Positions 1 through 64,000 of a stretch of DNA of 64,000 bases are shown piece after piece. The stretch is taken from positions 1,216,001 to 1,280,000 of the forward strand of contig CAWFFN010000009.1 in NCBI GenBank assembly GCA_963815115.1. Direction: 5' to 3'. Under the pieces are notes generated by a model. The model was given only the letters and a program-made list of their open reading frames with translations. It ran no database searches and was not told where the DNA came from. The DNA comes from an uncultured delta proteobacterium. Lineage in GTDB: Bacteria > Desulfobacterota > Binatia > DP-6. Position 1 is the stretch's first letter, and each line of letters opens with the position of its first letter. The translations under genes and the position numbers were made by a program.

Positions 1-325
1 CAGCGGCGGCGGTGGCACGGGCAGCGCCGGCACGCGCGACGGCGGGTCGCTCGGCGGCGGGGGGAGCGGCCTCGGCAGCCGGAGCTTCGCTGGTAACGGC
101 GATCGCGGCTTCGGCGGTGGCTGGGGCGGTGGCCACGGCTTCGGCGACACCGGCTTCGGCGGCGGGGGAGATCGAGGCTACGGCGGTGGGGGAGGGTTCG
201 GCGGTGACACGTTCCGCGGCATGGGCGGAGGCGGGTGGGGGGCCCGCGACGCCAGCTCGCGCGGCTTCGGCAGCTTCGGTGGTCGCGGCTTTGGCGGCGG
301 CGGCTTCCGCGGCGGCCGCCGCTGA
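1..325 (+). CDS. 3' end of a Gly-rich-tailed protein, probably DUF3300 family (partial)
   Basis: Frame 2 reads SGGGG...GFGGRGFGGGGFRGGRR-stop (TGA 323-325). DUF3300 genes with such tails typically precede DUF2950. Confidence 0.6.
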   Translation, partial: SGGGGTGSAGTRDGGSLGGGGSGLGSRSFAGNGDRGFGGGWGGGHGFGDTGFGGGGDRGYGGGGGFGGDTFRGMGGGGWGARDASSRGFGSFGGRGFGGGGFRGGRR

Positions 326-371
326 CCGGGTGGCTGCGATGGCGATGGCAGACTTCACAAGACGGACTCGC

Positions 372-1064
372 ATGCGGCTCTCGATCACGCCCGTGCTGCT
401 CCTTCTGCCCGGCTGCGCGCCGCGAACTCCGCCGCCTGCACCCAGACCCCCTGCGACCGAGCAACGGTTCGCGGACCCGAAGGCGGCGGTCGACGCGCTG
501 CTGGCCGCGTGTCGGACGGACGACGAGCCGGCGCTCCTCGCCATCTTCGGCGACGAAGCCCGGACCGTCGTGAGCACCGGCGATCCCGCGAGAGATCGCG
601 ACCGCTGCCGGTTGCTCGTCGGTGCGGCGAAGCAGATGACGCGGCTCGACCCGAAAGGACCGGACACGCTCGAGCTCGTCGTCGGCTCGGATGACTTTCC
701 GTTTCCCATCCCGCTCGTGAAGGACGAGCGCGGATGGAGGTTCGACACCGAGCAGGGAGCGCAGGAGGTTCTCCGGCGGCGGGTGGGTGCCGACGAGCTC
801 GAAGCCATCTCCGTCTGCCGCGCATACGGACGGACCCGGCAGCCGCCCCCGGCATCGTGGTGGGGCTACAACTTTCGCGCCGCACAGGGAAAGGACGCGC
901 TCGTCGCCTACCCCGTCGCGTACGGATCGACGGGCATCATGACGTTCGTCGCCGCCAGGGACGGGCGCGTGTACGAGAAGGACCTCGGCGACAAGACGAG
1001 CAAGATCGCGGGGGCGATGAAGGGCTACGAGCCCGACGCCGCGTGGAAGCTCGTCACCGACTGA
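372..1064 (+). CDS. DUF2950 family lipoprotein
   Basis: Lipobox-like LLLLPGC; motifs FPFPIPLVK, WRFDT..G.QE...RRVGADEL, AYPVAYGSTGIMTF, VYEKDLG. ATG 372 preferred over the ORF start at 12. Confidence 0.8.
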   Translation: MRLSITPVLLLLPGCAPRTPPPAPRPPATEQRFADPKAAVDALLAACRTDDEPALLAIFGDEARTVVSTGDPARDRDRCRLLVGAAKQMTRLDPKGPDTLELVVGSDDFPFPIPLVKDERGWRFDTEQGAQEVLRRRVGADELEAISVCRAYGRTRQPPPASWWGYNFRAAQGKDALVAYPVAYGSTGIMTFVAARDGRVYEKDLGDKTSKIAGAMKGYEPDAAWKLVTD

Positions 1065-1142
1065 CTGCGGACGTCCGGCGGAGGCGGCCCGGTACGGCGG
1101 TGAGCGTCGCCGGCGGCGGGAACGGACCCAGGGAGGCGACGG

Positions 1143-2564
1143 ATGAGAATGAGGAGCTTGCTGCTGGCCGCGAGCGTCGCGACGATGCTGGCCGTGCCCG
1201 CGGTGCGGCAGGCCTCGGCGCTGACCACGGACGAGGCCGTTGCCGCCGCCACCGACGCCTACGTTTACGGCTATTCGCTCATCACCACCGAGGTGACACG
1301 GGTGCAGATGAGCAACGTCCCCGCGGGCGAAGAGCTACGCGGGCCGATGAACACGTTCGTGAATGTCAGGCGCTATCCGCCGGCGGACTACCGCGGTGTC
1401 TCCGCGCCCAACGCCGACACGCTGTATTCCTTGGCGTGGCTCGACCTGGCCGAGCCTCAGGTGTTCAGCCACCCCGACATGGGGAAGCGGTTCTATCTCT
1501 TCGAGATGGTCGATCTCTGGATGAACGTCTTCGACTCGCCCGGCACCCGCACGACCGGCGAAAAGGCCGCCACCTACCTCATCACCGGACCGGGCTGGAA
1601 GGGCGAGGTGCCGGCCGGGATGAAACACCTCCCGGTCCCGACCCGGTACATGGTCATTCTGGGCCGCACGTACGCCGACGGCACGGAGAAGGACTACGCC
1701 GCGGTCAACGCGCTGCAGGCGCAGTACACGATCACGCCGCTCTCCGCCTGGAAGAAACCCTACACCTACAAGGCACCCCCGGTGAACCCGAATCCGGGCT
1801 TCAGCATGACCGACAAGCCGCAGGAGGCGATCCTGGCCATGGGGACGGGGCCGTACTTCGACATGATGGCCAAGCTGATGGCCGGCACCGCGCCGCCCGC
1901 GCCCGCGGATGCGCCGATGGTCGCGCGCATGGCCACGCTCGGCATCGTGCCGGGCCAGCCGTTCGACATGGGCAAGCTCGATCCCGCGGTGCAGGCGGCG
2001 CTGAAGGCCCTCCCCAAGACGGCGCTCGAGAAGATCGAGGCGAGCAAGACCAAGAGCATGGGCGCCCTCGTGGACGGGTGGGTCATCTCGAAGGGCCTCG
2101 GCGTCTACGGAACCGACTACATGAAGCGCGCCGTCGTCGCCGCGTTCGGCTGGCCCGCCAACCTCGAGAAGGACGCGGTGTATCCCTACACCGAGGTGGA
2201 CGGCGAGGGACAGAAGCTGACCGGCGCCAGCAAGTACACGCTCACCTTCCCCAAGGGACAGACGCCGCCGGTGAACGGATTCTGGTCGATCACGATGTAC
2301 GAGATCGATCAGGGCTGGTGGTTCGTCCCCAATCCGCTGAACAAGTTCACGGTGAGCCAGCGCGACGGCCTCAAGTCAAACGCGGACGGCTCGGTGACGC
2401 TCTACTTCCAGAACGAGTCCCCCGGCAAGGACAAGGAGGCCAACTGGCTGCCCGCGCCGAAGGGTCCGTTCATCCCGATGCTGCGCATGTACTGGCCGAA
2501 GGAGAACCCGCCCTCGATCCTCAATGGTACGTGGAAGGTGCCGCGGATCGTGAAGGCGAGCTGA
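1143..2564 (+). CDS. DUF1254/DUF1214 domain secreted protein
   Basis: Signal peptide; motifs AYVYGY, PNADTLYSLAWLDL, FWSITMY, NWLPAP, LRMYWP. Confidence 0.9.
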   Translation: MRMRSLLLAASVATMLAVPAVRQASALTTDEAVAAATDAYVYGYSLITTEVTRVQMSNVPAGEELRGPMNTFVNVRRYPPADYRGVSAPNADTLYSLAWLDLAEPQVFSHPDMGKRFYLFEMVDLWMNVFDSPGTRTTGEKAATYLITGPGWKGEVPAGMKHLPVPTRYMVILGRTYADGTEKDYAAVNALQAQYTITPLSAWKKPYTYKAPPVNPNPGFSMTDKPQEAILAMGTGPYFDMMAKLMAGTAPPAPADAPMVARMATLGIVPGQPFDMGKLDPAVQAALKALPKTALEKIEASKTKSMGALVDGWVISKGLGVYGTDYMKRAVVAAFGWPANLEKDAVYPYTEVDGEGQKLTGASKYTLTFPKGQTPPVNGFWSITMYEIDQGWWFVPNPLNKFTVSQRDGLKSNADGSVTLYFQNESPGKDKEANWLPAPKGPFIPMLRMYWPKENPPSILNGTWKVPRIVKAS

Positions 2565-2577
2565 GTTCCTCGCCGCG

Positions 2578-4296
2578 CTAGGGAAGGTCGACTCGCCACG
2601 CCTCGCCGGCACCGAGCTGGCGCGACTCGTCCCGTTCTCCGTTCGTCCGGACGCGTACGGCCAGCGGCTCGCGCGCGGTGTTCTCGATCACGGCGCTGCC
2701 GCTCGGCGTCGTACGCCGGAGAACGAGGACGTTGTCCCACGCCGGACCGAGCCGCGCGCCGGACAGCGTGACCAGGAGCGGGCCGACGCGCGTCGCCGTC
2801 CGCTCGACCGGGGCCAGGGCCGGGCGATTGCTCACCAGGTAGAGGAAGGGTGCGCCCCGGTCGCTGGCGCGGCCCAGCTCGTATAGGGGTGCCGACTCCG
2901 TGTCGAGCGCGCGCTGCAGCCGGCCGAGGTGTGGCGTGACCACGAAGGCTGCAGCGCTCCCGCGGAGCAAAGCCGCCGCGTCGTCGACCGTGACCGTGGG
3001 CCGCATCGTGTTGAGCGCGAGCTGCATCGCGAACGGACTTCCGGCCACGTAGGTCAATGGAAAGTCGTCTCCGAGATCGGTCTGTACGGTGCGCGCGAGC
3101 TGCTGGAGGGCGATCGTCCTGCGCACCTGTGACTGATCGTAGGCGTTGTGATGATACTCGAGCACCGCGTACCCGAGCATGACGGCGATCACCGCCGCCG
3201 TCACGACCGTGAGCGTGCGTGCCGAGAGGGCGGCGGCGAGGCGATCGAGCTCGCGGCCGGCCAGCATCGCCGCGGGAGGAACCACCGGAGCAATCAGCCG
3301 GGCATGGCTGTGTGGCGAGAGGCAGAAGAGCAGCCAGCCGCCCGAGAGCCAGCAGAGCAGGAACCGCTCGAAGCGTCGCTCCTCGTCGTCGGGGGCGGGC
3401 TTCACGACGATGCGGCACGAGGCGATGATCGTGAACAGGCTCCAGGGGGCGAAGTTCCACACCAGGTCGCCCAGCGCCTTCGAGAATCGACTGCCCACGC
3501 GATGCTGCACCATGTGGCCGACGAACTCGCCCCACACCATGTTCTGGACGAGATGGGGACCGACCTGGCGGTACGCGAGCAGGAACCATCCCACGGTGAG
3601 GACCAGGAAGAGCGCGATCCCGATCGCATGTGAGCCCTGGAGCGGCTTCGATCGGCCCGTCCGGCGTTCCCAGACGACGGCGCCGAGCCCGAAGGCCGCC
3701 AGCAGGACGCCGAGAGGGCCCTTGGTCAGCGTCGCCGCCGCCGCCGCGAGCCAGAACACCGTCCAGCCGCCACCGCGCATCCAGGCGCGGAACGCGGCGA
3801 GCGCGGCGACGGTCACGGTCAGCGAGAAGAGCCCGTCCCAGCGGGCGGTCGCGATCTGCCACGCGCCGACGTGGGAGAGGAGATAAGCGAGCCCGCCGAA
3901 GAGCCCGGCCCGGCGCCCGAAGAACCGGCCGGAGGCGACGGTGATGAGCCATGCGATCGCGACGGTGGCCACCGCCGTCGGCAGGTAGAGCGTGAAAAGC
4001 GTGACGCGGCCGCCCGGCCAGCTCGCCAGCGCCGCCAGCCACGTGAGCATCGGTGGTTTGTCCGTGTTGCCCAGCACGTCGTGCGGGCAGAGCCAGTTGC
4101 CGTGCTGGAGAGCGTCCAGCACGCAGGCGCCGACGCGATACTCGTTCTCGAGCAGGTTCGGGGCGCCGGTGAGGCGGATCGCGAACAGGACGGCGCCGAC
4201 CAGCGCCAGCAGGAGCAGGTCCGGCAGTCGCGAGGTCGTCACGCCCGGCAGCGAGTGCCGATCCGGCGACTCGTTGAGACGTGTCGACGGCATCAC
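2578..4296 (-). CDS. GT-C fold membrane glycosyltransferase (ArnT/PMT-like)
   Basis: Many TM segments; motifs ENEYRV, DKPPMLTWL, LTKGPLGVLL; soluble C-terminal domain. Confidence 0.85.
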   Translation of the reverse strand: MMPSTRLNESPDRHSLPGVTTSRLPDLLLLALVGAVLFAIRLTGAPNLLENEYRVGACVLDALQHGNWLCPHDVLGNTDKPPMLTWLAALASWPGGRVTLFTLYLPTAVATVAIAWLITVASGRFFGRRAGLFGGLAYLLSHVGAWQIATARWDGLFSLTVTVAALAAFRAWMRGGGWTVFWLAAAAATLTKGPLGVLLAAFGLGAVVWERRTGRSKPLQGSHAIGIALFLVLTVGWFLLAYRQVGPHLVQNMVWGEFVGHMVQHRVGSRFSKALGDLVWNFAPWSLFTIIASCRIVVKPAPDDEERRFERFLLCWLSGGWLLFCLSPHSHARLIAPVVPPAAMLAGRELDRLAAALSARTLTVVTAAVIAVMLGYAVLEYHHNAYDQSQVRRTIALQQLARTVQTDLGDDFPLTYVAGSPFAMQLALNTMRPTVTVDDAAALLRGSAAAFVVTPHLGRLQRALDTESAPLYELGRASDRGAPFLYLVSNRPALAPVERTATRVGPLLVTLSGARLGPAWDNVLVLRRTTPSGSAVIENTAREPLAVRVRTNGERDESRQLGAGEAWRVDLP

Positions 4297-4315
4297 GGGA
4301 GCGCCGTGCGATCGC

Positions 4316-6172
4316 CTACGGGTACACCAGCACGCGGCCCTTCCGCCGCAGATTGGTCAGCGACAGCTTACCCGCCGAGCAATGCCCCCCGATCACGACG
4401 CCGATCTGGATGTTCTTCAGGTCCTCCCCGGTCAGGTCGAAGCCGGGCGCGGTGATCTTGAAGCCAGCGCTGCCCGTGCGGCGCACCACCAGCGACACGC
4501 AGGCGAGCGGCGGACAGATGCTGCGCTTCTGATCGAAGAAACCGAAATGCGCCGGGAAGTTCTTGGTCCAGAACTGGGAATCGATGGTGCAGCAGGACGT
4601 CTCCCCGCCCGTCTGGATGCCGATGTGCACGTCGTCCTGGCGCGGGTCGACGTCGGACCATCCGGAATTGGCGAGCACGCCGCTGATGACCAGGCGCCCG
4701 GTCGTCGAGCTGCCCTTCCTCGGCGTGAACCTGATGGACGTCACGCTCAGGTCATTGCAGGGCAGCGTCGTCGTGGTCGGAGACGCCGAGGTGGACGTCG
4801 AGCTGGGCGAGGTGGTGGTCGAGGACGAGGTCGTGCTCGATGTCGAGGTCGTCGTGGTGGTGGTCGTGCTGGTGGTCGAAGTCGAAGTGGTAGACGTGGT
4901 GCTGGTGGTTGACGTTGAGCTCGACGACGTCGTCTCGGACGACGTCGAGGTCGACGACGTCGAGGTCGAGGTGGTCGAGGTGGACGTCGTGGTCGAGGTG
5001 GAGGTGGTCGACGTGGTCGTGCTCGTCGTCGACGTCGTTGTCGTCGAGGTAGACGTCGTCGAGGTGGTCGTCGTGGTGGTGGTCGTTGTCGAGGTGGTCG
5101 TCGTCGAGGTGGTGGTGGAGGTCGTCGAGGTGGTGGACGTGGAGGTGGTCTCGGTCGTCGTCGTCGTGGGGATCACGGGTCCGAGCTGGCCGCTCACGTT
5201 GCCGACGTTGATGGCGTCCGCCACGAACGTTCCCCCGAGGTCGGCGCTCATGAGGTTCATCTGCGCGTTCATCATGGGGGCGCAGATCTGGGCGACGACG
5301 GTGGTCTTCGGGGCGAGGCCCCTGGATCCGACCACCCCGAAGCTACACTGCCTGGACTCCTGCCGGGTGATACTCCCGACGGCAGCGGGCTCGCCGCGGA
5401 AGACGAAGCTCGTGTTCGACGACCCCGAGATGTTCACCCCGAGGCCGTTGACCAGCACCCGGAGATCGGTCGGCGTCCCCTCGGCGTTGACGAGGGCGTT
5501 GGGCTGCACGTTGAACCTGTCCGTGACCAGCAGCGTGCTCGGCGCCACCGCCACCACGATGCTGCCGTTGTTCACGTCGACGTTGCAGAAGACGTACTCG
5601 CCGCCCTCGAGCATCAGCGTGCCACCGTTGATGGTGAGGTTGCCGTAGGTTCCCTCCGCGAGCGTCCGGACCGTTCCGGCATCCACGGTCACGGCTTCCG
5701 ATGAGCACTTCGGGAACGGACTGGGCAGGTTGCACACGTCGCTGGTCTTCAAATCGGGCACCAGCGGGGGCTGCGGAGAGGGGATGGGCCGCGCGGGCGT
5801 GCACTGCCCGGAGCCGTTTCCGGAGTTCGCGAAGAGCGCTGCGCACATCGACGGCTGGGTCAGATTCACCGTGGAGCCCGCGACGACGCCCTCCTGCTGG
5901 TTCAGCTGGACGGTGTTGTTGCCCTGCAGCGTGCCTCCGCTCTTGTTCACGCCGATCGAGCCGGTGATGATCTGGATCGAGTTGCTGACGTCGATCTTGC
6001 TCAGACCGAGGAGGACGTAGGCGTCCACCGTGTTCGGTGGTCGATCGGGAGCGGTCTGCGCCACGGCACGGTCGAGTCCGCCGAGCCCGAGCACGAGCAG
6101 TGTCAGCATGGCCTGAAACGCCCGCACCGAGGCGCCGACTGTCTTCGGTCTCACCCAGCCGTACCTCCGCAC
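4316..6172 (-). CDS. Secreted surface protein: beta-rich N-domain, long Thr/Ser linker, basic C-terminal domain
   Basis: Signal peptide ending AVA-QT; long T/S tract; ends RRKGRVLVYP. Confidence 0.75.
   Translation of the reverse strand: MRRYGWVRPKTVGASVRAFQAMLTLLVLGLGGLDRAVAQTAPDRPPNTVDAYVLLGLSKIDVSNSIQIITGSIGVNKSGGTLQGNNTVQLNQQEGVVAGSTVNLTQPSMCAALFANSGNGSGQCTPARPIPSPQPPLVPDLKTSDVCNLPSPFPKCSSEAVTVDAGTVRTLAEGTYGNLTINGGTLMLEGGEYVFCNVDVNNGSIVVAVAPSTLLVTDRFNVQPNALVNAEGTPTDLRVLVNGLGVNISGSSNTSFVFRGEPAAVGSITRQESRQCSFGVVGSRGLAPKTTVVAQICAPMMNAQMNLMSADLGGTFVADAINVGNVSGQLGPVIPTTTTTETTSTSTTSTTSTTTSTTTTSTTTTTTTTTSTTSTSTTTTSTTSTTTSTTSTSTTTSTSTTSTSTSSTSTSSETTSSSSTSTTSTTSTTSTSTTSTTTTTTTSTSSTTSSSTTTSPSSTSTSASPTTTTLPCNDLSVTSIRFTPRKGSSTTGRLVISGVLANSGWSDVDPRQDDVHIGIQTGGETSCCTIDSQFWTKNFPAHFGFFDQKRSICPPLACVSLVVRRTGSAGFKITAPGFDLTGEDLKNIQIGVVIGGHCSAGKLSLTNLRRKGRVLVYP
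4768..5168 (-). repeat. Low-complexity coding repeat (poly-Thr/Ser linker)
   Basis: Runs of ACC/ACG/TCG codons on the minus strand. Confidence 0.8.
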
Positions 6173-6262
6173 GCCATCTCTCGTCCCCCGCGATGCGCGC
6201 GTATCACCGCGCGCTCGTATACGCGAGCATCGACCGGCAGCTCGCAGCGCCGGTCGCTCGGG

Positions 6263-7405
6263 TCAAATGGGCAGCCGGAAGGCTCCCGCGTCCGCGCTCT
6301 GCCCGACCCCCGCGCGTGCGATCAGCTGGTCCTCGATCGGGATGCAGCGCTTGAGCTCGGGCATGACCTCGCCCGCGAAGAGGCGCATGCTCGCCTCGAC
6401 CAGGTCGTACGGCATCGCGCCGTAGCTGAACACGGCATTGAAGGCCTCGGCACCGGTGCGCTTCTGGATGTCGAGGATCTTCTCGTAGCACTGCTCGGGC
6501 GTGCCGGTGACCTGGAGGTTGACGAAGAAGTCGGTCATGGCGTCCACGCCGCCCGGCTGGCTCACCATCTCCTGCATCTTTCCGTACGACTCGTAGCCGC
6601 GCATCTTCGTCAGGTGGTCGCCGATCAGCTCGTAGTGGCTGACCACCGACCTCCAGTACTCCCCGACGTAGCGATGGCCGTACTCGGCGGCGCGATCGGG
6701 ATTCTCGTCGCAGTACACCCAGGCCCCGACGATGGGTGGGGGCGCGTCGGTACCGTTCACGTCGCGATAGATGGTGCGGTAGGCGTTCAGCTCCTCGGCC
6801 ACCATGTCCCACGGCTTCTGTGGGATGATGAGCAGGCCGATCCCGAGACGCGCCATGATCTCCGAGGACTCGGGCGACACGGCAGCCGCAAAGGTGCGCC
6901 CGCGGAACGACTTGAAGGGGCGCGGGCGCAGCTCGCGCCGGGGCTGCTTGACGAACTTGCCGTCGAACTCGCAGTAGCCGTGCTCGAGGCCCTGCAGCAG
7001 CATCTGCGTCGCCTCGACGAAGATCGCGCGGCTGTCGCCCTGGTTCACGCGGAAGCCCTCGAACTCGACCCTCCCCAGCCCCCGCCCGATGCCGAGGATC
7101 AGCCGTCCGTTCGACACGTGGTCGAGCATGACGATCTCCTCGGCGACGCGCAGCGGGTCGTGCCAGGGCAGGACGACGACCATCGAGCCGAGCTGGATGT
7201 GCTGCGTCCGTCCCGCGAAGTAGGTGAGGTACTGCAGGACGTTCGGACACATGGTGTAGTCCGTGAAGTGGTGCTCGACGCCCCACAGCGACTCGAATCC
7301 GAGGGGCTCGGCGAAGTCGGCGAAGCGGAGCTCGTTGCGGTAGACGTTGCGGTCGGTCCGCCCTTCGCCCTGACCCTGGAAGATCACTCCCATTCCGACG
7401 TGCAT
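6263..7405 (-). CDS. LLM-class (luciferase-like) flavin-dependent oxidoreductase
   Basis: MHVGMGVIFQ start; AEPLGFESLWGVEHHFTDY; HDPLRVAEEIVMLDHVSNGRLILGIGRG. Confidence 0.92.
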   Translation of the reverse strand: MHVGMGVIFQGQGEGRTDRNVYRNELRFADFAEPLGFESLWGVEHHFTDYTMCPNVLQYLTYFAGRTQHIQLGSMVVVLPWHDPLRVAEEIVMLDHVSNGRLILGIGRGLGRVEFEGFRVNQGDSRAIFVEATQMLLQGLEHGYCEFDGKFVKQPRRELRPRPFKSFRGRTFAAAVSPESSEIMARLGIGLLIIPQKPWDMVAEELNAYRTIYRDVNGTDAPPPIVGAWVYCDENPDRAAEYGHRYVGEYWRSVVSHYELIGDHLTKMRGYESYGKMQEMVSQPGGVDAMTDFFVNLQVTGTPEQCYEKILDIQKRTGAEAFNAVFSYGAMPYDLVEASMRLFAGEVMPELKRCIPIEDQLIARAGVGQSADAGAFRLPI

Positions 7406-7495
7406 GGTGGGCTCCTCCGTGGTGAGGCTATCCAACGTGCCCGGCCTTTGCCAGCCGATCCCGCCACGTCTTGCTCGCTCGGCGGCTCGTGGCCT

Positions 7496-8653
7496 ATGAC
7501 GATCGTCATGTCCCTCGATTTGAGGAAGGCCGTCGCCGTCGTGGGCGTCGGCTGCACGCAGTTCGGCGAGCTCTACGAGCAGAGCGCGGAGGACCTCCTC
7601 TGCGACGCGGTCGCGGAGGCCCTCGCCGATGCCGGGTGCGAGCGCGAGCGCGTCGAGGCGGCCTGGGTGGGCACGGTGGCGTCGACCTTCGGCGGCGATG
7701 CCCTGGGCGATGCCCTCAAGCTCTTCGGCCGGCCCATCACCCGGGTGCAGAACTACTGCGCGTCGGGCATGGACGCCTTCCGCAACGCCTGCCTGGCCGT
7801 CGCCGCGGGCATGCACGACGTCGTCCTCGCCGTCGGCTTCGAGAAGATGCGGGACGGCAACCTGGGCCGGCCGAACCGCAGCCACCCCGTGCTCGACTTC
7901 GGCGAGCGCGCTCCGCACGTGTTCGCGCTCTCGGCCAACCGCTACTTCGCACAGTACGGGGCGTCGAAGAGGACGCTCGCGGCCGTGGCGGTGAAGAACC
8001 ACCAGAACGGCCTGCGCAGCCCGAAGGCGCATCTCAAGATGGCGGTCGACGAGGAGACCGTGCTGCGGGCGCCGATGATCTACAGCCCGCTCGGGCTGTT
8101 CGATTGCTGCCCGACGACCGACGGCGCCGCCGCGGCGGTGATCTGCCGGGCCGACCTGGCGAAGAAGTTCCGCGGGCAGCCCATCTGGCCGCGCGGCATC
8201 GGGCTCGCGGTGGTCTCGGGACAGCCGTACTACAAGCCGAGCTTCGGCTACGTCGGCTTCGAGGCGACCGTGCGCGCGGCCGAGGCGGCCTACGGACAGG
8301 CCGGCGTCACGCCGGAGGACGTCGACTTCGCCGAGGTCCACGACTGCTTCACCATCACGGAGATCCTGAACTACGAGGACCTCGGGTTCTGCGCCCGCGG
8401 CGAGGGAGGGCGCTTCGTCGAGGAGGGCCGCGCGTCGCTCGGTGGCGAGAAGCCGGTGAACGTCTCGGGCGGGCTCAAGGCATACGGGCATCCGGTGGGC
8501 GCGACCGGCGTGCGCATGATCTACGAGCTGGTGACCCAGCTGCGGGGCCAGGCCGGGGAGCGGCAGGTCCGCGACGCGACGATCGGGCTCGCGCACAACC
8601 TCGGCGGCCCCGGGGCCGTGTCCTGCGTCTCGATCCTGACCAACGACGCCTGA
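7496..8653 (+). CDS. Thiolase family protein (SCP2-thiolase-like)
   Basis: Motifs NYCASG, DGAAA, EVHDCFT, NVSGGLKAYGHPVGATG. Confidence 0.92.
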   Translation: MTIVMSLDLRKAVAVVGVGCTQFGELYEQSAEDLLCDAVAEALADAGCERERVEAAWVGTVASTFGGDALGDALKLFGRPITRVQNYCASGMDAFRNACLAVAAGMHDVVLAVGFEKMRDGNLGRPNRSHPVLDFGERAPHVFALSANRYFAQYGASKRTLAAVAVKNHQNGLRSPKAHLKMAVDEETVLRAPMIYSPLGLFDCCPTTDGAAAAVICRADLAKKFRGQPIWPRGIGLAVVSGQPYYKPSFGYVGFEATVRAAEAAYGQAGVTPEDVDFAEVHDCFTITEILNYEDLGFCARGEGGRFVEEGRASLGGEKPVNVSGGLKAYGHPVGATGVRMIYELVTQLRGQAGERQVRDATIGLAHNLGGPGAVSCVSILTNDA

Positions 8654-8780
8654 GCGAGTCGCCGCGGCTCCATCGTTCTCCCCGGCGCTTTCTCCCGAGC
8701 TTTCCAGCTGCGTTGACGTTCGCCGCGGCCCGGCATATGGGGGCCGAGCGCTCTCGCTCCGCAACCACAGGAGGCACGGC

Positions 8781-9224
8781 ATGGACACGATGCTGCCCGA
8801 GAACGTCACCGCAACCGCGCCCGCCGCGGCGCCGGCATCCGAATACGAGTTCAACGACGCCCAGAACAGGGTGTTCTCCGATCTGGGCGGTGCGATGGCA
8901 TTCGTTGCCGTCGCGCTGGTCGTGCTGGGCGCGTTCTCGATCCTCGTCGGGGGACTGGCGATCGCGGGCGGTGCCGGGAGCGACGGCGTCGCCAGCCTGG
9001 TTCAGGGTGTCGTCCTGCTGCTGATCGGCATCTGGACCCGTGGCGCCGCGGGGTCGGTGCGACAGATCGTTTCGAGCCGCGGCAGCGACGTCGCCAACCT
9101 GATGCACGCCATGGAGCACCTGGGCCGGGTGTACCGGCTGCAGCGCGTGCTCCTGCTCATCGCCATCGTCTTCCTCGTCCTCGGAATCGTGGCGGGCGCG
9201 CTCAGCCGGTTCGGCGGCCACTGA
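8781..9224 (+). CDS. Hypothetical membrane protein
   Basis: GGAGG RBS; YEFNDAQN motif followed by three hydrophobic helices. Confidence 0.7.
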   Translation: MDTMLPENVTATAPAAAPASEYEFNDAQNRVFSDLGGAMAFVAVALVVLGAFSILVGGLAIAGGAGSDGVASLVQGVVLLLIGIWTRGAAGSVRQIVSSRGSDVANLMHAMEHLGRVYRLQRVLLLIAIVFLVLGIVAGALSRFGGH

Positions 9225-9353
9225 TCGGCGGTCCCGCGCCGTCCCGCCTCGGGTCGCGGGGGTTTCGACGTGCAGCGGCGTTGCGCGGATCTCTCACCGC
9301 CATCGCCGGCGGGGGCGTCGCCGCTCGGCCGAGACCGTCCGGCGTGACGCCCC

Positions 9354-9394
9354 AAAAGACGCGAGGCCCCCGGGGCGCATGCCCCGGAGGCCTC
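9354..9394 (-). terminator. Probable intrinsic terminator
   Basis: GAGGCC.CCGGGGC stem-loop followed by TCTTTT on the minus strand, downstream of 9434-10201. Confidence 0.55.
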
Positions 9395-9433
9395 GGCTGT
9401 TGAGTCTGAGCGACCTGACTCGCTGGGCTACGA

Positions 9434-10201
9434 TCAGTCGAGCAGGTTCTCCACCTTCTCCAGGAAGGCGCGGCTCGGCGAGCCGTACATCGTCGTGGTG
9501 GTGGTCGTGCTGGCGACGGTGCTCGTCGTCGTGCTGGTCGGTGCAGCGGTGGTGCTCGTCGTGGTCACCGTGGGGCAGATCCCCTCGTTGGTCGGCTTCT
9601 TCGCCGAGAACACCTTGGCATCGACGTTCTTGATCTTCGACTCGATTCCGAACTGCACCGAGTACCGGTCGCCGGCCCCGGCCGACGTGCCGAGCTTGAG
9701 GGCCATGCAGCCGCTCGTGCCCGAATCCGGCGGAACGACGGAGATCGTCCCGTGCTTGGCGCTGATCTTGGCCTTGATCGAGAAGGCGCCGTTCGCCGTC
9801 CGCTTGATGATCACGCTCTTGACCGGACCCTGGTCGCCCTTGCCGTCCTTGTACTTGTAGGCCACGACGGGGCTTCCGACTGACGTCCAGAACGACTTCC
9901 CGGTGCTGCTGATACCCTGAGGCAGCGGGAAGGACTGGCTGGTCGGGTTGGCGCCGTTCGCGATGACGTCGAGTATGGCTCCACCGGAGCTGCCGGCGAG
10001 AGTGGGGTTGCCGACCAGGGTGCTGCTGCTGCCCTTCTCCTTGGCCGAGCCCTTGATGCTGCGCTTGCTCGCGTCGACACCCGCGGTCGGGTCCTTCACG
10101 GTCAAGGACTTGCCGAGGATCTGCTGATCGTCGGCGTAGGCGAGGCCCGCGGCGAACGCGATTCCCCCGGCCAGCGCCACGAGCTTCGAAAACTCTCGCA
10201 T
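9434..10201 (-). CDS. Secreted protein with Thr-rich linker and GSPSRAFL C-terminal tail
   Basis: Signal peptide AYA-DD; strong RBS; TTGACA at 10297-10302 (minus); ends TTTTTTMYGSPSRAFLEKVENLLD. Confidence 0.85.
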   Translation of the reverse strand: MREFSKLVALAGGIAFAAGLAYADDQQILGKSLTVKDPTAGVDASKRSIKGSAKEKGSSSTLVGNPTLAGSSGGAILDVIANGANPTSQSFPLPQGISSTGKSFWTSVGSPVVAYKYKDGKGDQGPVKSVIIKRTANGAFSIKAKISAKHGTISVVPPDSGTSGCMALKLGTSAGAGDRYSVQFGIESKIKNVDAKVFSAKKPTNEGICPTVTTTSTTAAPTSTTTSTVASTTTTTTMYGSPSRAFLEKVENLLD

Positions 10202-10337
10202 GTGCTTCCCTCCCTCGTTTTGCTCAGGCCGCAGGTCTCGTCGCGGCAGCTCGGATTACTCGTCGGAGCAAGCGCCTATCGTTTCGCGGCGTCCCTTGTC
10301 AAGGAAATTGCACTACGCATGCTTGAATTGCTCCGGG

Positions 10338-10799
10338 TCACGTTTTCGACGCGCCGCGGGGTCGGAGATCGAGATCCGGGGGTGGAGCGTCGGGAAGCTT
10401 CCAGTAGATGTACGGCTTCTCCTTCAGCTCGTGGTATGCGTTCGCGGCCTCGATCGCCGCTTGGAACGCGCGATCGAAGGCGGTGAAATCCTTCTGCTCG
10501 ATCGTCGCCTCGAGCGGCTTCCAGTTCTCCGCCAGGTACTGGTTGATCGCGGCCTCGTGCTTGGGGCGCATGAAGGCCCCCATCTCGAACAGGCCGATGA
10601 TCTCCTTGTACTGGAACTTTGCCATAGGCCAGTTGGCGAGCTTGGCGGCGTAGTACAGCTTCCAGGTGCGCGCGCCGATCTCCGGCATGATGCGGGCGAG
10701 GCCTGGCTGGATCGTCGCCATGTCCTCGATCGTCATCGAGTTCTTGCCGCTCCAGAAGGTCATCGCCTTGACCTTCTCCTCGAGCTCCTTCTCGTTCAT
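10338..10799 (-). CDS. Conserved hypothetical helical protein (cytochrome c'-like family lacking CxxCH)
   Basis: PGLARIMPEIG...KLYYAA...NWPMA pattern; AANAYH sits where relatives carry CxxCH. Confidence 0.6.
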   Translation of the reverse strand: MNEKELEEKVKAMTFWSGKNSMTIEDMATIQPGLARIMPEIGARTWKLYYAAKLANWPMAKFQYKEIIGLFEMGAFMRPKHEAAINQYLAENWKPLEATIEQKDFTAFDRAFQAAIEAANAYHELKEKPYIYWKLPDAPPPDLDLRPRGASKT

Positions 10800-10887
10800 G
10801 AGTGATCTCCCAGCATGGTTGCAGGCGCGTTCAGCGCCCGGGTGGTTCCTGGATTGAATGGTGCCGGGCCGTGGGAGGCAGTTCTGA

Positions 10888-12306
10888 CTACCAGCCCAGG
10901 GGCCAGCGAGGGTGCCACGGGCGCTCGCGCTCGAAGGCGCGCCCTACCTGCAGCGCGAGGTCGTCGCGGTGTCGCTGGGCGACGATCTGCATGCCGACGG
11001 GAAGCCCTCGCCGCGACATTCCGGCGCGGACGGTGGCTGCCGGATGCCAGGAGAGGTTGAAGGGGATGGTGAAGGAGCCGACGTTCGACCACGGCTGCGG
11101 TCGGCCTTCCGTCTCCGTGGGGTAGGGCCCCGGAGCGGGGTAGGGATCGAAGGGGACGGTGGGCATGACCAGCACGTCGTAGCGATCGAACGCGTCGGCG
11201 CACCAGACGTTCAAGTCGGCGCGCAGCTTGGCCAGCATGGCCCACTGCACCTGGCTCATCTGCGCCGTCGTCCTGAATCCGGCGAGCAGCCCCCGGCCGA
11301 CGAGTTCCTCGCGACCCTCCAGGTGCTCGTGCAGGCGAGCCCCGAGCAGGAATGCGCCGAGAAGTCCCCACGGCCGGCCGAGCTCGGGCGGCCCGCCCTC
11401 CAGCCGCGAGACGCGATGGCCGAGGCGCCCCAGAACACCGACGGCATCCTCGACGATCTCCGCCACGTCCGATTGCACCACCGCATAGCCGAGGTCCGGC
11501 GAGAACCCGATGCGCAGCCCGGAAGGCAGGGGCTCTGCTACCTTCGCGGCATAGGAGTAGCCTGGCTCCGGCAAGCTGTACGGATCGATCGGCGAGAATC
11601 CCGCCACCTGATCCAGGAACAGCGCCGCGTCCGCGACCGTCTTGGTGAGCGGCCCGTAGACCGCGGTTGCGCCGTATTCCCACAGGTCCTCGGGCTCGTG
11701 CGGGATGCGCCCGAAGGAGGTCTTCAGGCCGAAGCAGCCGGTGAAGCTCGCCGGGATGCGGATCGAGCCGCCGCCGTCGCTCGCGGTGACCAGCGGGAGC
11801 ACCGCCGCCGCCATCGCGGCGGACGAGCCGCCGCTCGAGCCGCCGGGGCTCAGCGCGAGGTCCCAGGGAGAGCGCGTGACGCCGTAGATGCGGTTCTTGG
11901 TGTACGCGGGCGCACCGAACTCGGGCGCGTTCGTCTTGCCGACGACGATGGCGCCGGCGGCCTTGAGGCGCGCCACCTGGACCGAGTCGTCGGCTGCGAT
12001 GCGCTCCGCGAACAGCGGCGACGCCTCGGTCGCCGGCAGCCCGGCGGCGTGCTCGAGCTCCTTCACGCCCAGCGGGATGCCCTCGAGCGGCCGTCCCTCG
12101 CCGCGCAGGATGCGCGCCTCGGAGGCCCGGGCGTCGGCCAGGCAGGCATCGGGGTCGCGCAGCGAGCAGATCGCGTTCAGGTCGCCGTCGGTCTCGTCGA
12201 TGCGGGCGAGCACGGCGTGCATGAGCTCGACCGGCGAGGCCCGGCGGGCCCGCAGCGTGTCACACAGCTCGACCAGGGTGAGGGTGAGCAGTTCGGAGAC
12301 CGGCAT
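10888..12306 (-). CDS. Amidase-signature family enzyme
   Basis: Motifs GIPLGVKE, GKTNAPEFG, PGGSSGGSSAA, SDGGGSIRIPASFTG. Confidence 0.92.
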   Translation of the reverse strand: MPVSELLTLTLVELCDTLRARRASPVELMHAVLARIDETDGDLNAICSLRDPDACLADARASEARILRGEGRPLEGIPLGVKELEHAAGLPATEASPLFAERIAADDSVQVARLKAAGAIVVGKTNAPEFGAPAYTKNRIYGVTRSPWDLALSPGGSSGGSSAAMAAAVLPLVTASDGGGSIRIPASFTGCFGLKTSFGRIPHEPEDLWEYGATAVYGPLTKTVADAALFLDQVAGFSPIDPYSLPEPGYSYAAKVAEPLPSGLRIGFSPDLGYAVVQSDVAEIVEDAVGVLGRLGHRVSRLEGGPPELGRPWGLLGAFLLGARLHEHLEGREELVGRGLLAGFRTTAQMSQVQWAMLAKLRADLNVWCADAFDRYDVLVMPTVPFDPYPAPGPYPTETEGRPQPWSNVGSFTIPFNLSWHPAATVRAGMSRRGLPVGMQIVAQRHRDDLALQVGRAFERERPWHPRWPLGW

Positions 12307-12347
12307 CGCGGGGTGGTTACCACCAGCGAGGGCGAGGGGGAAGAGCG

Positions 12348-12449
12348 CGACCCGAGACTTCGTCTCGGGTCGGAAGCGGAGGCGAGCGTGTGGCGTTCGG
12401 TGAAGCGAGCGGACGCCGTGCCGCGGCCGGCGAAGCCGGCGCGGCAAAC
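12348..12449 (+). repeat. REP-like two-hairpin repeat, copy 1
   Basis: CGACCCGAGAC-TTC-GTCTCGGGTCG ... GCCGCGGCCGGC-GAA-GCCGGCGCGGC. Confidence 0.8.
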
Positions 12450-12523
12450 CTAGGCACGCCCGAGGCTATTCGCCCAACCCGCCGTGCGCCGCCCGCGAGC
12501 GTGACGTCTCAGCTACAGCTCGC

Positions 12524-12637
12524 GCTCCGGAACGTCTGCCGCGGCGGCTTCGCCGCCCGCGGCACGCCGTCCGCACCGTGCATCCCGTCTCACGCTCGCT
12601 CTCCCTCCCGACCCGAGACGAAGTCTCGGGTCGGGAG
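12524..12637 (-). repeat. REP-like two-hairpin repeat, copy 2 (inverted relative to copy 1)
   Basis: Reverse complement aligns with 12348-12449 and 35085-35194. Confidence 0.8.
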
Positions 12638-13648
12638 CTATTCCCGGAGCAGCACGTCGAGGGCGAAGCGCATCCGCTTCAGCGCCCGGCCGAGGGCGTT
12701 GCGGTGGATGTTCCGGCGCAGCGCCACGAGCGCCTTCCGCTGCAGGCCGTAGCGCAGCGGCGCCTGGCGTTTGAGCGGGACCGGCGCGCCCCTCGCCGCC
12801 TCGAGCTGAGCGACGATCCGCTCGCGCGGGTAGCCGAGGGTGATGAGATCGGCGGGGTCGAGCTCGTCGAGGACCCGGCCGACGAGCGCCAGCGTGTCGG
12901 GACTCGACGCGATCTCTGCGGCCCACTTGCTCACCGAGCTGGTCACCGGCCGGGTGTGGCGTGCGACGCCCGTCGGGTCGCCGAGACCCTCGAAGGCCTC
13001 GCCGCTCTCGCCGTAGCGGATCATCGCTTCCTCGAACGGCACGCCGAGGTGCTCGCAGATGCGCCGCACGCTGGCCTCGGGCTCCTCCACCAGCTCCTCG
13101 TACTTCACCCACACGCGCGGCACCGGGGGCTCTCGCACCATGCGGGCCAGCTCGGGCACGTAGCGCTGCAGGATGGGATTGTGATCGAGCGCCACGTGGT
13201 AGTCGCCGGCGAAGAACGACTCGACGTACGACGACAGCACGGCGAGCGGATGCCGGGTCAGCACGACGTACTTCGCGCCGGGATAGAGCCGCGTGAGAAA
13301 GGGCAGCACGAGCGCGTACGCCGGTGTCTTGTCGAGGAACAGGCGCTTCCCCGCCGGCGCCCGCTCCATCAGCTGGGCGTACATCGCGTCGGTGTAGGCG
13401 CGGAGCGCGTCGAGGTATCCGGCCTCGTGGCGTGGAATCTCCTCGACGACTTCCCGGATCGCCTGCTCGACGTTGTTGGCGTCGTAGGGCGCCTTCTGCA
13501 CCTTCCCGAAGTAGCCGAGGTGCGCGATCGGCGTGATCAGGTGCGGCTCGGCACGGCCGTGGATCTGCGAATGCGCGCTCAGCATGCGCGCCAGGAGCGT
13601 GGTCCCCGAGCGTGGCGCTCCGATCAGGAAGATGAGCCGATCCTGCAT
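12638..13648 (-). CDS. Sulfotransferase
   Basis: PAPS loop IFLIGAPRSGTTLL; DKTP; RHPLAVLSS; VKYEELV. Confidence 0.9.
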   Translation of the reverse strand: MQDRLIFLIGAPRSGTTLLARMLSAHSQIHGRAEPHLITPIAHLGYFGKVQKAPYDANNVEQAIREVVEEIPRHEAGYLDALRAYTDAMYAQLMERAPAGKRLFLDKTPAYALVLPFLTRLYPGAKYVVLTRHPLAVLSSYVESFFAGDYHVALDHNPILQRYVPELARMVREPPVPRVWVKYEELVEEPEASVRRICEHLGVPFEEAMIRYGESGEAFEGLGDPTGVARHTRPVTSSVSKWAAEIASSPDTLALVGRVLDELDPADLITLGYPRERIVAQLEAARGAPVPLKRQAPLRYGLQRKALVALRRNIHRNALGRALKRMRFALDVLLRE

Positions 13649-13654
13649 CGCGCC

Positions 13655-15187
13655 CTATCGCCCGGTCTCGTGCGCACGCGCCCAGCGCTCGCGCAGGAGC
13701 GTCTTCTGCACCTGGCGCGTCGACGCCGTGCGTGGCAGGGCGTCGAGGACCAGCACGTGGCGCGGCTTCTTGTAGCCGGCCAGCCGGGTGCGCACGTGCC
13801 CGACCACCTCGTCCTCGCCCAGCGCCGCTCCCGCCTGCGCTACGACGGCCGCGACGACGATCTCGCCCCAGCGTTCGTCGGGAACGCCGAAGACCGCGGC
13901 CTCGGCGACCGCGGGGTGCTCCAGCAGGCAGCGCTCGACCTCGGCCGGATACACGTTCTCGCCTCCGCACTTGATCATCTCGCGGACCCGACCGGCGATG
14001 TGGAGGAAGCCGTCGCCGTCGAAGGTGCCGAGGTCGCCGGTATGGAGCCAGCCGTCGCGCAACGCCTCGGCCGTCGCGTCCGGCATGCGCCAGTAGCCCA
14101 GCATCGTGAACTCGCTGCGGCAGACGATCTCGCCGACGTCGCCCGTGCCGGCGCGGGCTCCGTCGGCGCCGACGAGCGACACGTCCACGTTGACGACGGG
14201 GCGCCCGACCGAGGTCGGCTTGCGCAGCACGTCGCGCGGCCGCAGCGTCGCGATCGGACCCGCCTCGCTCTGGCCGTAGGCGACGAACAGGTTCGGGTTG
14301 CGGAAGCGCTCGACGATGGCGCGCACCTGTCCCTCGGTCATCACCGACGTCCCGCTGCCGAGCGCGCGCAACGACGACAGGTCGGCGCGGTCGAACCCGG
14401 GCAGTGAGAGCACGGAATCGAAGAGGGTGGGGATGAGGTACAGGTAGGTGACGCGCTCGTGGCCGACCAGGCGCAGGATCTCGCCGGGATCGGCACGCTC
14501 CATCAGGATGACGCATCCCCCGTTCGCCCAGTAGCCGAGCGGCATCGCCCAGCCGCCCATGTGAAACATGGGGAACATGCACAGCCCGACGTCGTCCTCG
14601 CCGAGCCCCGTCGTGCCCTGGGTCTGCGCCGCCTGCAGCACGTAGCTGCGGTGCGAGAGCAGGGCGCCCTTGGGATCGCCGGTGGTGCCGCTGGTGTAGA
14701 GCATGACGTGCGGGTCGCGCTCCTCGACGTCGGACTCCGGCTCGGCGTCGCTGGCGCGCGCCAGGAGATGCGCCGCGCTGCCGGTGTGCTCGCCGTCGAG
14801 CGCGATCACGTGTCGCAGCGTCGGCAGGTCGGGCCCCAGCGAGCGCGCCATGTCCTCGAAGTCGCGCGCGACGAGGAGCACGGCTGCCTCCGACTGCGCG
14901 AGCGCGTAGCGCACCTCGTCCGCCTTCCAGCGGAAGTTGAGCGGCACGTGAATCGCCCCCAGCTTGGCGGCGGCGAAGTAGAGCGCGGGGTACTCGAGCC
15001 GGTTCATGGCGAGGGTGGCGACCCGGTCGCCACGAGCCACCCCGAGCCCGCGCAGCGCGTGCGCGAACCGGTTCGCCAGCGCGTTCAGCTGGCCATAGGT
15101 GACCCGAGCCGCCCCGATGACGTAGGCCGTGCGCTCGTGCCGGTGGCGTGCCTGGCGGCGGACGATCTCCCCGAGCAGCAGCGCCAT
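13655..15187 (-). CDS. Long-chain acyl-CoA synthetase (AMP-binding)
   Basis: Motifs YTSGTTGDPKG, YGQSE, GWLHTGD, GGENVYPAEVE. Confidence 0.92.
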   Translation of the reverse strand: MALLLGEIVRRQARHRHERTAYVIGAARVTYGQLNALANRFAHALRGLGVARGDRVATLAMNRLEYPALYFAAAKLGAIHVPLNFRWKADEVRYALAQSEAAVLLVARDFEDMARSLGPDLPTLRHVIALDGEHTGSAAHLLARASDAEPESDVEERDPHVMLYTSGTTGDPKGALLSHRSYVLQAAQTQGTTGLGEDDVGLCMFPMFHMGGWAMPLGYWANGGCVILMERADPGEILRLVGHERVTYLYLIPTLFDSVLSLPGFDRADLSSLRALGSGTSVMTEGQVRAIVERFRNPNLFVAYGQSEAGPIATLRPRDVLRKPTSVGRPVVNVDVSLVGADGARAGTGDVGEIVCRSEFTMLGYWRMPDATAEALRDGWLHTGDLGTFDGDGFLHIAGRVREMIKCGGENVYPAEVERCLLEHPAVAEAAVFGVPDERWGEIVVAAVVAQAGAALGEDEVVGHVRTRLAGYKKPRHVLVLDALPRTASTRQVQKTLLRERWARAHETGR

Positions 15188-15226
15188 GGCCGGGCTTCGT
15201 AGCAGGAAGCCCGGCCGCGCGCGACG

Positions 15227-16150
15227 TCAGAAGATGGTGGTCGTCGACGTGCTGCTGGTCGTGGTCTGGCCAGCGATCGTCGTGGTGCTCGTGCTCGAGG
15301 TCGTGTTGGTGGTGGTCGTGGTGCTGGTGGTGGGCGTGCAGAGACTTTCCGCGTCCCTGTCGTCGGCGCACGCGTCCGAGGACTCGCACTGGGAACAGCA
15401 GGCGAGGTAGGTGATCGACGGGTTCTCGGCGTCAGCCGCGCAGGTCTGCCGCAGCTGGGCGCACTGGGCGTTGCGGCAGGCACGCTGGCAGAGGTTGAGC
15501 GCGTCCAGGTCGCCCTTGCAGGCGGTGTCGCACTGGTCGAAGCACCTGCCGACGACGGTCCGGATGCACCGCTGCTGGCAATTGCATCCCGGCGGCACGC
15601 CGCTCGACTGCTGCGGCACGGCGGCGGTCGTCTCGACGGCCGGCTTCACCGCCGAACTGCTGCCACCTTCGGTCTTGCAGGCCCGCTCGCACTGCCGGCG
15701 CACCCTCTTCGCCGTCGCGAAGTAGTTCGGATCGGCGCCGCAGGCCACCTGGCGGCACACGGCCCGCACCTGATTCCTGAAGCGCTGCTGACAGATCTGC
15801 CTCTGCGCGTCGCGCTGGGCGCGGCACCCTCTCACGCAGGTGAGATTGAGCGCGCACACGCCGGGTTTCGGGCTCGCGCACTGGCCGGTACAGGTGGAGA
15901 AGAACGGCGGGTCGCAGTCGCCCCCGATGCAGCCGAGGCAGGAGTCGAGGCCGTCGACCGCGTCGGCGAGCTGATCGGAGCATCCGGCGCAGTCCGGGCA
16001 TTTGAGACACACGGACGGCTCGTTCACCGCGTCCTGGAAGTCCTCGCGGCAGGTCTGGCGGCAGTCCCTGACGTCGCTGCTGGCGGCTCCGGATGTCGTC
16101 GCGATCCACAGCACGAGCCCCACCACCGCCCACCCGAGCGACCCACGCAT
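15227..16150 (-). CDS. Secreted cysteine-rich protein with Thr-rich C-terminus
   Basis: Signal peptide MRGSLGWAVVGLVLW; many CxxxC motifs; T/S tail. Confidence 0.75.
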   Translation of the reverse strand: MRGSLGWAVVGLVLWIATTSGAASSDVRDCRQTCREDFQDAVNEPSVCLKCPDCAGCSDQLADAVDGLDSCLGCIGGDCDPPFFSTCTGQCASPKPGVCALNLTCVRGCRAQRDAQRQICQQRFRNQVRAVCRQVACGADPNYFATAKRVRRQCERACKTEGGSSSAVKPAVETTAAVPQQSSGVPPGCNCQQRCIRTVVGRCFDQCDTACKGDLDALNLCQRACRNAQCAQLRQTCAADAENPSITYLACCSQCESSDACADDRDAESLCTPTTSTTTTTNTTSSTSTTTIAGQTTTSSTSTTTIF

Positions 16151-16291
16151 GGAGGAAACCATGAAGGTCGCCGGGCATGCCGTCAAACGTGGCCCTCCGA
16201 CGGCGTACGATCGGGCGTTCGATTGACACTCGCAAGGAACGCATGTTAGCCGGGCGCCCTCTGCGCCAGGAAGGTTAGTCCGGAGGTTCGC

Positions 16292-17248
16292 ATGGGAAAG
16301 CTGCTCGAGGGCAAGGTCGCGGTCGTCACCGGTTCGGGCCGGGGCATCGGCCGGGGCATCGCGCTGGCGCTCGGCGCCGAGGGCGCGAAGGTGGTGGTCA
16401 ACGACGTCGGCTGCGCGACCGACGGCCGCGGCACCGACGCCGATCCCGCCGCCCAGGTGTGCAAGGAGCTGAAGGGCCTCGGGACCGAGGGCGCACCCAG
16501 CTACGACAGCGTCGCCGAGTTCGACAGCGCGGGCAAGATCATCAAGACCGCCCTCGACGCGTGGGGCCGCTGCGACATCCTGGTCAACAACGCCGGCATC
16601 CTGCGCGACAAGCAGCTCGTCAACATGTCGCCCGAGGACTTCGACGCCGTGCTGAAGGTGCACCTGTACGGCGGCTTCAACTGCTGCCGGCACGCGCTGC
16701 CGGTGATGCGCGAGCAGGGCTACGGACGCATCGTCAACATCGTGTCGAGCGCGGGGCTGCGCGGCAACTTTGGCCAGGCGAACTACGGCGCCGGCAAGGC
16801 CGCGCTGATGGGCCTCACCTTCGTGATCGCCGTCGAGCACATGAAGGGCAACGCCGAGGGCAAGTACTCGATCACGGCCAATGCGCTGGCGCCGGCCGGC
16901 ATGACCCGCATGGTCGGTCAGATTCCCGGCATGGAGGGCCGCCCGGTGCCGCCCGAGATGAATCCGGACCTGAACGGCCCCATGGTCGCGTATCTCGCCT
17001 CCGAGGAGGCGCGCCACGTGAACGGCCAGGTGTTCGGGCGGCGCGGCTACGCGTTCACGCTCTTCCAGACGCCGAAGCCCATCGCGGCCCTCTACAAGGA
17101 GGGCGGCTGGACGGCGGGTGAGATCGCGAAGAACTTCGACGCCGCGTTCCTCGACCACCTGAACGTGCCCGGCATTCCCATGACCGCGGCGATGAAGGAG
17201 GCGGCCGCGAAGGCGGCCGCAGCCAAGAGCGCCGCCGGAAAGAGCTGA
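16292..17248 (+). CDS. Short-chain dehydrogenase/reductase (MFE-2-like 3-hydroxyacyl-CoA dehydrogenase)
   Basis: Motifs TGSGRGIG, NNAGILRD, GNFGQANYGAGK. Confidence 0.92.
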   Translation: MGKLLEGKVAVVTGSGRGIGRGIALALGAEGAKVVVNDVGCATDGRGTDADPAAQVCKELKGLGTEGAPSYDSVAEFDSAGKIIKTALDAWGRCDILVNNAGILRDKQLVNMSPEDFDAVLKVHLYGGFNCCRHALPVMREQGYGRIVNIVSSAGLRGNFGQANYGAGKAALMGLTFVIAVEHMKGNAEGKYSITANALAPAGMTRMVGQIPGMEGRPVPPEMNPDLNGPMVAYLASEEARHVNGQVFGRRGYAFTLFQTPKPIAALYKEGGWTAGEIAKNFDAAFLDHLNVPGIPMTAAMKEAAAKAAAAKSAAGKS

Positions 17249-17257
17249 GGACGCGCC

Positions 17258-17776
17258 ATGGCGTCGCGGGCGTTCTCGCACATCGGGCTCTCCACCCTGG
17301 ACCTCGATCGGACGCGCGCGTTCTACGAGGAGGTCCTCGGTTTCACCGCCGTTCGCTGCGACACCCTGGAGTTCGAGGAAGGCGGCCGCATCCGCCACGT
17401 CTTCTTCGATGCCGGCGACGGACAGCTGATCGCGTTCATGGAGCCGCGCGGCATCCCGGGCATGCCGGTCGAGTACGACGCGGGGATCAACCGCGGCCTC
17501 GGCGTGCCCGATGCCTTCTATCATTTCGCCTTCGAGGTGGCATCGCTGGAAGCGCTCGAGGCGAAGCGCGCCCAGCTCATCGCCAGGGGCGTCAAGGTGA
17601 CGCCGATCGTGGACCACGAGTGGATGAAGTCGATCTACTTCAAGGATCCGAACGGCCTCATGCTGGAGTATGCCTGGCAGGCCCGCGAGCTCGGACCCGA
17701 CGATGCGGTGATGCAGGTCCGCGAGCGGCTGAAGCTGCGCGGCCGCTCCCCGGTGACCGACTTCCGCGACCGGTGA
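17258..17776 (+). CDS. VOC/glyoxalase family protein
   Basis: Motifs HIGL, FYEEVLG, HFAF, SIYFKDPNGLMLE. Confidence 0.9.
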   Translation: MASRAFSHIGLSTLDLDRTRAFYEEVLGFTAVRCDTLEFEEGGRIRHVFFDAGDGQLIAFMEPRGIPGMPVEYDAGINRGLGVPDAFYHFAFEVASLEALEAKRAQLIARGVKVTPIVDHEWMKSIYFKDPNGLMLEYAWQARELGPDDAVMQVRERLKLRGRSPVTDFRDR

Positions 17777-17841
17777 GGGCCGCCCGACCCGCCGTCACGG
17801 GTCGGGCTGGCGGGAAGGGGCGGCGCGGAGACACCCGGGTT

Positions 17842-17857
17842 GCGACATCGTGTCGCA
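17842..17857 (+). repeat. attL core GCGACATCGTGTCGCA (RegA-box-like palindrome)
   Basis: Identical to 31406-31421 and 37791-37806. Confidence 0.85.
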
Positions 17858-17956
17858 CGCCGGCGGTCACGCCCGACCACGCCCGACCACAAGGGCTTGA
17901 AATCTCAAGGGTCGCCGGATCGGCGAGTGACCCCTGAGAGCACCGAGTGTCCACAC

Positions 17957-17978
17957 GTTCATGGACAGTTCATGGACA
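17957..17978 (+). repeat. Integrase arm-type sites (GTTCATGGACA x2), left end
   Basis: Tandem 11-mer, repeated at 31325-31346, right after the integrase stop. Confidence 0.75.
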
Positions 17979-17987
17979 GTCGCGGGC

Positions 17988-19123
17988 TTAGGACGTGCGC
18001 CGCAGCGGCAGGACGGTGCGCGGGCCGGGCGCTGCGAGGGCGGCGTCGAGCTTGGCCTGCGCCACGGCCAAGTCGTCGGTGCTGGTGACGTTGTACCGCG
18101 TGAGCATGCTGCGCGTCTTCCAGCCGCCGAGCTTCATGACGACGTCCTCCGGCACGCCGGCCCGGATGAGCGTCCGCGCGCCGCTGCGCCGCAGGTCGTG
18201 GAGCACGAGCCCGGCGAGGCCGGCGGCGGTGGTGCCCTGGGCCCAGATCCGGTCGAAGCGGCTGTGCCCACCGGCCGGCCGTTCAGGTGAAAGACGAAGG
18301 GCGAGGCCGCACTCCGGGCCTGCCACCGCCGCTCGAGCAGGGCGAGCAGCCGGCCGGTCACCGGCAGGGTCAGGGGCCGCTTGTTCTTGAGCACCCGCCC
18401 CGGCAGCTGAAGCGTACCGCCGACGACGTGCCCGGCTTCAACCTCGAGGGCGCACATCGACCAGGTGAGCAGGCGCGCGGCGTTCCGCCGCAGCAGTGTC
18501 AGGTACCCACACTCGACCAGGTCGGCGATGACCTCGTCCCGCTGTCGGAGCTCGCGGACCAGGGCATCGAACTCCGGCGGGTCGACAAAGCCCTCGCGTT
18601 CGTTGCCTTCCTCGGACCGCATGGTGATGGCGGGCATGCTCGGGAGGAGCTGCTTCTTGACGGCGAGCTTGAACCCGCGGCGGAGCACGCTCAGCTCCCG
18701 ATTGACCGTCGCCGGCTGCGCGCCCGCCGTGATGCGCGCGTCGGCGTAGCAGTCGACGTCGTCGGCCGTGATGTGCAGTGCCAGCATGTCGCCGAAGGTC
18801 TCGGCGAGGTGGGCGACGGTCTTGCCCGGCTGCTCGGCCGTGCCGAGCCGCTTGGCGGTGCGATTGCCCCGACGGGCGGCGTCGGCCCGCGCCAGCTCGA
18901 TGAGCTCCTCGAACGTCAGCTTGCGCGCCGCGGGGTCGACGTACTGCGGCGTGTCCGCCGCCTTCACCTTCTGCCGGAGCACGGTCCGCGCCTTGCGCTC
19001 GTCACGCTCGCCGGTCGATTCCTCGACGAGCTTGCCCTCGTGGTGGTAGCGCGCCCACCAGATGCCGCCACGGAGCCGGAGCGAGCCGGTGCCGCGCTCG
19101 CGTTTCGCGTTCTCAACGCTCAT
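17988..19123 (-). CDS. int: Tyrosine recombinase/integrase (frameshift near 18268)
   Basis: N-terminal RERGTGSL..RGGIWWARY arm-binding domain; PATVNRELSVLRR; HDLRRS, GGWKT, TRYN in the second frame. One extra G in a G-run would join the frames. Confidence 0.9.
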
Positions 19124-19151
19124 GCCGCATCCCTCCTGTGACGTCGCTCGT

Positions 19152-19613
19152 TCATCGGCATGTGCTGTAGCAGCCGCCGAGATTCTCGCGGCAGGCGTTC
19201 CCGGCTTCGGCAGCACTGGCTCTGGCCGCGTCGCCGGCTGGGCCGACTGGGGCGGAGTACCAGGTGTGGTCGAGGCACTGATTGTACAGGGCCTGACACT
19301 CGCGGACACATTGCCCGCCGGCCGTAGTCTGCACGTTGGGCACGGGCGGCATGGGCGTGCGCCGCACCGGGGGCACGGCGGGCGTCGTGGCGCACGCCGT
19401 CGCGAGCATTGCGACGAAAAGTGCGAGCGCCAGATTCCGTGTGCCGCCCCGGAGGGTAGTCAGAGCAGCGATCCGCATCCACGCCGACACGCTCAGCTTG
19501 GCACGGTGGGCGGCCTGAGCGATCCGGCGCCGCTCGGCGGCGGTCAGGTACACGTACAGGGTCACGCGGTCGGGAATCTCCGGCGGTCGGCCTGGGCCTT
19601 TTCGTGCAGGCAT
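19152..19613 (-). CDS. RHH-like DNA-binding domain fused to TM/lipobox segment and Cys-rich domain
   Basis: VTLYVYLTAAERRRIAQAAHRAKLSVSAWMR, then LALALFVAMLATAC, then CxxxC motifs. Confidence 0.55.
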   Translation of the reverse strand: MPARKGPGRPPEIPDRVTLYVYLTAAERRRIAQAAHRAKLSVSAWMRIAALTTLRGGTRNLALALFVAMLATACATTPAVPPVRRTPMPPVPNVQTTAGGQCVRECQALYNQCLDHTWYSAPVGPAGDAARASAAEAGNACRENLGGCYSTCR

Positions 19614-19652
19614 GATTGGGACATCCTAATTCCTGCCTGCACGAATTGTCAA
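19601..19652 (-). promoter_or_regulatory. Sigma70-like promoter overlapped by a 12-bp inverted-repeat operator
   Basis: TTGACA (19652-19647), 18 bp, TAGGAT (19628-19623); TTCGTGCAGGCA (19601-19612) and TGCCTGCACGAA (19634-19645). Confidence 0.65.
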
Positions 19653-19981
19653 CCGACCCGCCGCCGGTCGAGCCAGCGCCGGAGCCCGGCCTCGTCGAAC
19701 ACCAGCCGCCGCCCGAGCCGTCGGGCGAACGGCAGGCGGCCGGCGCGCGCCTCCCGGTAGAGCCAGCCCCGCGACATCCCGGTGCGGCGCATGACCTCGG
19801 CGACGTCGAGAGCATCGGAAACGGGAGGGGCGCTCCCCCCGTTTGGTGCCGGCGCCGTCGCAGTCGTCCAGACCGCGAACTTGAGCGCCTCGAGCTCGCC
19901 GACGACCTGGGCGGCCTCGAGGGCGTCGACGCGGTCGGCCAGGGCGCGGAGCGCGGCGCGAAGATCGGCGCCGTCCGTCAT
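19649..19981 (-). CDS. AlpA/excisionase-like HTH protein
   Basis: LDVAEVMRRTGMSRGWLYREARAGRLPFARRLGRRLVFDEAGLRRWL. Confidence 0.8.
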   Translation of the reverse strand: MTDGADLRAALRALADRVDALEAAQVVGELEALKFAVWTTATAPAPNGGSAPPVSDALDVAEVMRRTGMSRGWLYREARAGRLPFARRLGRRLVFDEAGLRRWLDRRRVG

Positions 19982-20187
19982 GAGCCCTCCGTGGCCGGCT
20001 TGCGCTCGGCCTCGAGCCGGCGGTGATACTCCGCCGGCCAGCACCACCAGCAGCGCCCTGCTGCGGCGATCCCGGCCCTCGGGACGCGACGCCCGCAGTC
20101 GGTGCAGGTCGCCGGCGCCACGTCATCGCCGGCCGACGGCCACGGACCGCAATCCGACCAGGCCTGGTCAGGCGAGCGCACCCACAT
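19978..20187 (-). CDS. Small putative Zn-finger protein
   Basis: CTDC...CWWC; overlaps the flanking genes at both start and stop. Confidence 0.5.
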   Translation of the reverse strand: MWVRSPDQAWSDCGPWPSAGDDVAPATCTDCGRRVPRAGIAAAGRCWWCWPAEYHRRLEAERKPATEGS

Positions 20188-22522
20188 CAGGTGCCCTTGG
20201 GTCCGGAGATCGGGTGACAGGTAACGCACTCGTCGCCTTCCACGCCCCGGTGCCGCCACCGGCGGCCGCCGCACCGCACGCAAACCTGCCCGAGGCCGGT
20301 CTCGAAGATCGGGGCATCGTCGCCCGCCGGCTCGGGGTCGCAGCCGCTGCACTCGGTCGAGCCGCAGGTCGCGCAGGCGAGCCGCAGAGGACCGGCCCCG
20401 TTGCCATCCTTGCCGTCGCCTGCCCCCGAGGAAGTGCGGGAGAAGCGGCAAGAAACAGGGGTCTCGGGACTCCTTCTCTCCCAAGACTTTCCGGGAGGCG
20501 TCTCTTGCGGCCCTTGTGCCGCAACACCCGCGAGAGACTCCTCTTCGCAAAGCCCACTCGCAGCAGGGGTTTTCGCGTTTGACGTTTCTTGCCGCGGCCA
20601 CGCCTGATTCATCCCCACCACGAAGACGGGATGCCCACGGCGGGCAACATCCTTTACGAGGCGCCACCGGGCGCCGTTCTCGCGGTCGAGCACGGTGCGA
20701 GCGACCGCCCGGGAGACCGTGCCATCGCCATGCAGGAGGTCCACCGCCTCGGTCCGAGCCAGCGGCAGTTCGTCGGCCGCCGCCCGGCGGTCCACCTCAG
20801 CCACGAGGCTGGCGACGAGCTCGGCCTCGGTCGCTGCCCGCTCGGCCTCCGTCTGCGCCCGGGCAGCTTCCCCGGCCGCGTTCAGCTCCGCGGTCACTTC
20901 GCGCAACGACCAAGGCACCACGGCGAGCGTGATCTCGAGGGCGAAGGGCTCTGGTTCCTCGCCCACCCGGAACTTCGAGGGCACGAAGGCGAGCACGTAG
21001 CGATCTCGCCGGGTGCGGCGCGTCGCCCGCTCGGCCCACGCCTCCCGGCCCGCCGCCGGGAGCTCGGTCCACCAGTCCTTCGTCCCGCTCGGCTGAAAGC
21101 CGGTGGCGTCCCGCACCTCGTAGGCGATGTCGGCCCGGTCCTCGATGACCCCGCTCCCGCGCCCATGCGAGCCGCTCTTGATGGTGTTGCCGAGCACGAG
21201 GATCGACGGCCCATCGGCCCGGTGGACGATGTCGAGCAAGGGGGCGATGGCTTTCGAGGCTTGGCGGAATCCTGCTCGCCCACCCCCTCGGTGGACGCAT
21301 CGAGGGAGTCGACGATCACGAGTGCGTAGGTGCCGAACGGGAACGTGCGCCATGCCGCGGCATCGGTGAGCGGCGGCACCTCATCGCGGGTCAAGACCCG
21401 CAGGGTGGTGAGGTCCGCAGCCCCCCACGCACGGAGCCGTCGGCGGATTTCGCGCTTGGCGTTGTCGCGGTCGAGCAACAACACCGCGTGGCCTGCCCGG
21501 GCGAGCTGGATGGCGAAGGCATACGCGACGTGGGTCTTGCCGAGCCCTCGTGGCGAGAAAAAGTTCGTGAGCGACCCCGGGCTCAGCAGGCGAGGGACGA
21601 GCCAGTCGAGCGCGGGATCATCGCCGGCGAGAAACTCCGCCGCCGTGACGGCCTTGCTCCAGACCTCGCCCGAAGCGCCCCCACTCGTGAACGCGGCGCC
21701 AGCGTCGAACGTGTCGGGCCCGAACCACGTCTCGAGCTTCTCGAGCACGCCGGCCCCAAGCAGCTCGGCCAGGCGTGTGCCGCCGGTGGCGTGGCCTCCC
21801 TGGGCCAACCGCCGCGCCGTCGTCAGCACATCCTGGACGCGGGCACGTGTCTCCTCGTCCCCGGCGAGCCGTGCCGCCGTCCCGATGATCGTCTGCACGG
21901 CGTCCACCGCCACGGCCCGCCGCAGGAGGTAGCCCGCGGCAGCGAGGGCGATCTCGTGACGTACCCCGACCGTGCGCGGCCAGGCGCGGCCGAGGAGTGC
22001 GGTCACGGCGATGGAGCGGGCGGCATCCACGAGCGGGGCAGCCGGAACGATGGCTGGCGTCCGCGGGGCGCCGTCGAAGGCGATCGTCTCCCCGCTCGGA
22101 TGCACCGAGGGCGGCCACACCGTCTGCGAGCCGGTCGAGAGCAGCTCGACGAGCATCTCGGACTTCTTCGTGATCGGATCCGGTGGCGTGGTGTACTTCG
22201 TCGTCACCGGCGGCGGGCTGCACCGATAGAGCCAGTGCGACCGCGGTTTCCCGGGGCGTCCGAAGATGAGCGGCGTCGGCGGCAGGAACGTTGCCGCGAC
22301 GGCGACGGCTTCGGGCGCGTCCAGGTCGACGTCAACCAAACCGCCCGACGGCTCGCCGTTCAGGACGCCGAGATTGCTCTCGGGGTGGAAGTGCACCACG
22401 GACTCTTCCGTGTGGCGTTCCGCAGTCCAGTTGTTCCGGCCCGGATTCTTCGAGCCGCGGGGAATTTCAATCGGCGCGAAGCCGGCGCGCAGATACCGCC
22501 GGGCGGCCTCGATGCTGGTCAT
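20187..22522 (-). CDS. Bifunctional primase-polymerase fused to RepA-like AAA helicase (frameshift near 21258)
   Basis: NLGVLNGEPSGGLVDVDLD; QTVWPPSVHPSGE; WLVPRLL, Walker A SPRGLGKT, Walker B LVIVDSL; HGRGSGVIEDRAD in the second frame. Confidence 0.85.
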
Positions 22523-22530
22523 CGAGCGGG

Positions 22531-22755
22531 TTACCGTGCGGCGTCGGCCGTGAGCGCCGCGCCGAGGTGCAGTCGGCACTCGATCTCGTGCACGTCACGC
22601 AAGAGGCGCAGAGAGAAATCGAGTGCACAGGCAGCGTGCACGAGCAGCTCGGCGGTCCGGCCGACCCACAAGATGTGCGGCGCGTCGAGCGGCTCACCGC
22701 AGTAGATGCAGGCGGCATCCTTGACGCCGGCGCCCGGAATCGGGAACATCACCAT
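22531..22755 (-). CDS. Small Zn-binding hypothetical protein
   Basis: CIYC...HAAC; AAGGAG RBS. Confidence 0.55.
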   Translation of the reverse strand: MVMFPIPGAGVKDAACIYCGEPLDAPHILWVGRTAELLVHAACALDFSLRLLRDVHEIECRLHLGAALTADAAR

Positions 22756-22813
22756 GTCACCAACTCCTTCCGGCGCCCCGGGGGACCGAGACAGCCCCCG
22801 GGGCGCCTCCGAC

Positions 22814-23209
22814 CTAGAACGGGATATTTTCGTCTTCGGGTGACGGAGAGGCGGGTGCGGCGGGTGGTGCGCTCGCCGCGTTCCGCTCGAGCGGCACGAA
22901 GCGCACGCCGAGACTCGACTTGCCGTTCATCACGACCGGGACGCGGTGCACCGTGACGTTCGCACCAGTCCACGTCGCGCCGTCTCGACCCAAGACCTCG
23001 GCGAGCGCCGCGTAGTTGGTACGGTTCAGCAGAAACGGCTTGTCGACCCCGACGAACGTCAGCACGACCTTCGGCCGGAGCACCCCCGTCTGCGGGTCTT
23101 TGACTTGTTCCACCGCGGCAGACTGAATTTGAATCACGCGGCCTGACGGGACGGGGAACGTAGCGTTGTTGTGGTATCGGGTCGGGAACAATTCGTCATC
23201 GTTGAACAT
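22814..23209 (-). CDS. Phage-type ssDNA-binding-like protein
   Basis: Beta-rich body with LNRTN...W.G motif, Pro-rich linker, acidic EDENIPF tip like SSB. Confidence 0.65.
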   Translation of the reverse strand: MFNDDELFPTRYHNNATFPVPSGRVIQIQSAAVEQVKDPQTGVLRPKVVLTFVGVDKPFLLNRTNYAALAEVLGRDGATWTGANVTVHRVPVVMNGKSSLGVRFVPLERNAASAPPAAPASPSPEDENIPF

Positions 23210-23307
23210 TTCCAGTCACCTTTCTGCCAGCTCTCACCGCGCTGGCGGCGGGTACACGCTCATTCGAGAAGAGGAGTCCGGCGGCGGGCCGCGGCTCCAG
23301 CGCGCCG

Positions 23308-23553
23308 TCATCGCACCGGCTCCCGATCGTCGGCGCGTGCCCCGAGCTCGCGGCGGCGTGCCTCGTGTTCCTCGAGCGCTCGGACGCGATCGCGGACCGC
23401 ACAGCGCACCAGCTCCGCCATGGAGCAGTTCTCGAGGGCCGCCGCGCGATGCCAGCGCGCCACCTCCGGCGCGGGGATGCGGAAGGCAACGACCTTCTTC
23501 GCGCTTGTGAACTTCACGTTGCGCAGCGTAGTGCGCGACGTGGTGCCAATCAA
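23308..23553 (-). CDS. CopG/RHH-like small regulator
   Basis: VVAFRIP...WHRAAALENCSMAELVRCAV. Confidence 0.5.
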   Translation of the reverse strand: MIGTTSRTTLRNVKFTSAKKVVAFRIPAPEVARWHRAAALENCSMAELVRCAVRDRVRALEEHEARRRELGARADDREPVR

Positions 23554-24236
23554 CTAGCTTGCTGGCGGTTTAAATCGCTTCCGAGGCGGCTTAATTCGCG
23601 GTCGAGGCGGTTTAATTCGTCGTCGAGGCGGTTTAATTCCGGTCCGGGTTCGCCGCCGTCCGCTGTGGCGCCGGTACGCCTCTTCGACCCGCTCATGGAG
23701 CCGATCGATGTCCTGACGGATTTCGTCCGGAGTCCGATCAGGAGCCGCCGTCCCGAACGTCACGCGCCGGCCACACCGCCAGCACATCCGCCACCCGGAG
23801 AACATCAGCGCCAGGGTGGCAGCAACAACAACATCACGCCGATGGGGCGCGTTTTCCTCTGCAACCGGTGCACGTAGTCGACCGTGGCCACGACGCAGGC
23901 GGTAAAGAGCACCTCGTGGGGGCGACCGCGGCCGCGTGGGCCACGGGGGAGTTGGTCAAGGTGATAGAACCAGTGTGCCGCCCGACACAGCCCTTCGTCG
24001 GTGCGCGGGTTGCTACCCGTGCGCTCCTCAAACGCCTCGGAGAGCGAGCGGGCGGCGGTCCCGAGGAGGTCCTCCGCCCGACAGGGCGCGGTCTCGAAGA
24101 GGTCGCCCGTCCATGCGGACAGCACTGGCCCTGATGCGGGCGGCGGCACACCATCCGGGTCGCTGTCGGCCGCCACATCCTGGCGCAAGCCCGCGCCACA
24201 CAGTGCGCACTCTCTCCGCGGCCTCGTCCTCGCCAT
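23554..24236 (-). CDS. Hypothetical protein (two ORFs possibly joined by a frameshift near 23845)
   Basis: CALC in 23805-24251 and CWRC in 23554-23805; one extra base in a homopolymer would fuse them. Confidence 0.35.
23564..23640 (+). repeat. Four 21-bp-period direct repeats (GGCGGTTTAATTCG), iteron-like
   Basis: Copies start at 23564, 23585, 23606 and 23627. Confidence 0.75.
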
Positions 24237-24426
24237 CCCGCCGTCTCCCAAACCCGCCGCCTTGAACGCCGCGGGGCGAGGGGCGGACGGCGAGGTCCAC
24301 GCCCCTCTAGCGCCCGGCCGGGCGCCCCCGCGGTCGAGGGGATGCTACTCGCTCCCTTGGGGCTGTGCGAGGTCGAGGTCCACCGCCGCGCGCCGTCACG
24401 CTACGACGAGAGCGAGCGCCCTGCGG

Positions 24427-25128
24427 CTAGCCTATTGGATCGCGCACTACTTCTTTCCCCTGAGCGGCCACCATCCGCTCGAACTGTTCCAGCATCCCGA
24501 TATGGTCCATTGTTCGGAGCGGCGCCTGGGAAAAGTACACATTGTCGCCATACGGAACCCCGTCGCGACGGTCGATCCGGAAGAAGCTGGGCAGCGGAAG
24601 CTGACCTGGATCGGGAAGCATCTCTAGCGCTTTGAGTCGAAACTCGGGGAGCGCGACATCATTCGGAACACTCGGGTCGTACTGTCTAACCGCGCCCGAG
24701 AGCCAGAGGCCCATCTGCTTTGCGAGTGGTGACGCCGCCCACTCTAGCGGCACGTCGAGACGAACCTCCACGTGGCTCGTGTAGAGCCGCCGAGGGCTGA
24801 TCTCTTGAGCGATGCCGTCTGCCGCGCTTAGGAGGTCATCGATCACCGCGTCCGCGTCGTCCGTGGAGGCTGGCGTATCGGCCGTGACCGCCTGCGGATA
24901 GAGAGCCAGGCTGTTGATGACAATCGGTCGCCCCTCACGGACAAACTTGCCATGCCTGAACACGATGGGTGTCGAACTATCCAGAGGGGCAATGTCCTTG
25001 GCCTCGACCGGAACATGCACAAAGCCGTATCGCTCGCGAAGGGCGGCGATGATGTCTGGTATGTAGACGGGCTTGAGCGGCGCGATGAGCCTAAAAGCCT
25101 GTGCGAAAAGCACGGCTTGAAGTTTCAT
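24427..25128 (-). CDS. Hypothetical alpha/beta protein, third gene of the toxin-antitoxin cassette
   Basis: 233 aa; lower-GC codon usage; ATGA overlap with the antitoxin stop. Confidence 0.75.
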   Translation of the reverse strand: MKLQAVLFAQAFRLIAPLKPVYIPDIIAALRERYGFVHVPVEAKDIAPLDSSTPIVFRHGKFVREGRPIVINSLALYPQAVTADTPASTDDADAVIDDLLSAADGIAQEISPRRLYTSHVEVRLDVPLEWAASPLAKQMGLWLSGAVRQYDPSVPNDVALPEFRLKALEMLPDPGQLPLPSFFRIDRRDGVPYGDNVYFSQAPLRTMDHIGMLEQFERMVAAQGKEVVRDPIG

Positions 25129-25606
25129 CCTCCAATGGCCTCAAGCGCGGGAATGTGAAGGAACGGCTGCGCCGCCCGAACGGGCTGCGTGGTCTTCCTG
25201 CCTTGTAGAAGTTCCGGGATGCCCTTGTTGTCTGCGGGTGGTTGGGATGCCTGGAGGGGCTCCTTGTGCAGTGACTTCACGACGTCTTCGACGCTTGCCA
25301 GCGGAGTTTCAACTAGGTCGGTGACGAGCCGAGTCGGATCAACAGCCATCCCAACCATGAGATCGCTAATAGTATTGAGGGTGCAGTTACCGGGCGAACA
25401 AAGCCAGCGCGTGATCTGCGATGGCTCCCGACGCAGCCGGTTGGCGAGGCGAAGTTTATTTATTTCGCCCGCATCCTCCAGCCGAGAAACTCCCTGATGA
25501 CAACGTCATACAGGACGTTCTGGAGGTTCCGCCGAAAGAACCACACGGCCTTCTCAGGAACGACCTCATCATCGAGGGACAAGTCGGGCGTGAGATAGGT
25601 AGGCAT
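25125..25606 (-). CDS. XRE/HigA-like HTH antitoxin with long C-terminal tail (frameshift near 25488; not in the ORF track)
   Basis: Manual translation: MPTYLTPDLSLDDEVPEKAVWFFRRNLQNVLYDVVIREF / SRLEDAGEINKLRLANRLRREPSQITRWLCSPGNCTLNTISDLMVGM... Confidence 0.7.
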
Positions 25607-26114
25607 CAGGATGTACCCCTTCCGTTACGGGCTCCTCCGGCAAGAGGCGATCCCACTCCTCCCTGCATTCGAGACTCGCTGCGGCAAATGCCTCTCGATC
25701 TGGTAGGTCCCTGCGGTATCGCCATGCGAGCGCGACGAAAACATTTCTGAACGCGAAACGACCAAAGATACGTATAGTCGGCTGCCTTCTGGTGCTTCTG
25801 ATCTCCCACACTTCCTCATGGCCGGGATCGATCCGTGCTAGATAGCTCTGCTCGTCGTCGCCGTCGTCGTAGTAGCCATCCCTGCGGACCGCCAGCTCTC
25901 GCCCCGACACGAATTCGAGCAAATCGGCACCGACCTCCGTCCATCGCTTTTGATCTTTCGCGGATGCTGGGCCCTCCAACAAAAGGCGGTGGATAGCGAC
26001 GGAAACATACAGCTCGCGGCCCCTGCCTCGGCTCGCGCGCTTCGGGAACACTCGGTGCAGGCGCCGTTCGTCGCATAGCCGGTTGATCGCCTCTCGATTT
26101 GACATATAAGTCAA
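25569..26114 (-). CDS. RelE/HigB-like toxin
   Basis: LARIDPGHEEVWEIRSTRRQPTIRIFGRFAFRNVFVAL fits the RelE-fold WEIR..R.F pattern; upstream of an HTH gene. Confidence 0.65.
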   Translation of the reverse strand: MTYMSNREAINRLCDERRLHRVFPKRASRGRGRELYVSVAIHRLLLEGPASAKDQKRWTEVGADLLEFVSGRELAVRRDGYYDDGDDEQSYLARIDPGHEEVWEIRSTRRQPTIRIFGRFAFRNVFVALAWRYRRDLPDREAFAAASLECREEWDRLLPEEPVTEGVHPDAYLSHARLVPR

Positions 26115-26476
26115 CCGCCGGCAGAGTCAACTCAAACCTCTAGGTTTTCTCGGGTCGTCCGCCACGAGCCCATGGCCGCTCGAGATTGGCCAGGATGGCC
26201 TCGACGCCGGCCACCCCGCACCCACGGACAGGCACTTACCTAGTGCACCGGCCCCGATCGCGCTGGCGAGGCACCCCGCCGCCCCGAGCTGGTCGAGGAG
26301 TCACCCCCGGTTGGGAACTCGGGCACCCCGAAGAACTCGGCGACGACCGCCGCCCTTTCCGCTGCGTCCTCGGGCACCCAGCCGAGGACCGCAAGGATGA
26401 CGTCGTGGCAGGGGTCGGATCGGGCACGGTGAGCTTGTAGCCCAGTCTCAGCCGACGAGGCTACAGAGTCCTTGAG

Positions 26477-26737
26477 TCATCGCGGACCGACTTGGACGTT
26501 GAGGCTGCGACTATTGCCGTAGACTGCGGCCCGGCACCCTGCTGGGTCCCCGCCCTGACGGATGCAGCTATCAACGTCCGCAGCCTGGCGTTCGCGAGCG
26601 CGAGCTTCGGCCTCGCGACGTGCGCAGTAGGGGCTGTTGTGAATGCCTGCGATGCGAGAGCCCTCGTCGCCGCAAGGGACCATGCAGCCCACCAAGCCGA
26701 CTACTGTGACGAGGCACGCGCTCGGCAACAGGCGCAC
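26477..26737 (-). CDS. Small lipoprotein
   Basis: Lipobox LVGC after a hydrophobic stretch. Confidence 0.5.
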   Translation of the reverse strand: MRLLPSACLVTVVGLVGCMVPCGDEGSRIAGIHNSPYCARREAEARARERQAADVDSCIRQGGDPAGCRAAVYGNSRSLNVQVGPR

Positions 26738-26865
26738 GCTTGAGGGCTACCAATGTTCCCCTAGTCCTTCAAGGTGGGCGCCGAGGCGAGCCCGCTCCCA
26801 ACCCCGACGGCACCGCGTCCCGTCACCCTCCCAGGACGCGCGGGCGCGGGGCCGCCGGGTTCACG

Positions 26866-27087
26866 TCACCGCCGCGGCCGCCCACCGCCCGCGAGGCGAG
26901 CGGCCTCCCGCAGCAAGACCTGCCGCACCCAGGACTCGCGCGAGACGTGACAGCCCGCCGGAGCCCGTGCCTGGGCGCGCTGCACGGCCTCGTCAACCGC
27001 GCCAAGGAGCCCGTCGACGTCGCGCAGGAGGAAACTCCGGACGTGCCGCCGGGCCGGTGGCGGGACGGTGAAGTCGTCGTCGGTCAC
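26866..27087 (-). CDS. Small RHH-like protein
   Basis: SFLLRDVD...VSRESWVRQVLL; GTGA overlap with the upstream gene. Confidence 0.45.
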   Translation of the reverse strand: MTDDDFTVPPPARRHVRSFLLRDVDGLLGAVDEAVQRAQARAPAGCHVSRESWVRQVLLREAARLAGGGRPRR

Positions 27088-27419
27088 GGCGCCTCGTCCT
27101 GGTCGTGCTCGTCGGCATCATCCTCCCAGAACACGTCGGCGCCCTCGGCCCGCGCGCGGCGCTTGACCTCGTTCCAGACGCATTCCGACAGCGTCGTCTC
27201 CGGGTCCAACCAGGGTCGGAATTCCCGGGCCTGCTCGTGCCGCTGGAGCGCGCCGCAGGTGCTGCCGCGCCAGTCCTCGATCACGCGCAGCGCATCCCAG
27301 GTCCCATTCCCCTCACGTTCGATCCGGCCCGCTTGCTCGGCCCGCACGATCGCAGGCTGGCTCACGCCCAGGATCCGGGCTAAGGCGACGTTCGTCTGAA
27401 CGATCGCGTACCACGGCAT
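27084..27419 (-). CDS. Terminase small subunit (Nu1)/Rpp-like winged-HTH protein
   Basis: ALARILGVSQPAIVRAEQAGRIEREGNGTWD...VIEDW resembles a Nu1-type DNA-binding domain; directly downstream of the cos-like site. Confidence 0.6.
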   Translation of the reverse strand: MPWYAIVQTNVALARILGVSQPAIVRAEQAGRIEREGNGTWDALRVIEDWRGSTCGALQRHEQAREFRPWLDPETTLSECVWNEVKRRARAEGADVFWEDDADEHDQDEAP

Positions 27420-27543
27420 GTGATTCCCTCCGGGGGTTACTCAGCACCACGTGGGTTTCCCCGCCTCCTCGGGCGGGAACCGTCGGCGATCCGCACGGTT
27501 GCTGCGCCGACGTGCTGGCCGTGTGACCCCCTTTTTGGGGGTC

Positions 27544-27605
27544 AAATAGCGGGGCACGCTGCCCCCCGCTGACCCGAGTAGCTTTCCGAGACGGCGGAAG
27601 GACCC
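27544..27605 (-). other. Lambda-like cos site (cosQ-cosN region)
   Basis: Minus strand GGGTCCT (cosQ; 27605-27599), with CGCTATTT starting 54 bp later, as in lambda cos. Confidence 0.6.
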
Positions 27606-27626
27606 GAACCGTTCGCAGCGAGAATG

Positions 27627-28205
27627 CTAGCGCTCATCGCTGCGGTGGGGCCGTTGCACGCGGAGCGCCCGGCCGAGGAGGACGCTGCCGTCGAGGCATG
27701 CGATGACGGCGTCGGCATCCTCGGGGTCCTTGAGCCAGACGTGGGCCGAGGACCTGCCGTTGCCCGAGTGCATGACGACCTTCCAGACCGGAGCGACGGG
27801 CGCGATGTGGTCCTCCAGGTCGACCTCGCATGCGTTGTTCGGGACGTTCCCGATGTACACATGCGCGCCCTGGCGGCCGGCTGGCGGGGCGGGGCGCGGA
27901 GGAGCCTGGCCGGGTGGCGGACGCTTGGAGACGCGCACCGTCCGGCCGAGGAGCGGGCGCGCGGGGAGCGCGGCCAGGGCGCGCTCGGCCTCATCGACCG
28001 TGCGGAAGAGCACCACGGCGGCCTCGACGTCGCCGCGGTCGTTCCGCAACGGGGTGACCTCGAGGGGCGTGATGCCGCTGCCCTCCTCGACGTAGCGACG
28101 GAGCTGGCCCTGCGTCACCTGGCCCGGCAGGCCGCCGAGAAACAGCTCGCACGCGCGCCGGGCCAACGGGGAGAAGCGGGGCTCGACCACCGTGGACCCA
28201 GGCAT
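27627..28205 (-). CDS. Tandem RRM RNA-binding protein
   Basis: RNP2 motifs LFLGGL and VYIGNV; each domain ends LLGR.(V/L)RV. Confidence 0.8.
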   Translation of the reverse strand: MPGSTVVEPRFSPLARRACELFLGGLPGQVTQGQLRRYVEEGSGITPLEVTPLRNDRGDVEAAVVLFRTVDEAERALAALPARPLLGRTVRVSKRPPPGQAPPRPAPPAGRQGAHVYIGNVPNNACEVDLEDHIAPVAPVWKVVMHSGNGRSSAHVWLKDPEDADAVIACLDGSVLLGRALRVQRPHRSDER

Positions 28206-28206
28206 G

Positions 28207-28747
28207 TCAGCTCGCGAGCACTTCGGGACTGAACAGGATCTCAGGAGAGGCGTCGCCGCGGCGATCGAGCGTGATGCCCTGCTGCGCAGCGCTGCAGATC
28301 AACTTCTCCTCGTCGAGCTCGAGGGTGCGCAGGCGGTCGCGCAGGGCGGCAAGGCCTGCGGGGCGCTCGGCCGCCGGGATCGCCGCCCGGACCAACTCGG
28401 GACCGGCCGCGTAGATCGCCCGCAGGCGCGCCCGCAGCACGGCAAGGAGCGGCTCACGGTGAACCGTTGCGATGAAGGCCGCCGCGCGTTGCGCCTCATA
28501 CTGTGGATCGGGCACGAGCAGCTCGACCGTCCCAAGGTCCCCGCCGCCCGGGCGGATGAACGCGGCGAGCACGGGCGTCGGGTCGTAGAGTTTGGCGAGC
28601 CGGTCGACGCTCGCGACCAGGGCGTCCTCGGCCTCAGGACAAGGCAGGGGGGCGCCGGCAATGGTCTGCAGCTCGGCCGTGGTCGCGGCAATCTGCGCGC
28701 GCAGGGCCGTGACGGTGGCGGTGATGTCGTCACTCGGCTTCTTCATG
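28207..28747 (-). CDS. Hypothetical helical satellite protein
   Basis: GAGGAG RBS before MKKPSDDIT; coiled-coil-like. Confidence 0.6.
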
Positions 28748-28756
28748 CGCTCCTCC

Positions 28757-29211
28757 TCACCCAGCCAGGCCGAGGTACTGCCGGCAGCGCGCGACGAGCT
28801 GGCCGAGCCGCTGCGCGCGTTCGTATGCCGAGTCACGCGCGCCGCTGACGCGGGCGCACTCGGCCTGCGTCTCCTCGAGCTCGCGCGCCACGTCGTCGAG
28901 GTTGTCGCCGATGGCGGGCTGCCACGTCCGCGCCGTCGGGCCACGGCTGGGATCGCGCACCCATTGCCCGGGATGCAAGGTCGGGTGCGTCACGCGCAGC
29001 TCCTCGAGGCGGCGCGCCAGGCGCTGCTCCTCGTCCCGGAGGGCGCGCGCCTGCTCGGTGAGGATGCGGGCGCGCTCCCGGGCGACCTCGGCGTCCGTCT
29101 CCATCGCTTCCAGCTTCTCCGCGCCGCGGCCGACAGCGCCTGGCGGGCGCGCCGGGCGCCGCCCGGGACGGTGAGCGGGCCCGGCGTCAGCGCGCCGGCC
29201 TCGGTCCTCAT
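28757..29211 (-). CDS. Coiled-coil hypothetical protein (frameshift near 29120)
   Basis: MRTEAG...ALSAAAR continues as EKLEAMETDAEVARERA if one G is added. Confidence 0.5.
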
Positions 29212-29465
29212 GGCGTCGCCCGCCGGGCGGCCTGCGCGGCCATGACAGCGGCGTGTCGAGCCGCATAGATGCTCTCGGCGTCGAGCGTCGCCGGCTCAGG
29301 TTCCCGCGGTGCCGGCGCCGGGGCCAGCGCGGTGGCCGCGGCGCGCTGATAGCGGCCCGCGAGCCCCTGCAACGTCGCCACCGTGTTCCCGTGCTGCGCG
29401 ATCAGGGCCGCATGCTCGGCCAGGATGCCGCACGCGGCCCGGACCTCCTCCGTCGTGGTGCTCAT
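29208..29465 (-). CDS. Hypothetical protein
   Basis: AAAGGAG RBS; ATGA overlap with the next gene. Confidence 0.55.
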   Translation of the reverse strand: MSTTTEEVRAACGILAEHAALIAQHGNTVATLQGLAGRYQRAAATALAPAPAPREPEPATLDAESIYAARHAAVMAAQAARRATP

Positions 29466-29598
29466 GGGTCAGTCTCCTTTCGAGCGGCAGCGGCCTCCAC
29501 GATGCGTGGCGAACCCGAGGCCATGCGTTCGGGTGCGGGTCGGCCAGCGGGGAAGGATGGGCCCCGCCAGTCGATCGCCACGCATCGTGCAGGCCGCG

Positions 29599-29880
29599 TC
29601 AGCGGCATCGCGGCAGCTCCTGCACGGCGTGCCGCTTCAGGTAGGCGGTTCGCAGGGCCTGCTTCGAGACCACCGGCACGCTGGTGGCCGCGCCCGCCGC
29701 ACACCACGCGGTCTCCGACACGCCGGCGTGGTCGAGCACCACGAGGAGCGCCTCGGGGTCGACGGGGCCGCGCGCGAGCACGCCGCGCACGAAGGCCCGG
29801 ACCAACTCGGCGCGGTCAAGCACCACGCCGCGGCTGGCGCGACAGAGGGCGGCAAGGTCCTGGGCGCGGGCGGGACTCAT
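29599..29880 (-). CDS. Hypothetical protein
   Basis: MSPARAQDLAALC start overlaps the stop of the upstream HTH gene. Confidence 0.4.
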   Translation of the reverse strand: MSPARAQDLAALCRASRGVVLDRAELVRAFVRGVLARGPVDPEALLVVLDHAGVSETAWCAAGAATSVPVVSKQALRTAYLKRHAVQELPRCR

Positions 29881-30083
29881 GCCGCCCCCCGCGGGCGCCG
29901 GGTGCGCGCGAGCCACGCCTCGACATCGCTCAATCGGCAGCGGCTCCACCCGCCAGGATCGAAGATCGGCAACTCCCCGCGCTCCGCGGCCTGAAAGAGG
30001 AGGTGGCGGCCGATGCCGAACAGCCGGGCGGCCTGCCGCACCGTCACGAGGCGCTCGACGTCGACCGCTGGGACGTCCATCAC
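29877..30083 (-). CDS. Excisionase-like (HTH_17) DNA-binding protein
   Basis: LVTVRQAARLFGIGRHLLFQAAERGELP...LSDVEAWL; TTGACA at 30114-30109 upstream. Confidence 0.75.
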   Translation of the reverse strand: MMDVPAVDVERLVTVRQAARLFGIGRHLLFQAAERGELPIFDPGGWSRCRLSDVEAWLARTRRPRGAA

Positions 30084-30263
30084 ACAGTAGGACTAATACA
30101 GCCGCAAATGTCAAGAAGCGCAACGAATGATCAGGACGCCGCGCCCTGGCGCCGGCCAAGGTACTGGGACTCGACGACGACCACCGGAACTGGAATCCTG
30201 TGCCGTGGACGCCAGTCGCGCATCCGCCACGGCTCTGATACGCGGCGTCAACGCTCGGCAGGC

Positions 30264-30731
30264 ATGAGTGTCGAAGTCAGAGCTGTTGCTCCACGGCGTC
30301 GCCTACGACGCGCATTCGAGCGCGTCCTGGCCATCTTCCTGCCGTGGGAAGTGTGCCTCCGGCGGGAGCTGCGCTTCACCGATCTCCCGATCTACGATGA
30401 CGATCCCCGTCACGATGAGAGAGATCTCGAGGAGGAAGAGTACTTCGACAGGGAGCGGATCTGGGAGACCGGCAAATGGTGCCTGCGGGCGTACAAGTAC
30501 CATGCTCGTCTCCCCCCCTACCCCCCAGTAAACGAGGAGAATGAGTTCTGGGAACGGCCGTACTACCACCGCAGCAGACTCGTTCTCACTGAGGCGGGGA
30601 AGGCGGAGATACACCGTCAGATTCGGGAAGATCGCACCGTCTGGTTTCGTGTCGTCACCGCGCTAGTTCTTGCCGTTACGGGATTGCTCGGGACGCTCAT
30701 CGGGTTGTTGTCGTTCCTGAAGGCAAGATGA
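30264..30731 (+). CDS. Cargo protein with C-terminal transmembrane helix
   Basis: LVLTEAGKAEI wHTH-like motif, then VVTALVLAVTGLLGTLIGLLSFL. Confidence 0.65.
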   Translation: MSVEVRAVAPRRRLRRAFERVLAIFLPWEVCLRRELRFTDLPIYDDDPRHDERDLEEEEYFDRERIWETGKWCLRAYKYHARLPPYPPVNEENEFWERPYYHRSRLVLTEAGKAEIHRQIREDRTVWFRVVTALVLAVTGLLGTLIGLLSFLKAR

Positions 30732-30851
30732 ATCACCTGACAGCGAACGAGCGGGGCATGGCGGGGTAACGTAGTCGATTTCGGTTCCGGTAAGGGGCTT
30801 TGGTAGAATGGCCTTGAGGCGGACTTCGACCGGCTCACTAAGGAGAAACGC

Positions 30852-31193
30852 ATGAGCGACGCGAGCTACCCTTGGGAGAAGATGTATCAAGCCATGCGGA
30901 TGCTGCTGACGCCGAGTCAGGATGCCCGAAAGATGGCCATCCATGCACTCGGCGAGTTCAGCGCCGCGTTCGGTGCTCCCAACAAGGTTCCCGAATGGGC
31001 GGCGAGCGAAGTAAGCAAGGTGCGCCATATCGCGCCGTTCCACGAGATCAAGGATGCCGGCTCAGAGGGCACCATCGCCGCGTGGGTCAACCAGGCCAGC
31101 TTGGAAGAGCTGGACGAGCTCTATGACGCGCTGTTGTCTCTCTTCATGCGGACCGTCGAGAGGCGCGAGCGGCAGTACCCACGGGCGGACTAG
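30852..31193 (+). CDS. Hypothetical cargo protein
   Basis: AAGGAG RBS; helical 113-aa ORF. Confidence 0.65.
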   Translation: MSDASYPWEKMYQAMRMLLTPSQDARKMAIHALGEFSAAFGAPNKVPEWAASEVSKVRHIAPFHEIKDAGSEGTIAAWVNQASLEELDELYDALLSLFMRTVERRERQYPRAD

Positions 31194-31324
31194 GGACCTC
31201 GTTCGCCATCGCCGGAGCCTCCATCCGGGGTCCCGTGCTTCGCAGCCCGCTGTGCGGCGCCTCGTTGCGACGGAGGGTCAGCGGTGCCCGGCCGGTCTCG
31301 AGCGGCTGCCGGGGGGTGTCACGC

Positions 31325-31346
31325 GGTCATGGACAGTTCATGGACA
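31325..31346 (+). repeat. Integrase arm-type sites, right end
   Basis: GGTCATGGACA-GTTCATGGACA. Confidence 0.75.
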
Positions 31347-31405
31347 ATCCGCCCGGCCGCCGCCGAAAACCCTAGCATCTACGGGGCGAATTGCCCGGCG
31401 TGCCC

Positions 31406-31421
31406 GCGACATCGTGTCGCA
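31406..31421 (+). promoter_or_regulatory. attR core and putative RegA box upstream of the copper operon
   Basis: GCGAC-N5-GTCGC; GCTAAT -10-like hexamer at 31443-31448; GTG start at 31457. Confidence 0.75.
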
Positions 31422-31456
31422 TTCCGGTGGCCCGCGCGAGGCGCTAATCGCAAGCC

Positions 31457-32413
31457 GTGCACCGCTCCCGCTGGCAGTCGATCGCCCAGTGCTTCGGCGC
31501 GCTGGGGATCCTCCTGGCCGCCTCGGCCACGCCCGCGGGCGCGCACGGCATCGTCGGACAGCGGTTCTTCCCGGCCACGCTGTCGATCGACGATCCCTTC
31601 GTGGCGGACGAGCTCTCCCTCCCCACCGCCGGGTTCACCAGGCAGCGGCGCACGGCGGAGGCGCCGTCCACGCTCGAGACCGAGTTCAGCGCGGAGCTGT
31701 CCAAGCGCCTCAGCACCAACCTGGGTCTGTCGCTCGGCGCCGCCGTGATCATGGACGCGCCCCGCGGCGGACCCACCATCGCCGGCTTCGACAACATGGA
31801 GATCGGGCTCAAGTACGTCTTTCTCAAGCGCGCCGAGAACGAGCTGCTCCTCTCCGGTGGCGTCGACATCGACGTCGGGGGAACCGGCCAGGAGCGCGTG
31901 GGCGCCGAGCCCTTCTCCACCTTCACGCCGTCGCTGTTCTTCGGCAAGGGCATGGGCGATCTGCCCGACGACCTGCGCTATTTGAAGCCGTTCGCGTTGA
32001 CCGGCGCGCTCGGACTGGCCCTGCCGGTGCGCACGGATCCGCGGGTCTTCCAGTGGGGCTTCACACTCCAGTACAGCCTGCAGTATCTCCAGTCGTTCGT
32101 GCAGGACGTCGGCTTGCCAGCGCCGTTCGACCGGATGATCCCGATCGTCGAGTTTCCCATCCAGACGACCGTCGAGGGACGGAGCCGGACGGCCGGCAGC
32201 ATCAACCCGGGGGTGATCTGGTTCGGCCGGTACATCCAGCTCGGATTCGAGGCCGTGATCCCGGTCAACGGCAACACGCTCGATCCCGAGGAGCAGGGTC
32301 GCCAGAGCGGCGTCGGCTTTCTCGGCCAGATTCACTTCTACCTGGACGACATCTGGCCGGATGTGTTCACCTGGACCCCGTTCGACGGCGTGCTGGGGCC
32401 CACCCAGCCATGA
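31457..32413 (+). CDS. Putative outer-membrane beta-barrel associated with copCD
   Basis: Signal peptide; mature N-terminus HGIVGQRFFPATLSIDDPFVADEL; amphipathic strands. Confidence 0.75.
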   Translation: MHRSRWQSIAQCFGALGILLAASATPAGAHGIVGQRFFPATLSIDDPFVADELSLPTAGFTRQRRTAEAPSTLETEFSAELSKRLSTNLGLSLGAAVIMDAPRGGPTIAGFDNMEIGLKYVFLKRAENELLLSGGVDIDVGGTGQERVGAEPFSTFTPSLFFGKGMGDLPDDLRYLKPFALTGALGLALPVRTDPRVFQWGFTLQYSLQYLQSFVQDVGLPAPFDRMIPIVEFPIQTTVEGRSRTAGSINPGVIWFGRYIQLGFEAVIPVNGNTLDPEEQGRQSGVGFLGQIHFYLDDIWPDVFTWTPFDGVLGPTQP

Positions 32414-32787
32414 TGTCGCGCCGTCGGACAGCCGCTCCGGCCGTCATGCTGCTGGCGGCGCTGTTCCTGGGAGCGCCGGCACCGGCATGGTGCCATGCGT
32501 TTCCCGATCATTCGGAGCCGCGCGTCGGCCATACCCTGGACGAGCCGCCGGCGTCGGTCCGCATCTGGTTCGACGGCGACCTCGAGCCCGTCTTCAGCAC
32601 GATGCGCGTCGAGAGCGCAGCGCAGCAGCGCGTCGATCGGGGCGACGCGCAGGTCGACCCGCACGACGCCACCCTGCTCGAGGTGAGCCTGCCGCCGCTG
32701 TCGTCGGGCACCTACCAGGTCTTCTGGAGCGCGGTGGCACGCGACGGCCACCGCACGGAGGGCAGCTTCCCCTTCCACATCAAGTGA
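32410..32787 (+). CDS. copC: Copper resistance protein CopC
   Basis: Mature N-terminal HAFPDHSEP; C-terminal YQVFWSAVARDGHRTEGSFPF. Confidence 0.92.
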   Translation: MMSRRRTAAPAVMLLAALFLGAPAPAWCHAFPDHSEPRVGHTLDEPPASVRIWFDGDLEPVFSTMRVESAAQQRVDRGDAQVDPHDATLLEVSLPPLSSGTYQVFWSAVARDGHRTEGSFPFHIK

Positions 32788-32794
32788 CGCCGAT

Positions 32795-33733
32795 GTGGCA
32801 GCCTCAAGGGCCGGCCGAGGCCGTCGTCTGACCCTGCTCACGCGCTGGGCCGGTCTGGCCGCGCTGGCCGCGCTGCTCGGTGGTCTCGTGGTCGCGGTCG
32901 TGGCGCTGCCGGCCGGCGACGAGGGTCTGGCGCGTCGGCTCGCATCCTGGGGTCGCACCTGCGTCGTGGTGCTCCTCGTCACCAGCGCGAGCGAGCTCCT
33001 GCTGCGCGCGTGCACGATGGCGGGCGGCGAGCTCGTGGCCGGTCTGGGGGCGGTGCCGGCGGTGCTGGCGCGCACCCACTTCGGGACCGTGTGGATCGCG
33101 AGGCTCGTCGTGCTCGTCGGCCTGCTCGCGCTGATCGGCCGCCGCAGCCGCGCGGCGCGTACGCTGGCATGGGGCCTGGCGCTCGCGCTCGCCTTCACCA
33201 CCGCCCTCGTCGGCCACGCGGCCGACCGTGGCGATCTGTCGCCGGCGGTCCTGGTCGACTGGCTCCACGTCACGGCGGCCGCGGTCTGGACGGGCGGACT
33301 CTTCTGCCTCGCCGCGGTCGTGCTGCGTGAGGCGCGCCACTGGCCGCGCGCGCGCCTCGCCGGATCGCTGGGGCGCTTCTCGACGCTGGCAGGGGTCTGT
33401 CTCGTGGCCGTGGTCGCCAGCGGCGTGTTCAATGCCTGGGAGCAGCTCGGCGCGCTCGACGCGGTGTGGACGACCACCTACGGAGCGATCCTCGGTGTGA
33501 AGATCCTGCTGGTCGCCACGGTGGCAGGGCTCGGAGCCGCCAACCGCTTCACGGTCCTGCCACGGCTGCGCGCCGGCACGTTCCCGCCGGGTCGCGCCGA
33601 GCTTCGCCTGGCTCGCTACGTCGCGTGGGAAGCCGCGCTCGCACTCCTGGTCTTCGGCTGCACCGCGTTGCTGACGGAGTCCACGCCGCCGCACCACCAT
33701 GCCGACATGGCGCCCGCGAGCCGGCCGGGCTGA
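32795..33733 (+). CDS. copD: Copper uptake/resistance membrane protein CopD
   Basis: LVGHAAD, DWLHVTAAAVWTGGL, RFSTLA, TTYGAILGVK; 5' end uncertain (possible indel at 32828). Confidence 0.88.
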   Translation: MAASRAGRGRRLTLLTRWAGLAALAALLGGLVVAVVALPAGDEGLARRLASWGRTCVVVLLVTSASELLLRACTMAGGELVAGLGAVPAVLARTHFGTVWIARLVVLVGLLALIGRRSRAARTLAWGLALALAFTTALVGHAADRGDLSPAVLVDWLHVTAAAVWTGGLFCLAAVVLREARHWPRARLAGSLGRFSTLAGVCLVAVVASGVFNAWEQLGALDAVWTTTYGAILGVKILLVATVAGLGAANRFTVLPRLRAGTFPPGRAELRLARYVAWEAALALLVFGCTALLTESTPPHHHADMAPASRPG

Positions 33734-33745
33734 GAGGGCTGGCGC

Positions 33746-34198
33746 TCAGGCGGTCGAGAGGAGCTTCGCCTCGGAGACGAATCGCGCGCACGAGTCGGCG
33801 CACGCCTTGCACACCGCGTGGGTCTCGGCGTGCTTGCGGCACTCCTTCTCGCAGTCCTCGCAGACGGCGCGGCAGGCGGTCGCGAACTCGCCGAGCCGCG
33901 CCGCTCCCAGGGTGGCGAGCTCGGCCACCGCCGAGCACGCGGGGATCATCTCCGCCACGCTCTGGGCGCACGCGGCGAGCGACGTGTCACCGCTCTTGAA
34001 CATCCCCAGACAGTGCGCCAGACACGCCTGCCCGTCGGAGCTGCACGAGCGAGCTGCGTCGACGAGGGCCTGATGGTCCCCTTTCGGGTGCGCCGCGGGC
34101 TCGTCGGCCGCACCCGCGAGTGCGGCGCTGGTCACGCTGGCCGCCACGGCCGCACCGGCACTCAGCAAGAGATTGCGACGCCCGATCACGTATTCCAT
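33746..34198 (-). CDS. Tat-exported four-helix-bundle copper storage protein (Csp1/2-type)
   Basis: Twin-Arg GRRNLL signal; CLAHC, CRAVCEDCEKECRKH, CKACADSC. Confidence 0.88.
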   Translation of the reverse strand: MEYVIGRRNLLLSAGAAVAASVTSAALAGAADEPAAHPKGDHQALVDAARSCSSDGQACLAHCLGMFKSGDTSLAACAQSVAEMIPACSAVAELATLGAARLGEFATACRAVCEDCEKECRKHAETHAVCKACADSCARFVSEAKLLSTA

Positions 34199-34390
34199 GG
34201 CTGCACCTCCACCGCGGGGCTAGCACGGAGGGTGGCGCGGTTCCATCCAACGGGAGGCGGCGTGAAGGCTGCCGGGACGGCCCGGTAGCGGGCTGGTTTC
34301 AGCGCCGTTGCGCGGCCGGAAGCAGCCCGCGCGCAGGCGTGGAAACCGTGTACGTCGTCGCATGGAGCGCCGCTTGCTCCGGCCGTCGGC

Positions 34391-35128
34391 ATGGCGCCGG
34401 CAATCCGGTTCATGGCGGGAGGCTTCCAGGTCGTCGTCTCGAGCCACGCGGTCCTGGTGGTGCTCGCGGTTTTCGCCGGCACGCTCGTGGCCGTGGCTCG
34501 AGCGCGCGAGCCGGCGCTGGTCTTTGGCGCCGCGCCGTTCGGCGCCGCGGCAGCGCTGGCGGGCAGCCATCTGCTGTTCCGCGTGCAGCACGGTGGAGCT
34601 GGCGGGCTCTGGTCGGGCGGCCTGTCGTCGACGGGCGGCATCGGCGCCCTTGCGCTCGCGATCGCGGTGGCGGCCGGGGGCTCGCGCCGGCGGTTCGCCG
34701 ACCTCGCCGATGCCGTGGCGCCCGCCGGCATCCTGGCGCTCGGGATCGGCCGGCTCGGCTGCTTCCTCGGCGGCTGCTGCTACGGACGCCCGACGGACCT
34801 GCCGTGGGCCGTGGTCTTCCCCGAGGTCGGGCCGCCGGCGCGCCACCCGCTCCAGCTCTACTCGGCAGGCCTCGACTTCCTGCTGGCGGCCGCGCTGCTC
34901 GGCAACACCGAGCCGCCGGGCGCCATCGCGGCGCGCGCCTGCGTCGGTCTCGGCGTGGGGCGGTTCTTTCTGGAGCTGTTGCGCGATCCCGCGACGAGCG
35001 ATCAGCTCGGCACGACCGGCCTCACGCTCGCCCAGTGTGGCGCGCTCGTCCTCGTCGCATCGGGTGGGCTGGCGGCGTGGCGTGCGACCCGAGACTCCGT
35101 CTCGGGTCGGGACGGAGAGCGAGAATGA
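34391..35128 (+). CDS. Prolipoprotein diacylglyceryl transferase (Lgt) family protein
   Basis: IGRLGCFLGGCCYGRPTDLPWAVVFP, HPLQLY, RFFLELLR. Confidence 0.85.
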   Translation: MAPAIRFMAGGFQVVVSSHAVLVVLAVFAGTLVAVARAREPALVFGAAPFGAAAALAGSHLLFRVQHGGAGGLWSGGLSSTGGIGALALAIAVAAGGSRRRFADLADAVAPAGILALGIGRLGCFLGGCCYGRPTDLPWAVVFPEVGPPARHPLQLYSAGLDFLLAAALLGNTEPPGAIAARACVGLGVGRFFLELLRDPATSDQLGTTGLTLAQCGALVLVASGGLAAWRATRDSVSGRDGERE

Positions 35129-35217
35129 AACTCGATGAACGGTGCGGACGTCGTGCCGCGAGCGGCGAAGCCGCCGCGGCGGACGTTTCGGAGCATGACC
35201 CCGAGAGTCTCGGGTCG
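35085..35217 (+). repeat. REP-like two-hairpin repeat, copy 3, plus a degenerate extra hairpin
   Basis: Aligns with 12524-12637; lies between convergent genes. Confidence 0.8.
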
Positions 35218-35222
35218 CGCGC

Positions 35223-37760
35223 CTAGTCGCGGAGGTGTGGTACGCCTGGAACGCCTGCCGTGCCCTGCTCCAGCGCCCGGTTCGCGACGCTGGCAGTGTC
35301 GGCGTCGCCCGCGCGCCGGCGTTCCTCCGCGATCGCCGACAGGGCCTCGCGCACGGGACGCGCCGCGGGGGCCACTGTGAGCGCATCGAGATACGCGCGA
35401 AGCTCGCCGGGGCCGTCGCCGGCGAGGAGGGCGAGCTGCGCGCGCAGCAGGTTTGCGCGCACCGCGAACGATGCTGCCGCTGCGCCCCCGACCGGGGCCG
35501 GAGCGGGATCGAGGCGAGCCGCGATCCAGCCGAGCGCCGCCGCGCCGAGACCCCCCTGATGATAGTAGGCGCGCGGCGCGCTGAACTCGATGGTGGGACG
35601 GTCGTCGGTGATCGGCGGCACGTCGCGCGTGGCGGCGCGGAGATGCGCACCGTCGGTGACGTAGAGCAGGGGGACGGCGTCCGGGTCGTCGAGCCCCACG
35701 CTGCGCGCCATGGCGAGGAAGGCCGGGTTGCCCAGGCGGGCGCGCATGGCGGCCGCATCGGCGGTGAGCGGATCCGTCGAGCCGACCAGCATCGCGAGCG
35801 GCGTCAGCGAGCGATGATATGCCACCCAGAGCTGGACGTGCGGGAAGACCGAAGCGAAGGTCGCGACGATTCCCTCGAGATCGCCGACCGCAAGCTGGTG
35901 CAGCGGGAGCCACTGGCAGAAGAGTCCGCCGGGCGCGAGATGCGCGAGCGCGAGCCGGTAGAAGTCGCGCGAGAAGAGGCTGCCCGCACCCGCCGTCCAG
36001 GGAAGGACGAGATCGACCAGGATCACGTCCCAGCGCGCGTCGCTGGCGAGCAGGAAGCTGCGCGCGTCGTCGGCGACGAGGTGCGCGCGCGGGTTCCTGG
36101 ACACGTCGCCGTTGTCGGCGGCGAAGAACGCCGCCGCGTCCAGCGCCTCGGCAACCAGCTCGACGCCGTCCGCCTCGAGCCCCGGCGAGGCGACGGCGGC
36201 GCCGAGGGTGTCGCCGGTCCCGACGCCGAGGTGCAGCAGGCGTCGCGGATCCGGGTGGAGGAGGACCGGCAGGAGACCTTCGCGGCGCTCGAGGAAGACG
36301 CCATCGCCGCCGCCGAGGGAGTACTGGCCGTTGATGCGGAGGCGGCGACGATCGTGCGCGTCGGTGGTGACGAGCACGGTCGCGGTCGGCCCATCGCGCG
36401 AGTGGAGGACGCGGTCGGTGGGTCCCGAGCGCCACGGAAACGGGAGCGGGGGCGCGAGCGCGGCGGCGCCGGCGAGTCCGGCAGCCACGCTCGCCGCCAG
36501 GGCGCGCGCTGCGCGGCGTGACGCCAGCGCCGCGGCGAGCGCGAGCAGCACTGCCGCGAGCAGCAGAAGGCCGCCGCCGAGGCCGAGCCCGGGAAGCAGG
36601 ACGAACGCTCCGGCGAGCGCGCCCAGGATGCCGCCGGCGGTGCTCGCGGCGAGCGGGCCCGCCATCGCGGCGCCGGGGCGAAGCGAATCGCCGAGGCCGA
36701 GGGTGATCGGCAGGAGGGTGCCGATCGCCGCAGACGGTACGAAGACGACGTGGAGCGCGAGCACGGCCTCCACCGCCAGCCCCGCGGCGCCGCCCCCGCC
36801 GAGGCTTCCGACCAGCGCGAGGCTGATGCCCGGGAGCGCGCGCAGAGCAGGGACCGACGTCAGCACGGCCAGCGCCGCCACCGTGGCGGCAACGGCGAGG
36901 CGCGGCTCGAGACGGCCGGGACGCGCCAGCACCCGCAGTGCGATGGCCGTGCCCGCGACGATCCCGAGCAGCGCCGCTGCCAGCACGAGCGCCGTGCTGT
37001 AGACGCTGCCGCTGAGCACCCCCGACAGCCCGCGCGCCCACAGGACCTCGCCAGCGAGCGCGACGGCGCCGGCAGTCCCGGCGACGGCGGCGGCGAGCCC
37101 GGGGCGCGCAGCGCCGCCGCGGGCCCGCGCCGGCGTCTCGGCCCACACGGTGGCCGGCGCCCGGTGCGCGAGCATCCAGGCCGCGGCGGCGACGGCAAGG
37201 TCGACGGCACCGGCGGCGAGAAAGGAGCCGCGGGCGCCGAGCGCGGGCAGCAGGGAGAAGCTCGTGGCCAGCGCGCCGACGGCCCCGCCGAGGGTATTCC
37301 AGCCATAGAGCCGTCCGGCGGCGCGTACGCTCGCCGCGGCCGCCGCGGCGACCGGAAGGGTGGCGCCCAGGAGCGTCGTCGGCACGAGCAGCACCGCGCC
37401 CGCAAGGAGGACGTGCGTGGCGGGGCGCAGCGCGCCGGGTGCGACTCGCGCGAGCCACGCCGCAAGACCCGGCAGCGCCGGCCGCAGGATCACGTAGCCC
37501 GCGATCGAGACGGCGAGGCCGGCCAGGAGCCGCGCGAAGGTGCGCAGCGGCAGCCGGCCGATCCGGAGCTGGCCGCCCACGCGGGCCCCCAGCGCGAGCC
37601 CCGCGAAGTAGGTCGCCAGCACCACGCCGGTGGCTTCGGCGGTGCTGCCGAAGCAGAGTGTGAAATCCCTGATCCAGAGCACCTCGAGCGCGAGCGCGGC
37701 GGCGCCCGAGACGAAGAGAAGGACGGGAAGCACGGCGGCCGTCAAAGCCCGAAGGCGCAT
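35223..37760 (-). CDS. Membrane-domain-fused spermidine synthase-like protein
   Basis: SGAAALALEVLW, LYGWNTLGG, LHLGVGTG, DDARSFL, TDDRPTIEF. Confidence 0.88.
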   Translation of the reverse strand: MRLRALTAAVLPVLLFVSGAAALALEVLWIRDFTLCFGSTAEATGVVLATYFAGLALGARVGGQLRIGRLPLRTFARLLAGLAVSIAGYVILRPALPGLAAWLARVAPGALRPATHVLLAGAVLLVPTTLLGATLPVAAAAAASVRAAGRLYGWNTLGGAVGALATSFSLLPALGARGSFLAAGAVDLAVAAAAWMLAHRAPATVWAETPARARGGAARPGLAAAVAGTAGAVALAGEVLWARGLSGVLSGSVYSTALVLAAALLGIVAGTAIALRVLARPGRLEPRLAVAATVAALAVLTSVPALRALPGISLALVGSLGGGGAAGLAVEAVLALHVVFVPSAAIGTLLPITLGLGDSLRPGAAMAGPLAASTAGGILGALAGAFVLLPGLGLGGGLLLLAAVLLALAAALASRRAARALAASVAAGLAGAAALAPPLPFPWRSGPTDRVLHSRDGPTATVLVTTDAHDRRRLRINGQYSLGGGDGVFLERREGLLPVLLHPDPRRLLHLGVGTGDTLGAAVASPGLEADGVELVAEALDAAAFFAADNGDVSRNPRAHLVADDARSFLLASDARWDVILVDLVLPWTAGAGSLFSRDFYRLALAHLAPGGLFCQWLPLHQLAVGDLEGIVATFASVFPHVQLWVAYHRSLTPLAMLVGSTDPLTADAAAMRARLGNPAFLAMARSVGLDDPDAVPLLYVTDGAHLRAATRDVPPITDDRPTIEFSAPRAYYHQGGLGAAALGWIAARLDPAPAPVGGAAAASFAVRANLLRAQLALLAGDGPGELRAYLDALTVAPAARPVREALSAIAEERRRAGDADTASVANRALEQGTAGVPGVPHLRD

Positions 37761-37789
37761 GGAGCGCAAACCAGCGGCGCAACCGCACC

Positions 37790-37808
37790 TGCGACATCGT
37801 GTCGCATT
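37790..37808 (+). promoter_or_regulatory. Putative RegA/PrrA binding site in the divergent speE-like/regB intergenic region
   Basis: TGCGACATCGTGTCGCATT, identical to the reconstructed attB. Confidence 0.75.
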
Positions 37809-37880
37809 GCCGCCCGCCGCCGCGAACCCCGAGAGTGGCGGGGATTTGCCCGCGTGCACGCTTCCCGGAAATATCGAGCC

Positions 37881-39218
37881 GTGATCGACCCTCGAGCCCA
37901 TCGCCCCGGCGCCCCGGCGGGCACCCAGGCCGAGGATGCACGCGCGGCGGTCAGCTTGCCCTGGCTGACCCGGCTGCGCTGGGGCACCGTCGCCGGCCAG
38001 CTGGTCACGGTCGCCGTCGGTCACTGGACGCTCGGTCTCGGCCTGCCGCTCGCCCCCGTGATCGGGCTGATCGGCGCCACGGCCGTGACGAATCTCGCCC
38101 TGGTCCGCTGGCTGCGCGACGGGGGCACGGCCGGCCCCGGGCTCTGCGGCGCCGTTCTCGTCCTCGACACGCTCGTGCTCACCGCGCTGCTGCACGCATC
38201 GGGAGGCCCGTTCAACCCGTTCAGCGTTCTCTACCTGGTGTACATCATGCTGGCGGCGGTGGTGCTCGGCGCGGCATGGACCTGGTCGCTCGCCGGTCTC
38301 TCGGTCGCCTGCTACGTCGCCCTCTTCGTCCTGCCCGTCCCCGTCGGCGTGCATCACGCGCACGGCGAGGGTGCCCTGTCGCTGCATCTCTGGGGCATGC
38401 TGGTGGCATTCGTCGTGGCCGCCGTGCTGACGGCGTACTTCGTGGTGCGCCTCTCGGCCGCCATCGAGCGCCGCGACGCGGAGATCGCGGCCATGCGCGA
38501 GCAGGCGACGCGCACCGAGCGCCTCGCCGCGCTCACCACGCTCGCCGCCGGTGCGGCGCACGAGCTCGGGACGCCGCTCGCGACCATCGCCGTCGCGGCG
38601 ACCGAGCTCGAGCATGCCCTCGAACGGCTCGCGGCCACCGGAGCCGGGCCGCTGCGCGACGATGCCCGTCTCATCCGTTCCGAGGTCGAGCGCTGCCGGC
38701 GCATCCTCGATCGCATGGCGAGCGATGCCGGCGAAACCGCCGGGGAGGCGCCAGCGCTCGTACCGGTGGACGGCCTCGTGCGCGACGTCCTCGCCGCCCT
38801 GCCGCCAGAGGACGCCAGCCGCGTGCGCGTCGAAGGCCTCCCGATGGCGCTGGCATCGGCGTTGCCGCGGCGCGCAGTCGCGGGCGCGATCACCAGCCTG
38901 GTGCGCAACGCCCTCGACGCGACCAGGGCGCCCGAGCCGGTGCGGCTGCGCGTCGAGGCGAACGAAAGCGTGCTGCACGTCGAGGTGCTCGACGACGGTC
39001 CGGGCATGACCGCGGAGGTGCTGGCGCGAGCCGTGGAACCCTTCTTCTCGACCAAGCCGCCCGGCAAGGGCATGGGCCTCGGTCTCTTTCTCGCCCGCAC
39101 CCTGGCGGAGGGCCTCGGCGGACGGCTGACGCTCAAGTCGGCGCCCGGGGAGGGCGCGACGGCCGCGCTCGAGCTGCCGCGCGTGACGCTCGCGGGCGCG
39201 GGGGCGAGCCGTGTCTGA
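37881..39218 (+). CDS. regB: RegB/PrrB/ActS-type redox sensor histidine kinase
   Basis: Quinone motif SGGPFNPF; H-box AAHELGTPL; redox Cys ERCRRIL; GMGLGLF. Confidence 0.9.
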   Translation: MIDPRAHRPGAPAGTQAEDARAAVSLPWLTRLRWGTVAGQLVTVAVGHWTLGLGLPLAPVIGLIGATAVTNLALVRWLRDGGTAGPGLCGAVLVLDTLVLTALLHASGGPFNPFSVLYLVYIMLAAVVLGAAWTWSLAGLSVACYVALFVLPVPVGVHHAHGEGALSLHLWGMLVAFVVAAVLTAYFVVRLSAAIERRDAEIAAMREQATRTERLAALTTLAAGAAHELGTPLATIAVAATELEHALERLAATGAGPLRDDARLIRSEVERCRRILDRMASDAGETAGEAPALVPVDGLVRDVLAALPPEDASRVRVEGLPMALASALPRRAVAGAITSLVRNALDATRAPEPVRLRVEANESVLHVEVLDDGPGMTAEVLARAVEPFFSTKPPGKGMGLGLFLARTLAEGLGGRLTLKSAPGEGATAALELPRVTLAGAGASRV

Positions 39219-39768
39219 GCTGGCGCGCTCGCTGCTGCTGGTCGACGACGACGAGGTGTTCCGGCAGCGTCTCGCGCGAGCCTTCCGCGATCGTGGCTGG
39301 GAGGTGAGCGAGGCGGCGGACCTCGAGGCCGCGCTGGCGGCCGCCGAGCAGGAGACGCCCGAGTTCGTGGTGGTCGATCTGCGCTTGCCCGATGGCTCCG
39401 GCCTGGAGGCGGTGCGCCGGCTGCGCGCGCTCGACGCCACCACGGTGATCGTCGTGCTGACGGGCTACGGCAGCATCGCGACCGCCCTCGACGCGCTGCG
39501 CCTGGGCGCCGCCCACTACCTCACCAAGCCCGCCGACGTCGACGACCTGATCGCCGCATTCTCGCGCAACGCGCCAGTTGCCGACGACGCGCCGCTGGCG
39601 TCGCCCGATCCCGTGACCGACACGCCGTCGCTGGCGCGCGTCGAGTGGGAGCACATCAACCGCGTCCTCGCCGACTCCGGGGGCAACATCTCGGAGGCCG
39701 CGCGACGGCTCCGCCTGCACCGCCGCTCGCTGCAGCGCAAGCTCGCCAAGTATCCCGTGCCCCGCTGA
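39211..39768 (+). CDS. regA: RegA/PrrA/ActR response regulator
   Basis: LTGYGSIATA; SLARVEWEHINRVL...NISEAARRLRLHRRSLQRKLAK. Confidence 0.93.
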   Translation: MSELARSLLLVDDDEVFRQRLARAFRDRGWEVSEAADLEAALAAAEQETPEFVVVDLRLPDGSGLEAVRRLRALDATTVIVVLTGYGSIATALDALRLGAAHYLTKPADVDDLIAAFSRNAPVADDAPLASPDPVTDTPSLARVEWEHINRVLADSGGNISEAARRLRLHRRSLQRKLAKYPVPR

Positions 39769-39936
39769 CCCGTGCGATCGGAAGCCCCACACGAGATCAC
39801 CCCGCGGCTGGCCGGTCGGCTCGGCCAGCCGGGTGGCGAGTCCGATGCCAGGGACGTTGCGAGGTCGGAGGAACGTCCCGATCGAGCGTGCCTGGACAGC
39901 GCCCGGGCCATAGGGTCTGGTTCTCCAGGCGACCGA

Positions 39937-41073
39937 ATGCGCCACCGCCTCCCGACCCTCGCCCTGCTGCTCGTGCTCGCGCTCGCCTCGGCCGCGGAGG
40001 CGAAGGTGCCGCGCTCGCTCAGCGTCCGCTTCCCACGCACCGTGCTGTCCGCGGGCGCAAACGTGGAGATGTGCGTGTTCGTGCGGCTCCCGGTGTCCGA
40101 GCCGTTCGATCTCGCGTCGTACAAGATCTCGCAGCACGGCGTCAGCGGCACCGGCGTCGCCATCAATCACTTCATCGTCTACCTCTACACCGGCGAGCGG
40201 CTGGACGAGTTCGCCGCGCAGCAGAAGCACGTGGTGACGAGCCGCGGCTGTCTCGATCTGGGTCCGGCCGATCGCGACAGCCGGCAGATGGTGGCGCTGA
40301 CGCGCACGACGACCACCCGCGGCATCCTGCCCGCCGGCCTCAGCCTGCCGCTGACGCCGGCGCCGGCGACGCCGGGCGGTCCGCCGGACGGCATCGGCGT
40401 CCTGCTCGACGCCAACTGGATCAACGGCGCGACCAGGCCGCGCGCGGTGTCCGTCGTCGTCTCCTTCAAGGCGGCGAAGCCCCGCACGGTGCGGCGCAGG
40501 CTCCAGACCATCCTCGCCCGCGACGCCGAGAACGGCATCCGCGTGTCGCCGTTCTCGATGCAGGCGACGGAAGCCCTGGTCGACGCGCGCTGGCACCCGC
40601 CGGGCGACGTCTGCCTCTACGACATCACGGACCACATGCACCGGCGGGGACGCTTCTTCGGCGTCGAGGTACGCGACGCGGCCGACCAGCCGCGCCAGCC
40701 GCTGACCGGCCTCGCCAATCCGTACGCGAACCGGCGGCCGACGCTGTTCGGCGCGCCGGACTTCACCGATCCGGGCTCGCAGACGTTTCGCGACGGCCTC
40801 TTCGTCGGCTCGGCGGAGTCGCTGCGCTACGGCTGCTGGCACGACAACGGGGAGCAGCTCCCGGCGCGGCTGGGATGTCAGGAGACGTCCGGGGTCACGC
40901 CCGGAGACGTCGGAGCGCCGGCCGCGGAGTGCATGCCCGGCTGCACCTGCGTTCCGGCCAACCTGGTTGCCGGCGTGACGACCGACGACGAGGTCTGCGC
41001 ACTCGCCGGGTTCTACTACGAGGCCGTCCCCGGCGGTTCGTGCGACGTGTCCGGCCTTCCACCCATCAACTGA
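39937..41073 (+). CDS. Secreted copper type II monooxygenase (PHM/DBM)-like protein
   Basis: Signal peptide; NHFIVY, DHMHRRG, LRYGCWHDN, DDEVC. Confidence 0.65.
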   Translation: MRHRLPTLALLLVLALASAAEAKVPRSLSVRFPRTVLSAGANVEMCVFVRLPVSEPFDLASYKISQHGVSGTGVAINHFIVYLYTGERLDEFAAQQKHVVTSRGCLDLGPADRDSRQMVALTRTTTTRGILPAGLSLPLTPAPATPGGPPDGIGVLLDANWINGATRPRAVSVVVSFKAAKPRTVRRRLQTILARDAENGIRVSPFSMQATEALVDARWHPPGDVCLYDITDHMHRRGRFFGVEVRDAADQPRQPLTGLANPYANRRPTLFGAPDFTDPGSQTFRDGLFVGSAESLRYGCWHDNGEQLPARLGCQETSGVTPGDVGAPAAECMPGCTCVPANLVAGVTTDDEVCALAGFYYEAVPGGSCDVSGLPPIN

Positions 41074-41094
41074 GTCGATGCAGGAGACCAGAGA

Positions 41095-41640
41095 ATGAAA
41101 GCCCTGATCGGAGTGAGCGCGATCCTTTGCCTGGCAGCGGTGGCGGCAACCTGCGACGCGCATTCGTTTCCAGCCAACGCGAAATCGCTGAAGTCGAACC
41201 TCGTCCAGAACTACCCGCCCTGCACCGCCCCCGACGTCGTCACCACGGGGGGGAGGCCGGCGTGTCTGGCCACCGAGGAGGTGGATCCGGACTGCCTCTT
41301 CGGCTCGAAGGGCGTCGGGACGCTGAAGGCGGCGATCACCAAGACCGACGTCAAGCTCGTGGCGACCGTGAAGGGACTCGATCCATTGTGCGAGGGCAAG
41401 ACGCTGACGCCCGCGCTCACTGTGCGCACGACCACCGACGATTGTGCCGACGACCACTGCACCGTGGCCGACTACGAGCTCACGGGCGGCTCGTGCACCG
41501 TGAAGAAGGGCAAGTGCTCCGTGACCACCTCGATTCCCACGGGATATCCCCCGGGCGCCGGAAGCGAGATGACCGTCCTGACCTGTGGCGTGAAGGAGGG
41601 GGACCGGACCGCATTCACCTGTGGCGTGATGGTGAAGTAG
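41095..41640 (+). CDS. Secreted Cys-rich protein
   Basis: RBS, signal peptide, multiple Cys. Confidence 0.75.
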   Translation: MKALIGVSAILCLAAVAATCDAHSFPANAKSLKSNLVQNYPPCTAPDVVTTGGRPACLATEEVDPDCLFGSKGVGTLKAAITKTDVKLVATVKGLDPLCEGKTLTPALTVRTTTDDCADDHCTVADYELTGGSCTVKKGKCSVTTSIPTGYPPGAGSEMTVLTCGVKEGDRTAFTCGVMVK

Positions 41641-41746
41641 CGTGGGAAATCGGTCCCTTCGCGCACGGGTCCGGGCCGATGGCACCGAGATCTTTGCCAG
41701 GTTCGGACACCCCCGGTATCGTCTGATGGGCCGGGAGTCCCGTCCA

Positions 41747-42700
41747 ATGCGTTCAATCATGCTCGGCTTCACGTGCGCCGTCGTATTCACGATGGCGGCG
41801 CCGGTGATGGCCCACGAGCACATGTACATCGGGTCCGATCAGCCGCACCGCGGCGCGCTCGTCCTGCGCTACGACTTCACCCGGGCGTTCCCGCTCTCTC
41901 CCGATCCGGGAGGCGACGGGTTCCTCGGCACCGATCCCGCCTTCAACTCCCAGGTGACCGACGATCCGGCGGACGGGATCTACCGGTTGAAGAACCACGT
42001 GGTCGTGAAGATGCGGATCACGGCGATGGATCCGGGTGTCTCCGTGGGGATGGAGAAGACGCCGCTCGGTCCGGCGAAGACGCTCACCAAGCCCGGCGAC
42101 ACGGCGATCATCGGCCGCATGCCGTACCTGCACGTGCATCCGTTCTGGCGGTTGAACGTGCCGGCCGGCGTCAGCGGTGACTATCACTTCTCGTTCGAGG
42201 TGCTGGCCGCCGGCTACCGCCCGTCGGTGTCCTACACCGCGACGATGAGCAACCTGACCGAGCCCACCACGACCACGACCACGCTGCCGGGCCAGACGTG
42301 CGCGCCGGGCTCGTGCGACGATCACGACGGGTGCACGGTCGACAGCTGCGTCGGCGGCGCCTGCCAGCACGATCCCGCGACCGGGGTCGACGCCGTGCGC
42401 TGCAAGCTGGCGCCGCTGGCCAATGCGATGAACGACGTGCGCGCGACCACGGCTCCGGGCCGCCGGGTGGAGAGCCGCCTCTTCCACGCCTTCAACGCGG
42501 TCGATCCGGCGCTCCAGGCCGTCGCGGCCGGCGGCAAGGACGCGCCGCGCAAGGTGAGGAAGGCGGTGAACCAGCTGAACCGGTTCGCCAAGATGGTCGA
42601 CCAGGGTGCGCGGGTGAACCTGCTCGACCCGGGCCAGGCCGACACGCTGCGGACGCTCGCGGGGAACGTGTACGACCAGCTCGTCCTCCTGACGCCGTAG
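41747..42700 (+). CDS. Secreted His-motif (putative metal-binding) protein with Thr linker
   Basis: Mature N-terminus HEHMYIG; LHVHP; CDDHDGCTVDSC repeat. Confidence 0.7.
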   Translation: MRSIMLGFTCAVVFTMAAPVMAHEHMYIGSDQPHRGALVLRYDFTRAFPLSPDPGGDGFLGTDPAFNSQVTDDPADGIYRLKNHVVVKMRITAMDPGVSVGMEKTPLGPAKTLTKPGDTAIIGRMPYLHVHPFWRLNVPAGVSGDYHFSFEVLAAGYRPSVSYTATMSNLTEPTTTTTTLPGQTCAPGSCDDHDGCTVDSCVGGACQHDPATGVDAVRCKLAPLANAMNDVRATTAPGRRVESRLFHAFNAVDPALQAVAAGGKDAPRKVRKAVNQLNRFAKMVDQGARVNLLDPGQADTLRTLAGNVYDQLVLLTP

Positions 42701-42718
42701 TCGAAGGGAATTGAATTG

Positions 42719-43183
42719 ATGATCCATCGAGTCCTGCGTTCGTTCGTCCTCGCGGCTGCGCTCGCGGCGGTCGCAATGGCGCCGCCCGACGCGGCCGCAA
42801 AGAAGGCCAAGCAGCTCTCGTTCATGGCGGTCCTGAACGGAGGGCAGGTCGTCCCTCCGAGCACCAGCAACGCCATGGGCGTCGGCTTTCTCACCTTCGA
42901 CAACGCCACCAAGCGCCTGTGCTACTCGATCACCTACTCCCAGCTCCTCGGGAACGAGACCGAAGCGCACCTGCACGGCGACGCGCAGCCCGGCGAGACC
43001 AGCGCCGTGCTGTACGACCTGAATCCGCTCGGAACGCCCAAGACCGCGTGCCTCGGCAGCCCGCTCAAGCCCAACGAGGAGGTCCTCCTCAAGCGCGGGC
43101 GGATGTACATCCAGATCCACACGGACATCTTCGTGGCCGGTGAGATTCGCGGCCAGGTCGTGCCCGTTCCCTCGGTGCGCTGA
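42719..43183 (+). CDS. CHRD domain protein
   Basis: LNGGQVVPP, AHLHG, MYIQIHT...GEIRGQ. Confidence 0.9.
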   Translation: MIHRVLRSFVLAAALAAVAMAPPDAAAKKAKQLSFMAVLNGGQVVPPSTSNAMGVGFLTFDNATKRLCYSITYSQLLGNETEAHLHGDAQPGETSAVLYDLNPLGTPKTACLGSPLKPNEEVLLKRGRMYIQIHTDIFVAGEIRGQVVPVPSVR

Positions 43184-43197
43184 CGAGGCGCGTCCCG

Positions 43198-44055
43198 GTG
43201 CTCGTGTCCCGCGCTCCCGCGCTGGCGGCGGTCGTCCTGGCGATCGGCCGCCTGGCCGCCGCTCAGACCTGTCCGCCCGACTGTCTCGGGGGCGGCCGGA
43301 ACCCGGCGGTCGACTGCCTGGTCGAGTTCGGCGGGCTCCAGACGACCGACGAGAGCTGCTTCGACGGCAATCCGACCTGCGACAGCGACGGCGCGGTCGA
43401 CGGCGTGTGCACGTTCGACCTCTCCGTCTGTCTCAACGTGGCAGGCGATGCCGGCTGCACCCCCGGCGGGATGACGAAGCTGCCCTCGGTGCGTCCGGCG
43501 CGCAGCGCCGCCGCCCGCTCGCTCTCGAGCGCCATCGCGACGCTCGATCCCTCGCAGCCTGGCTGCACGGCGCCGGGCCTCGCCGTGCCCCTCACCACGG
43601 CGCTCAACGGGGTGAAGCAGACGACGGCCCGGGTCGCGGTCACCGCAGGCGCGGGCAGGAAGCGAGACCGCAACAAGCTGCGTCTCACCTGCCTCCCGTC
43701 CCCGCTCGCGCCGAGCCTGACGCAGGAGCTCCGGCCGATCTTCGAGACGCATTGCGCGCTCCCCGCATGCCACACGACCGCCACGGGGGGCATCACGCCG
43801 GCATTCGATCAGCCCGACCTGCACGCCGCGCTCGTCGGCGTTCCGTCGACGAACTTTCCGGCGCTGGCGCTGGTGCACCCGGGCAGCGTCCAGCAGAGCT
43901 ACCTGGCGCGGAAGATCCTCGGCAAGCGCATTCCCGACCACACCGAGCGCATGCCCCAGGGATGCCCGAGCCAGCCACCGGCCGGCGGCTGCCTCACCGA
44001 CGGCGAGATCGCCGCGATCGCGGCGTGGATCCAGGCCGGGGCGCCCGACAACTGA
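43198..44055 (+). CDS. Secreted protein with C-terminal cytochrome c-like domain
   Basis: PIFETHCALPACH (CX4CH), SYLARKI, RMP, IAAWIQAGAPDN. Confidence 0.7.
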   Translation: MLVSRAPALAAVVLAIGRLAAAQTCPPDCLGGGRNPAVDCLVEFGGLQTTDESCFDGNPTCDSDGAVDGVCTFDLSVCLNVAGDAGCTPGGMTKLPSVRPARSAAARSLSSAIATLDPSQPGCTAPGLAVPLTTALNGVKQTTARVAVTAGAGRKRDRNKLRLTCLPSPLAPSLTQELRPIFETHCALPACHTTATGGITPAFDQPDLHAALVGVPSTNFPALALVHPGSVQQSYLARKILGKRIPDHTERMPQGCPSQPPAGGCLTDGEIAAIAAWIQAGAPDN

Positions 44056-44058
44056 TCC

Positions 44059-45060
44059 ATGGCCAACCGTCGCCTCACGCTGCTGCTCGTCGTCGTCATG
44101 GTGCGGATGGCCTCCGCGCACATCGTGCCGATTCCTCCCAGCACCTGCCGGTTCGACCCGGTCGACTTCCGCGCGCCGGCCATCGGGCTGAGCGGGAGCG
44201 CGCAGGCGGGCGCCACCGCGGACACGTTGCGAATCCTGTACGACGCCAGTGCGAACCAGATCCAGATCTGCTCGACCGTCGCGGGCGACGGAGCCCGCTG
44301 TGGCGGCGAGGCGGTCCCCCGGCCGTTCACGCTGGGCTCGATCACCGGCACGCTGACCTTGCCCTCGCTCTTCGAGGGGGTCATGCGGTCGAGCGGCGAC
44401 GTCACGCTTCCCGATCTGCCGCTCACGCTCGTGGTCGGCGGGTCGTCCACCACCGTGCCCGTGACCCTGACGACCGGCCTCGTGGCGGTGGACGGTGCCG
44501 TGGGCGAGGGCACGCCGCTGCAGGGGCTCGGGAGCCTCACCCTGGTCGGCGTCCTGGACGGCGGCGCGCTTCCTCCGCCGGTCGCCGGACAGTCGATCCT
44601 GCTGCGCCTCTCCTGTCAGCCGCGACCGGTACCCGACAAGGATCAGTTCGTTCCGGACCTCCGGATGACCGCGATCAGGGGCCAGATCACGTCCACGGAA
44701 GCGCGGCTGAAGGCGTCCATCGACATCGCGTCGGCGACGCCGCCGAGCCTGGTGGCGACCCCGGTGCTCCTCTCCGTCAACGTCGACGGGACCGAGGTGG
44801 CCTCGGCGATCGTCTCGACGGGTCTCCAGGGGAGCCGGCGTCTCACCGGGACGAGCGACGACACCCGCTCGACGATCACCGTGCGTCAGACGGCCAGGCG
44901 CCTTCTGCTGACCGTGCTGCTACGCGACGTCACGCTGCCCCGGACGTCCGGTCCCGTCCTCGTGGACCTCACGCTGGACGGTGGCGGTGTCATCGGCCGC
45001 GGCGAGCAGCTCTTTCAGACCAGCGGGAGCGGGAAGCGGCTTGCGGCCGCGGGAGGCTGA
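44059..45060 (+). CDS. Secreted hypothetical protein
   Basis: Signal peptide ASA-H; beta-rich. Confidence 0.7.
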   Translation: MANRRLTLLLVVVMVRMASAHIVPIPPSTCRFDPVDFRAPAIGLSGSAQAGATADTLRILYDASANQIQICSTVAGDGARCGGEAVPRPFTLGSITGTLTLPSLFEGVMRSSGDVTLPDLPLTLVVGGSSTTVPVTLTTGLVAVDGAVGEGTPLQGLGSLTLVGVLDGGALPPPVAGQSILLRLSCQPRPVPDKDQFVPDLRMTAIRGQITSTEARLKASIDIASATPPSLVATPVLLSVNVDGTEVASAIVSTGLQGSRRLTGTSDDTRSTITVRQTARRLLLTVLLRDVTLPRTSGPVLVDLTLDGGGVIGRGEQLFQTSGSGKRLAAAGG

Positions 45061-45689
45061 TGACTACACTGAATCACATGCGGCTCGCGACACTGCTCGC
45101 CGCCCTGGTGCTTCTCTTTGCCGGTCGAAGCTCGGCCCAGGACGCCACCCCGATCTTCCATGGCCTGTTGGACATCCGTCCCGCGTTGGGAAGGATCGAC
45201 AAGAACGTGGGCATCGGGAACGTGCAGATCAAGCGCTGGGATCTGGTGCTCAAGGACGATTCGAATGGCATCTTCCCGACCCGGGAGCAGGTCCTCATCG
45301 CCATCGGCGACAGCGAGCGCCTCGTCGTCACGGCCGGGACGATCCGGTCCTCGCGCAATGGCCAGCGCTTCACGTACCGCGACCCGAAGGCCACTCGCGG
45401 CGTCCGGTCGTTGCAGCTCCGCCAGTACAAGAAGGGTTGCATCGGCCAGGCTTGCTACCACGTGAGTCTTTCGCTGGTGCAGGTCGACTTCTCGGCGCTC
45501 GTGATCGGGTCACCCGTGTGTTCGCCCATGGCGATCATCATCGGTGACGACGACGGCTTCTCCGACGTCGCGCTCACTCGCCCCGGCCTCGTCGGCTCGA
45601 CCATCCATGTCCTGCCGGCGTGTCCGAACCCGCCCAACAACTGTCCCTGTCCGCCGGGCACCGCCGGCGGCTGGCCCTGGTTGAACTAG
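45060..45689 (+). CDS. Secreted hypothetical protein
   Basis: TGATG overlap with the upstream gene; signal peptide; ends GGWPWLN. Confidence 0.7.
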   Translation: MTTLNHMRLATLLAALVLLFAGRSSAQDATPIFHGLLDIRPALGRIDKNVGIGNVQIKRWDLVLKDDSNGIFPTREQVLIAIGDSERLVVTAGTIRSSRNGQRFTYRDPKATRGVRSLQLRQYKKGCIGQACYHVSLSLVQVDFSALVIGSPVCSPMAIIIGDDDGFSDVALTRPGLVGSTIHVLPACPNPPNNCPCPPGTAGGWPWLN

Positions 45690-45726
45690 GCCCGCCGGTC
45701 CGCCGCGGCGCGTTGGCGGGATTCCC

Positions 45727-45776
45727 TTGACAGCTCGCGCCGGCCACGAGTACAGCCCCACGTACCGATCGGTACG
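45727..45776 (+). promoter_or_regulatory. Promoter and TetR operator
   Basis: TTGACA 45727-45732; perfect palindrome CGTACCGATCGGTACG 45761-45776 just before the tetR start. Confidence 0.75.
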
Positions 45777-45781
45777 CACCC

Positions 45782-46432
45782 GTGAGCCAGCCCGCCGTCT
45801 CTCGCACCCCGGACCTCGCCGCTGACGTGCGGCAGCGCATCCTCGACGCCGCCGAGGCGGTATTCGCGGAGCGTGGCTACGGCGGCGCGACCACCCGGGA
45901 GATCGCCGAGCGGGCGGGCATCGCGAAGCGGATGCTGTTCTACTACTTCGCTAGTAAAGAGGTGGTCTACCGGACGGTGCTCGAGCGCGTGGTCGGCGGG
46001 ATGGTCGGCATCCACGAGCAGTTTCGCGCCGATCCGGGCCCGGTCGGACTGGCCGAGGCCATGGAGGGCATCACCCACTTCGCGGCCGCGAACCTGCCGG
46101 CGTTGCGCGTGCTGACGCGCGAGATCATGGACGGCGGGCCGTACGTCGCCGAGCTCACCCGCGACCACCTCGGCCCCCTCTTTGCCGCCGGCGCGGCCGA
46201 GGTCGAGCGCAACATGGACGAGGGCATCTTCCGCCCCGGCGACCCGATGCACGTCCTGGTGCACGTCGCCGGCCTGACTCTGTACTACTTCCAGATGCTG
46301 CCCCTGCTGGAGCGCATCTGGAAGCGCGATCCGCTCGCGCCCGCGACGCTCGTCGAGCGCGCGGCCGCGGTGCGCGACTGCTTGCTGTACGGCCTGGTCG
46401 AGCCCGCTGCCCGGGGGGAGGCATCCTCGTGA
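45782..46432 (+). CDS. TetR/AcrR family regulator
   Basis: RILDAAEAVFAERGYGGATTREIAERAGIAKRMLFYYFASKE. Confidence 0.93.
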   Translation: MSQPAVSRTPDLAADVRQRILDAAEAVFAERGYGGATTREIAERAGIAKRMLFYYFASKEVVYRTVLERVVGGMVGIHEQFRADPGPVGLAEAMEGITHFAAANLPALRVLTREIMDGGPYVAELTRDHLGPLFAAGAAEVERNMDEGIFRPGDPMHVLVHVAGLTLYYFQMLPLLERIWKRDPLAPATLVERAAAVRDCLLYGLVEPAARGEASS

Positions 46433-49400
46433 GAAACGCAATCGCACCGCTGGTGATCCTGTCGCTGACGTTCGCCGGAGCTGCCGCCGCGCAGCCGACC
46501 CGCTCGAGTCCGCTCGCGGTGGCGCCCGACGGCCACGTCTTCGTCGTCAACCCGGACTCCAACTCGGTGGCGCGCCTGGAGTTCGACGCCATGCACCAGG
46601 GCACGCTCACCTCCGAGCAGCCGGTCGGCACGTATCCGCGCACGGTCGCGGTCGCGGGGCCGTACGTGTTCAGCGCCGATCAGACCAGCGACACCGTGTC
46701 GCGCCGCGATCAGGCCGACCTCGGGAACCTCCAGCAGGTCAACCTGGGCTTCGGCTGCAACCCCTACGGCGTCGCGCCCCTCCCGGGAGGCGGCGGAGTC
46801 GTGGTCTCGTGCCAGGGCACCAGCGAGGCCGTGCTGCTCGGGCTCGATCTCGGCGTCGTCGCCCGCGTGAAGCTGCCGTGGCCCAGCGCGCGCGCGATCG
46901 CCGTGACCTCGGACGGCGCGACCGCCTACGTCACCCACTACATCACGGCGGAGCCCAGCCTCGACGCGCACGTGAGCGTCGTCGACCTGGGGCAGAAGTC
47001 GGTGGCGAAAGTTCTCGCCATCCCGCCCGACGCGAGCACCTGCGAGACCCAGAACTCGGGCCAGGGCGTTTTCAACCTGGTCTCCGCAATCGCGCTCATG
47101 CCCGACGGCGCACCCGCTGCAGTGGCGGATCAGCTCTGGGTCGGCGGCGAGCAGGAGAACGTGATCTCGAAGGGTCTCTTCAAGCGCTGGCCGGGCTTCG
47201 CCGCCCAGCCCGGCTCGGGGATGTTCCCCTGGGTCCAGTACAAATCGTTCCCCGACGGTGGCGCGGTTCGCAACATCTACAAGCCCTCGTTCCACGACAT
47301 CATCCGATTCGGCATCTACAAGGTCGACCGCGTCAGCGGGAACGTCGTCGGCAAGGTCGACGTCGACGAGGCTGCCAATGCGAGCGACATCGAGCTGTCG
47401 GCGGACGGCGGCGTCGCCTACGTCGTCGACCTGAACTTCAACTCGTACCACATCTTCAACACCGTGCGCGGGCAGAACGGCAACCCGACGACCGTCTTCG
47501 CACCCGTCTCGAGCTTCGGACCGGGCGGCGCGGCGCCGACCCGGGGCTGCATTCCGCAGGCGCTGCCCTCGGTGGAGACCGAGTCCCCGTTCCGGATCGA
47601 GCCACAGTCGCAGATCACGACCATCGACGGCTACGACCCCATCGATCCGAGCTTCGCGCCGGTGAACACGGGCGTCGAGTTCGACGCCGTCACCTACCAG
47701 ACCGCCGGGACGTCGCAGATGCGGCTCGTTTCCGACGGCATCGGGACGGCACCCATCGGCGTGCGGCTGTCACCCGATGGCCAGACGGTCTACGTGGCGA
47801 ACTACCTGGCGCGCAACGTCGTGGCGGTCGCATCCGCGGCGCCGCTCGACGCCATGGGCAATCCCGCCAACCTGCGCTGCGCGTCGCAGCCGACGATGAC
47901 CTGCGGGCGCGACAACGACTGCCCGGCGGGCGTCGGCTTCTGCAACCACCCCGGCGGCGGCGTGTGCACCACGGACGCCGATTGCGGCACGCCCCCGTGC
48001 GTCCGGAAGCAGGACTGCGTGCCGATCGTCCTCGGTCAGCCCGTGTCGAGCATCACGGGCGGGATCGCGGCCGACCCGCTCCCGGCCGCTCTCCTGGACG
48101 GCAAGATCCTCTTCAACACGGCCGCGCGCGACGCCAGCCTGACGAACGGCGTCGGGCTCGGGGCAGCGGCGCCGCTCTTCAACAACCCGGCCCGTCCGGA
48201 GCTTGCCGCGATGCCCGGGAGCGTCGTCAGCACCGCCCACGACGCGTCGTACGTGACCTGCACGACGTGCCACGCCGACTTCGGCGGCCAGGACGGCCGG
48301 ACCTGGGACTTCGCGCAGTTCGGGGCGTCGCTGCGCAACACCATGGACCTGCGCGGCCGGCCGGGATTCTCGCCGGGCACCTGCAGCAACGAGCCGTCGA
48401 AGGAGTGCTTCTTCGACGCCGCCTGCGGCGACGGCAACGTGTGCAAGATGAACTCGCAGATGATCCCGCCGAACATCCCGGCGGCGGACCGCGACCGCTA
48501 CTTCAACCCCATGCTGACCGTGCACTGGAACGGCGACCGGGACGAGGTGGAGGATTTCGAGCACACCTATCGCAGCCTGCTCGGCGCCGGCGATTGTGAC
48601 GCCGTCGAGTTCGCGCCGACCTGCCAGGGCGCGCTGATCCAGCGCAGCACGCTCACCTCCAGCGATCCGGCCGACGTGAACGACGACCTCGGGCCGCCGA
48701 ACCGCAACATCCGGGGCCCGAAGACCGGCATGAACGCCGGCGTCCGGCTGACCCACATGGCCGACTTCGTCTACTCCCTCACCGAGTTCGTGAAGAACCC
48801 GAACCCGAAGACCGCCGCGACGGAGCGCGGGCGGAAGATCTTCAACGACCCGGCGACCCAGTGCACCACGTGTCACAACGGCGGGCCGGGCGCCGGCCGC
48901 CAGTTCTTCACCGACAAGAAGCCCAATCCCGGCTTCGACCCGTCGCGGCCGGGACGCTCGGACGGCAACAACCCGTTCGTGCGCCACGATGTCGGCACGT
49001 CGAACCTGTTCGATCAGACCGACCCGCAGGCCATCGCCCAGAAGAACCAGACCTTCCAGGATCCCGGCAACCCGCCCGACACCCGCCAGATCCCCGGCAG
49101 CCGCGGCGTGCTCGGCGACTACATCACGCCGGTGCTGAACGACCTCTGGAACACCGCGCCCTACCTGCACGACGGCAGCGCACACACGCTGCTCGACGTC
49201 GTCCGGCCGTGCAACCCCGCGCTCGACGACTGCTTCGAGGCAGGACGCGGACGCAACCTGCGCATCGCGGGCGTGAACGGGCAGGAGCTGCACGGCGCCA
49301 CCAGCTTCCTGACCCCGCAGCAGCTGAACGATCTGGTCGATTTCCAGAACTCGCTCACCCTCGACACGCTGGTCGGTACCAACGAGCGCGTGCTCAACGC

Positions 49401-49863
49401 CGGCTCGCTGACGCTCACGAAGGCGGTGTTCACCGTTCCGAAGCAGAAGAAGAACGGCAAGACGGTGGGGCAGGTGAAGGTCGTGGCGGCCGGCACCCTG
49501 GCCGGGGGCGGTGGCGGGCTCGATCCGGCGCAGGGCGTGACCCTGTCGCTGGCGACACCCAAGGATGGGCGGATGGTGATCGTCGAGCGCACCCTCGCGC
49601 TGCGCGGGTCGGGCCGTCGCTTCAAGGGCCACGACGGGGGGCTGTCGCTCGTGCTGCGGCGGAAGGGCGATGGGTTCGCCTTCACGGTCAAGGGGAAGGG
49701 CGCCGACGTCGCGGCGCTCGACACCGGGAACCAGGATGTGACGGTCGCGATCGAATTCGGCAAGACGGGCGACTTCGCGCAGGCGCAGTTCGTCCAGAAC
49801 CGCAACCTCACCGGCAAGAAGAACGTCTTCACGCTGCCGAAGAAGAAGCGCCATCGCGCCTGA
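46429..49863 (+). CDS. Secreted YncE-like beta-propeller fused to a di-heme cytochrome c peroxidase/MauG-like domain
   Basis: VFVVNPDSNSV and LSPDGQTVYVANYL repeats; two CTTCH motifs; HWNGDRDEVEDF; WNTAPYLHDGSA. Confidence 0.85.
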   Translation: MRNAIAPLVILSLTFAGAAAAQPTRSSPLAVAPDGHVFVVNPDSNSVARLEFDAMHQGTLTSEQPVGTYPRTVAVAGPYVFSADQTSDTVSRRDQADLGNLQQVNLGFGCNPYGVAPLPGGGGVVVSCQGTSEAVLLGLDLGVVARVKLPWPSARAIAVTSDGATAYVTHYITAEPSLDAHVSVVDLGQKSVAKVLAIPPDASTCETQNSGQGVFNLVSAIALMPDGAPAAVADQLWVGGEQENVISKGLFKRWPGFAAQPGSGMFPWVQYKSFPDGGAVRNIYKPSFHDIIRFGIYKVDRVSGNVVGKVDVDEAANASDIELSADGGVAYVVDLNFNSYHIFNTVRGQNGNPTTVFAPVSSFGPGGAAPTRGCIPQALPSVETESPFRIEPQSQITTIDGYDPIDPSFAPVNTGVEFDAVTYQTAGTSQMRLVSDGIGTAPIGVRLSPDGQTVYVANYLARNVVAVASAAPLDAMGNPANLRCASQPTMTCGRDNDCPAGVGFCNHPGGGVCTTDADCGTPPCVRKQDCVPIVLGQPVSSITGGIAADPLPAALLDGKILFNTAARDASLTNGVGLGAAAPLFNNPARPELAAMPGSVVSTAHDASYVTCTTCHADFGGQDGRTWDFAQFGASLRNTMDLRGRPGFSPGTCSNEPSKECFFDAACGDGNVCKMNSQMIPPNIPAADRDRYFNPMLTVHWNGDRDEVEDFEHTYRSLLGAGDCDAVEFAPTCQGALIQRSTLTSSDPADVNDDLGPPNRNIRGPKTGMNAGVRLTHMADFVYSLTEFVKNPNPKTAATERGRKIFNDPATQCTTCHNGGPGAGRQFFTDKKPNPGFDPSRPGRSDGNNPFVRHDVGTSNLFDQTDPQAIAQKNQTFQDPGNPPDTRQIPGSRGVLGDYITPVLNDLWNTAPYLHDGSAHTLLDVVRPCNPALDDCFEAGRGRNLRIAGVNGQELHGATSFLTPQQLNDLVDFQNSLTLDTLVGTNERVLNAGSLTLTKAVFTVPKQKKNGKTVGQVKVVAAGTLAGGGGGLDPAQGVTLSLATPKDGRMVIVERTLALRGSGRRFKGHDGGLSLVLRRKGDGFAFTVKGKGADVAALDTGNQDVTVAIEFGKTGDFAQAQFVQNRNLTGKKNVFTLPKKKRHRA

Positions 49864-49876
49864 AGGGGGACTGGCA

Positions 49877-50953
49877 ATGCACAAGACGATCCGGACGTTC
49901 CTCGTCGTGGCTCTGACGCTCGCCGCCGCACGGGCACACGCCACGCCGGCGACCTGCACGGTCTCGAACATCGACGTCGTGACGACGCTCTTCCCGTTCC
50001 CCAGAATCGGCGGAACCGGGCTCGCCCTCCCTGTCGACATCGATGCCGCGAGCGGGACGATCACGATGGATCGCAGCGCCTACACGGCCGCGTACCCGTC
50101 GCCCGGGCTGAAGTTCGACACCGGCTTCGGGCCCTCTGGCTGGCTCGACTGGGATCCGGGATCGATCACCGGGACGATCGACTCGAACGGGCAGATCGCG
50201 TTCCCGAACTTCGGGATGCGCTTCTTCACCGACTACGCCACGCCGGGTCCGAGCCTCGCCGGCAATCTCAATCCGACCTTCTCGACCGCCATGCAGGCGC
50301 GGACCGTGTCCGGGACCGCATGGCTCTTCTCCGGCTCGGCTGTGAACGCCCAGGGCCAGCTGACCCTCGCCGGCACGGATCTCATCAACTTCGTGGCGAC
50401 CTTGCAGACGGGACCCAGGTTGAGCTGCACGCTCTCGCCCGTTCCCGATCTCGCCTCGCTGCCGAAGGGCCCGACGCTCGCATCGGTGAAGGGCGTCGTG
50501 AAGAACGGCACCGACCCGACCATCGCGGACGACTCCCTGACGCTGACGGCGGTGATGGTGCTGGGCGCGACGCCGCCCGTGCTCGACGGCACCCAGGACG
50601 TGCTGCTGAGGCTCCAGCCCGCCGGAGCGCTCCCCTTGACGATCGTCATCCCGGGGAGCGCGCTGACCCCGAAGGGGAAGAAGGTCAGCGCCAAGGGCGA
50701 CGGCACGGTGTTCCAGTCGATCGCCGATGCGCCCATCAGCCAGGACGACCAGACGCCGCCTCCGGCAACGACGGACGGCGGCTCACTGATCGTGAAGAAG
50801 ACGAAGAAGCGAGCCACCTTCATCCTGAAGGTGGCGGGGGTCGACGCGTCGACCCTGAGCGGGTCCATCGTCGCCACGCTCGGTGTGGGAACCCAGGACG
50901 CGAGCCGTCAGGTGACCTTCACCGCCACGAAGAAGGGGTCGAAGTTCCACTGA
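49877..50953 (+). CDS. Secreted beta-rich protein
   Basis: Signal peptide AHA-T; basic C-terminal domain. Confidence 0.75.
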   Translation: MHKTIRTFLVVALTLAAARAHATPATCTVSNIDVVTTLFPFPRIGGTGLALPVDIDAASGTITMDRSAYTAAYPSPGLKFDTGFGPSGWLDWDPGSITGTIDSNGQIAFPNFGMRFFTDYATPGPSLAGNLNPTFSTAMQARTVSGTAWLFSGSAVNAQGQLTLAGTDLINFVATLQTGPRLSCTLSPVPDLASLPKGPTLASVKGVVKNGTDPTIADDSLTLTAVMVLGATPPVLDGTQDVLLRLQPAGALPLTIVIPGSALTPKGKKVSAKGDGTVFQSIADAPISQDDQTPPPATTDGGSLIVKKTKKRATFILKVAGVDASTLSGSIVATLGVGTQDASRQVTFTATKKGSKFH

Positions 50954-50978
50954 GCGCGCCGGCCGCAGCGTCCCGGCG

Positions 50979-51266
50979 TCAGGCGCGGTAGATCCGGCAA
51001 TCGAAGCGCATGTGCAGCTCCTGATACACGCGCTGGCGCTCGGCCGGCGTGAGCCGCGTGAGCGCCGAGAGCACCGCGGCCAGCACCGGCTCGAGCGACG
51101 CGCGCTCCTCTTCGGCGGCGGTGCGCCCCGACGCCGAGGGTCCACAGCCGCTGCCGTCGCAGTGCGGGCAGGGGTCGCATGCCGTGGGGCCGCGCTCCGG
51201 GTCCGCCCACAGCCCGGTGCCGTCGCAGAAGCCGCAGGAAGCCTCGGGATCGCGCAGCGTGTCCAC
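50979..51266 (-). CDS. Small protein with DnaJ-type CxxCxGxG zinc-finger repeats
   Basis: CGFCDGTG...CPHCDGSG. Confidence 0.55.
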   Translation of the reverse strand: MDTLRDPEASCGFCDGTGLWADPERGPTACDPCPHCDGSGCGPSASGRTAAEEERASLEPVLAAVLSALTRLTPAERQRVYQELHMRFDCRIYRA

Positions 51267-51369
51267 GGTCGATCTCCCTTCCCGCGCGAGTATCGCCCCG
51301 CGCCGCCGCGCAGGTCAATGCGGGTTTGACCCTCCGGAGGAGAGCGGCTAACACTCGCGTCTGCGCTAC

Positions 51370-51442
51370 GGCCAGGTAGCTCAGTTGGTAGAGCACACGA
51401 CTGAAAATCGTGGTGTCGACGGTTCAATCCCGCCCCTGGCCA
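51370..51442 (+). tRNA. tRNA-Phe (GAA)
   Basis: Acceptor GGCCAGG/CCTGGCC; D arm; anticodon arm CACGA-CTGAAAA-TCGTG; TTCAATC T-loop; CCA not encoded. Confidence 0.95.
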
Positions 51443-52132
51443 CTCGTCGGATCAGCGACCCGCGACCGCGCGTGCGACGCGGTCGCGGTCGCCGTCCGCC
51501 CTCGCGCGCGTTCTGCTCGGCGAGGAGCGGGATGAACCGGCATTCGGGATAGTTCCCGTTCCCGCCGGGCGTCCCATGGCACGCGCCGGAAGCCGATGAC
51601 CGGGCGCGCGGGGGACGACAGCGCACGGCGGGACGAAAATCCTTGACACCCAAACCCAACCAGCTAGGACAGAACCGAACGTATCTCCGTACCGACGACT
51701 CTCTCGAGCCGTCTAGCAGATAAAGGAGGACAACGTCGCCTTCATCGTCGGCGCGTTGCAGGCAGGCAGACAATGCCGGTCGGGTTCGCCGATGCCGACA
51801 CGACGAGCCCGATCCTCCGCATGGCCCGCGGCGCCGGCTTTCGGGCCCCACGGAACAGAGAACCCGGAAGAGAGTGCCCCGCCGAGGCGAGTACCTCGAC
51901 AGGGTCGTCAACCTCGTCGTCGCATCCCAGGACCCGTGCGGCGCCGGGGGGGACTGGATGCTGCCCTGCCGCTGCTCGACCCCAAGCACGTGGCCCCCTT
52001 CGGGAGGAGGTAAGACCATGGGAATTCGGTGACTTGATGAGCAGAGTCTCACCGCTGGCATCCCGGCTGTCGATCTGCAGCCAATCAACGACAACGAACG
52101 CTCGACGCGTTCATCCAAATCGGGGGTCTGCC

Positions 52133-54277
52133 ATGACCAGTCCACGCTTCCTGAGCGCCTTGATGCTCGCCGCGCTGGTCCGCAGTGCGGCAGCGCAACT
52201 CGTGCCGCCACCGCTGACCGCGACCGTGGTCAACTTCGACGACCTCGTCGCCTGTACCGACATCCTCACCTGCGTGCCCATACCTCCTGATACCTACAAC
52301 TCCCTCGGCATCACGATCTCCGGCTTCGGGCAGAACGGGGCCATCGTCTTCGACGCCACGACCAGCTCGTACGGGATATCGCCACCCAACGTCCTTTTCT
52401 TCTTCAGCGCGTTCCCCCTGGCAAACGGCGGCCTCATCAAGGGCCCGGAGACCTTCACCTTCTATCCACCGATCCAGTCGCTGCAGTTCGACACCGCCAC
52501 GTTCACTGGTTGCGACCTGCTGGTGACCGCCTCGGCGTTCGCGCCGGACGGCACTGTGGTGGGGAACGCCTCGATTGCGCCGGTCGAGGGGGGCGTCACG
52601 CTTGCTCTGACCTTTGCGCCGCCCGGGGCGCAGACGGTGCTCATCACCGACGCGCCCAACCCGCTCTGCGGTCTCCCCGGGCTCGAAGCGTTCTCGATCG
52701 ACAACATCGCCTTCGTGTCGGAGCCCGGTGGCGTCGGCAGCACGTGCGCGCAGGGCGAGATCGACGCCGCCGGCAAGAAGGCGAAGGCCGAGGCGAGCTG
52801 CTACTCCAAGGCGCTCCAGAAGGGCGTCCCGGTCGATCCGAACTGCATCCAGAAGGCCGTCAACGCCTTCAACAGCAGCGTCACCAAGTCGCAGGACAAG
52901 GGGGATTGTCTGGTCGGTGGCCGCCACGGGGACAACCAGGACGTGAGCCAGCTCGAGGCCGCCGTCGACAACCTGATCGCGAACAGCGTCCAGACGGTGA
53001 CCGGCGGCCAGCCGGGCCCCAACGTCTGCTTCGGCAAGAAGCTCGCCGCGATCGGCAAGAAGGCGCAGTCCTTCGCGGGGTGCTGGTCCAAGGCGGCGAA
53101 GAGCGGGACGAACGCCGACGAGGCCTGCGCCCAGAAGGCTGCCGGCTCGTTCAACGGGTCGCTCAAGGCGTGCGGCACTCCGACCCAGCTCGCCCCGCTC
53201 GAGCTCCTGATCGACCAGTTCGGGAATGCCCTCTCCCGGAGCGTGACGGTGGCGACGACCACCACGACCACGACGACCACGAGCACCACGACCTCGACCC
53301 TGCCCCCGCCGCTCGGGCAGCATCTGTCGTTCACGACGACCGCGGGGACGACGAACTGTGGCTCGGGTCAGTTCTCCACGCCGGCCGATCCGCCCTTCTC
53401 GGGTGAGCTCGACTCCGACACCGTCGGGACCAAGCTCGTCGACCTGGGGGCCGGGTGCCTCTACATCGGCGGCGGCGCGGCGACGGTGAACCCCTCGGTC
53501 ATTCCGGAGAATGCCACCACGGTGCTCGACAGCCCCGACGGCACGACGCTCTCGGGCAGCCTGGGAACCAGCCGCGCGGACTGCTCCGTGGGGCCGCAGG
53601 GTTTCGTCAAGCACTGCGTCAACAACCCGGCGTTGGAGTGCACCAGCGACGGCGACTGCTTCGCGCCGGGCGGCTGCCAGACGGACCCGACGTGCTACTT
53701 CGGCCCGCCGGTCCTCGTGAACGGCTTCCCCTCGAGCTGCGTGGTGAACGCCTTTGCGCAGAATGCGAGCGGGACGCTCAACCTGGCCACGGGCGAGTCG
53801 ACGGTCGACATCGAGCTGGCGTCGTTCGTCTACCTGACCCTCGGCCAGCCCACCGTCTGCCCGATCTGCGACGGTGGCTTCTGTAACTACGGCGCCACGC
53901 CGGGCGCTGCGTGCACGACCAACAACAGCACGCTGACGTCGCTCGACTGCATGCCGAGCCCGGGCACCTTCGTGGCCACGCTGCCGGTGAGCCTCAATCC
54001 GCTGACCTCGTCGCCGATCACGACGACGGCGGCGGACGGGCTCTTCTGCCCCTCCCAGCCCAACGCCGGCGCGTTCGGTCAGGCGACCGCCGAGGTGATC
54101 ACGCAGAACGGATCGCCGGCGGGTGATCTGACCGACGGGGCATCCCACGCCGGGGTGCTCGTGAGCAACTTCTGCATCCCGGCGACGGGCAGCCTGGCAC
54201 TCGACGGGCTGGCCAACCTGCCGGGACCGGGCTCGCTCAGCTTGCCCGGGAACGCGCAGTTCTTCGCCATGCCGTAG
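52133..54277 (+). CDS. Large secreted Cys-rich multidomain protein with Thr linker
   Basis: Signal peptide; VVNFDDL...IDNIAF lectin/PEP-CTERM-like N-domain; helical CxxK repeats; poly-T linker; Cys-rich C-domain. Confidence 0.8.
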   Translation: MTSPRFLSALMLAALVRSAAAQLVPPPLTATVVNFDDLVACTDILTCVPIPPDTYNSLGITISGFGQNGAIVFDATTSSYGISPPNVLFFFSAFPLANGGLIKGPETFTFYPPIQSLQFDTATFTGCDLLVTASAFAPDGTVVGNASIAPVEGGVTLALTFAPPGAQTVLITDAPNPLCGLPGLEAFSIDNIAFVSEPGGVGSTCAQGEIDAAGKKAKAEASCYSKALQKGVPVDPNCIQKAVNAFNSSVTKSQDKGDCLVGGRHGDNQDVSQLEAAVDNLIANSVQTVTGGQPGPNVCFGKKLAAIGKKAQSFAGCWSKAAKSGTNADEACAQKAAGSFNGSLKACGTPTQLAPLELLIDQFGNALSRSVTVATTTTTTTTTSTTTSTLPPPLGQHLSFTTTAGTTNCGSGQFSTPADPPFSGELDSDTVGTKLVDLGAGCLYIGGGAATVNPSVIPENATTVLDSPDGTTLSGSLGTSRADCSVGPQGFVKHCVNNPALECTSDGDCFAPGGCQTDPTCYFGPPVLVNGFPSSCVVNAFAQNASGTLNLATGESTVDIELASFVYLTLGQPTVCPICDGGFCNYGATPGAACTTNNSTLTSLDCMPSPGTFVATLPVSLNPLTSSPITTTAADGLFCPSQPNAGAFGQATAEVITQNGSPAGDLTDGASHAGVLVSNFCIPATGSLALDGLANLPGPGSLSLPGNAQFFAMP

Positions 54278-54306
54278 CCGCACGCTGCGGTCCTGAGCGA
54301 TCGACC

Positions 54307-54337
54307 CCCGGCGCCGGCCCTCCCGGCCGGCGCCGGG
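54307..54337. terminator. 13-bp GC stem-loop between convergent genes
   Basis: CCCGGCGCCGGCC-CTCCC-GGCCGGCGCCGGG. Confidence 0.45.
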
Positions 54338-54460
54338 ACGCGGCCTCCCATCAGCATTCGGGCAGCGGCAGGACGAGACGGCGAGAGCGCGCCAGCCGAG
54401 CACTCCGCGGCGATCTCCTGCATCGTGACCCCGGCGGAGCGTGGAGATGGTGCGTTCTGA

Positions 54461-54907
54461 CTATTGCGCGCTGCCCGGGTTCGCTGGCTGGAAGGTGCGA
54501 CCGTCCCACGACCAGCGTGTCGTGCCGTTCGAGACGAGATCGCGGACCCCCCGCGTGCGACCGTCCCCGAGTGCAATCCCGTGGACCGTCAGATCGGCCC
54601 TGCGGTACTTGTCGCCGTCCGAGAGGAACACCTCGGTGGAGCAGCCCCGGCTCCCGCAGTAGGACGGATTCGTGAAGGCGACCACGTAGTCGGGTCGCCT
54701 GTCGCCGTTCAGGTCGATCTTGGCGATGTCGAGATCGGTTTGTGGATTCGCATCGTCCGCGAACGATCCCAAGAGCTTGACCACGAGGCTACGATCCGCA
54801 GGCGAGACGGCCTTGCCGAACGGCAAGTCGCCGGCGATCGCGGCAACCACACAGAGCACCAGGATGAAGGGCTGAACACGTGCTGAACGGATCACCGATC
54901 TCGACAT
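54461..54907 (-). CDS. Small secreted protein
   Basis: Hydrophobic N-terminus; DLNGDRRPDY, YCGSRGC, WSWDGRTF. Confidence 0.7.
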   Translation of the reverse strand: MSRSVIRSARVQPFILVLCVVAAIAGDLPFGKAVSPADRSLVVKLLGSFADDANPQTDLDIAKIDLNGDRRPDYVVAFTNPSYCGSRGCSTEVFLSDGDKYRRADLTVHGIALGDGRTRGVRDLVSNGTTRWSWDGRTFQPANPGSAQ

Positions 54908-55214
54908 GGCATCCTTTCCGCGCTGGCAAATCAAGAGTAGCAGGCGGTATGGTCCGTATTTAGCCCGCTTCCCCTACAGGCTGTCTATCCCTCTGGTGCC
55001 ATCCCGACTTACGTAAACCTCCTCGAATTGCGTCGTGACCGTGGAGGGTGGTCATGCGTCTCGCGCCGGTCGAGCGATCCCGCGCGCACGGGCACCCCGC
55101 GCAAGTGCCTGAGCGTGCGAGGCAACACGGTTGGTTCGACCCCGCAAGCGCCCATCGTCGGCGTCCGGGAGAATGTACCATATCCCGTAGCAGTGGCGCG
55201 CGTACGACCAACTG

Positions 55215-55354
55215 CGCCCGAAGGGATCGGCCGCATCGAGAAGCAGGCGTGCGCGCGCGACGGCCATCTCCAGGAACTCGATGTCCTCGTGCTCGCGACG
55301 GGGTTTCGCGTCGACCGCTTCGTACGGTCGATACAGGTGGTGGGCCACACTTGA
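55215..55354 (+). pseudogene. Fragment of a flavin-containing (Baeyer-Villiger-type) monooxygenase
   Basis: EGIGRIE...DGHLQELDVLVLATGFRVDRFVRSIQVVG then stop; no N-terminal part. Confidence 0.55.
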
Positions 55355-55375
55355 CCGGACCGTCCAGCATCGACG

Positions 55376-56665
55376 ATGAGGACGGCGATGTCTCCCGAGA
55401 ACGCGACGCCCGACCCGACGGCCGCGTGGTTCGCGCGGGCGCGCTTCGGCGTGTTCGTCCACTGGGGACACGGGAGCCGGCGCGGCTGGGAGCTGTCGTG
55501 GCCGCTGGTCGGCGGCCTGCGCAGCCTGCGCCATTGCCAGGACGTGCCGGCCGAGACGTATCACGCGAACGCCCGCAGCTTCGCCCCCCGCCCGGGCGCC
55601 GCGCGCGACTGGATCGCCGCTGCGAAGCGGTGCGGCATGCGCTACGCCGTGCTCACCACGAAGCACCACGACGGCTTCGCGCTCTTCCCCACCCGCGCGT
55701 CCGACTTCTCGATCGCGGCGACGCCGTACCGCGGCGACCTCGTGCGCGAGTTCGTCGAGGCAGCGCGCGCGGCCGACCTCCGGGTCGGACTCTACTTCTC
55801 GCTGTGCGACTGGCACCATCCCGACTATCCGCCCTTCACCGACGCCGATCGTCCCTATCGCTACGGGCTCGCACCACGGCCGACCGACGACCAGTGGGCT
55901 CGATACACGGCCTTCCTGTTCGCGCAGATTCGCGAGCTGCTCGAGAGCTACGGCCGCATCGATCTCCTGTGGTTCGACGGAGGATGGGAGCGCAGTGCCG
56001 ACGCATGGCGCGCGCACGAGCTGGAGGCGATGATCCGCGAGCTCCAGCCCGGCATCGTGATCAACGATCGCCTCCCCGGCGCAGGGGACTACGACACCCC
56101 CGAGCAGTTCATCCCGCCCGAGCCGCCGGCGCGGACGTGGGAGACGTGCCTCACGATGAACGAGAGCTGGGCGTGGAATCCGTCTGACCGCGACTACAAA
56201 TCCTCGCGCGCGCTCGTCCACGCGCTCTGCGAGGTCGCCGGCCGCGGCGGCAACCTGCTGCTCGACGTGGGCCCGACGGGCGACGGCAGCCTGCCGCCGG
56301 AGCAGGTCGAGCGGCTCGAGGCGATCGGCGGCTGGATGGACGTCCACGGCGAGAGCATCCACGACACGGAACCGGGCCTCGCGCCCTGGCAGTTCTACGG
56401 ACCCTCGACCCGCCGCGGGTCCCGGCTCTACCTTCATCTCCTGTCGCGGCCGTACGACACGGTCGCCGTGCGCGGCGTGCCCATCCGGCGCGTCCGCGCC
56501 GTGACCGCGCTCGGCACCGGGACCGTGCTCGATGCGAGCGGACGCTGCCCGGTGGTCGACGAGCTGTTCAACGGCGACCCGACCGGCGAGCTCACGATCC
56601 GCGTGCCCGAAGCGGTGCTCGATCCGATCGCCACGACGATCGCGGTCGACGTGGATCCGGCGTGA
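55376..56665 (+). CDS. Alpha-L-fucosidase (GH29)
   Basis: ARFGVFVHWG, TTKHHDGFALF, LLWFDG, WETCLTMNESW, GNLLLDVGP. Confidence 0.93.
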   Translation: MRTAMSPENATPDPTAAWFARARFGVFVHWGHGSRRGWELSWPLVGGLRSLRHCQDVPAETYHANARSFAPRPGAARDWIAAAKRCGMRYAVLTTKHHDGFALFPTRASDFSIAATPYRGDLVREFVEAARAADLRVGLYFSLCDWHHPDYPPFTDADRPYRYGLAPRPTDDQWARYTAFLFAQIRELLESYGRIDLLWFDGGWERSADAWRAHELEAMIRELQPGIVINDRLPGAGDYDTPEQFIPPEPPARTWETCLTMNESWAWNPSDRDYKSSRALVHALCEVAGRGGNLLLDVGPTGDGSLPPEQVERLEAIGGWMDVHGESIHDTEPGLAPWQFYGPSTRRGSRLYLHLLSRPYDTVAVRGVPIRRVRAVTALGTGTVLDASGRCPVVDELFNGDPTGELTIRVPEAVLDPIATTIAVDVDPA

Positions 56666-56681
56666 TGTCATAGGACGGGCC

Positions 56682-57524
56682 ATGCCCACCGTGGCCGACA
56701 AGCGGCGTACGTTCCGCAGACTCCACCAGACGGGCTGCTTCGTGCTGCCCAATCCGTGGGACGTCGGAAGCGCCCGCTACCTGCAATCCCTCGGATTCGA
56801 GGCGCTCGCGACGACGAGCGCGGGAGCCGCGTTCGCGATGGCGCTCCCCGACGGCGCCGTGCCGCGCGACGCCATGCTGGCGCACATCGGCGCGCTCGCG
56901 GCCGCCAGCGACGTGCCCGTCAACGCCGATTTCGGCAACGGCTTCGCGGACGATCCCGAGGAGGTAGGACGCAACGTGCGGCTGTGCGTCGCGGCCGGCG
57001 TCGCCGGCCTCTCGATCGAGGACTCCACCGGCGACCGGGCGCGACCGCTCTACGACATCGATCTCGCGACCCGGCGCGTTCGTGCCGCCCGTGCTGCCAT
57101 CGATGCATCGGGCGAGGAGGTGGTCCTCACCGGACGCGCCGAGGGGATGCTGGGCTACGACGTCGATCTCGACGCCACCATCCGCCGGCTTCGGGCGTAC
57201 TCCGAGGCCGGAGCCGACTGCCTGTACGCACCCGGTATCACCACCCGCGAGCAGATCTCCGCCGTGGTCGCGGCCGTGGCGCCGAAGCCCGTCAACGTCC
57301 TCGCGCCGCCGGCCGTGGGCCTCACCCTGCGCGACTTCACGGCTCTGGGCGTACGCCGCCTGAGCGTCGGGGGCGGGCTCGCGCGCGTGGCATGGGGCGC
57401 CCTGATGCGCGCGGCCGGCGCGATCGCCAGAGACGGCCGCTTCGATGGGATGGCCGACGCTGCCTCGGGGAAGGAGCTGAACCGGCTGTTCCACGACGAC
57501 GCGAAGCGCCGCGGGCCGTCCTGA
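56682..57524 (+). CDS. Isocitrate lyase/PEP mutase family protein
   Basis: LPNPWDVGSA, ATTSAG, NADFGNGF, SIEDS, AGADCLYAPG. Confidence 0.9.
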   Translation: MPTVADKRRTFRRLHQTGCFVLPNPWDVGSARYLQSLGFEALATTSAGAAFAMALPDGAVPRDAMLAHIGALAAASDVPVNADFGNGFADDPEEVGRNVRLCVAAGVAGLSIEDSTGDRARPLYDIDLATRRVRAARAAIDASGEEVVLTGRAEGMLGYDVDLDATIRRLRAYSEAGADCLYAPGITTREQISAVVAAVAPKPVNVLAPPAVGLTLRDFTALGVRRLSVGGGLARVAWGALMRAAGAIARDGRFDGMADAASGKELNRLFHDDAKRRGPS

Positions 57525-57669
57525 GGGCTTCAGCCGGAGACGACGTACCTCCATTGGTCGCGACCCGTGAATTTTGCTAGCATCCGGCGCGCAGCGCCGC
57601 CCCGGGGGGGGCGGCCAAGCGAACGGTGGCTCGCGGTGTGCGGTCGCGGGCGTCCGGAGGGATGGGACG

Positions 57670-58023
57670 ATGGGTATGCGGAGGACGCGAAGCGGTCGAG
57701 CGCATCGAGCGGATGCCCTGACCGACGATGAAACGGCGAAGGCGCCGATCCCGCTCGATTCGATCAGCCTGCTGGCGGGAATCGCGCCGGGGCTGGAGCT
57801 CGAGGCCACGGTGGCGGCGGACGGTACGATGCCGGCCGGCAGCCCGGTCTCGGTCGACGAGGTGGGGCGGCTCCTGCGTTGCAGCGAGGCCACGGTGCGC
57901 CGCCTGATCCGCACCGCCGTGCTGCGCCCGGTCGGTGTCGGCGAGCACCAGGTGCGGCGCAGCGACGTCGAGAGCTACCGTCTGAGCCTGATGCGGCGCG
58001 TGCCCGGCAAGCCCGGAAACTGA
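57670..58023 (+). CDS. Excisionase-family HTH DNA-binding protein
   Basis: VSVDEVGRLLRCSEATVRRLIR...VRRSDVESY. Confidence 0.6.
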   Translation: MGMRRTRSGRAHRADALTDDETAKAPIPLDSISLLAGIAPGLELEATVAADGTMPAGSPVSVDEVGRLLRCSEATVRRLIRTAVLRPVGVGEHQVRRSDVESYRLSLMRRVPGKPGN

Positions 58024-58383
58024 GCCGCTCGCCAGGGGTCGGGACGCAGCCCCGCCCCCCGACCCCGATGACCCGGACCCCTCCGGGCCGTCGCACAGGA
58101 GTGTGCGACCTCCTCTTCGGGACGTACACGCCTGAACGGTCCCCGGCGCTGGAAAACCGGTGAACCCTTGATTTCGTTGGCGTTGCCGCTCCGGCACGCG
58201 CCTCGCTCTTCTCCACCCGACCGGCTGCTGTGCCGGCGGGGGGATGACGATGGAGACGAAGGCGAGGCAGGAGGGGAAGTCGGCGCGCCCGCGCCGCAGG
58301 GTGATCGCGGTCGGCAAGCGCCAGAACGGGCGCTGGAAGGTGCGCACCAGCCTCTGGCGCTGGCTCGCGGCGACGGCCATCTC

Positions 58384-59358
58384 TCAGTGAGGCGCGCGCG
58401 ATCGGTCGAGGCTGGCCGCGCGCGCCTCGACGAACTCGAGGACGCGTGCCTCGAGGCAGACACCGTCGAGGCGGTCGATCTCCTGGACGCCGGTCGGGCT
58501 CGTGACGTTCACCTCCGTCACCAGGCCGCCGATGACGTCGAGACCGACGAACCAGAGTCCGTCGCCGCTCAGCCGCGGTGCCATGCGGCGGCAGATCTCC
58601 CGATCGCGATCGTCGACCGGGGCGCGCACCACGCGGCCCCCGACGTGGATGTTGCCGCGATGCTCGTCCTCGCGCGGCACGCGTAGCACCGCGCCGAGCG
58701 GCTCGCCGTCGAGAACGATGAGCCGCTTGTCGCCCTGGCGCGCCTCCGGCAGATAGCGCTGCGCCATCACGAGCTCGGTCCCGTTGCGGGTCGACATCTC
58801 GAGCAGGGCATTCAGGTTCCGGTCGTCGCGGTTGACGTGCAGCACGCCCGTCCCCCCGCATCCATCCAGCGGCTTCACGATCATCTCGCCGCCCATCGTG
58901 TCGAGGAACGCGCGCAGGCGAGCGAGATCGTGCGTGACCAGGCTCTCCGGGATGACGTCGGGAAAGTTGAGAGCGTAGAGCTTCTCGTTGGCGTCCCGCA
59001 GCCCGCGTGGCGAGTTCACCACCAGCGTCTCGGTCGGGTCGGCGAGCCCGAGCAGGTGGGTGGCGAAGAAGTAGCGCATGTCGAAGGGCGGATCCTTGCG
59101 CATGAAGATCACGTCGAAGAAGGCCAGCGGCACCGTGCGGGCCTCGTGGAGGTGAAAGTGGGTCGTGGCGCGCTCCACCACCAGCCCGCGGACCGCGGCG
59201 CGGGGGGTGGTCCGGTCGACGAACAGATCGTCCGGCTCACAGTGATATTGCGTGTGCCCGCGCCGCTGGCCTTCGAGCTGGAACGCGAAGGTGGTGTCCT
59301 TGTCGACCAGCACGCGGCTCATCGGGTCCATGACGTAGAGGATGCGCAGCCCAGCCAT
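58384..59358 (-). CDS. gshB: Glutathione synthetase
   Basis: VMDP...KDTTF, MRKDPPFD, NEKL, KPLDGCGG, RGNIHVGG, TEVNVTSPTG. Confidence 0.96.
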   Translation of the reverse strand: MAGLRILYVMDPMSRVLVDKDTTFAFQLEGQRRGHTQYHCEPDDLFVDRTTPRAAVRGLVVERATTHFHLHEARTVPLAFFDVIFMRKDPPFDMRYFFATHLLGLADPTETLVVNSPRGLRDANEKLYALNFPDVIPESLVTHDLARLRAFLDTMGGEMIVKPLDGCGGTGVLHVNRDDRNLNALLEMSTRNGTELVMAQRYLPEARQGDKRLIVLDGEPLGAVLRVPREDEHRGNIHVGGRVVRAPVDDRDREICRRMAPRLSGDGLWFVGLDVIGGLVTEVNVTSPTGVQEIDRLDGVCLEARVLEFVEARAASLDRSRAPH

Positions 59359-59393
59359 CGCGCCGGGATGCTAGCCGAGCCCCGAAGCTTGGT

Positions 59394-59418
59394 CGACCCG
59401 AGACTTCGTCTCGGGTCG
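59394..59418. repeat. Isolated REP-like hairpin (copy 4)
   Basis: CGACCCGAGAC-TTC-GTCTCGGGTCG immediately after the rsmE stop. Confidence 0.75.
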
Positions 59419-59421
59419 CTC

Positions 59422-60126
59422 CTACCCGTCGCCCCAGCGGCTCTGGCACAGGGCGGCGATCACGATGGCGGCGGTCTCTGCGCGCAGCCGGCGCGGGCCG
59501 AGGGTGACAGGCACGAAGCCGTGCGCGCGCGCGAGAGCCATCTCGTCCTCCGCCAGGCCCCCCTCCGGGCCGACCACCGCAACCGCGGCGGCGGCGCGCG
59601 CGGGCAGCGCGTCCAGCCGATCGTCGACGTCGCCCTCCCAGGGAACGAGACGCAGCCCGCGCCAGGGCGCGGCGACGAGGGTTGCGAGCGGGACCGGCTC
59701 GTCGATGTCGGGAACGCGCGTGCGTCCGGACTGCTTGGCTGCCGCGACGGCGATTCGCCGCCAGCGCTCGAGGTGCCCGGTGCGGCCGACGGCGTGGCGG
59801 GTCGACACCGGCGCGACCCGCTGCACGCCGAGCTCGGTCGCCTTCTCGACGACCAGATCCATCTTGGTCCCCTTGAGCAGCGCGGGAGCCAGCACGAGCT
59901 CCAGCGACGACTCGCGCGACGGACGCGTGCTGGCGACGACCATCCCGTTCGCCTCGCGCGCGCCGACCCGCTCGAGCACCACGTCGTGCTCCAGGCCGTC
60001 CTCGCCCAGCACGCGCAGGCGAGCGCCGGGGAGAAGGCGCAGCGTGCGGAGGTGGCGGAACTCGGCTCCCGCGATGCGGATGCGGGTCGCGCCGGCGTGT
60101 ACGCCGGGCAGATAGAGGCGCAACAT
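59422..60126 (-). CDS. rsmE: 16S rRNA m3U1498 methyltransferase
   Basis: KMDLVVEKATELGV, AAKQSGR, VGPEGG, LGPRRLRAETA. Confidence 0.95.
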   Translation of the reverse strand: MLRLYLPGVHAGATRIRIAGAEFRHLRTLRLLPGARLRVLGEDGLEHDVVLERVGAREANGMVVASTRPSRESSLELVLAPALLKGTKMDLVVEKATELGVQRVAPVSTRHAVGRTGHLERWRRIAVAAAKQSGRTRVPDIDEPVPLATLVAAPWRGLRLVPWEGDVDDRLDALPARAAAAVAVVGPEGGLAEDEMALARAHGFVPVTLGPRRLRAETAAIVIAALCQSRWGDG

Positions 60127-61013
60127 CAGCGTTCGAGCCGCAGCGTGCGCCACGCACCGGCGGCGCGCGTCGCGGTGACGCGGAGGGGGAAGGCGGCCGC
60201 CACGGCGTCGGCCTGTGTGTCGAGGAGACCCGAGATGACCAGGCGTCCGCCGGGCGCGACGGCGGCGGCGAGGGCCTCGGCCTCGTCGATCAGGATGTCC
60301 GCGAGCAGGTTCGCCACCACGAGATCGAAGCACGCCCGCACCGCGGCCACGCGGCCGGCGAGGAGCATCGGCCCGGGTGCGCCGTTGCGCCGGAGGTTGG
60401 CGCGCGCCAGAGGCAGGACGCTGGTGTCGCAGTCGAGCGCGACGACGCGCGGCACGCCGAGCCGCGCGAGCGCCGCCGCGAGCACGCCCGAGCCGGTGCC
60501 GACGTCGAGCGCGGATCGCACCGTCCCCGCGGCGAGCGCGGACTCGATCTCCTCGAGGCAGGTGCGCGTGGTCTCGTGCTGCCCCGTGCCGAAGGCCATG
60601 CCCGGCTCGATGACGAGCACCTCGCGCCCGGGAGCGTCCGGCACGTCCCACGGAGGCGCCACCAGGAGCCGTCGTCCGACCGTGACCGGCCGATGATGGC
60701 GGCGGAACGCGGCCTCCCAGTCGAGTGGGGGGAGTGGAGCGGTCTCGACCCGCACGTCGGCCGCAGCCGGCTCGAGCCCTTGCAGGCTGCGAAGCCAGCG
60801 TGACAGCTCCTCCAGGAGCGGCGGCCCCTGCTCCGGCGGCACGTGGGCCTCGAGGCGCGTTCGACCCGGCGGCGGCGCGGCCACCTCCGCAGCGCGCACC
60901 GCGGTCACCAGCGCGGGCACGCCCTCGTCCTCGAGGAAGCTCGCAACCGCGTCGGCGAGATGCTCGGCGACGTCGACTCGCACGACGAGCCATCCCGGGG
61001 GCGTCCGCTCCAC
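60126..61013 (-). CDS. prmA: Ribosomal protein L11 methyltransferase
   Basis: IEPGMAFGTGQHETT, LDVGTGSGVL, VVANLLA. Confidence 0.95.
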   Translation of the reverse strand: MERTPPGWLVVRVDVAEHLADAVASFLEDEGVPALVTAVRAAEVAAPPPGRTRLEAHVPPEQGPPLLEELSRWLRSLQGLEPAAADVRVETAPLPPLDWEAAFRRHHRPVTVGRRLLVAPPWDVPDAPGREVLVIEPGMAFGTGQHETTRTCLEEIESALAAGTVRSALDVGTGSGVLAAALARLGVPRVVALDCDTSVLPLARANLRRNGAPGPMLLAGRVAAVRACFDLVVANLLADILIDEAEALAAAVAPGGRLVISGLLDTQADAVAAAFPLRVTATRAAGAWRTLRLER

Positions 61014-61116
61014 GCGTCGCGAGCATCGGCGCGTGCCCGTGCGCTGTCAACGGTGCGAGCGCGAGCCGGTCCCGGCTCGGTTGACGCCTTCGTGCCGCCC
61101 GCCTAACGCAGGGACC

Positions 61117-61824
61117 ATGGACGTCATCGCGCACCGCGGGGCGAGCGGGACGTGCCCGGAGAACACGCTTCCGGCATTTCGCCGCGCTGCCGAGCTCGGG
61201 GCGCCGATGGTGGAGCTGGACGTCCAGCTCACGCGGGACGGCAAGCCGGTGGTGATCCACGACTGGACGCTCGATCGCACGACGAGCGGGACGGGAGCGG
61301 TGCGGCGGCGCACCCTGGCCGAGATCGCGGCCCTCGACGCCGGCCGCTGGTTCGCCGCCTCGTTTGCCGGGACCCGTGTCCCGACGCTGGACCAGGTCCT
61401 GGGCGCGGTCGAGCTCCGGGTGAACGTCGAGCTGAAATCGCGCGGCATCGATGGACTGGAGCGCACGGTCCTGGAGGTGGTGGAGGGGGCGGGGGCGCTG
61501 CGTCGCGTCGTGTTCTCGTCGTTCGAGCCGGCGAGTCTGCGGCGGCTGCGCGCGCTCTCCGCGGACGCCGAGCTGGGGGTGCTGTGGGCTGGCCGGGGCG
61601 TGGCCAGGGCACTTGCATTGGCGGATAGCGTCGCTGCCACCTCCGTGCATCTGCGCAAGGGCGCGGCGACGCCGGCGGCCATCGCCAGCGCGCGGGCCGC
61701 GGGCTTCGGGGTTCGTGTCTGGACCGTGAACTCAGCAGTGGATTTCGCGCGCCTCGCCGCCGCGGGCGCGGACGCCGTGTTCACCGACTACCCGGAGCGA
61801 TTCTTGCACCCACCCCCGAGGTGA
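61117..61824 (+). CDS. Glycerophosphodiester phosphodiesterase
   Basis: IAHRGAS..PENT, ELDV, HD..LDRT, NVELK, WTVN, FTDYP. Confidence 0.92.
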   Translation: MDVIAHRGASGTCPENTLPAFRRAAELGAPMVELDVQLTRDGKPVVIHDWTLDRTTSGTGAVRRRTLAEIAALDAGRWFAASFAGTRVPTLDQVLGAVELRVNVELKSRGIDGLERTVLEVVEGAGALRRVVFSSFEPASLRRLRALSADAELGVLWAGRGVARALALADSVAATSVHLRKGAATPAAIASARAAGFGVRVWTVNSAVDFARLAAAGADAVFTDYPERFLHPPPR

Positions 61825-61925
61825 ATCATGGGGCTCTCGCCCTTCACCAGGGCCCTTCCCTTGACTGCTCGGCGCTTTTGCCCGATTAAGTCCCCCTTTC
61901 CTCCGAGGGGGGGTGAGTACCGGAC

Positions 61926-62126
61926 ATGGCAGGGGTTCGAGTCAAAGAGAACGAGCCCATCGACAGCGCCATCCGTCGATTCAAGAAACAGTGCGAGAAA
62001 GCTGGAATCCTCGCAGAGCTCCGCAAGCGCGAGCACTACGAGAAGCCCAGCGTGCGCCGGAAGAAGAAGGCCATGGCGGCTCGCAAGCGCGCCATCCGTC
62101 GCACGGCACGCAACACCATGGCATGA
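61926..62126 (+). CDS. rpsU: 30S ribosomal protein S21
   Basis: [39 protein letters not shown]. Confidence 0.97.
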
Positions 62127-62172
62127 GCGCGGGCTGCCGAGGGCCCGAGGAGTTCGAGGGCAGACGTACGCG

Positions 62173-62676
62173 ATGACGGCTCTCGACGGAATCCTGCTGC
62201 TGCTTCTGGTTCTCTTCGGGCTCCGGGGCTTCTGGCGCGGGTTCCTGCGTGAAGCGGTGGGGCTCGCCGGGCTCGTCGCGGTCGCCTACGTGCTGTTCAC
62301 GGGGTGGTCCGACGCGCTCGGCGCCCGCCTCGCCGGCCACGCCGGCATGTCGAGCGAGGCGGCGCGGATGGTGGCGGCCGTGGGGCTCGCCCTCGCGGTG
62401 TTCATCCTCGTCCGCCTCGTGGGCGGGGTCGTGGTGCGCGCGACCGCGGCGCTCTTCCTGCGACCGGTCGACCGCGTCGCCGGGGTCGGGCTCGGTCTGG
62501 TCGAGGGAACCGCGGTGCTCGGGCTCCTCATGGCGGCCATCGTGCGGGTCGCCCCCGCCTCCGACCCGAGCCATCGCATCGAGGCCTCCCGCCTCGCGCA
62601 GCCGATGCTCGAGGTGGCCGGTCGCATCGTCAGCGTGGCGCGTCCTTACGCCACCGCCATGCGGGAAGCGATCTGA
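62173..62676 (+). CDS. cvpA: CvpA (colicin V production) family membrane protein
   Basis: LDGILL...GFWRGFLRE; VDRVAGVGLG. Confidence 0.85.
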   Translation: MTALDGILLLLLVLFGLRGFWRGFLREAVGLAGLVAVAYVLFTGWSDALGARLAGHAGMSSEAARMVAAVGLALAVFILVRLVGGVVVRATAALFLRPVDRVAGVGLGLVEGTAVLGLLMAAIVRVAPASDPSHRIEASRLAQPMLEVAGRIVSVARPYATAMREAI

Positions 62677-62684
62677 GCCGATCC

Positions 62685-64000
62685 ATGGCTGGCCGCATCA
62701 GCGACATCGCGATCCGGACGATCCGCGAGCGCGCCAGCCTGTCCGAGGTCGTGTCCGACGTGGTCGCCGTGCGACGACGCGGGCGCACCGCCGTCGGCCT
62801 GTGCCCGTTCCACGTCGAGAAGACCCCGTCGTTCACGGTGAGTGAGGAGCGCGGCTTCTACCACTGCTTCGGATGCGGCGAGCACGGGGACGTCTTCACC
62901 TTCGTCATGAAGACCCAGTCGCTCGCCTTTCCCGAGGCGGTACGCGGCGTGGCGGAGCGCTTCGGGCTGCCGGTGCCCGAGGAGGCCGCCGGGCGCGGCC
63001 CCGCGTCCGAGCCGCTGGTTGCGGTGTGCGAGGCGGCGGCCGCGTTCTTCCGCGGCTCGCTGCGCGGTCCGCAGGGTGCGCGCTGCCGCGCCTATCTCTC
63101 CGAGCGCGCCGTCCGGCCCGAGACCGCGGAGCGCTTCGGGCTCGGTTACGCGCCGGGCGGCGGGGATCACCTCGCCCGCCACCTGCGATCGCAGGGGTTG
63201 TCGCTCGACGACGCCGTCGGCGCCGGGCTGGTGATGCGCCGCACGACCGGCGGGCTCGTCGATCGCTTCCGCGACCGTCTCGTGTTTCCGATCACGGATC
63301 CCCGCGCTCGCGTGGTGGCCTTCGGTGGCCGGATCCTGCCCGGGGTCGCGACGACGGGAGACCCCCCGCCCAAGTACCTGAACTCGCCCGAGTCGCCGAT
63401 CTTTCACAAGGGTCGCACCCTCTACGGCCTCGCTCTCGCGCGCGACGCGATCCGCCAGCGCGGTCGGGTCGTGGTCGTGGAAGGCTACCTCGACCTGATC
63501 GCGCTCGCCCAGGCGGGCATCGCCGAAGTCGTGGCGCCGCTCGGGACCGCGCTCACTGCCGACCAGCTACGCGTGCTCCGCCGGTTCACCGAGCGCGTGA
63601 TCGCCTGCTTCGACGGCGACACCGCCGGGCGCCGCGCCGCCGCGCGGAGCTTCCCCGTCTTCATCGAGGCGGGGCTGTGGGGTCGCGGCGTCTTCCTGCC
63701 CGCTGGCGAGGACCCCGACACCTTCGTGCGGTCCGGTGGAGTCGAGGCCGTCGAGCGGCTGCTGGACGGAGCCGAGCCGCTCGTCGAGGCGTGGCTGGGG
63801 GAGGTCGCCGGTCCCGACCGCGACGCCGTTGGCCGCCGCGCGGATGCGGCCCGCGAGGTCGCGCGGTTGCTCAAGCGCCTGCGCGATCCCTACGAGTTCA
63901 ACGTCCTCGCCACGGTCGCTGCCCAGACGCTCGGTGTGCCCGAGGAGCTGCTCCGCCCCGAGGGACTCGCCACGCCCTCGGCACCTGCCGCACCGGCGCG
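62685..64000 (+). CDS. dnaG: DNA primase (runs off the window end)
   Basis: Manual translation: GLCPFHVEKTPSF, YHCFGCG, DRFRDRLVFPI, PKYLNSPES, VVEGYLD, FDGDTAG, GEDPD. Confidence 0.96.
   Translation, partial: MAGRISDIAIRTIRERASLSEVVSDVVAVRRRGRTAVGLCPFHVEKTPSFTVSEERGFYHCFGCGEHGDVFTFVMKTQSLAFPEAVRGVAERFGLPVPEEAAGRGPASEPLVAVCEAAAAFFRGSLRGPQGARCRAYLSERAVRPETAERFGLGYAPGGGDHLARHLRSQGLSLDDAVGAGLVMRRTTGGLVDRFRDRLVFPITDPRARVVAFGGRILPGVATTGDPPPKYLNSPESPIFHKGRTLYGLALARDAIRQRGRVVVVEGYLDLIALAQAGIAEVVAPLGTALTADQLRVLRRFTERVIACFDGDTAGRRAAARSFPVFIEAGLWGRGVFLPAGEDPDTFVRSGGVEAVERLLDGAEPLVEAWLGEVAGPDRDAVGRRADAAREVARLLKRLRDPYEFNVLATVAAQTLGVPEELLRPEGLATPSAPAAPA

Follow-up and report, generated by a model that had tools for sequence, protein, structure and literature searches.

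What is the segment of about 13.6 kb at positions 17842-31421 of the 64,000-nt stretch of DNA analysed here (the window), which belongs to an uncultured Candidatus Binatia bacterium from soil? It had been predicted to be a PICI-like phage satellite. We consider it probable that the segment belongs to a very rare family of site-specific integrative elements in Candidatus Binatia, that it entered a native promoter palindrome, and that this copy is now decaying. In the following, G000 denotes the host genome (6.9 Mb), G001-G004 are among the related genomes, and C5, C7 and C9 are contigs.

Ends of the element and the site it occupies

The segment is bounded by a 16-bp core (GCGACATCGTGTCGCA) that is repeated exactly on the plus strand, at 17842-17857 (attL) and at 31406-31421 (attR), the latter about 35 bp upstream of a gene for a 318-aa protein (start 31457). 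At up to two mismatches the window holds five matches to the core while 0.13 are expected, and none of 100 shuffles reached five; the core predicted for both ends is therefore far above chance. In the entire 6.9-Mb genome the exact core occurs at three places only (17842, 31406 and 37791). At attL the preceding T completes the perfect 7-3-7 palindrome TGCGACA-TCG-TGTCGCA, one of only two perfect palindromes of this type in the genome. Inside both cores lie tandem 11-bp repeats on the plus strand: GTTCATGGACA twice in the integrase-proximal arm (17957-17978; Tandem Repeats Finder among other evidence), and GGTCATGGACA plus GTTCATGGACA in the distal arm (31325-31346). They share one orientation and lie 99 bp (left) and 59 bp (right) inward of their cores, close to the predicted 100 and 60 bp, and such matched tandem repeats adjoin only the two element-end cores. 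At up to one mismatch the repeat was matched six times against 1.06 expected, a count reached in 0/100 shuffles, and we take these repeats to be putative arm-type sites of the integrase. Another tandem repeat, CACGCCCGAC in 2.3 copies just inside attL (17868-17890, plus strand; Tandem Repeats Finder), is possibly the site of an accessory protein. Finally, positions 31395-31403 and 17855-17863 do carry CCGGCGTGC and GCACGCCGG, respectively, as claimed, and circularisation would join them into a 9-bp inverted repeat around the core. The original prediction is supported insofar as it described a site-specific integrative element with readable attL, attR and arm-type sites.

The core is also a native motif of the host lineage. 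Its third exact copy (37791-37806, plus strand) is unoccupied and lies in the promoter region from which a spermidine-synthase-like gene and a histidine kinase gene diverge. G001 and G003 have an identical site in the orthologous intergenic region, and G002 has a copy with three mismatches. Two more copies of the palindrome occur in G001, one where two genes diverge, adjacent to a YceI-like gene, and one beside a Phd/YefM-type gene. The palindrome looks like a putative operator of a small local regulon. Since the core is native in promoter regions of related genomes, the island appears to have inserted into an operator-like host motif. Entry would have occurred by recombination of attP with the palindrome in the promoter of the 318-aa/CopD operon, and integration would have doubled the 16-bp core.

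Comparison with the relatives provides empty-site evidence, which is one-sided. Upstream of the 318-aa gene orthologues in G003 and G004 the palindrome stands uninterrupted at the same place (one mismatch each) without a 13.6-kb island, and the flanks of the G001 site match the reconstructed attB (gggtt-core-ttccgg). The 13.6 kb between the first two cores are absent from the relatives, and no element proteins were found in six relatives' loci around core sites. While the right side of the proposed empty attB was recovered in this way, the left flank differs: it is a glyoxalase gene, after which lgt comes in G001 and G003. As for the 318-aa/CopD module, no two of G000, G001, G003 and G004 have it at the same locus. 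Consequently, a second rearrangement must be assumed. Excision products were not seen.

Frameshifted integrase and replicase

The minus strand holds all convincing element genes but the one at 30852-31193, in line with the predicted strand bias. GC content of the cargo regions is 0.585-0.64, compared with about 0.70. A profile scan covered 108 ORFs, 39 against Pfam and PHROGs and the other 69 (at least 60 aa) against PHROGs. As expected from the prediction, structural genes were found in neither set, hypothetical ORFs included (0/69 at E <= 0.001 for the latter), and the element ORFs gave no match to self-transfer genes in Pfam or PHROGs. The element is built of a tyrosine integrase gene neighboured by one for an HTH_17/AlpA-type protein, a Prim-Pol/AAA_25 replicase of its own, and a small-protein operon headed by a second HTH_17 protein. 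Two Xis/AlpA HTH proteins had indeed been predicted, and both were recovered as HTH_17/AlpA-type proteins in the scan.

The integrase gene (17988-19309, minus strand) is present but split: Pfam and PHROG matches are divided between two ORFs (18134-19309 and 17988-18326), with a frameshift at about 18254-18265 and the C-terminal piece with HxxR and the Tyr region in the second frame. Its homologues in L057 and L059 are intact and single-frame. Likewise, the predicted prim-pol/AAA helicase exists as a Prim-Pol + AAA_25 replicase (20187-22579, minus strand; profile match and tblastn), but its gene is interrupted at about 21255-21265 within the ATPase domain. In tblastn, an intact 802-aa paralogue aligned with aa 11-440 in frame -1 and with aa 424-743 in frame -3; comparison with the paralogue also shows a gap of 1 nt. 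As a control, 58 long orthologues were compared from G003 (28,137 aa, about 84 kb), and a single one proved to be split into two frames. Assembly errors could account for the frameshifts; the one public run with this DNA yielded short contigs only, covering neither site. Because both genes are frameshifted, the window copy is probably unable to excise or replicate by its own means. It is probably dead, and activity as an element of any kind is unlikely.

Beside the integrase, the HTH_17/AlpA-type protein at 19649-20047 (minus strand; HTH_17 E 3.5e-11, Phage_AlpA E 8.8e-6) matches the excisionase families phrog_66 and phrog_1840 and is a candidate excisionase or regulator. Three small genes upstream of the replicase (22531-23553, minus strand) encode proteins of 74, 131 and 81 aa. 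The 131-aa protein belongs to phrog_21613, where function is unassigned, and has one homologue cluster apart from its own; the 81-aa protein is RHH-like by eye and has no family match. Four tandem 21-bp repeats (GGCGGYTTAAWTY...; 23564-23647, Tandem Repeats Finder) fall within an 83-aa ORF. Nowhere else in the genome does their motif occur, the paralogue described below lacks it, and the array is a weak candidate for iterons or an origin.

A paralogue in tRNA-Arg and the shared operon

A paralogue of 15.1 kb on contig C7 (L017:3590-18744) lies inside tRNA-Arg(ACG), with direct repeats of the tRNA 3' end at its ends and, close to both of them, tandem CCGCTTGCA repeats of its own. It contains an IS. 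It stands here for the classical tRNA-targeting genomic islands. Replicase (intact, 802 aa in C7) and small-protein operon are common to both elements, as are direct repeats at the ends and arm-like tandem repeats nearby. In contrast, the window element targets a promoter palindrome instead of a tRNA 3' end, and the integrase of the C7 element, which is intact, is unrelated to that of the window element.

The shared operon (28207-30083, minus strand; alignment and profile scan) encodes, in order of transcription, the HTH_17 protein (29877-30083), a 93-aa protein (29599-29880), an 85-aa protein that is found in the window element only and not in C7 (29208-29465), a coiled-coil protein of about 150 aa (28757-29266) and an all-helical 178-aa protein (28207-28743). 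The 178-aa family comprises 233 representatives (AF2 pLDDT 97) and has no Pfam or PHROG family and no fold match; among 68 members, a single one matched a PHROG (E 6.4e-4).

Downstream follows a variable slot (27627-28205, minus strand), which in the window encodes a 192-aa protein with two RRM_1 domains (E 4.5e-14, two stretches) and in the C7 element an unrelated 152-aa ORF. No SSB was found, and this RRM protein is the nearest candidate for the SSB-like protein that had been predicted. Between the RRM gene and the next gene, for a winged-HTH (wHTH) protein, non-coding hairpins (27505-27555, minus strand) are conserved in the alignment with the C7 element. They consist of GCGGGG...CCCCGC + TATTT, then GACCCCC-AAAAA-GGGGGTC, and look like a terminator. 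The stretch at 26447-26907 (minus strand), which shows 94% identity with the C7 element, contains an 86-aa ORF, a lipoprotein by eye, for which no family match was obtained. The C7 element lacks the variable cargo of low GC content (0.585-0.62) at 24427-26114 (minus strand), which encodes proteins of 233, 77 and 181 aa. At the other end, an ORF-poor, low-GC stretch (30100-30850) precedes the 113-aa gene with a good RBS at 30852-31193 (plus strand); no Rfam match was found in 30100-31193.

Transfer and relation to known elements

Without transfer genes of its own, the family must depend on a helper. Spread through helper dependence would make a phage helper the leading single candidate, and we hold a satellite lifestyle of the whole family as tentative, somewhat less probable than even. 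As far as they are described by Fillol-Salom et al. 2019 (PMC6739421) and in the model of de Sousa et al. 2023 (PMC10085698), Gram-negative PICIs such as EcCICFT073 share the int/AlpA-type HTH/primase-helicase backbone, a size of about 10-15 kb, genes on a single strand and the lack of tail, holin, portal and capsid genes, and they have a small wHTH protein, the window counterpart being weakly like RppC and gpNu1 in fold. However, the window element has no capsid-morphogenesis component, no significant TerS/Rpp homology and no known cos or helper, its replicase is of the Prim-Pol+AAA_25 type, it sits in a promoter palindrome, and its copy is frameshifted. The host differs as well: more than 99.9% of the PICIs surveyed in PMC10085698 fall in Proteobacteria or Firmicutes. 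Satellites are not known to have been described from Candidatus Binatia, which agrees with the lineage having been called unexpected; a literature search on Binatota and prophages yielded only a paper that, by its title and the opening of its abstract, deals with plant microbiomes. PMC10085698 defines PICIs by five core components and keeps sets of three (Type C) apart as ambiguous; since the window element has three of the five on that list, the predicted PICI-like assignment falls into this ambiguous class. A P4-like element also scores as a three-component PICI there. P4-like satellites share integrase, AlpA-type regulator and primase-helicase, while the window replicase is from another family and the 108 ORFs gave no capsid-related or P4-type match in a PHROG scan that did not single out Psu, Delta, Sid and epsilon. 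VEIMEs (virion-encapsidated integrative mobile elements), in the account of Eppley et al. 2022 (PMC9618062), are similar environmental integrative elements with tyrosine integrase, AlpA/excisionase and primase/helicase, without capsid genes and with most genes lacking homologues. They are known from marine plankton and are defined by their occurrence as concatemers in virus particles, whereas the window element comes from soil and is known from sequence alone.

That the island is an active PICI-like cos satellite is unlikely. Helper infection would trigger excision and replication, the wHTH protein acting as Rpp/TerS would steer the helper terminase to the island's cos, and both frameshifts would be assembly errors. 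Integrase, AlpA-type HTH, primase-helicase, about 13.6 kb on one strand and missing structural genes fit what PMC10085698 describes. The wHTH protein (111 aa, acidic tail; 27084-27419, minus strand) matches the TerS family phrog_57 (E 1.4e-4), yet with its HTH part only. Its AF2 model (pLDDT 78) is closest to PICI RppC (6hn7_B; VIA Z 4.5, rmsd 3.5, 55 aligned), described in PMC6739421 as an N-terminal wHTH with C-terminal helices, followed by the DNA-binding domain of lambda gpNu1 (1j9i; Z 4.3, rmsd 3.8, 58 aligned). However, MerR-family regulators (Z 4.1-3.8) and an excisionase (Z 3.6) are within 1 Z of these, and a Foldseek search found nothing at E <= 0.001. On this comparison, the predicted TerS-like character does not stand out from the wHTH folds of MerR proteins and excisionases. 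Moreover, the family has just seven clusters in 5.8e9, none named, and besides the copies in the window and C7 elements a third one (C9:406042-406338) stands by itself among ordinary chromosomal genes. The predicted cos is not recognisable from the sequence, a capsid-morphogenesis gene was not found, and two frameshifts contrast with a background of one in 84 kb. Neither did the searches for a helper and for relatives in viromes bear out this reading: Phage_capsid, Phage_portal and three TerL families all went unmatched in G000, and IMG/VR gave no relative for the three queries used.

About equally unlikely is a non-phage origin as an integrative mobilisable element or integrated plasmid, replicated by PrimPol-helicase and transferred by a conjugative element acting on oriT, or by vesicles or transformation. 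A NikA-like RHH protein would then be a relaxosome accessory. The ORF at 19152-19613 (minus strand) has an N-terminal RHH like NikA/MobA (NF041264, E 0.0032), the replicase type was also met on a plasmid (one record), and the shared operon proteins lack phage-family matches, with one PHROG match among the 68 members of the 178-aa family. However, the RHH match stays below the Pfam cut-off (PF21983, 26.5 bits against 27), and its ORF seems to be fused to a Cys-rich, lipoprotein-like part, this C-terminal part having a chromosomal paralogue at C5:68863-69084. In addition, no relaxase was found in the element (Pfam, PHROGs), and G000 gave no match to the two families tried, Relaxase PF03432 and VirB4 PF03135.

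Much more improbable is a decayed prophage remnant that lost its structural genes. It would account for the integrase, the excisionase-type HTH, the two frameshifted genes and a weak Rz-like spanin match (E 0.0055), but none of the 108 ORFs gave a structural, lysis or tail match at E <= 0.001. The intact C7 paralogue is equally small and also without such genes; thus small size is the family's normal state and not the result of deletion. Hardly credible, finally, is the absence of any insertion, with the three 16-bp copies as operators of one regulon and ordinary chromosome between them: the palindrome is native and recurrent in relatives' promoter regions, and the copy at 37791 is clearly no element end, but the segment missing in the relatives encloses int, replicase and low-GC cargo, matched arm repeats stand beside cores 1 and 2 only, and the paralogue is bounded by tRNA repeats.

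Attachment sites and the target palindrome

The element, a 13.6-kb island at 17842-31421, is bounded by exact copies of a 16-bp core, GCGACATCGTGTCGCA, at 17842-17857 (attL) and 31406-31421 (attR), as the original prediction held, and a third exact copy, which had been overlooked, lies at 37791-37806. In the whole 6.9-Mb genome that holds the window (G000), these are the only three exact cores, with three more copies at one mismatch. Within the window, whose G+C content is about 70%, five cores were found at up to two mismatches compared to 0.13 expected from dinucleotide-preserving shuffles of the window (n=100), none of which reached five. Tandem repeats of G(T/G)TCATGGACA occur on the same strand at 17957-17978 and 31325-31346 (inward of the left core by 99 bp and of the right core by 59 bp), in agreement with the tandem arm sites that had been described there; at up to one mismatch the motif has six matches compared to 1.06 expected, a count reached in 0 of 100 shuffles. 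Likewise, the 9-bp halves of the predicted inverted repeat, CCGGCGTGC at 31395-31403 and GCACGCCGG at 17855-17863, were found in sequence and position, and a further tandem repeat, CACGCCCGAC in 2.3 copies, adjoins the left core. The integrase gene is located 130 bp from attL, and direct repeats mark both ends of the element. These observations confirm and extend both the att architecture and the integrative character of the element. The tandem repeats are putative arm-type integrase sites in both arms, and a related element on contig C7 of the same genome (the C7 element) has the same kind of arrangement, built from another motif. Since the C7 element shares this layout with a different integrase, core and arm motif, it supports the interpretation of the window repeats as att and arm sites. 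Related integrases (four loci and three paralogues in G000) have no matching core nearby, the closest being one site at 3 mismatches, some 5 kb away from the integrase of locus L057.

Together with the preceding T, the core forms a perfect 7-3-7 palindrome, TGCGACA-TCG-TGTCGCA, of which G000 contains only two perfect copies, at the first and the third core. The third core lies between a spermidine-synthase-like gene and a histidine-kinase/response-regulator pair, which are divergent, and is identical at the orthologous place in two relatives' genomes, G001 and G003, with a 3-mismatch copy in a third, G002. G001 contains two further exact palindromes (L018 12446 and 16369), one between divergent genes and adjoining a YceI-like gene, the other beside a Phd/YefM-type gene. 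The two Phd/YefM-type genes of this locus (L018:16423-16728 and 9605-9910) have identical Pfam scores, which suggests that the segment was duplicated in G001. In G003 and in a fourth relative, G004, the palindrome is found uninterrupted, with one mismatch each, about 35-60 bp before the start of the homologue of the 318-aa gene (31457-32413 in the window), and a TAAT/TATCT box lies between palindrome and start. An unoccupied target site is thus present in G003 and G004, with a left flank that is not syntenic, and the reconstructed attB of G000 (gggtt-core-ttccgg) equals one G001 site across those flanks. None of the element's proteins is encoded in the relatives' loci. Since the palindrome is native to promoter regions of the relatives, the element appears to have entered an operator-looking site, and we infer from sequence that the palindrome may serve as operator of a small local regulon. 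Integration would have duplicated the core; an empty copy is located 6.4 kb downstream.

In G001 and G003, the glyoxalase gene (ending at 17776 in the window) is directly followed by lgt (34391 in the window). Thus, G000 differs from both by about 16.6 kb, which correspond to the element plus a 2.9-kb module (31457-34198) that encodes three proteins, namely the secreted one of 318 aa, a member of the CopD family and one of 150 aa. This 318-aa/CopD module is single-copy in G000 and occupies a separate locus in each of G000, G001, G003 and G004; the two stretches that flank it in G003 form a single uninterrupted one at C5:1016755 of G000. It is preceded by the core palindrome in G000, G003 and G004 and by a degenerate 11-of-16 version in G001. 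Since its locus is a different one in each genome, the place of the module varies independently, and the simplest history would comprise two events, relocation of the module followed by insertion of the element at the palindrome of the module. One composite insertion of 16.6 kb ending at about 34361 was rejected, as there is no core at the right junction and the module moves independently elsewhere.

Gene content and broken reading frames

In total, 108 ORFs were scanned, 39 against Pfam and PHROGs and the other 69 overlapping ORFs of at least 60 aa against PHROGs. The minus strand encodes a tyrosine integrase (17988-19309; Phage_integrase, Int_N, phrog_1), an ORF with a NikA-like RHH N-terminus (19152-19613; 26.5 bits with a cut-off of 27), an HTH_17/AlpA-type protein (19649-20047; HTH_17 E 3.5e-11, Phage_AlpA E 8.8e-6), a replicase with Prim-Pol and AAA_25 domains (20187-22579; E 1.2e-10 and 9.9e-12), a protein of 192 aa in a variable slot, with two RRM_1 domains of eukaryote type (27627-28205; E 4.5e-14), and a second HTH_17 protein recognized by Pfam (29877-30083). 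Furthermore, a 111-aa wHTH protein (27084-27419) matches phrog_57, a TerS family, at E 1.4e-4 with its HTH part only (residues 12-66 aligned to profile positions 17-75 of 199). Of the gene set originally proposed, the integrase, the two HTH/AlpA-type proteins and the Prim-Pol/AAA protein are present, whereas no SSB was found among the element's ORFs, the nearest candidate being the two-RRM_1 protein.

No capsid, portal, tail, holin, connector, terminase-large or head/morphogenesis family was matched at E <= 0.001 (108 ORFs against PHROGs, 39 against Pfam), which bears out the claim that structural genes are absent. The sole lysis-category match is an Rz-like spanin at E 0.0055, and 0 of the 69 ORFs of the second batch had any PHROG match at E <= 0.001. 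NCBIfam (30 proteins) and PADLOC (27 proteins) assigned no function, the sole notable match being one of mad1-type HTH for the protein at 19649-20047. PDB sequence searches with four element proteins gave nothing below E 0.16, and Rfam gave 0 matches at E <= 0.1 on 17500-31800. The only conserved non-coding feature found is a terminator-like hairpin pair (27505-27555) upstream of the wHTH gene. Stretches of low G+C content are located at 24500-26000 (0.585-0.60) and 30000-31500 (0.615-0.64).

Both the integrase and the replicase gene are frameshifted. The integrase is split into two overlapping ORFs, 18134-19309 (N-terminal; phrog_1 positions 117-372) and 17988-18326 (C-terminal; Phage_integrase 108-166 of 172). 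Its homologues at L057 and L059, loci of two other Binatia genomes, comprise a single continuous frame, and alignment with them places the break at about 18254-18265, just before the HxxR motif. The intact 802-aa replicase of the C7 element aligns to the window in two parts, residues 11-440 at 80% identity in frame -1 and residues 424-743 at 62% in frame -3, with a 1-nt gap at about 21255-21265, within the ATPase domain and outside any homopolymer. As a control, 120 of the 133 long ORFs in a 400-kb portion of G003 were compared with G000. For 58 of them there was an orthologue at >=65% identity, amounting to 28,137 aligned residues or about 84 kb, and one of these 58 was split across two frames. 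Two breaks in 13.6 kb are thus well above this background. Sequencing error could account for both frameshifts. The only public run with this DNA, from a soil metagenome, shares 0.07 of sampled words; its contigs are short pieces of flank or element that leave the att junctions and both frameshift positions uncovered, and the few joints reported are flanked by about 20 letters on either side. RNA runs holding the window DNA were not listed. Taken together, the window copy is most likely a decaying relic, judged from its reading frames. A GC3-based frameshift scan was dropped after about 1000 false calls on one contig. Elsewhere, the G001 homologue of the 318-aa gene (L019 6448-7331) aligns in two frames, as does a G000 gene (C9:1459818-1461478) compared to its G003 orthologue; either case may reflect a true frameshift or an error of assembly.

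Relation to phage satellites

The island had been taken for a capsid-less satellite resembling PICIs, for which five core components are given, namely integrase, regulator, primase-replicase, capsid morphogenesis and TerS (PMC10085698). The element comprises the first three, with the HTH_17/AlpA-type protein at 19649-20047 and the second HTH_17 protein as regulators (the component asks for an alpA, merR or stl homologue) and with frameshifts in the integrase and replicase genes, but has no match to a capsid-morphogenesis gene (108 ORFs against PHROGs, 39 against Pfam). As expected of a PICI, none of the 108 ORFs matches a tail, holin, portal or head-tail connector family at E <= 0.001. Sets of three components (Type C) are set aside in the same source, since such a set could be a defective PICI, another kind of element or a chance aggregate (PMC10085698).

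The TerS-like gene of the original prediction corresponds to the 111-aa wHTH protein. Its model has a pLDDT of 78, and Foldseek gave no match at E <= 0.001. The best second-look match (VIA) is RppC of a PICI (6hn7_B; Z 4.5, rmsd 3.5, 55 residues aligned), followed by the DNA-binding domain of lambda gpNu1 (1j9i; Z 4.3, rmsd 3.8, 58 residues aligned), but MerR-type regulators (Z 4.1-3.8) and, at 3.6, an excisionase are less than 1 Z behind and count as tied. The RppC domain itself resembles MerR and lambda TerS (PMC6739421). The modeled likeness to RppC and TerS is a real yet weak hint that is not independent of the PHROG match. As a small terminase or Rpp-type redirector of packaging, the protein is a weak candidate.

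A cos site cannot be recognized from sequence without its helper. The search for a helper phage in the host genome, as had been proposed, was negative, since G000 has no match to five capsid, portal and terminase families (Phage_capsid, Phage_portal, TerL_ATPase, Terminase_6N and GpA_ATPase), and no virome relative was found in IMG/VR with three queries (replicase, wHTH alignment and 178-aa protein). With three of the five PICI components and neither a helper nor a virome relative found, the satellite label is not established. VEIMEs demonstrate that capsid-less satellites with the same backbone exist, and they are defined by their presence inside particles (PMC9618062). A P4-like satellite is not indicated by the scanned ORFs, which have no Pfam or PHROG match to the psu-delta-sid operon or the alpha primase. 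It speaks against an integrative mobilizable or conjugative element that no Pfam or PHROG match to a relaxase or T4SS/FtsK-type transfer protein was found in the element, and VirB4 (PF03135) and Relaxase (PF03432) have no match in G000.

On balance, we regard dependence of the family on a phage as conceivable, though somewhat improbable, and consider it very unlikely that the window copy is an active satellite. For genome scans, the trio of integrase, AlpA and primase alone is not proof of a satellite, and an island should be called active only after its reading frames have been verified.

The C7 paralogue, module exchange and relatives of the proteins

The C7 element (15.1 kb; L017:3590-18744, where L017 is C7:1088001-1108000) lies inside tRNA-Arg(ACG), the 3' part of which is repeated at the far end of the element, with two more remnant copies beyond. 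These four copies (L017 2443-3647 and 18687-18762) indicate repeated tandem integrations at this tRNA gene. The C7 element has tandem CCGCTTGCA repeats near both ends and encodes an intact integrase unrelated to that of the window, an HTH_3 protein, an intact replicase and homologues of the HTH_17, 93-aa, coiled-coil, 178-aa, wHTH and lipoprotein-like genes of the window; an IS (DDE_Tnp_1_4) lies within it. One stretch of 460 bp is 94% identical between both elements, compared to 70-81% elsewhere. This comparison shows that the integration module was exchanged between two elements of one genome, and the combination of one replicase/operon backbone with two unrelated integrase/att modules is a clean illustration of such exchange. 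A YefM/YoeB pair is located just outside the C7 element (L017:1886-2397).

The close relatives of a flanking SDR gene (82-92% identity) are MAGs, most of them labeled Candidatus Binatia, uncultured delta proteobacterium or Thermodesulfobacteriota bacterium, and one labeled Candidatus Limnocylindria. At E <= 1e-10, replicase homologues were detected in at least 21 of the 401 genomes sampled from the class. What the 20 loci around other Binatia replicase homologues share with the window is limited to the replicase, integrases and three small HTH matches, and they gave no match to a 178-aa family profile. The replicase furthermore matches six phage records (<=32% of the query) and one plasmid record; a single-protein replicase search of genome contigs gave none, and a search of metagenome contigs for relatives gave two contigs only (1.2-1.3 kb). 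The wHTH family comprises seven clusters among 5.8 billion, all unnamed, and is found in two of the 401 genomes, as three copies in G000 and as one weak match. The third, solitary G000 copy (C9:406042-406338, L129:10036-10377; 57-71% identity) has cation ATPase, cytochrome c and ApbE genes as neighbors, and neither an integrase nor a replicase gene lies close to it. For the 131-aa protein there is one homologue cluster. The 178-aa protein (28207-28743) belongs to a family of 233 representatives at E <= 0.001, some of which carry about 150 additional residues as an N-terminal domain; no Pfam family is common to more than one of 68 members, and one of the 68 has a weak PHROG match. Its model is all-helical and very confident (pLDDT 97.1), Foldseek gave no match at E <= 0.001 on PDB and BFVD, and the best VIA-wide hit (Z 8.3 across 72 residues) is a generic helical hairpin and no meaningful match. 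In the ESM Atlas, the 233-aa and 178-aa proteins fall into unnamed clusters only.

We know of no phage of the phylum Binatota. In the boldest reading, which we consider unlikely, both G000 elements would be the first phage-satellite family of this phylum, the wHTH protein an Rpp-like terminase redirector and the shared small-protein operon a new helper-interference module, in a family that swaps integrase/att modules and of which one member adopted a host operator palindrome as attB. If so, integration would duplicate an operator and could rewire a copper/envelope regulon. Independently of this, if the window island is read correctly as an integrative element, it ranks among the earliest mobile elements to be described from Candidatus Binatia, a soil phylum without cultured members. 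Most interesting to us are the host promoter palindrome used as target together with its empty twin, the swap of the integration module and the set of confident but function-unassigned proteins. With a regulatory-looking promoter palindrome as target and a second, empty copy 6.4 kb away, the window offers a tidy case for integrases adopting host operators.

Another Prim-Pol homologue with a nearby integrase is encoded at C7:920036-926036 of G000, and at least six more tyrosine-integrase matches were detected (C5:89091, 994007, 1202775 and 1226754; C8:375396 and 391877), so that this genome appears rich in integrative elements. Finally, what looks like a REP or MITE family is represented downstream of lgt (35084-35200 in the window) by a repeat of some 115 bp, which has more than 100 copies with 72-92% identity on C5, C7, C8, C9 and C12.

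Follow-up and report, generated by a model that had tools for sequence, protein, structure and literature searches.

The question raised by this locus is which host sequence a 13,564-bp element has used for its insertion upstream of a copC-copD operon, and whether that sequence serves the host in another capacity. The window (the whole stretch of DNA that was analysed, 64,000 nt, C9:1216001-1280000) belongs to the source genome G000, a metagenome-assembled genome (MAG) of the Ca. Binatia, which comprises 6.89 Mb at 70% GC in 12 contigs.

Element boundaries and the host palindrome

Direct repeats of 16 bp, at 17842-17857 and at 31406-31421, bound the element, whose excision in silico restores a host 17-bp dyad, the 7-3-7 palindrome TGCGACA-N3-TGTCGCA, as had been described in the first-pass annotation of this DNA. 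The second, independent 19-mer that the same annotation had located between the speE-like gene and regB is present as an exact copy. The features of the two junctions and of the independent copy are as follows:

17841-17859, attL: TGCGACATCGTGTCGCA followed by cg
17841-17857, no strand, attL box: 17 of 17 bases of a perfect 17-bp 7-3-7 palindrome, with host DNA to its left
31405-31423, attR: TGCGACATCGTGTCGCA, its first base replaced by c, and then TT
31405-31421, no strand, attR box: 16 of 17 bases, the first T being changed to C, with the host cop promoter to its right
17842-17857 and 31406-31421: core common to attL and attR, 16 bp
37790-37808, no strand: the 19-mer once more, apart from the att sites, as an empty box between the speE-like gene and regB

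Chance is no explanation for the att repeats, since matches to the 19-mer at up to three mismatches were observed three times in the window and not once in any of 100 shuffles, and since the 15-mer core has exactly three occurrences in the 6.89-Mb genome. Genome-wide, the small contig C11 was the only place other than attL and the regB site to have the 17-mer dyad with a free spacer, and sites with no or one mismatch number four in G000, two of them being the att sites; besides the att sites, the genome has one other exact 17-mer (the empty regB site) and one site with a single mismatch. The scan of the genome for the 17-mer that had been suggested at first pass thus recovered the regB copy but few sites otherwise. 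An additional candidate at C12:178411 was considered as a second related copy and rejected, as its likeness to the element-side flank is due to chance and the position is the start of an ordinary gene. The exact 16-mer core was also found in 39 contigs of IMG/VR, none of which was similar to the element by blastn.

Regarding the junctions themselves, the absence of a tRNA gene and of an ORF from the att site was confirmed. No tRNA was detected at either junction (the sole tRNA of the window is a tRNA-Phe at 51370), no Rfam family matched in the region 16000-40000, and no ORF with coding signal extends over either att core, and neither junction therefore offers the tRNA or tmRNA gene of a classical attB.

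Comparison with related genomes places the same box, without an element, at orthologous positions. Homologues of the gene for a 318-aa secreted protein, which heads the copC-copD operon, were found in 14 of 41 related genomes, and the box precedes the head gene of the orthologous operon in G003, G004 and G001, three further species of the genus: the cop boxes of G003 and G004 have no half-site mismatches and have the spacers TCT and ACG, respectively, while that of G001 has two mismatches. A spacing of 21 nt between the box and a hexamer of the form G-N-T-A-N-N is common to all four species, and the start codon follows 8-9 nt past the hexamer in G000, G003 and G004 and farther downstream in G001, so that the placement at the cop promoter is conserved at all four cop loci of the genus. 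Outside the genus, none of ten loci had a box close to the homologue of the 318-aa gene. G001 has three exact 19-mers, and it also has an empty box of which 27 nt are identical to the G000 site restored by removal of the element, located ahead of a different secreted-protein gene. The sequence GGGTT to the left of the attL box matches the empty sites and the bases to the left of attR do not; as it is the left flank of attL, and not that of attR, which resembles the empty sites, the crossover lies inside the box.

Synteny to the left of the box is not kept from one species to another, and a strictly isogenic empty site is not among the genomes compared. In G001 the VOC gene adjoins lgt, the block 17777-34355 (element, cop cluster and csp1) being absent between them; the cop genes are located about 55 kb away in G001, and on a different contig from regB in G003. 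Near-identical boxes number from one to three, or more, in each genome of the genus. Two further candidates for traces of elements were discarded. A possible remnant of a former att site, at the right-hand boundary of the block specific to G000 (34260-34400), gave local alignments no better than shuffled sequence, the score being reached by 25 of 300 shuffles for attR and by 209 of 300 for attL, and two boxes of G001 spaced 3.9 kb apart, considered as the ends of another element, are both located at gene starts, with no Pfam family in the two ORFs scanned between them (186 and 728 aa).

These comparisons identify the palindrome as a host sequence, of which the core of the element represents nearly all. 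In the cores of tyrosine recombinases, inverted repeats flank a short overlap, and the 7-3-7 dyad fits this anatomy, which would also be expected if the palindrome were the core site of the integrase and nothing else, its other copies being scars of former elements without host function. This is however very improbable, given that the half-sites are conserved and the spacers vary at the orthologous promoters of G003, G004 and G001, that these three genomes are without an integrase match at E<=1e-20, and that boxes are found in other genera too.

The cop promoter and the predicted RegA-type operator

To the right of attR the box precedes the cop operon, of which copC and copD were identified by family matches, as were regB and regA 6.4 kb away, in line with the annotation of these genes at first pass. 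The features of the cop promoter and operon are:

31443-31448, plus strand: conserved TA-containing hexamer GCTAAT, 21 nt past the box and 8 nt ahead of the GTG
31457-33733, plus strand: operon of the secreted-protein gene, copC and copD
31457-32413, plus strand: 318-aa secreted protein, first gene of the operon, no family
32446-32787, plus strand: copC
32795-33733, plus strand: copD

The centre of the attR box is at 31413, with GCTAAT (31443-31448) 30 bp and the GTG start codon (31457) 44 bp downstream, in agreement with the distances reported earlier. The hexamer may be the -10 element of a promoter without leader, a label taken only from the conserved hexamer and its spacing, and a scan of 31150-31500 with the strict consensus returned no sigma-70 promoter. 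From the end of the dyad it is 21 nt to the hexamer and 35 nt to the start codon of the operon, and the dyad would be positioned against or over the -35 region. At attR the DNA upstream of the cop promoter is that of the element, whose last ORF (30852-31193) reads toward the operon, and no terminator-like site was found between this ORF and the operon; the insertion could affect the expression of cop, although nothing indicates that it does. The 318-aa protein had no sequence match in Pfam, NCBIfam or PDB. The Atlas relates it to unnamed 'transporter' clusters and, at 0.95, to a MetA-like outer-membrane family, as a lead only.

The independent copy of the box is located in the region of the reg genes:

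35223-37760, minus strand: speE-like divergent gene, Spermine_synth domain, E 1.9e-7
37881-39218, plus strand: regB
39211-39768, plus strand: regA

This box lies 29 nt from the ATG of the speE-like gene and 74 nt from the GTG of regB. A box was detected upstream of regB at eight of ten orthologous loci representing six genera, with 0-2 mismatches and whatever the upstream neighbour, the background in G000 being 0.018 matches per 300 bp at up to three mismatches. Genes beside boxes elsewhere include those for an NrfF/CcmH-like protein and an MbnH-family di-haem enzyme, most of the others being without a family.

Regarding the identity of the regulator, the accessible text of PMC5506826 gives the PrrA consensus YSCGGC(5)GWCRMA, together with consensus strings for RegR and RegA; the consensus of Eraso and Kaplan (2009) was taken second-hand from the same text. 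Of the specified positions the box fits 11 of 12 for PrrA and 10 of 11 for RegR, with one mismatch to RegA, and its outer T and A also fit the 17-mer consensus of PrrA given there (PMC5506826). RegA-type motifs are degenerate according to the parts of the two articles accessible (PMC4263372; PMC5506826), and the match to a consensus is weak on its own because, in those parts, ChIP-seq of PrrA in Rhodobacter gave no strong motif (PMC4263372) and the motifs already published did not hold for the RegA of Acidithiobacillus (PMC5506826). The loose pattern TGCGAC-N5-GTCGCA was not commoner than its reversed control in G000 (3 vs 5), and no consistent excess over the control was found across 25 genomes.

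The local RegA scored 184 bits against the ActR/PrrA/RegA model NF033791, below the NCBIfam equivalog cut-off of 250, and the local RegB scored 258, below its equivalog cut-off of 350. RegA aligns over its full length with a Burkholderia homologue; in the helix-turn-helix, 17 of 22 aligned residues are identical to the PrrA structure 1UMQ (manual count), and the PrrA recognition helix HRR(S/T)LQR is kept.

A different factor, for example a copper- or envelope-responsive regulator, or another kind of DNA-binding protein might be the one that recognises the dyad. Degenerate GC-rich motifs are easily matched, the genome of 70% GC having 2,632 sites of the form GCGNC-N5-GNCGC; the neighbours of boxes in other genomes are mostly without a family, and in G000, G003 and G001 a mere 29 nt separate the box of the regB locus from the speE-like gene that diverges from it. 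Against these points stand the retention of the box beside regB despite a changed neighbour in G002, G005, G006, G012 and G014, the recognition helix conserved with PrrA, the cytochrome- or copper-related nature of some neighbours (those named above), and the agreement of the outer T and A with the PrrA 17-mer in the accessible text of PMC5506826. We therefore regard a factor other than RegA as unlikely, if worth keeping in mind. Autoregulation of reg operons is moreover established for Rhodobacter, which also speaks against a different factor at the regB box.

The factor recognising the dyad is probably, though by no means certainly, RegA, and the designation of attB as a predicted RegA-type operator is well supported by comparison. 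What had been proposed at first pass as a RegA-type box thus stands as regards the fit to consensus, the conservation at regB and cop and the PrrA-like helix, while binding by RegA is something that we infer from these.

Gene content of the element and target sites of related integrases

The genes and repeats identified within the element are listed in order:

17959-17978, plus strand: tandem 10-nt repeat on the P' side, about 100 bp inside attL, putative arm-type site
17988-19123, minus strand: tyrosine integrase of about 378 aa, 3' end toward attL, with Phage_integrase and Int_N matches
19152-19613, minus strand: NikA-like or ribbon-helix-helix-type small protein, encoded upstream of the integrase; E 7e-6, narrowly short of the Pfam cut-off
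19649-20047, minus strand: AlpA/HTH_17 protein, candidate excisionase or regulator
20307-22579, minus strand: PrimPol and AAA_25 primase-helicase, the frame split by a 1-nt deletion near 21270
23564-23639, no strand: three direct repeats with 21-nt spacing, iteron-like, a possible replication origin
27084-27419, minus strand: ORF of 111 aa that weakly matches a small terminase subunit family, phrog_57, E 1.4e-4
29877-30083, minus strand: second HTH_17 ORF, excisionase-like
31327-31346, plus strand: second copy of the tandem repeat, on the P side, about 60 bp inside attR, putative arm-type site

The integrase is, on the evidence of its catalytic domain (PF00589, E 1.4e-8 in the C-terminal frame), the att core and the arm-type repeats, a lambda-type tyrosine recombinase, and its translation has the motifs HDLRRSG, GGWKT and RYN, which are also present in an intact homologue of 84% identity. 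The 20-nt tandem repeat has only two copies in the genome, one near each end of the element, and similar repeats follow the stop codon of the integrase in its two closest homologues, those of G002 and of the metagenome contig L037; the repeats may be arm-type integrase sites. L037 also has the NikA-like gene upstream of the integrase.

In the assembled sequence the integrase is divided over two frames, an N-terminal one of 286 aa and a C-terminal one of 92 aa with the junction at 18266, as a result of a 1-nt deletion, one C being missing relative to the intact, 84%-identical gene on L037, which reads through the point of the frameshift. The paralogue of the primase-helicase on contig C7 is likewise an intact ORF, of 802 aa. 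Since the integrase and the primase-helicase each have a 1-nt frameshift, the present copy is probably disabled as assembled. Both frameshifts could be consensus errors of the MAG.

The gene set consists of an integrase, an AlpA-type regulator, a primase-helicase replicon and a candidate origin, as found in satellites; one protein has two RRM_1 stretches, and no capsid or tail families were detected in the 23 ORFs of the element that were scanned (Pfam, with ten ORFs also compared with PHROGs). This content would be consistent with a small mobilisable island or a satellite-like element. Contig C7 has a sister element with the replication module in common, at 81% identity over 1.8 kb, and also a 463-bp stretch at 94% identity, while it has an unrelated integrase and is inserted in a tRNA-Arg gene with tandem repeats of tRNA fragments; the backbone is thus common to the two elements, and their integration modules differ.

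Within the order, five of the 25 genomes have a homologue of the integrase, with identities of up to 49%, and homologues were found in 66 of 401 genomes of the class, none above 48% identity; the latter tally includes three unpublished genomes (G207, G350 and G371), on which no claim rests. In soil metagenomes, relatives of 84% (L037) and 82% (L038) identity were detected, of which L037 stops 55 bp short of the expected core and L038 comprises the N-terminus of the integrase only. A contig search of genomes with a single integrase protein returned nothing, that of genomes with an integrase alignment returned only the 46% locus of G002, and the integrase had no match in IMG/VR.

Among 31 homologous loci, a whole tRNA gene lies within about 350 bp of the 3' end of the integrase in 12, a further locus has a tRNA at 1.2 kb, and tRNA 3' fragments are visible at two others. 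A box with 0-1 mismatch was beside the integrase at none of the 31, and matches with 2-3 mismatches were found at five, which is about the background expectation. These loci thus lend no support to the possibility, raised in the first-pass annotation, that the att cores of homologous integrases are RegA boxes, and as far as can be seen the targeting of operators is not a trait of the integrase family. As the relatives use tRNA genes, the use of an operator is best read as a switch of target.

The explanation that we consider probable is a site-specific insertion of the 13.6-kb element inside a conserved RegA-type operator, following a target switch from tRNA. The element would have been inserted by site-specific recombination within the 16-bp core and, with attP holding its own copy of the core, integration would duplicate the operator, such that attL keeps 17 of 17 bases and attR 16 of 17, in native register with the cop promoter. 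Rebuilding of the operator would parallel the rebuilding of tRNA ends by tRNA-targeting islands, and the switch would have been made between two conserved dyad-symmetric sequences, from tRNA gene to operator, with no regulatory coupling involved.

Coupling had been proposed at first pass, namely that the integrase uses the boxes of the RegA regulon as landing pads, every close match being a potential one, that RegA~P could gate mobility by redox state, and that the insertion could act as a reversible switch of cop. The att core does coincide with the predicted operator and attP itself carries the box; the second exact 19-mer is located 6.4 kb away, the three exact 19-mers of G001 would be equivalent targets, and the box abuts the -35 region, so that RegA and the integrase would be expected to compete. 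However, none of the boxes in the order (25 genomes) was seen to contain a further insertion, the one other exact 17-mer of G000 is empty, and homologous integrases were beside a box at none of the 31 loci. Furthermore, both the operator, at 16 of 17 bases, and the core promoter are regenerated at attR, and the integrase and the primase-helicase are frameshifted in this copy. This explanation is improbable, and redox gating and the reversible switch are speculation. There is likewise little probability in the idea that the clade of the integrase has moved from tRNA to the operators of a global redox regulator, using them as interchangeable pads with RegA occupancy timing entry and exit; if this were true, recombination between operator copies could move neighbouring genes, and might explain the differing positions of the cop cluster in G000, G001 and G003.

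Target choice in relation to known systems

The sublocations targeted by tyrosine integrases within tRNA and tmRNA genes, including those of islands, P4-like satellites and PICIs, were reportedly surveyed by Williams in 2002. The present element resembles such systems in having the int gene beside one att site, arm-type repeats flanking a short core, a highly conserved dyad-symmetric host sequence as its target and an attP that carries the target sequence, so that the host feature is rebuilt after insertion, as well as in the combination of int, AlpA and a primase-helicase module and in the location of relatives of its integrase beside tRNA genes (12 of 31). It differs in that its target is not an RNA gene but an intergenic dyad in a promoter, predicted to be bound by a protein. 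The attP has, in addition, a CCGGNGG stretch that resembles the host flank.

The site shares with the operators of RegA, PrrA and RegR (ActR) the GCG...CGC inverted repeat, with one mismatch to each consensus in the accessible text of PMC5506826, and it fronts the reg operon itself, with a regulator that has a PrrA-like helix encoded 6.4 kb away. The sites of Alphaproteobacteria are degenerate, whereas the present box is far more exact, several loci, in more than one genus, having identical 17-19-mers.

IMEX elements (CTX-phi and similar) integrate at dif using the XerCD of the host. As in these, the attachment site here would be the site of a host DNA-binding protein, conserved for reasons of the host; unlike IMEX, which borrow the dif-binding XerCD, the present element encodes an integrase itself, and a transcription factor would take the place of XerCD as the host protein. 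DDE transposons of the TnGBS/ISLre2 type insert just upstream of sigma-A promoters, and the serine integrase of phi-Rv1 uses the multi-copy REP13E12 repeat as attB. Both resemble the present case in using a promoter-proximal or repeated short host motif, with several equivalent sites possible, although a DDE transposase and a serine integrase, respectively, are responsible and the targets are not operators of transcription factors. The use of an operator as attB is a variant of site-specific integration represented here by a single case, of which a full-text literature search returned no description among the articles listed.

Site-specific elements are thought to pick targets that the host cannot change, such as tRNA genes, dif and the ends of essential genes. 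The operator of a transcription factor would add a further class of host-constrained targets, with one stretch of 17 bp serving both an integrase and a regulator; should these interact, mobility could follow the redox state of the host, and insertions could rewire promoters. We know of no regulons described for the Binatia, an uncultured phylum, nor of anything on the RegB/RegA system in these bacteria, for which the present case supplies a sharply defined candidate RegA box. The weight of the case is limited by its resting on one, probably disabled, copy in one MAG. The read data comprised two soil runs in which the genome has a low share, neither covering the junctions, and included no RNA run. 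In one of the soil metagenome runs (X1), no piece spans attL, attR, an empty site or either frameshift, and four pieces of 151 nt are identical to the window, one in each flank and two inside the element.

Extended symmetry and setting of the restored attB

With the element removed, the restored attB (window positions 17837-17865 taken with 31417-31429) would form an extended imperfect palindrome with CCGG outside the 17-mer on both sides. The box before regB has no such outer CCGG pair, a difference that might explain why the element lies at the cop box and not at the regB box. The position of the cop cluster varies among three species of the genus. Comparison of window 17777-34355 with G001, another species of the genus (locus L060, G001:C1:660001-678000), revealed that the VOC gene there directly adjoins lgt, the element, the cop cluster and csp1 all being absent between them; G001 has three identical 19-mer boxes, all without the element. 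In several species, including at loci L002, L004, L018 and L019, no more than 6-9 nt separate the conserved hexamer, which contains TA, from the start codons of the cop and regB genes; this spacing suggests leaderless transcripts in this clade.

Hexamer-to-start regions in the window:
31443-31459, cop
37869-37883, regB

The first gene of the cop operon

31457-32413, plus strand, 318-aa secreted protein, first gene of the copC-copD operon

This protein had no match in Pfam, NCBIfam or PDB. The Atlas hints at a MetA-like outer-membrane barrel. Elsewhere in the family, outside this genus, the gene is preceded by a small Cys/His-rich ORF with CPMH...CHH motifs in place of the box. The G001 orthologue (G001:C1:604444-605330; loci L003 and L015) is broken between two reading frames. 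Single-base indels may occur frequently in these MAGs, and this affects how the element's two frameshifts should be read.

A sister element at a tRNA gene

G000:C7:1091600-1106760 (locus L036:2615-17762), sister element in the source genome

The sister element shares with the window element a PrimPol-helicase module (81% identity) and further segments of up to 94% identity. Its integrase is intact and unrelated to that of the window element, and its insertion site is a tRNA-Arg(ACG). The presence of three tRNA-fragment repeats (L036 positions 1468, 1839 and 2615) suggests that insertions occurred there in succession. The sister element also contains a DDE_Tnp_1_4 transposase. The window element itself carries a gene for a protein with the eukaryote-type RNA recognition motif:

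27627-28205, minus strand, RRM_1 protein, 192 aa, two RRM_1 stretches (E 4.5e-14)

Copies of the box elsewhere

The identical 17-mer palindrome occurs in four AT-rich viral IMG/VR contigs (L096, L102, L103 and L120; 37-38% GC), all unrelated to the window element; in a different group of phages it may serve as an operator or a terminator. The box flanks are conserved in L096, L102 and L103 (...GGT, box, C/T, C... GTTTACATA), twice in L103, and those in L120 are unlike them. A variant box, TGCGACATCGCGTCGCA, with a TCGC-type centre in place of the TCG spacer, was found in both G000, the source genome, and G001:

G000:C11:4953-4969, variant box close to a LuxR-type/alpha-beta-hydrolase gene, contig of 10.8 kb
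G001:C8:434792-434808, variant box
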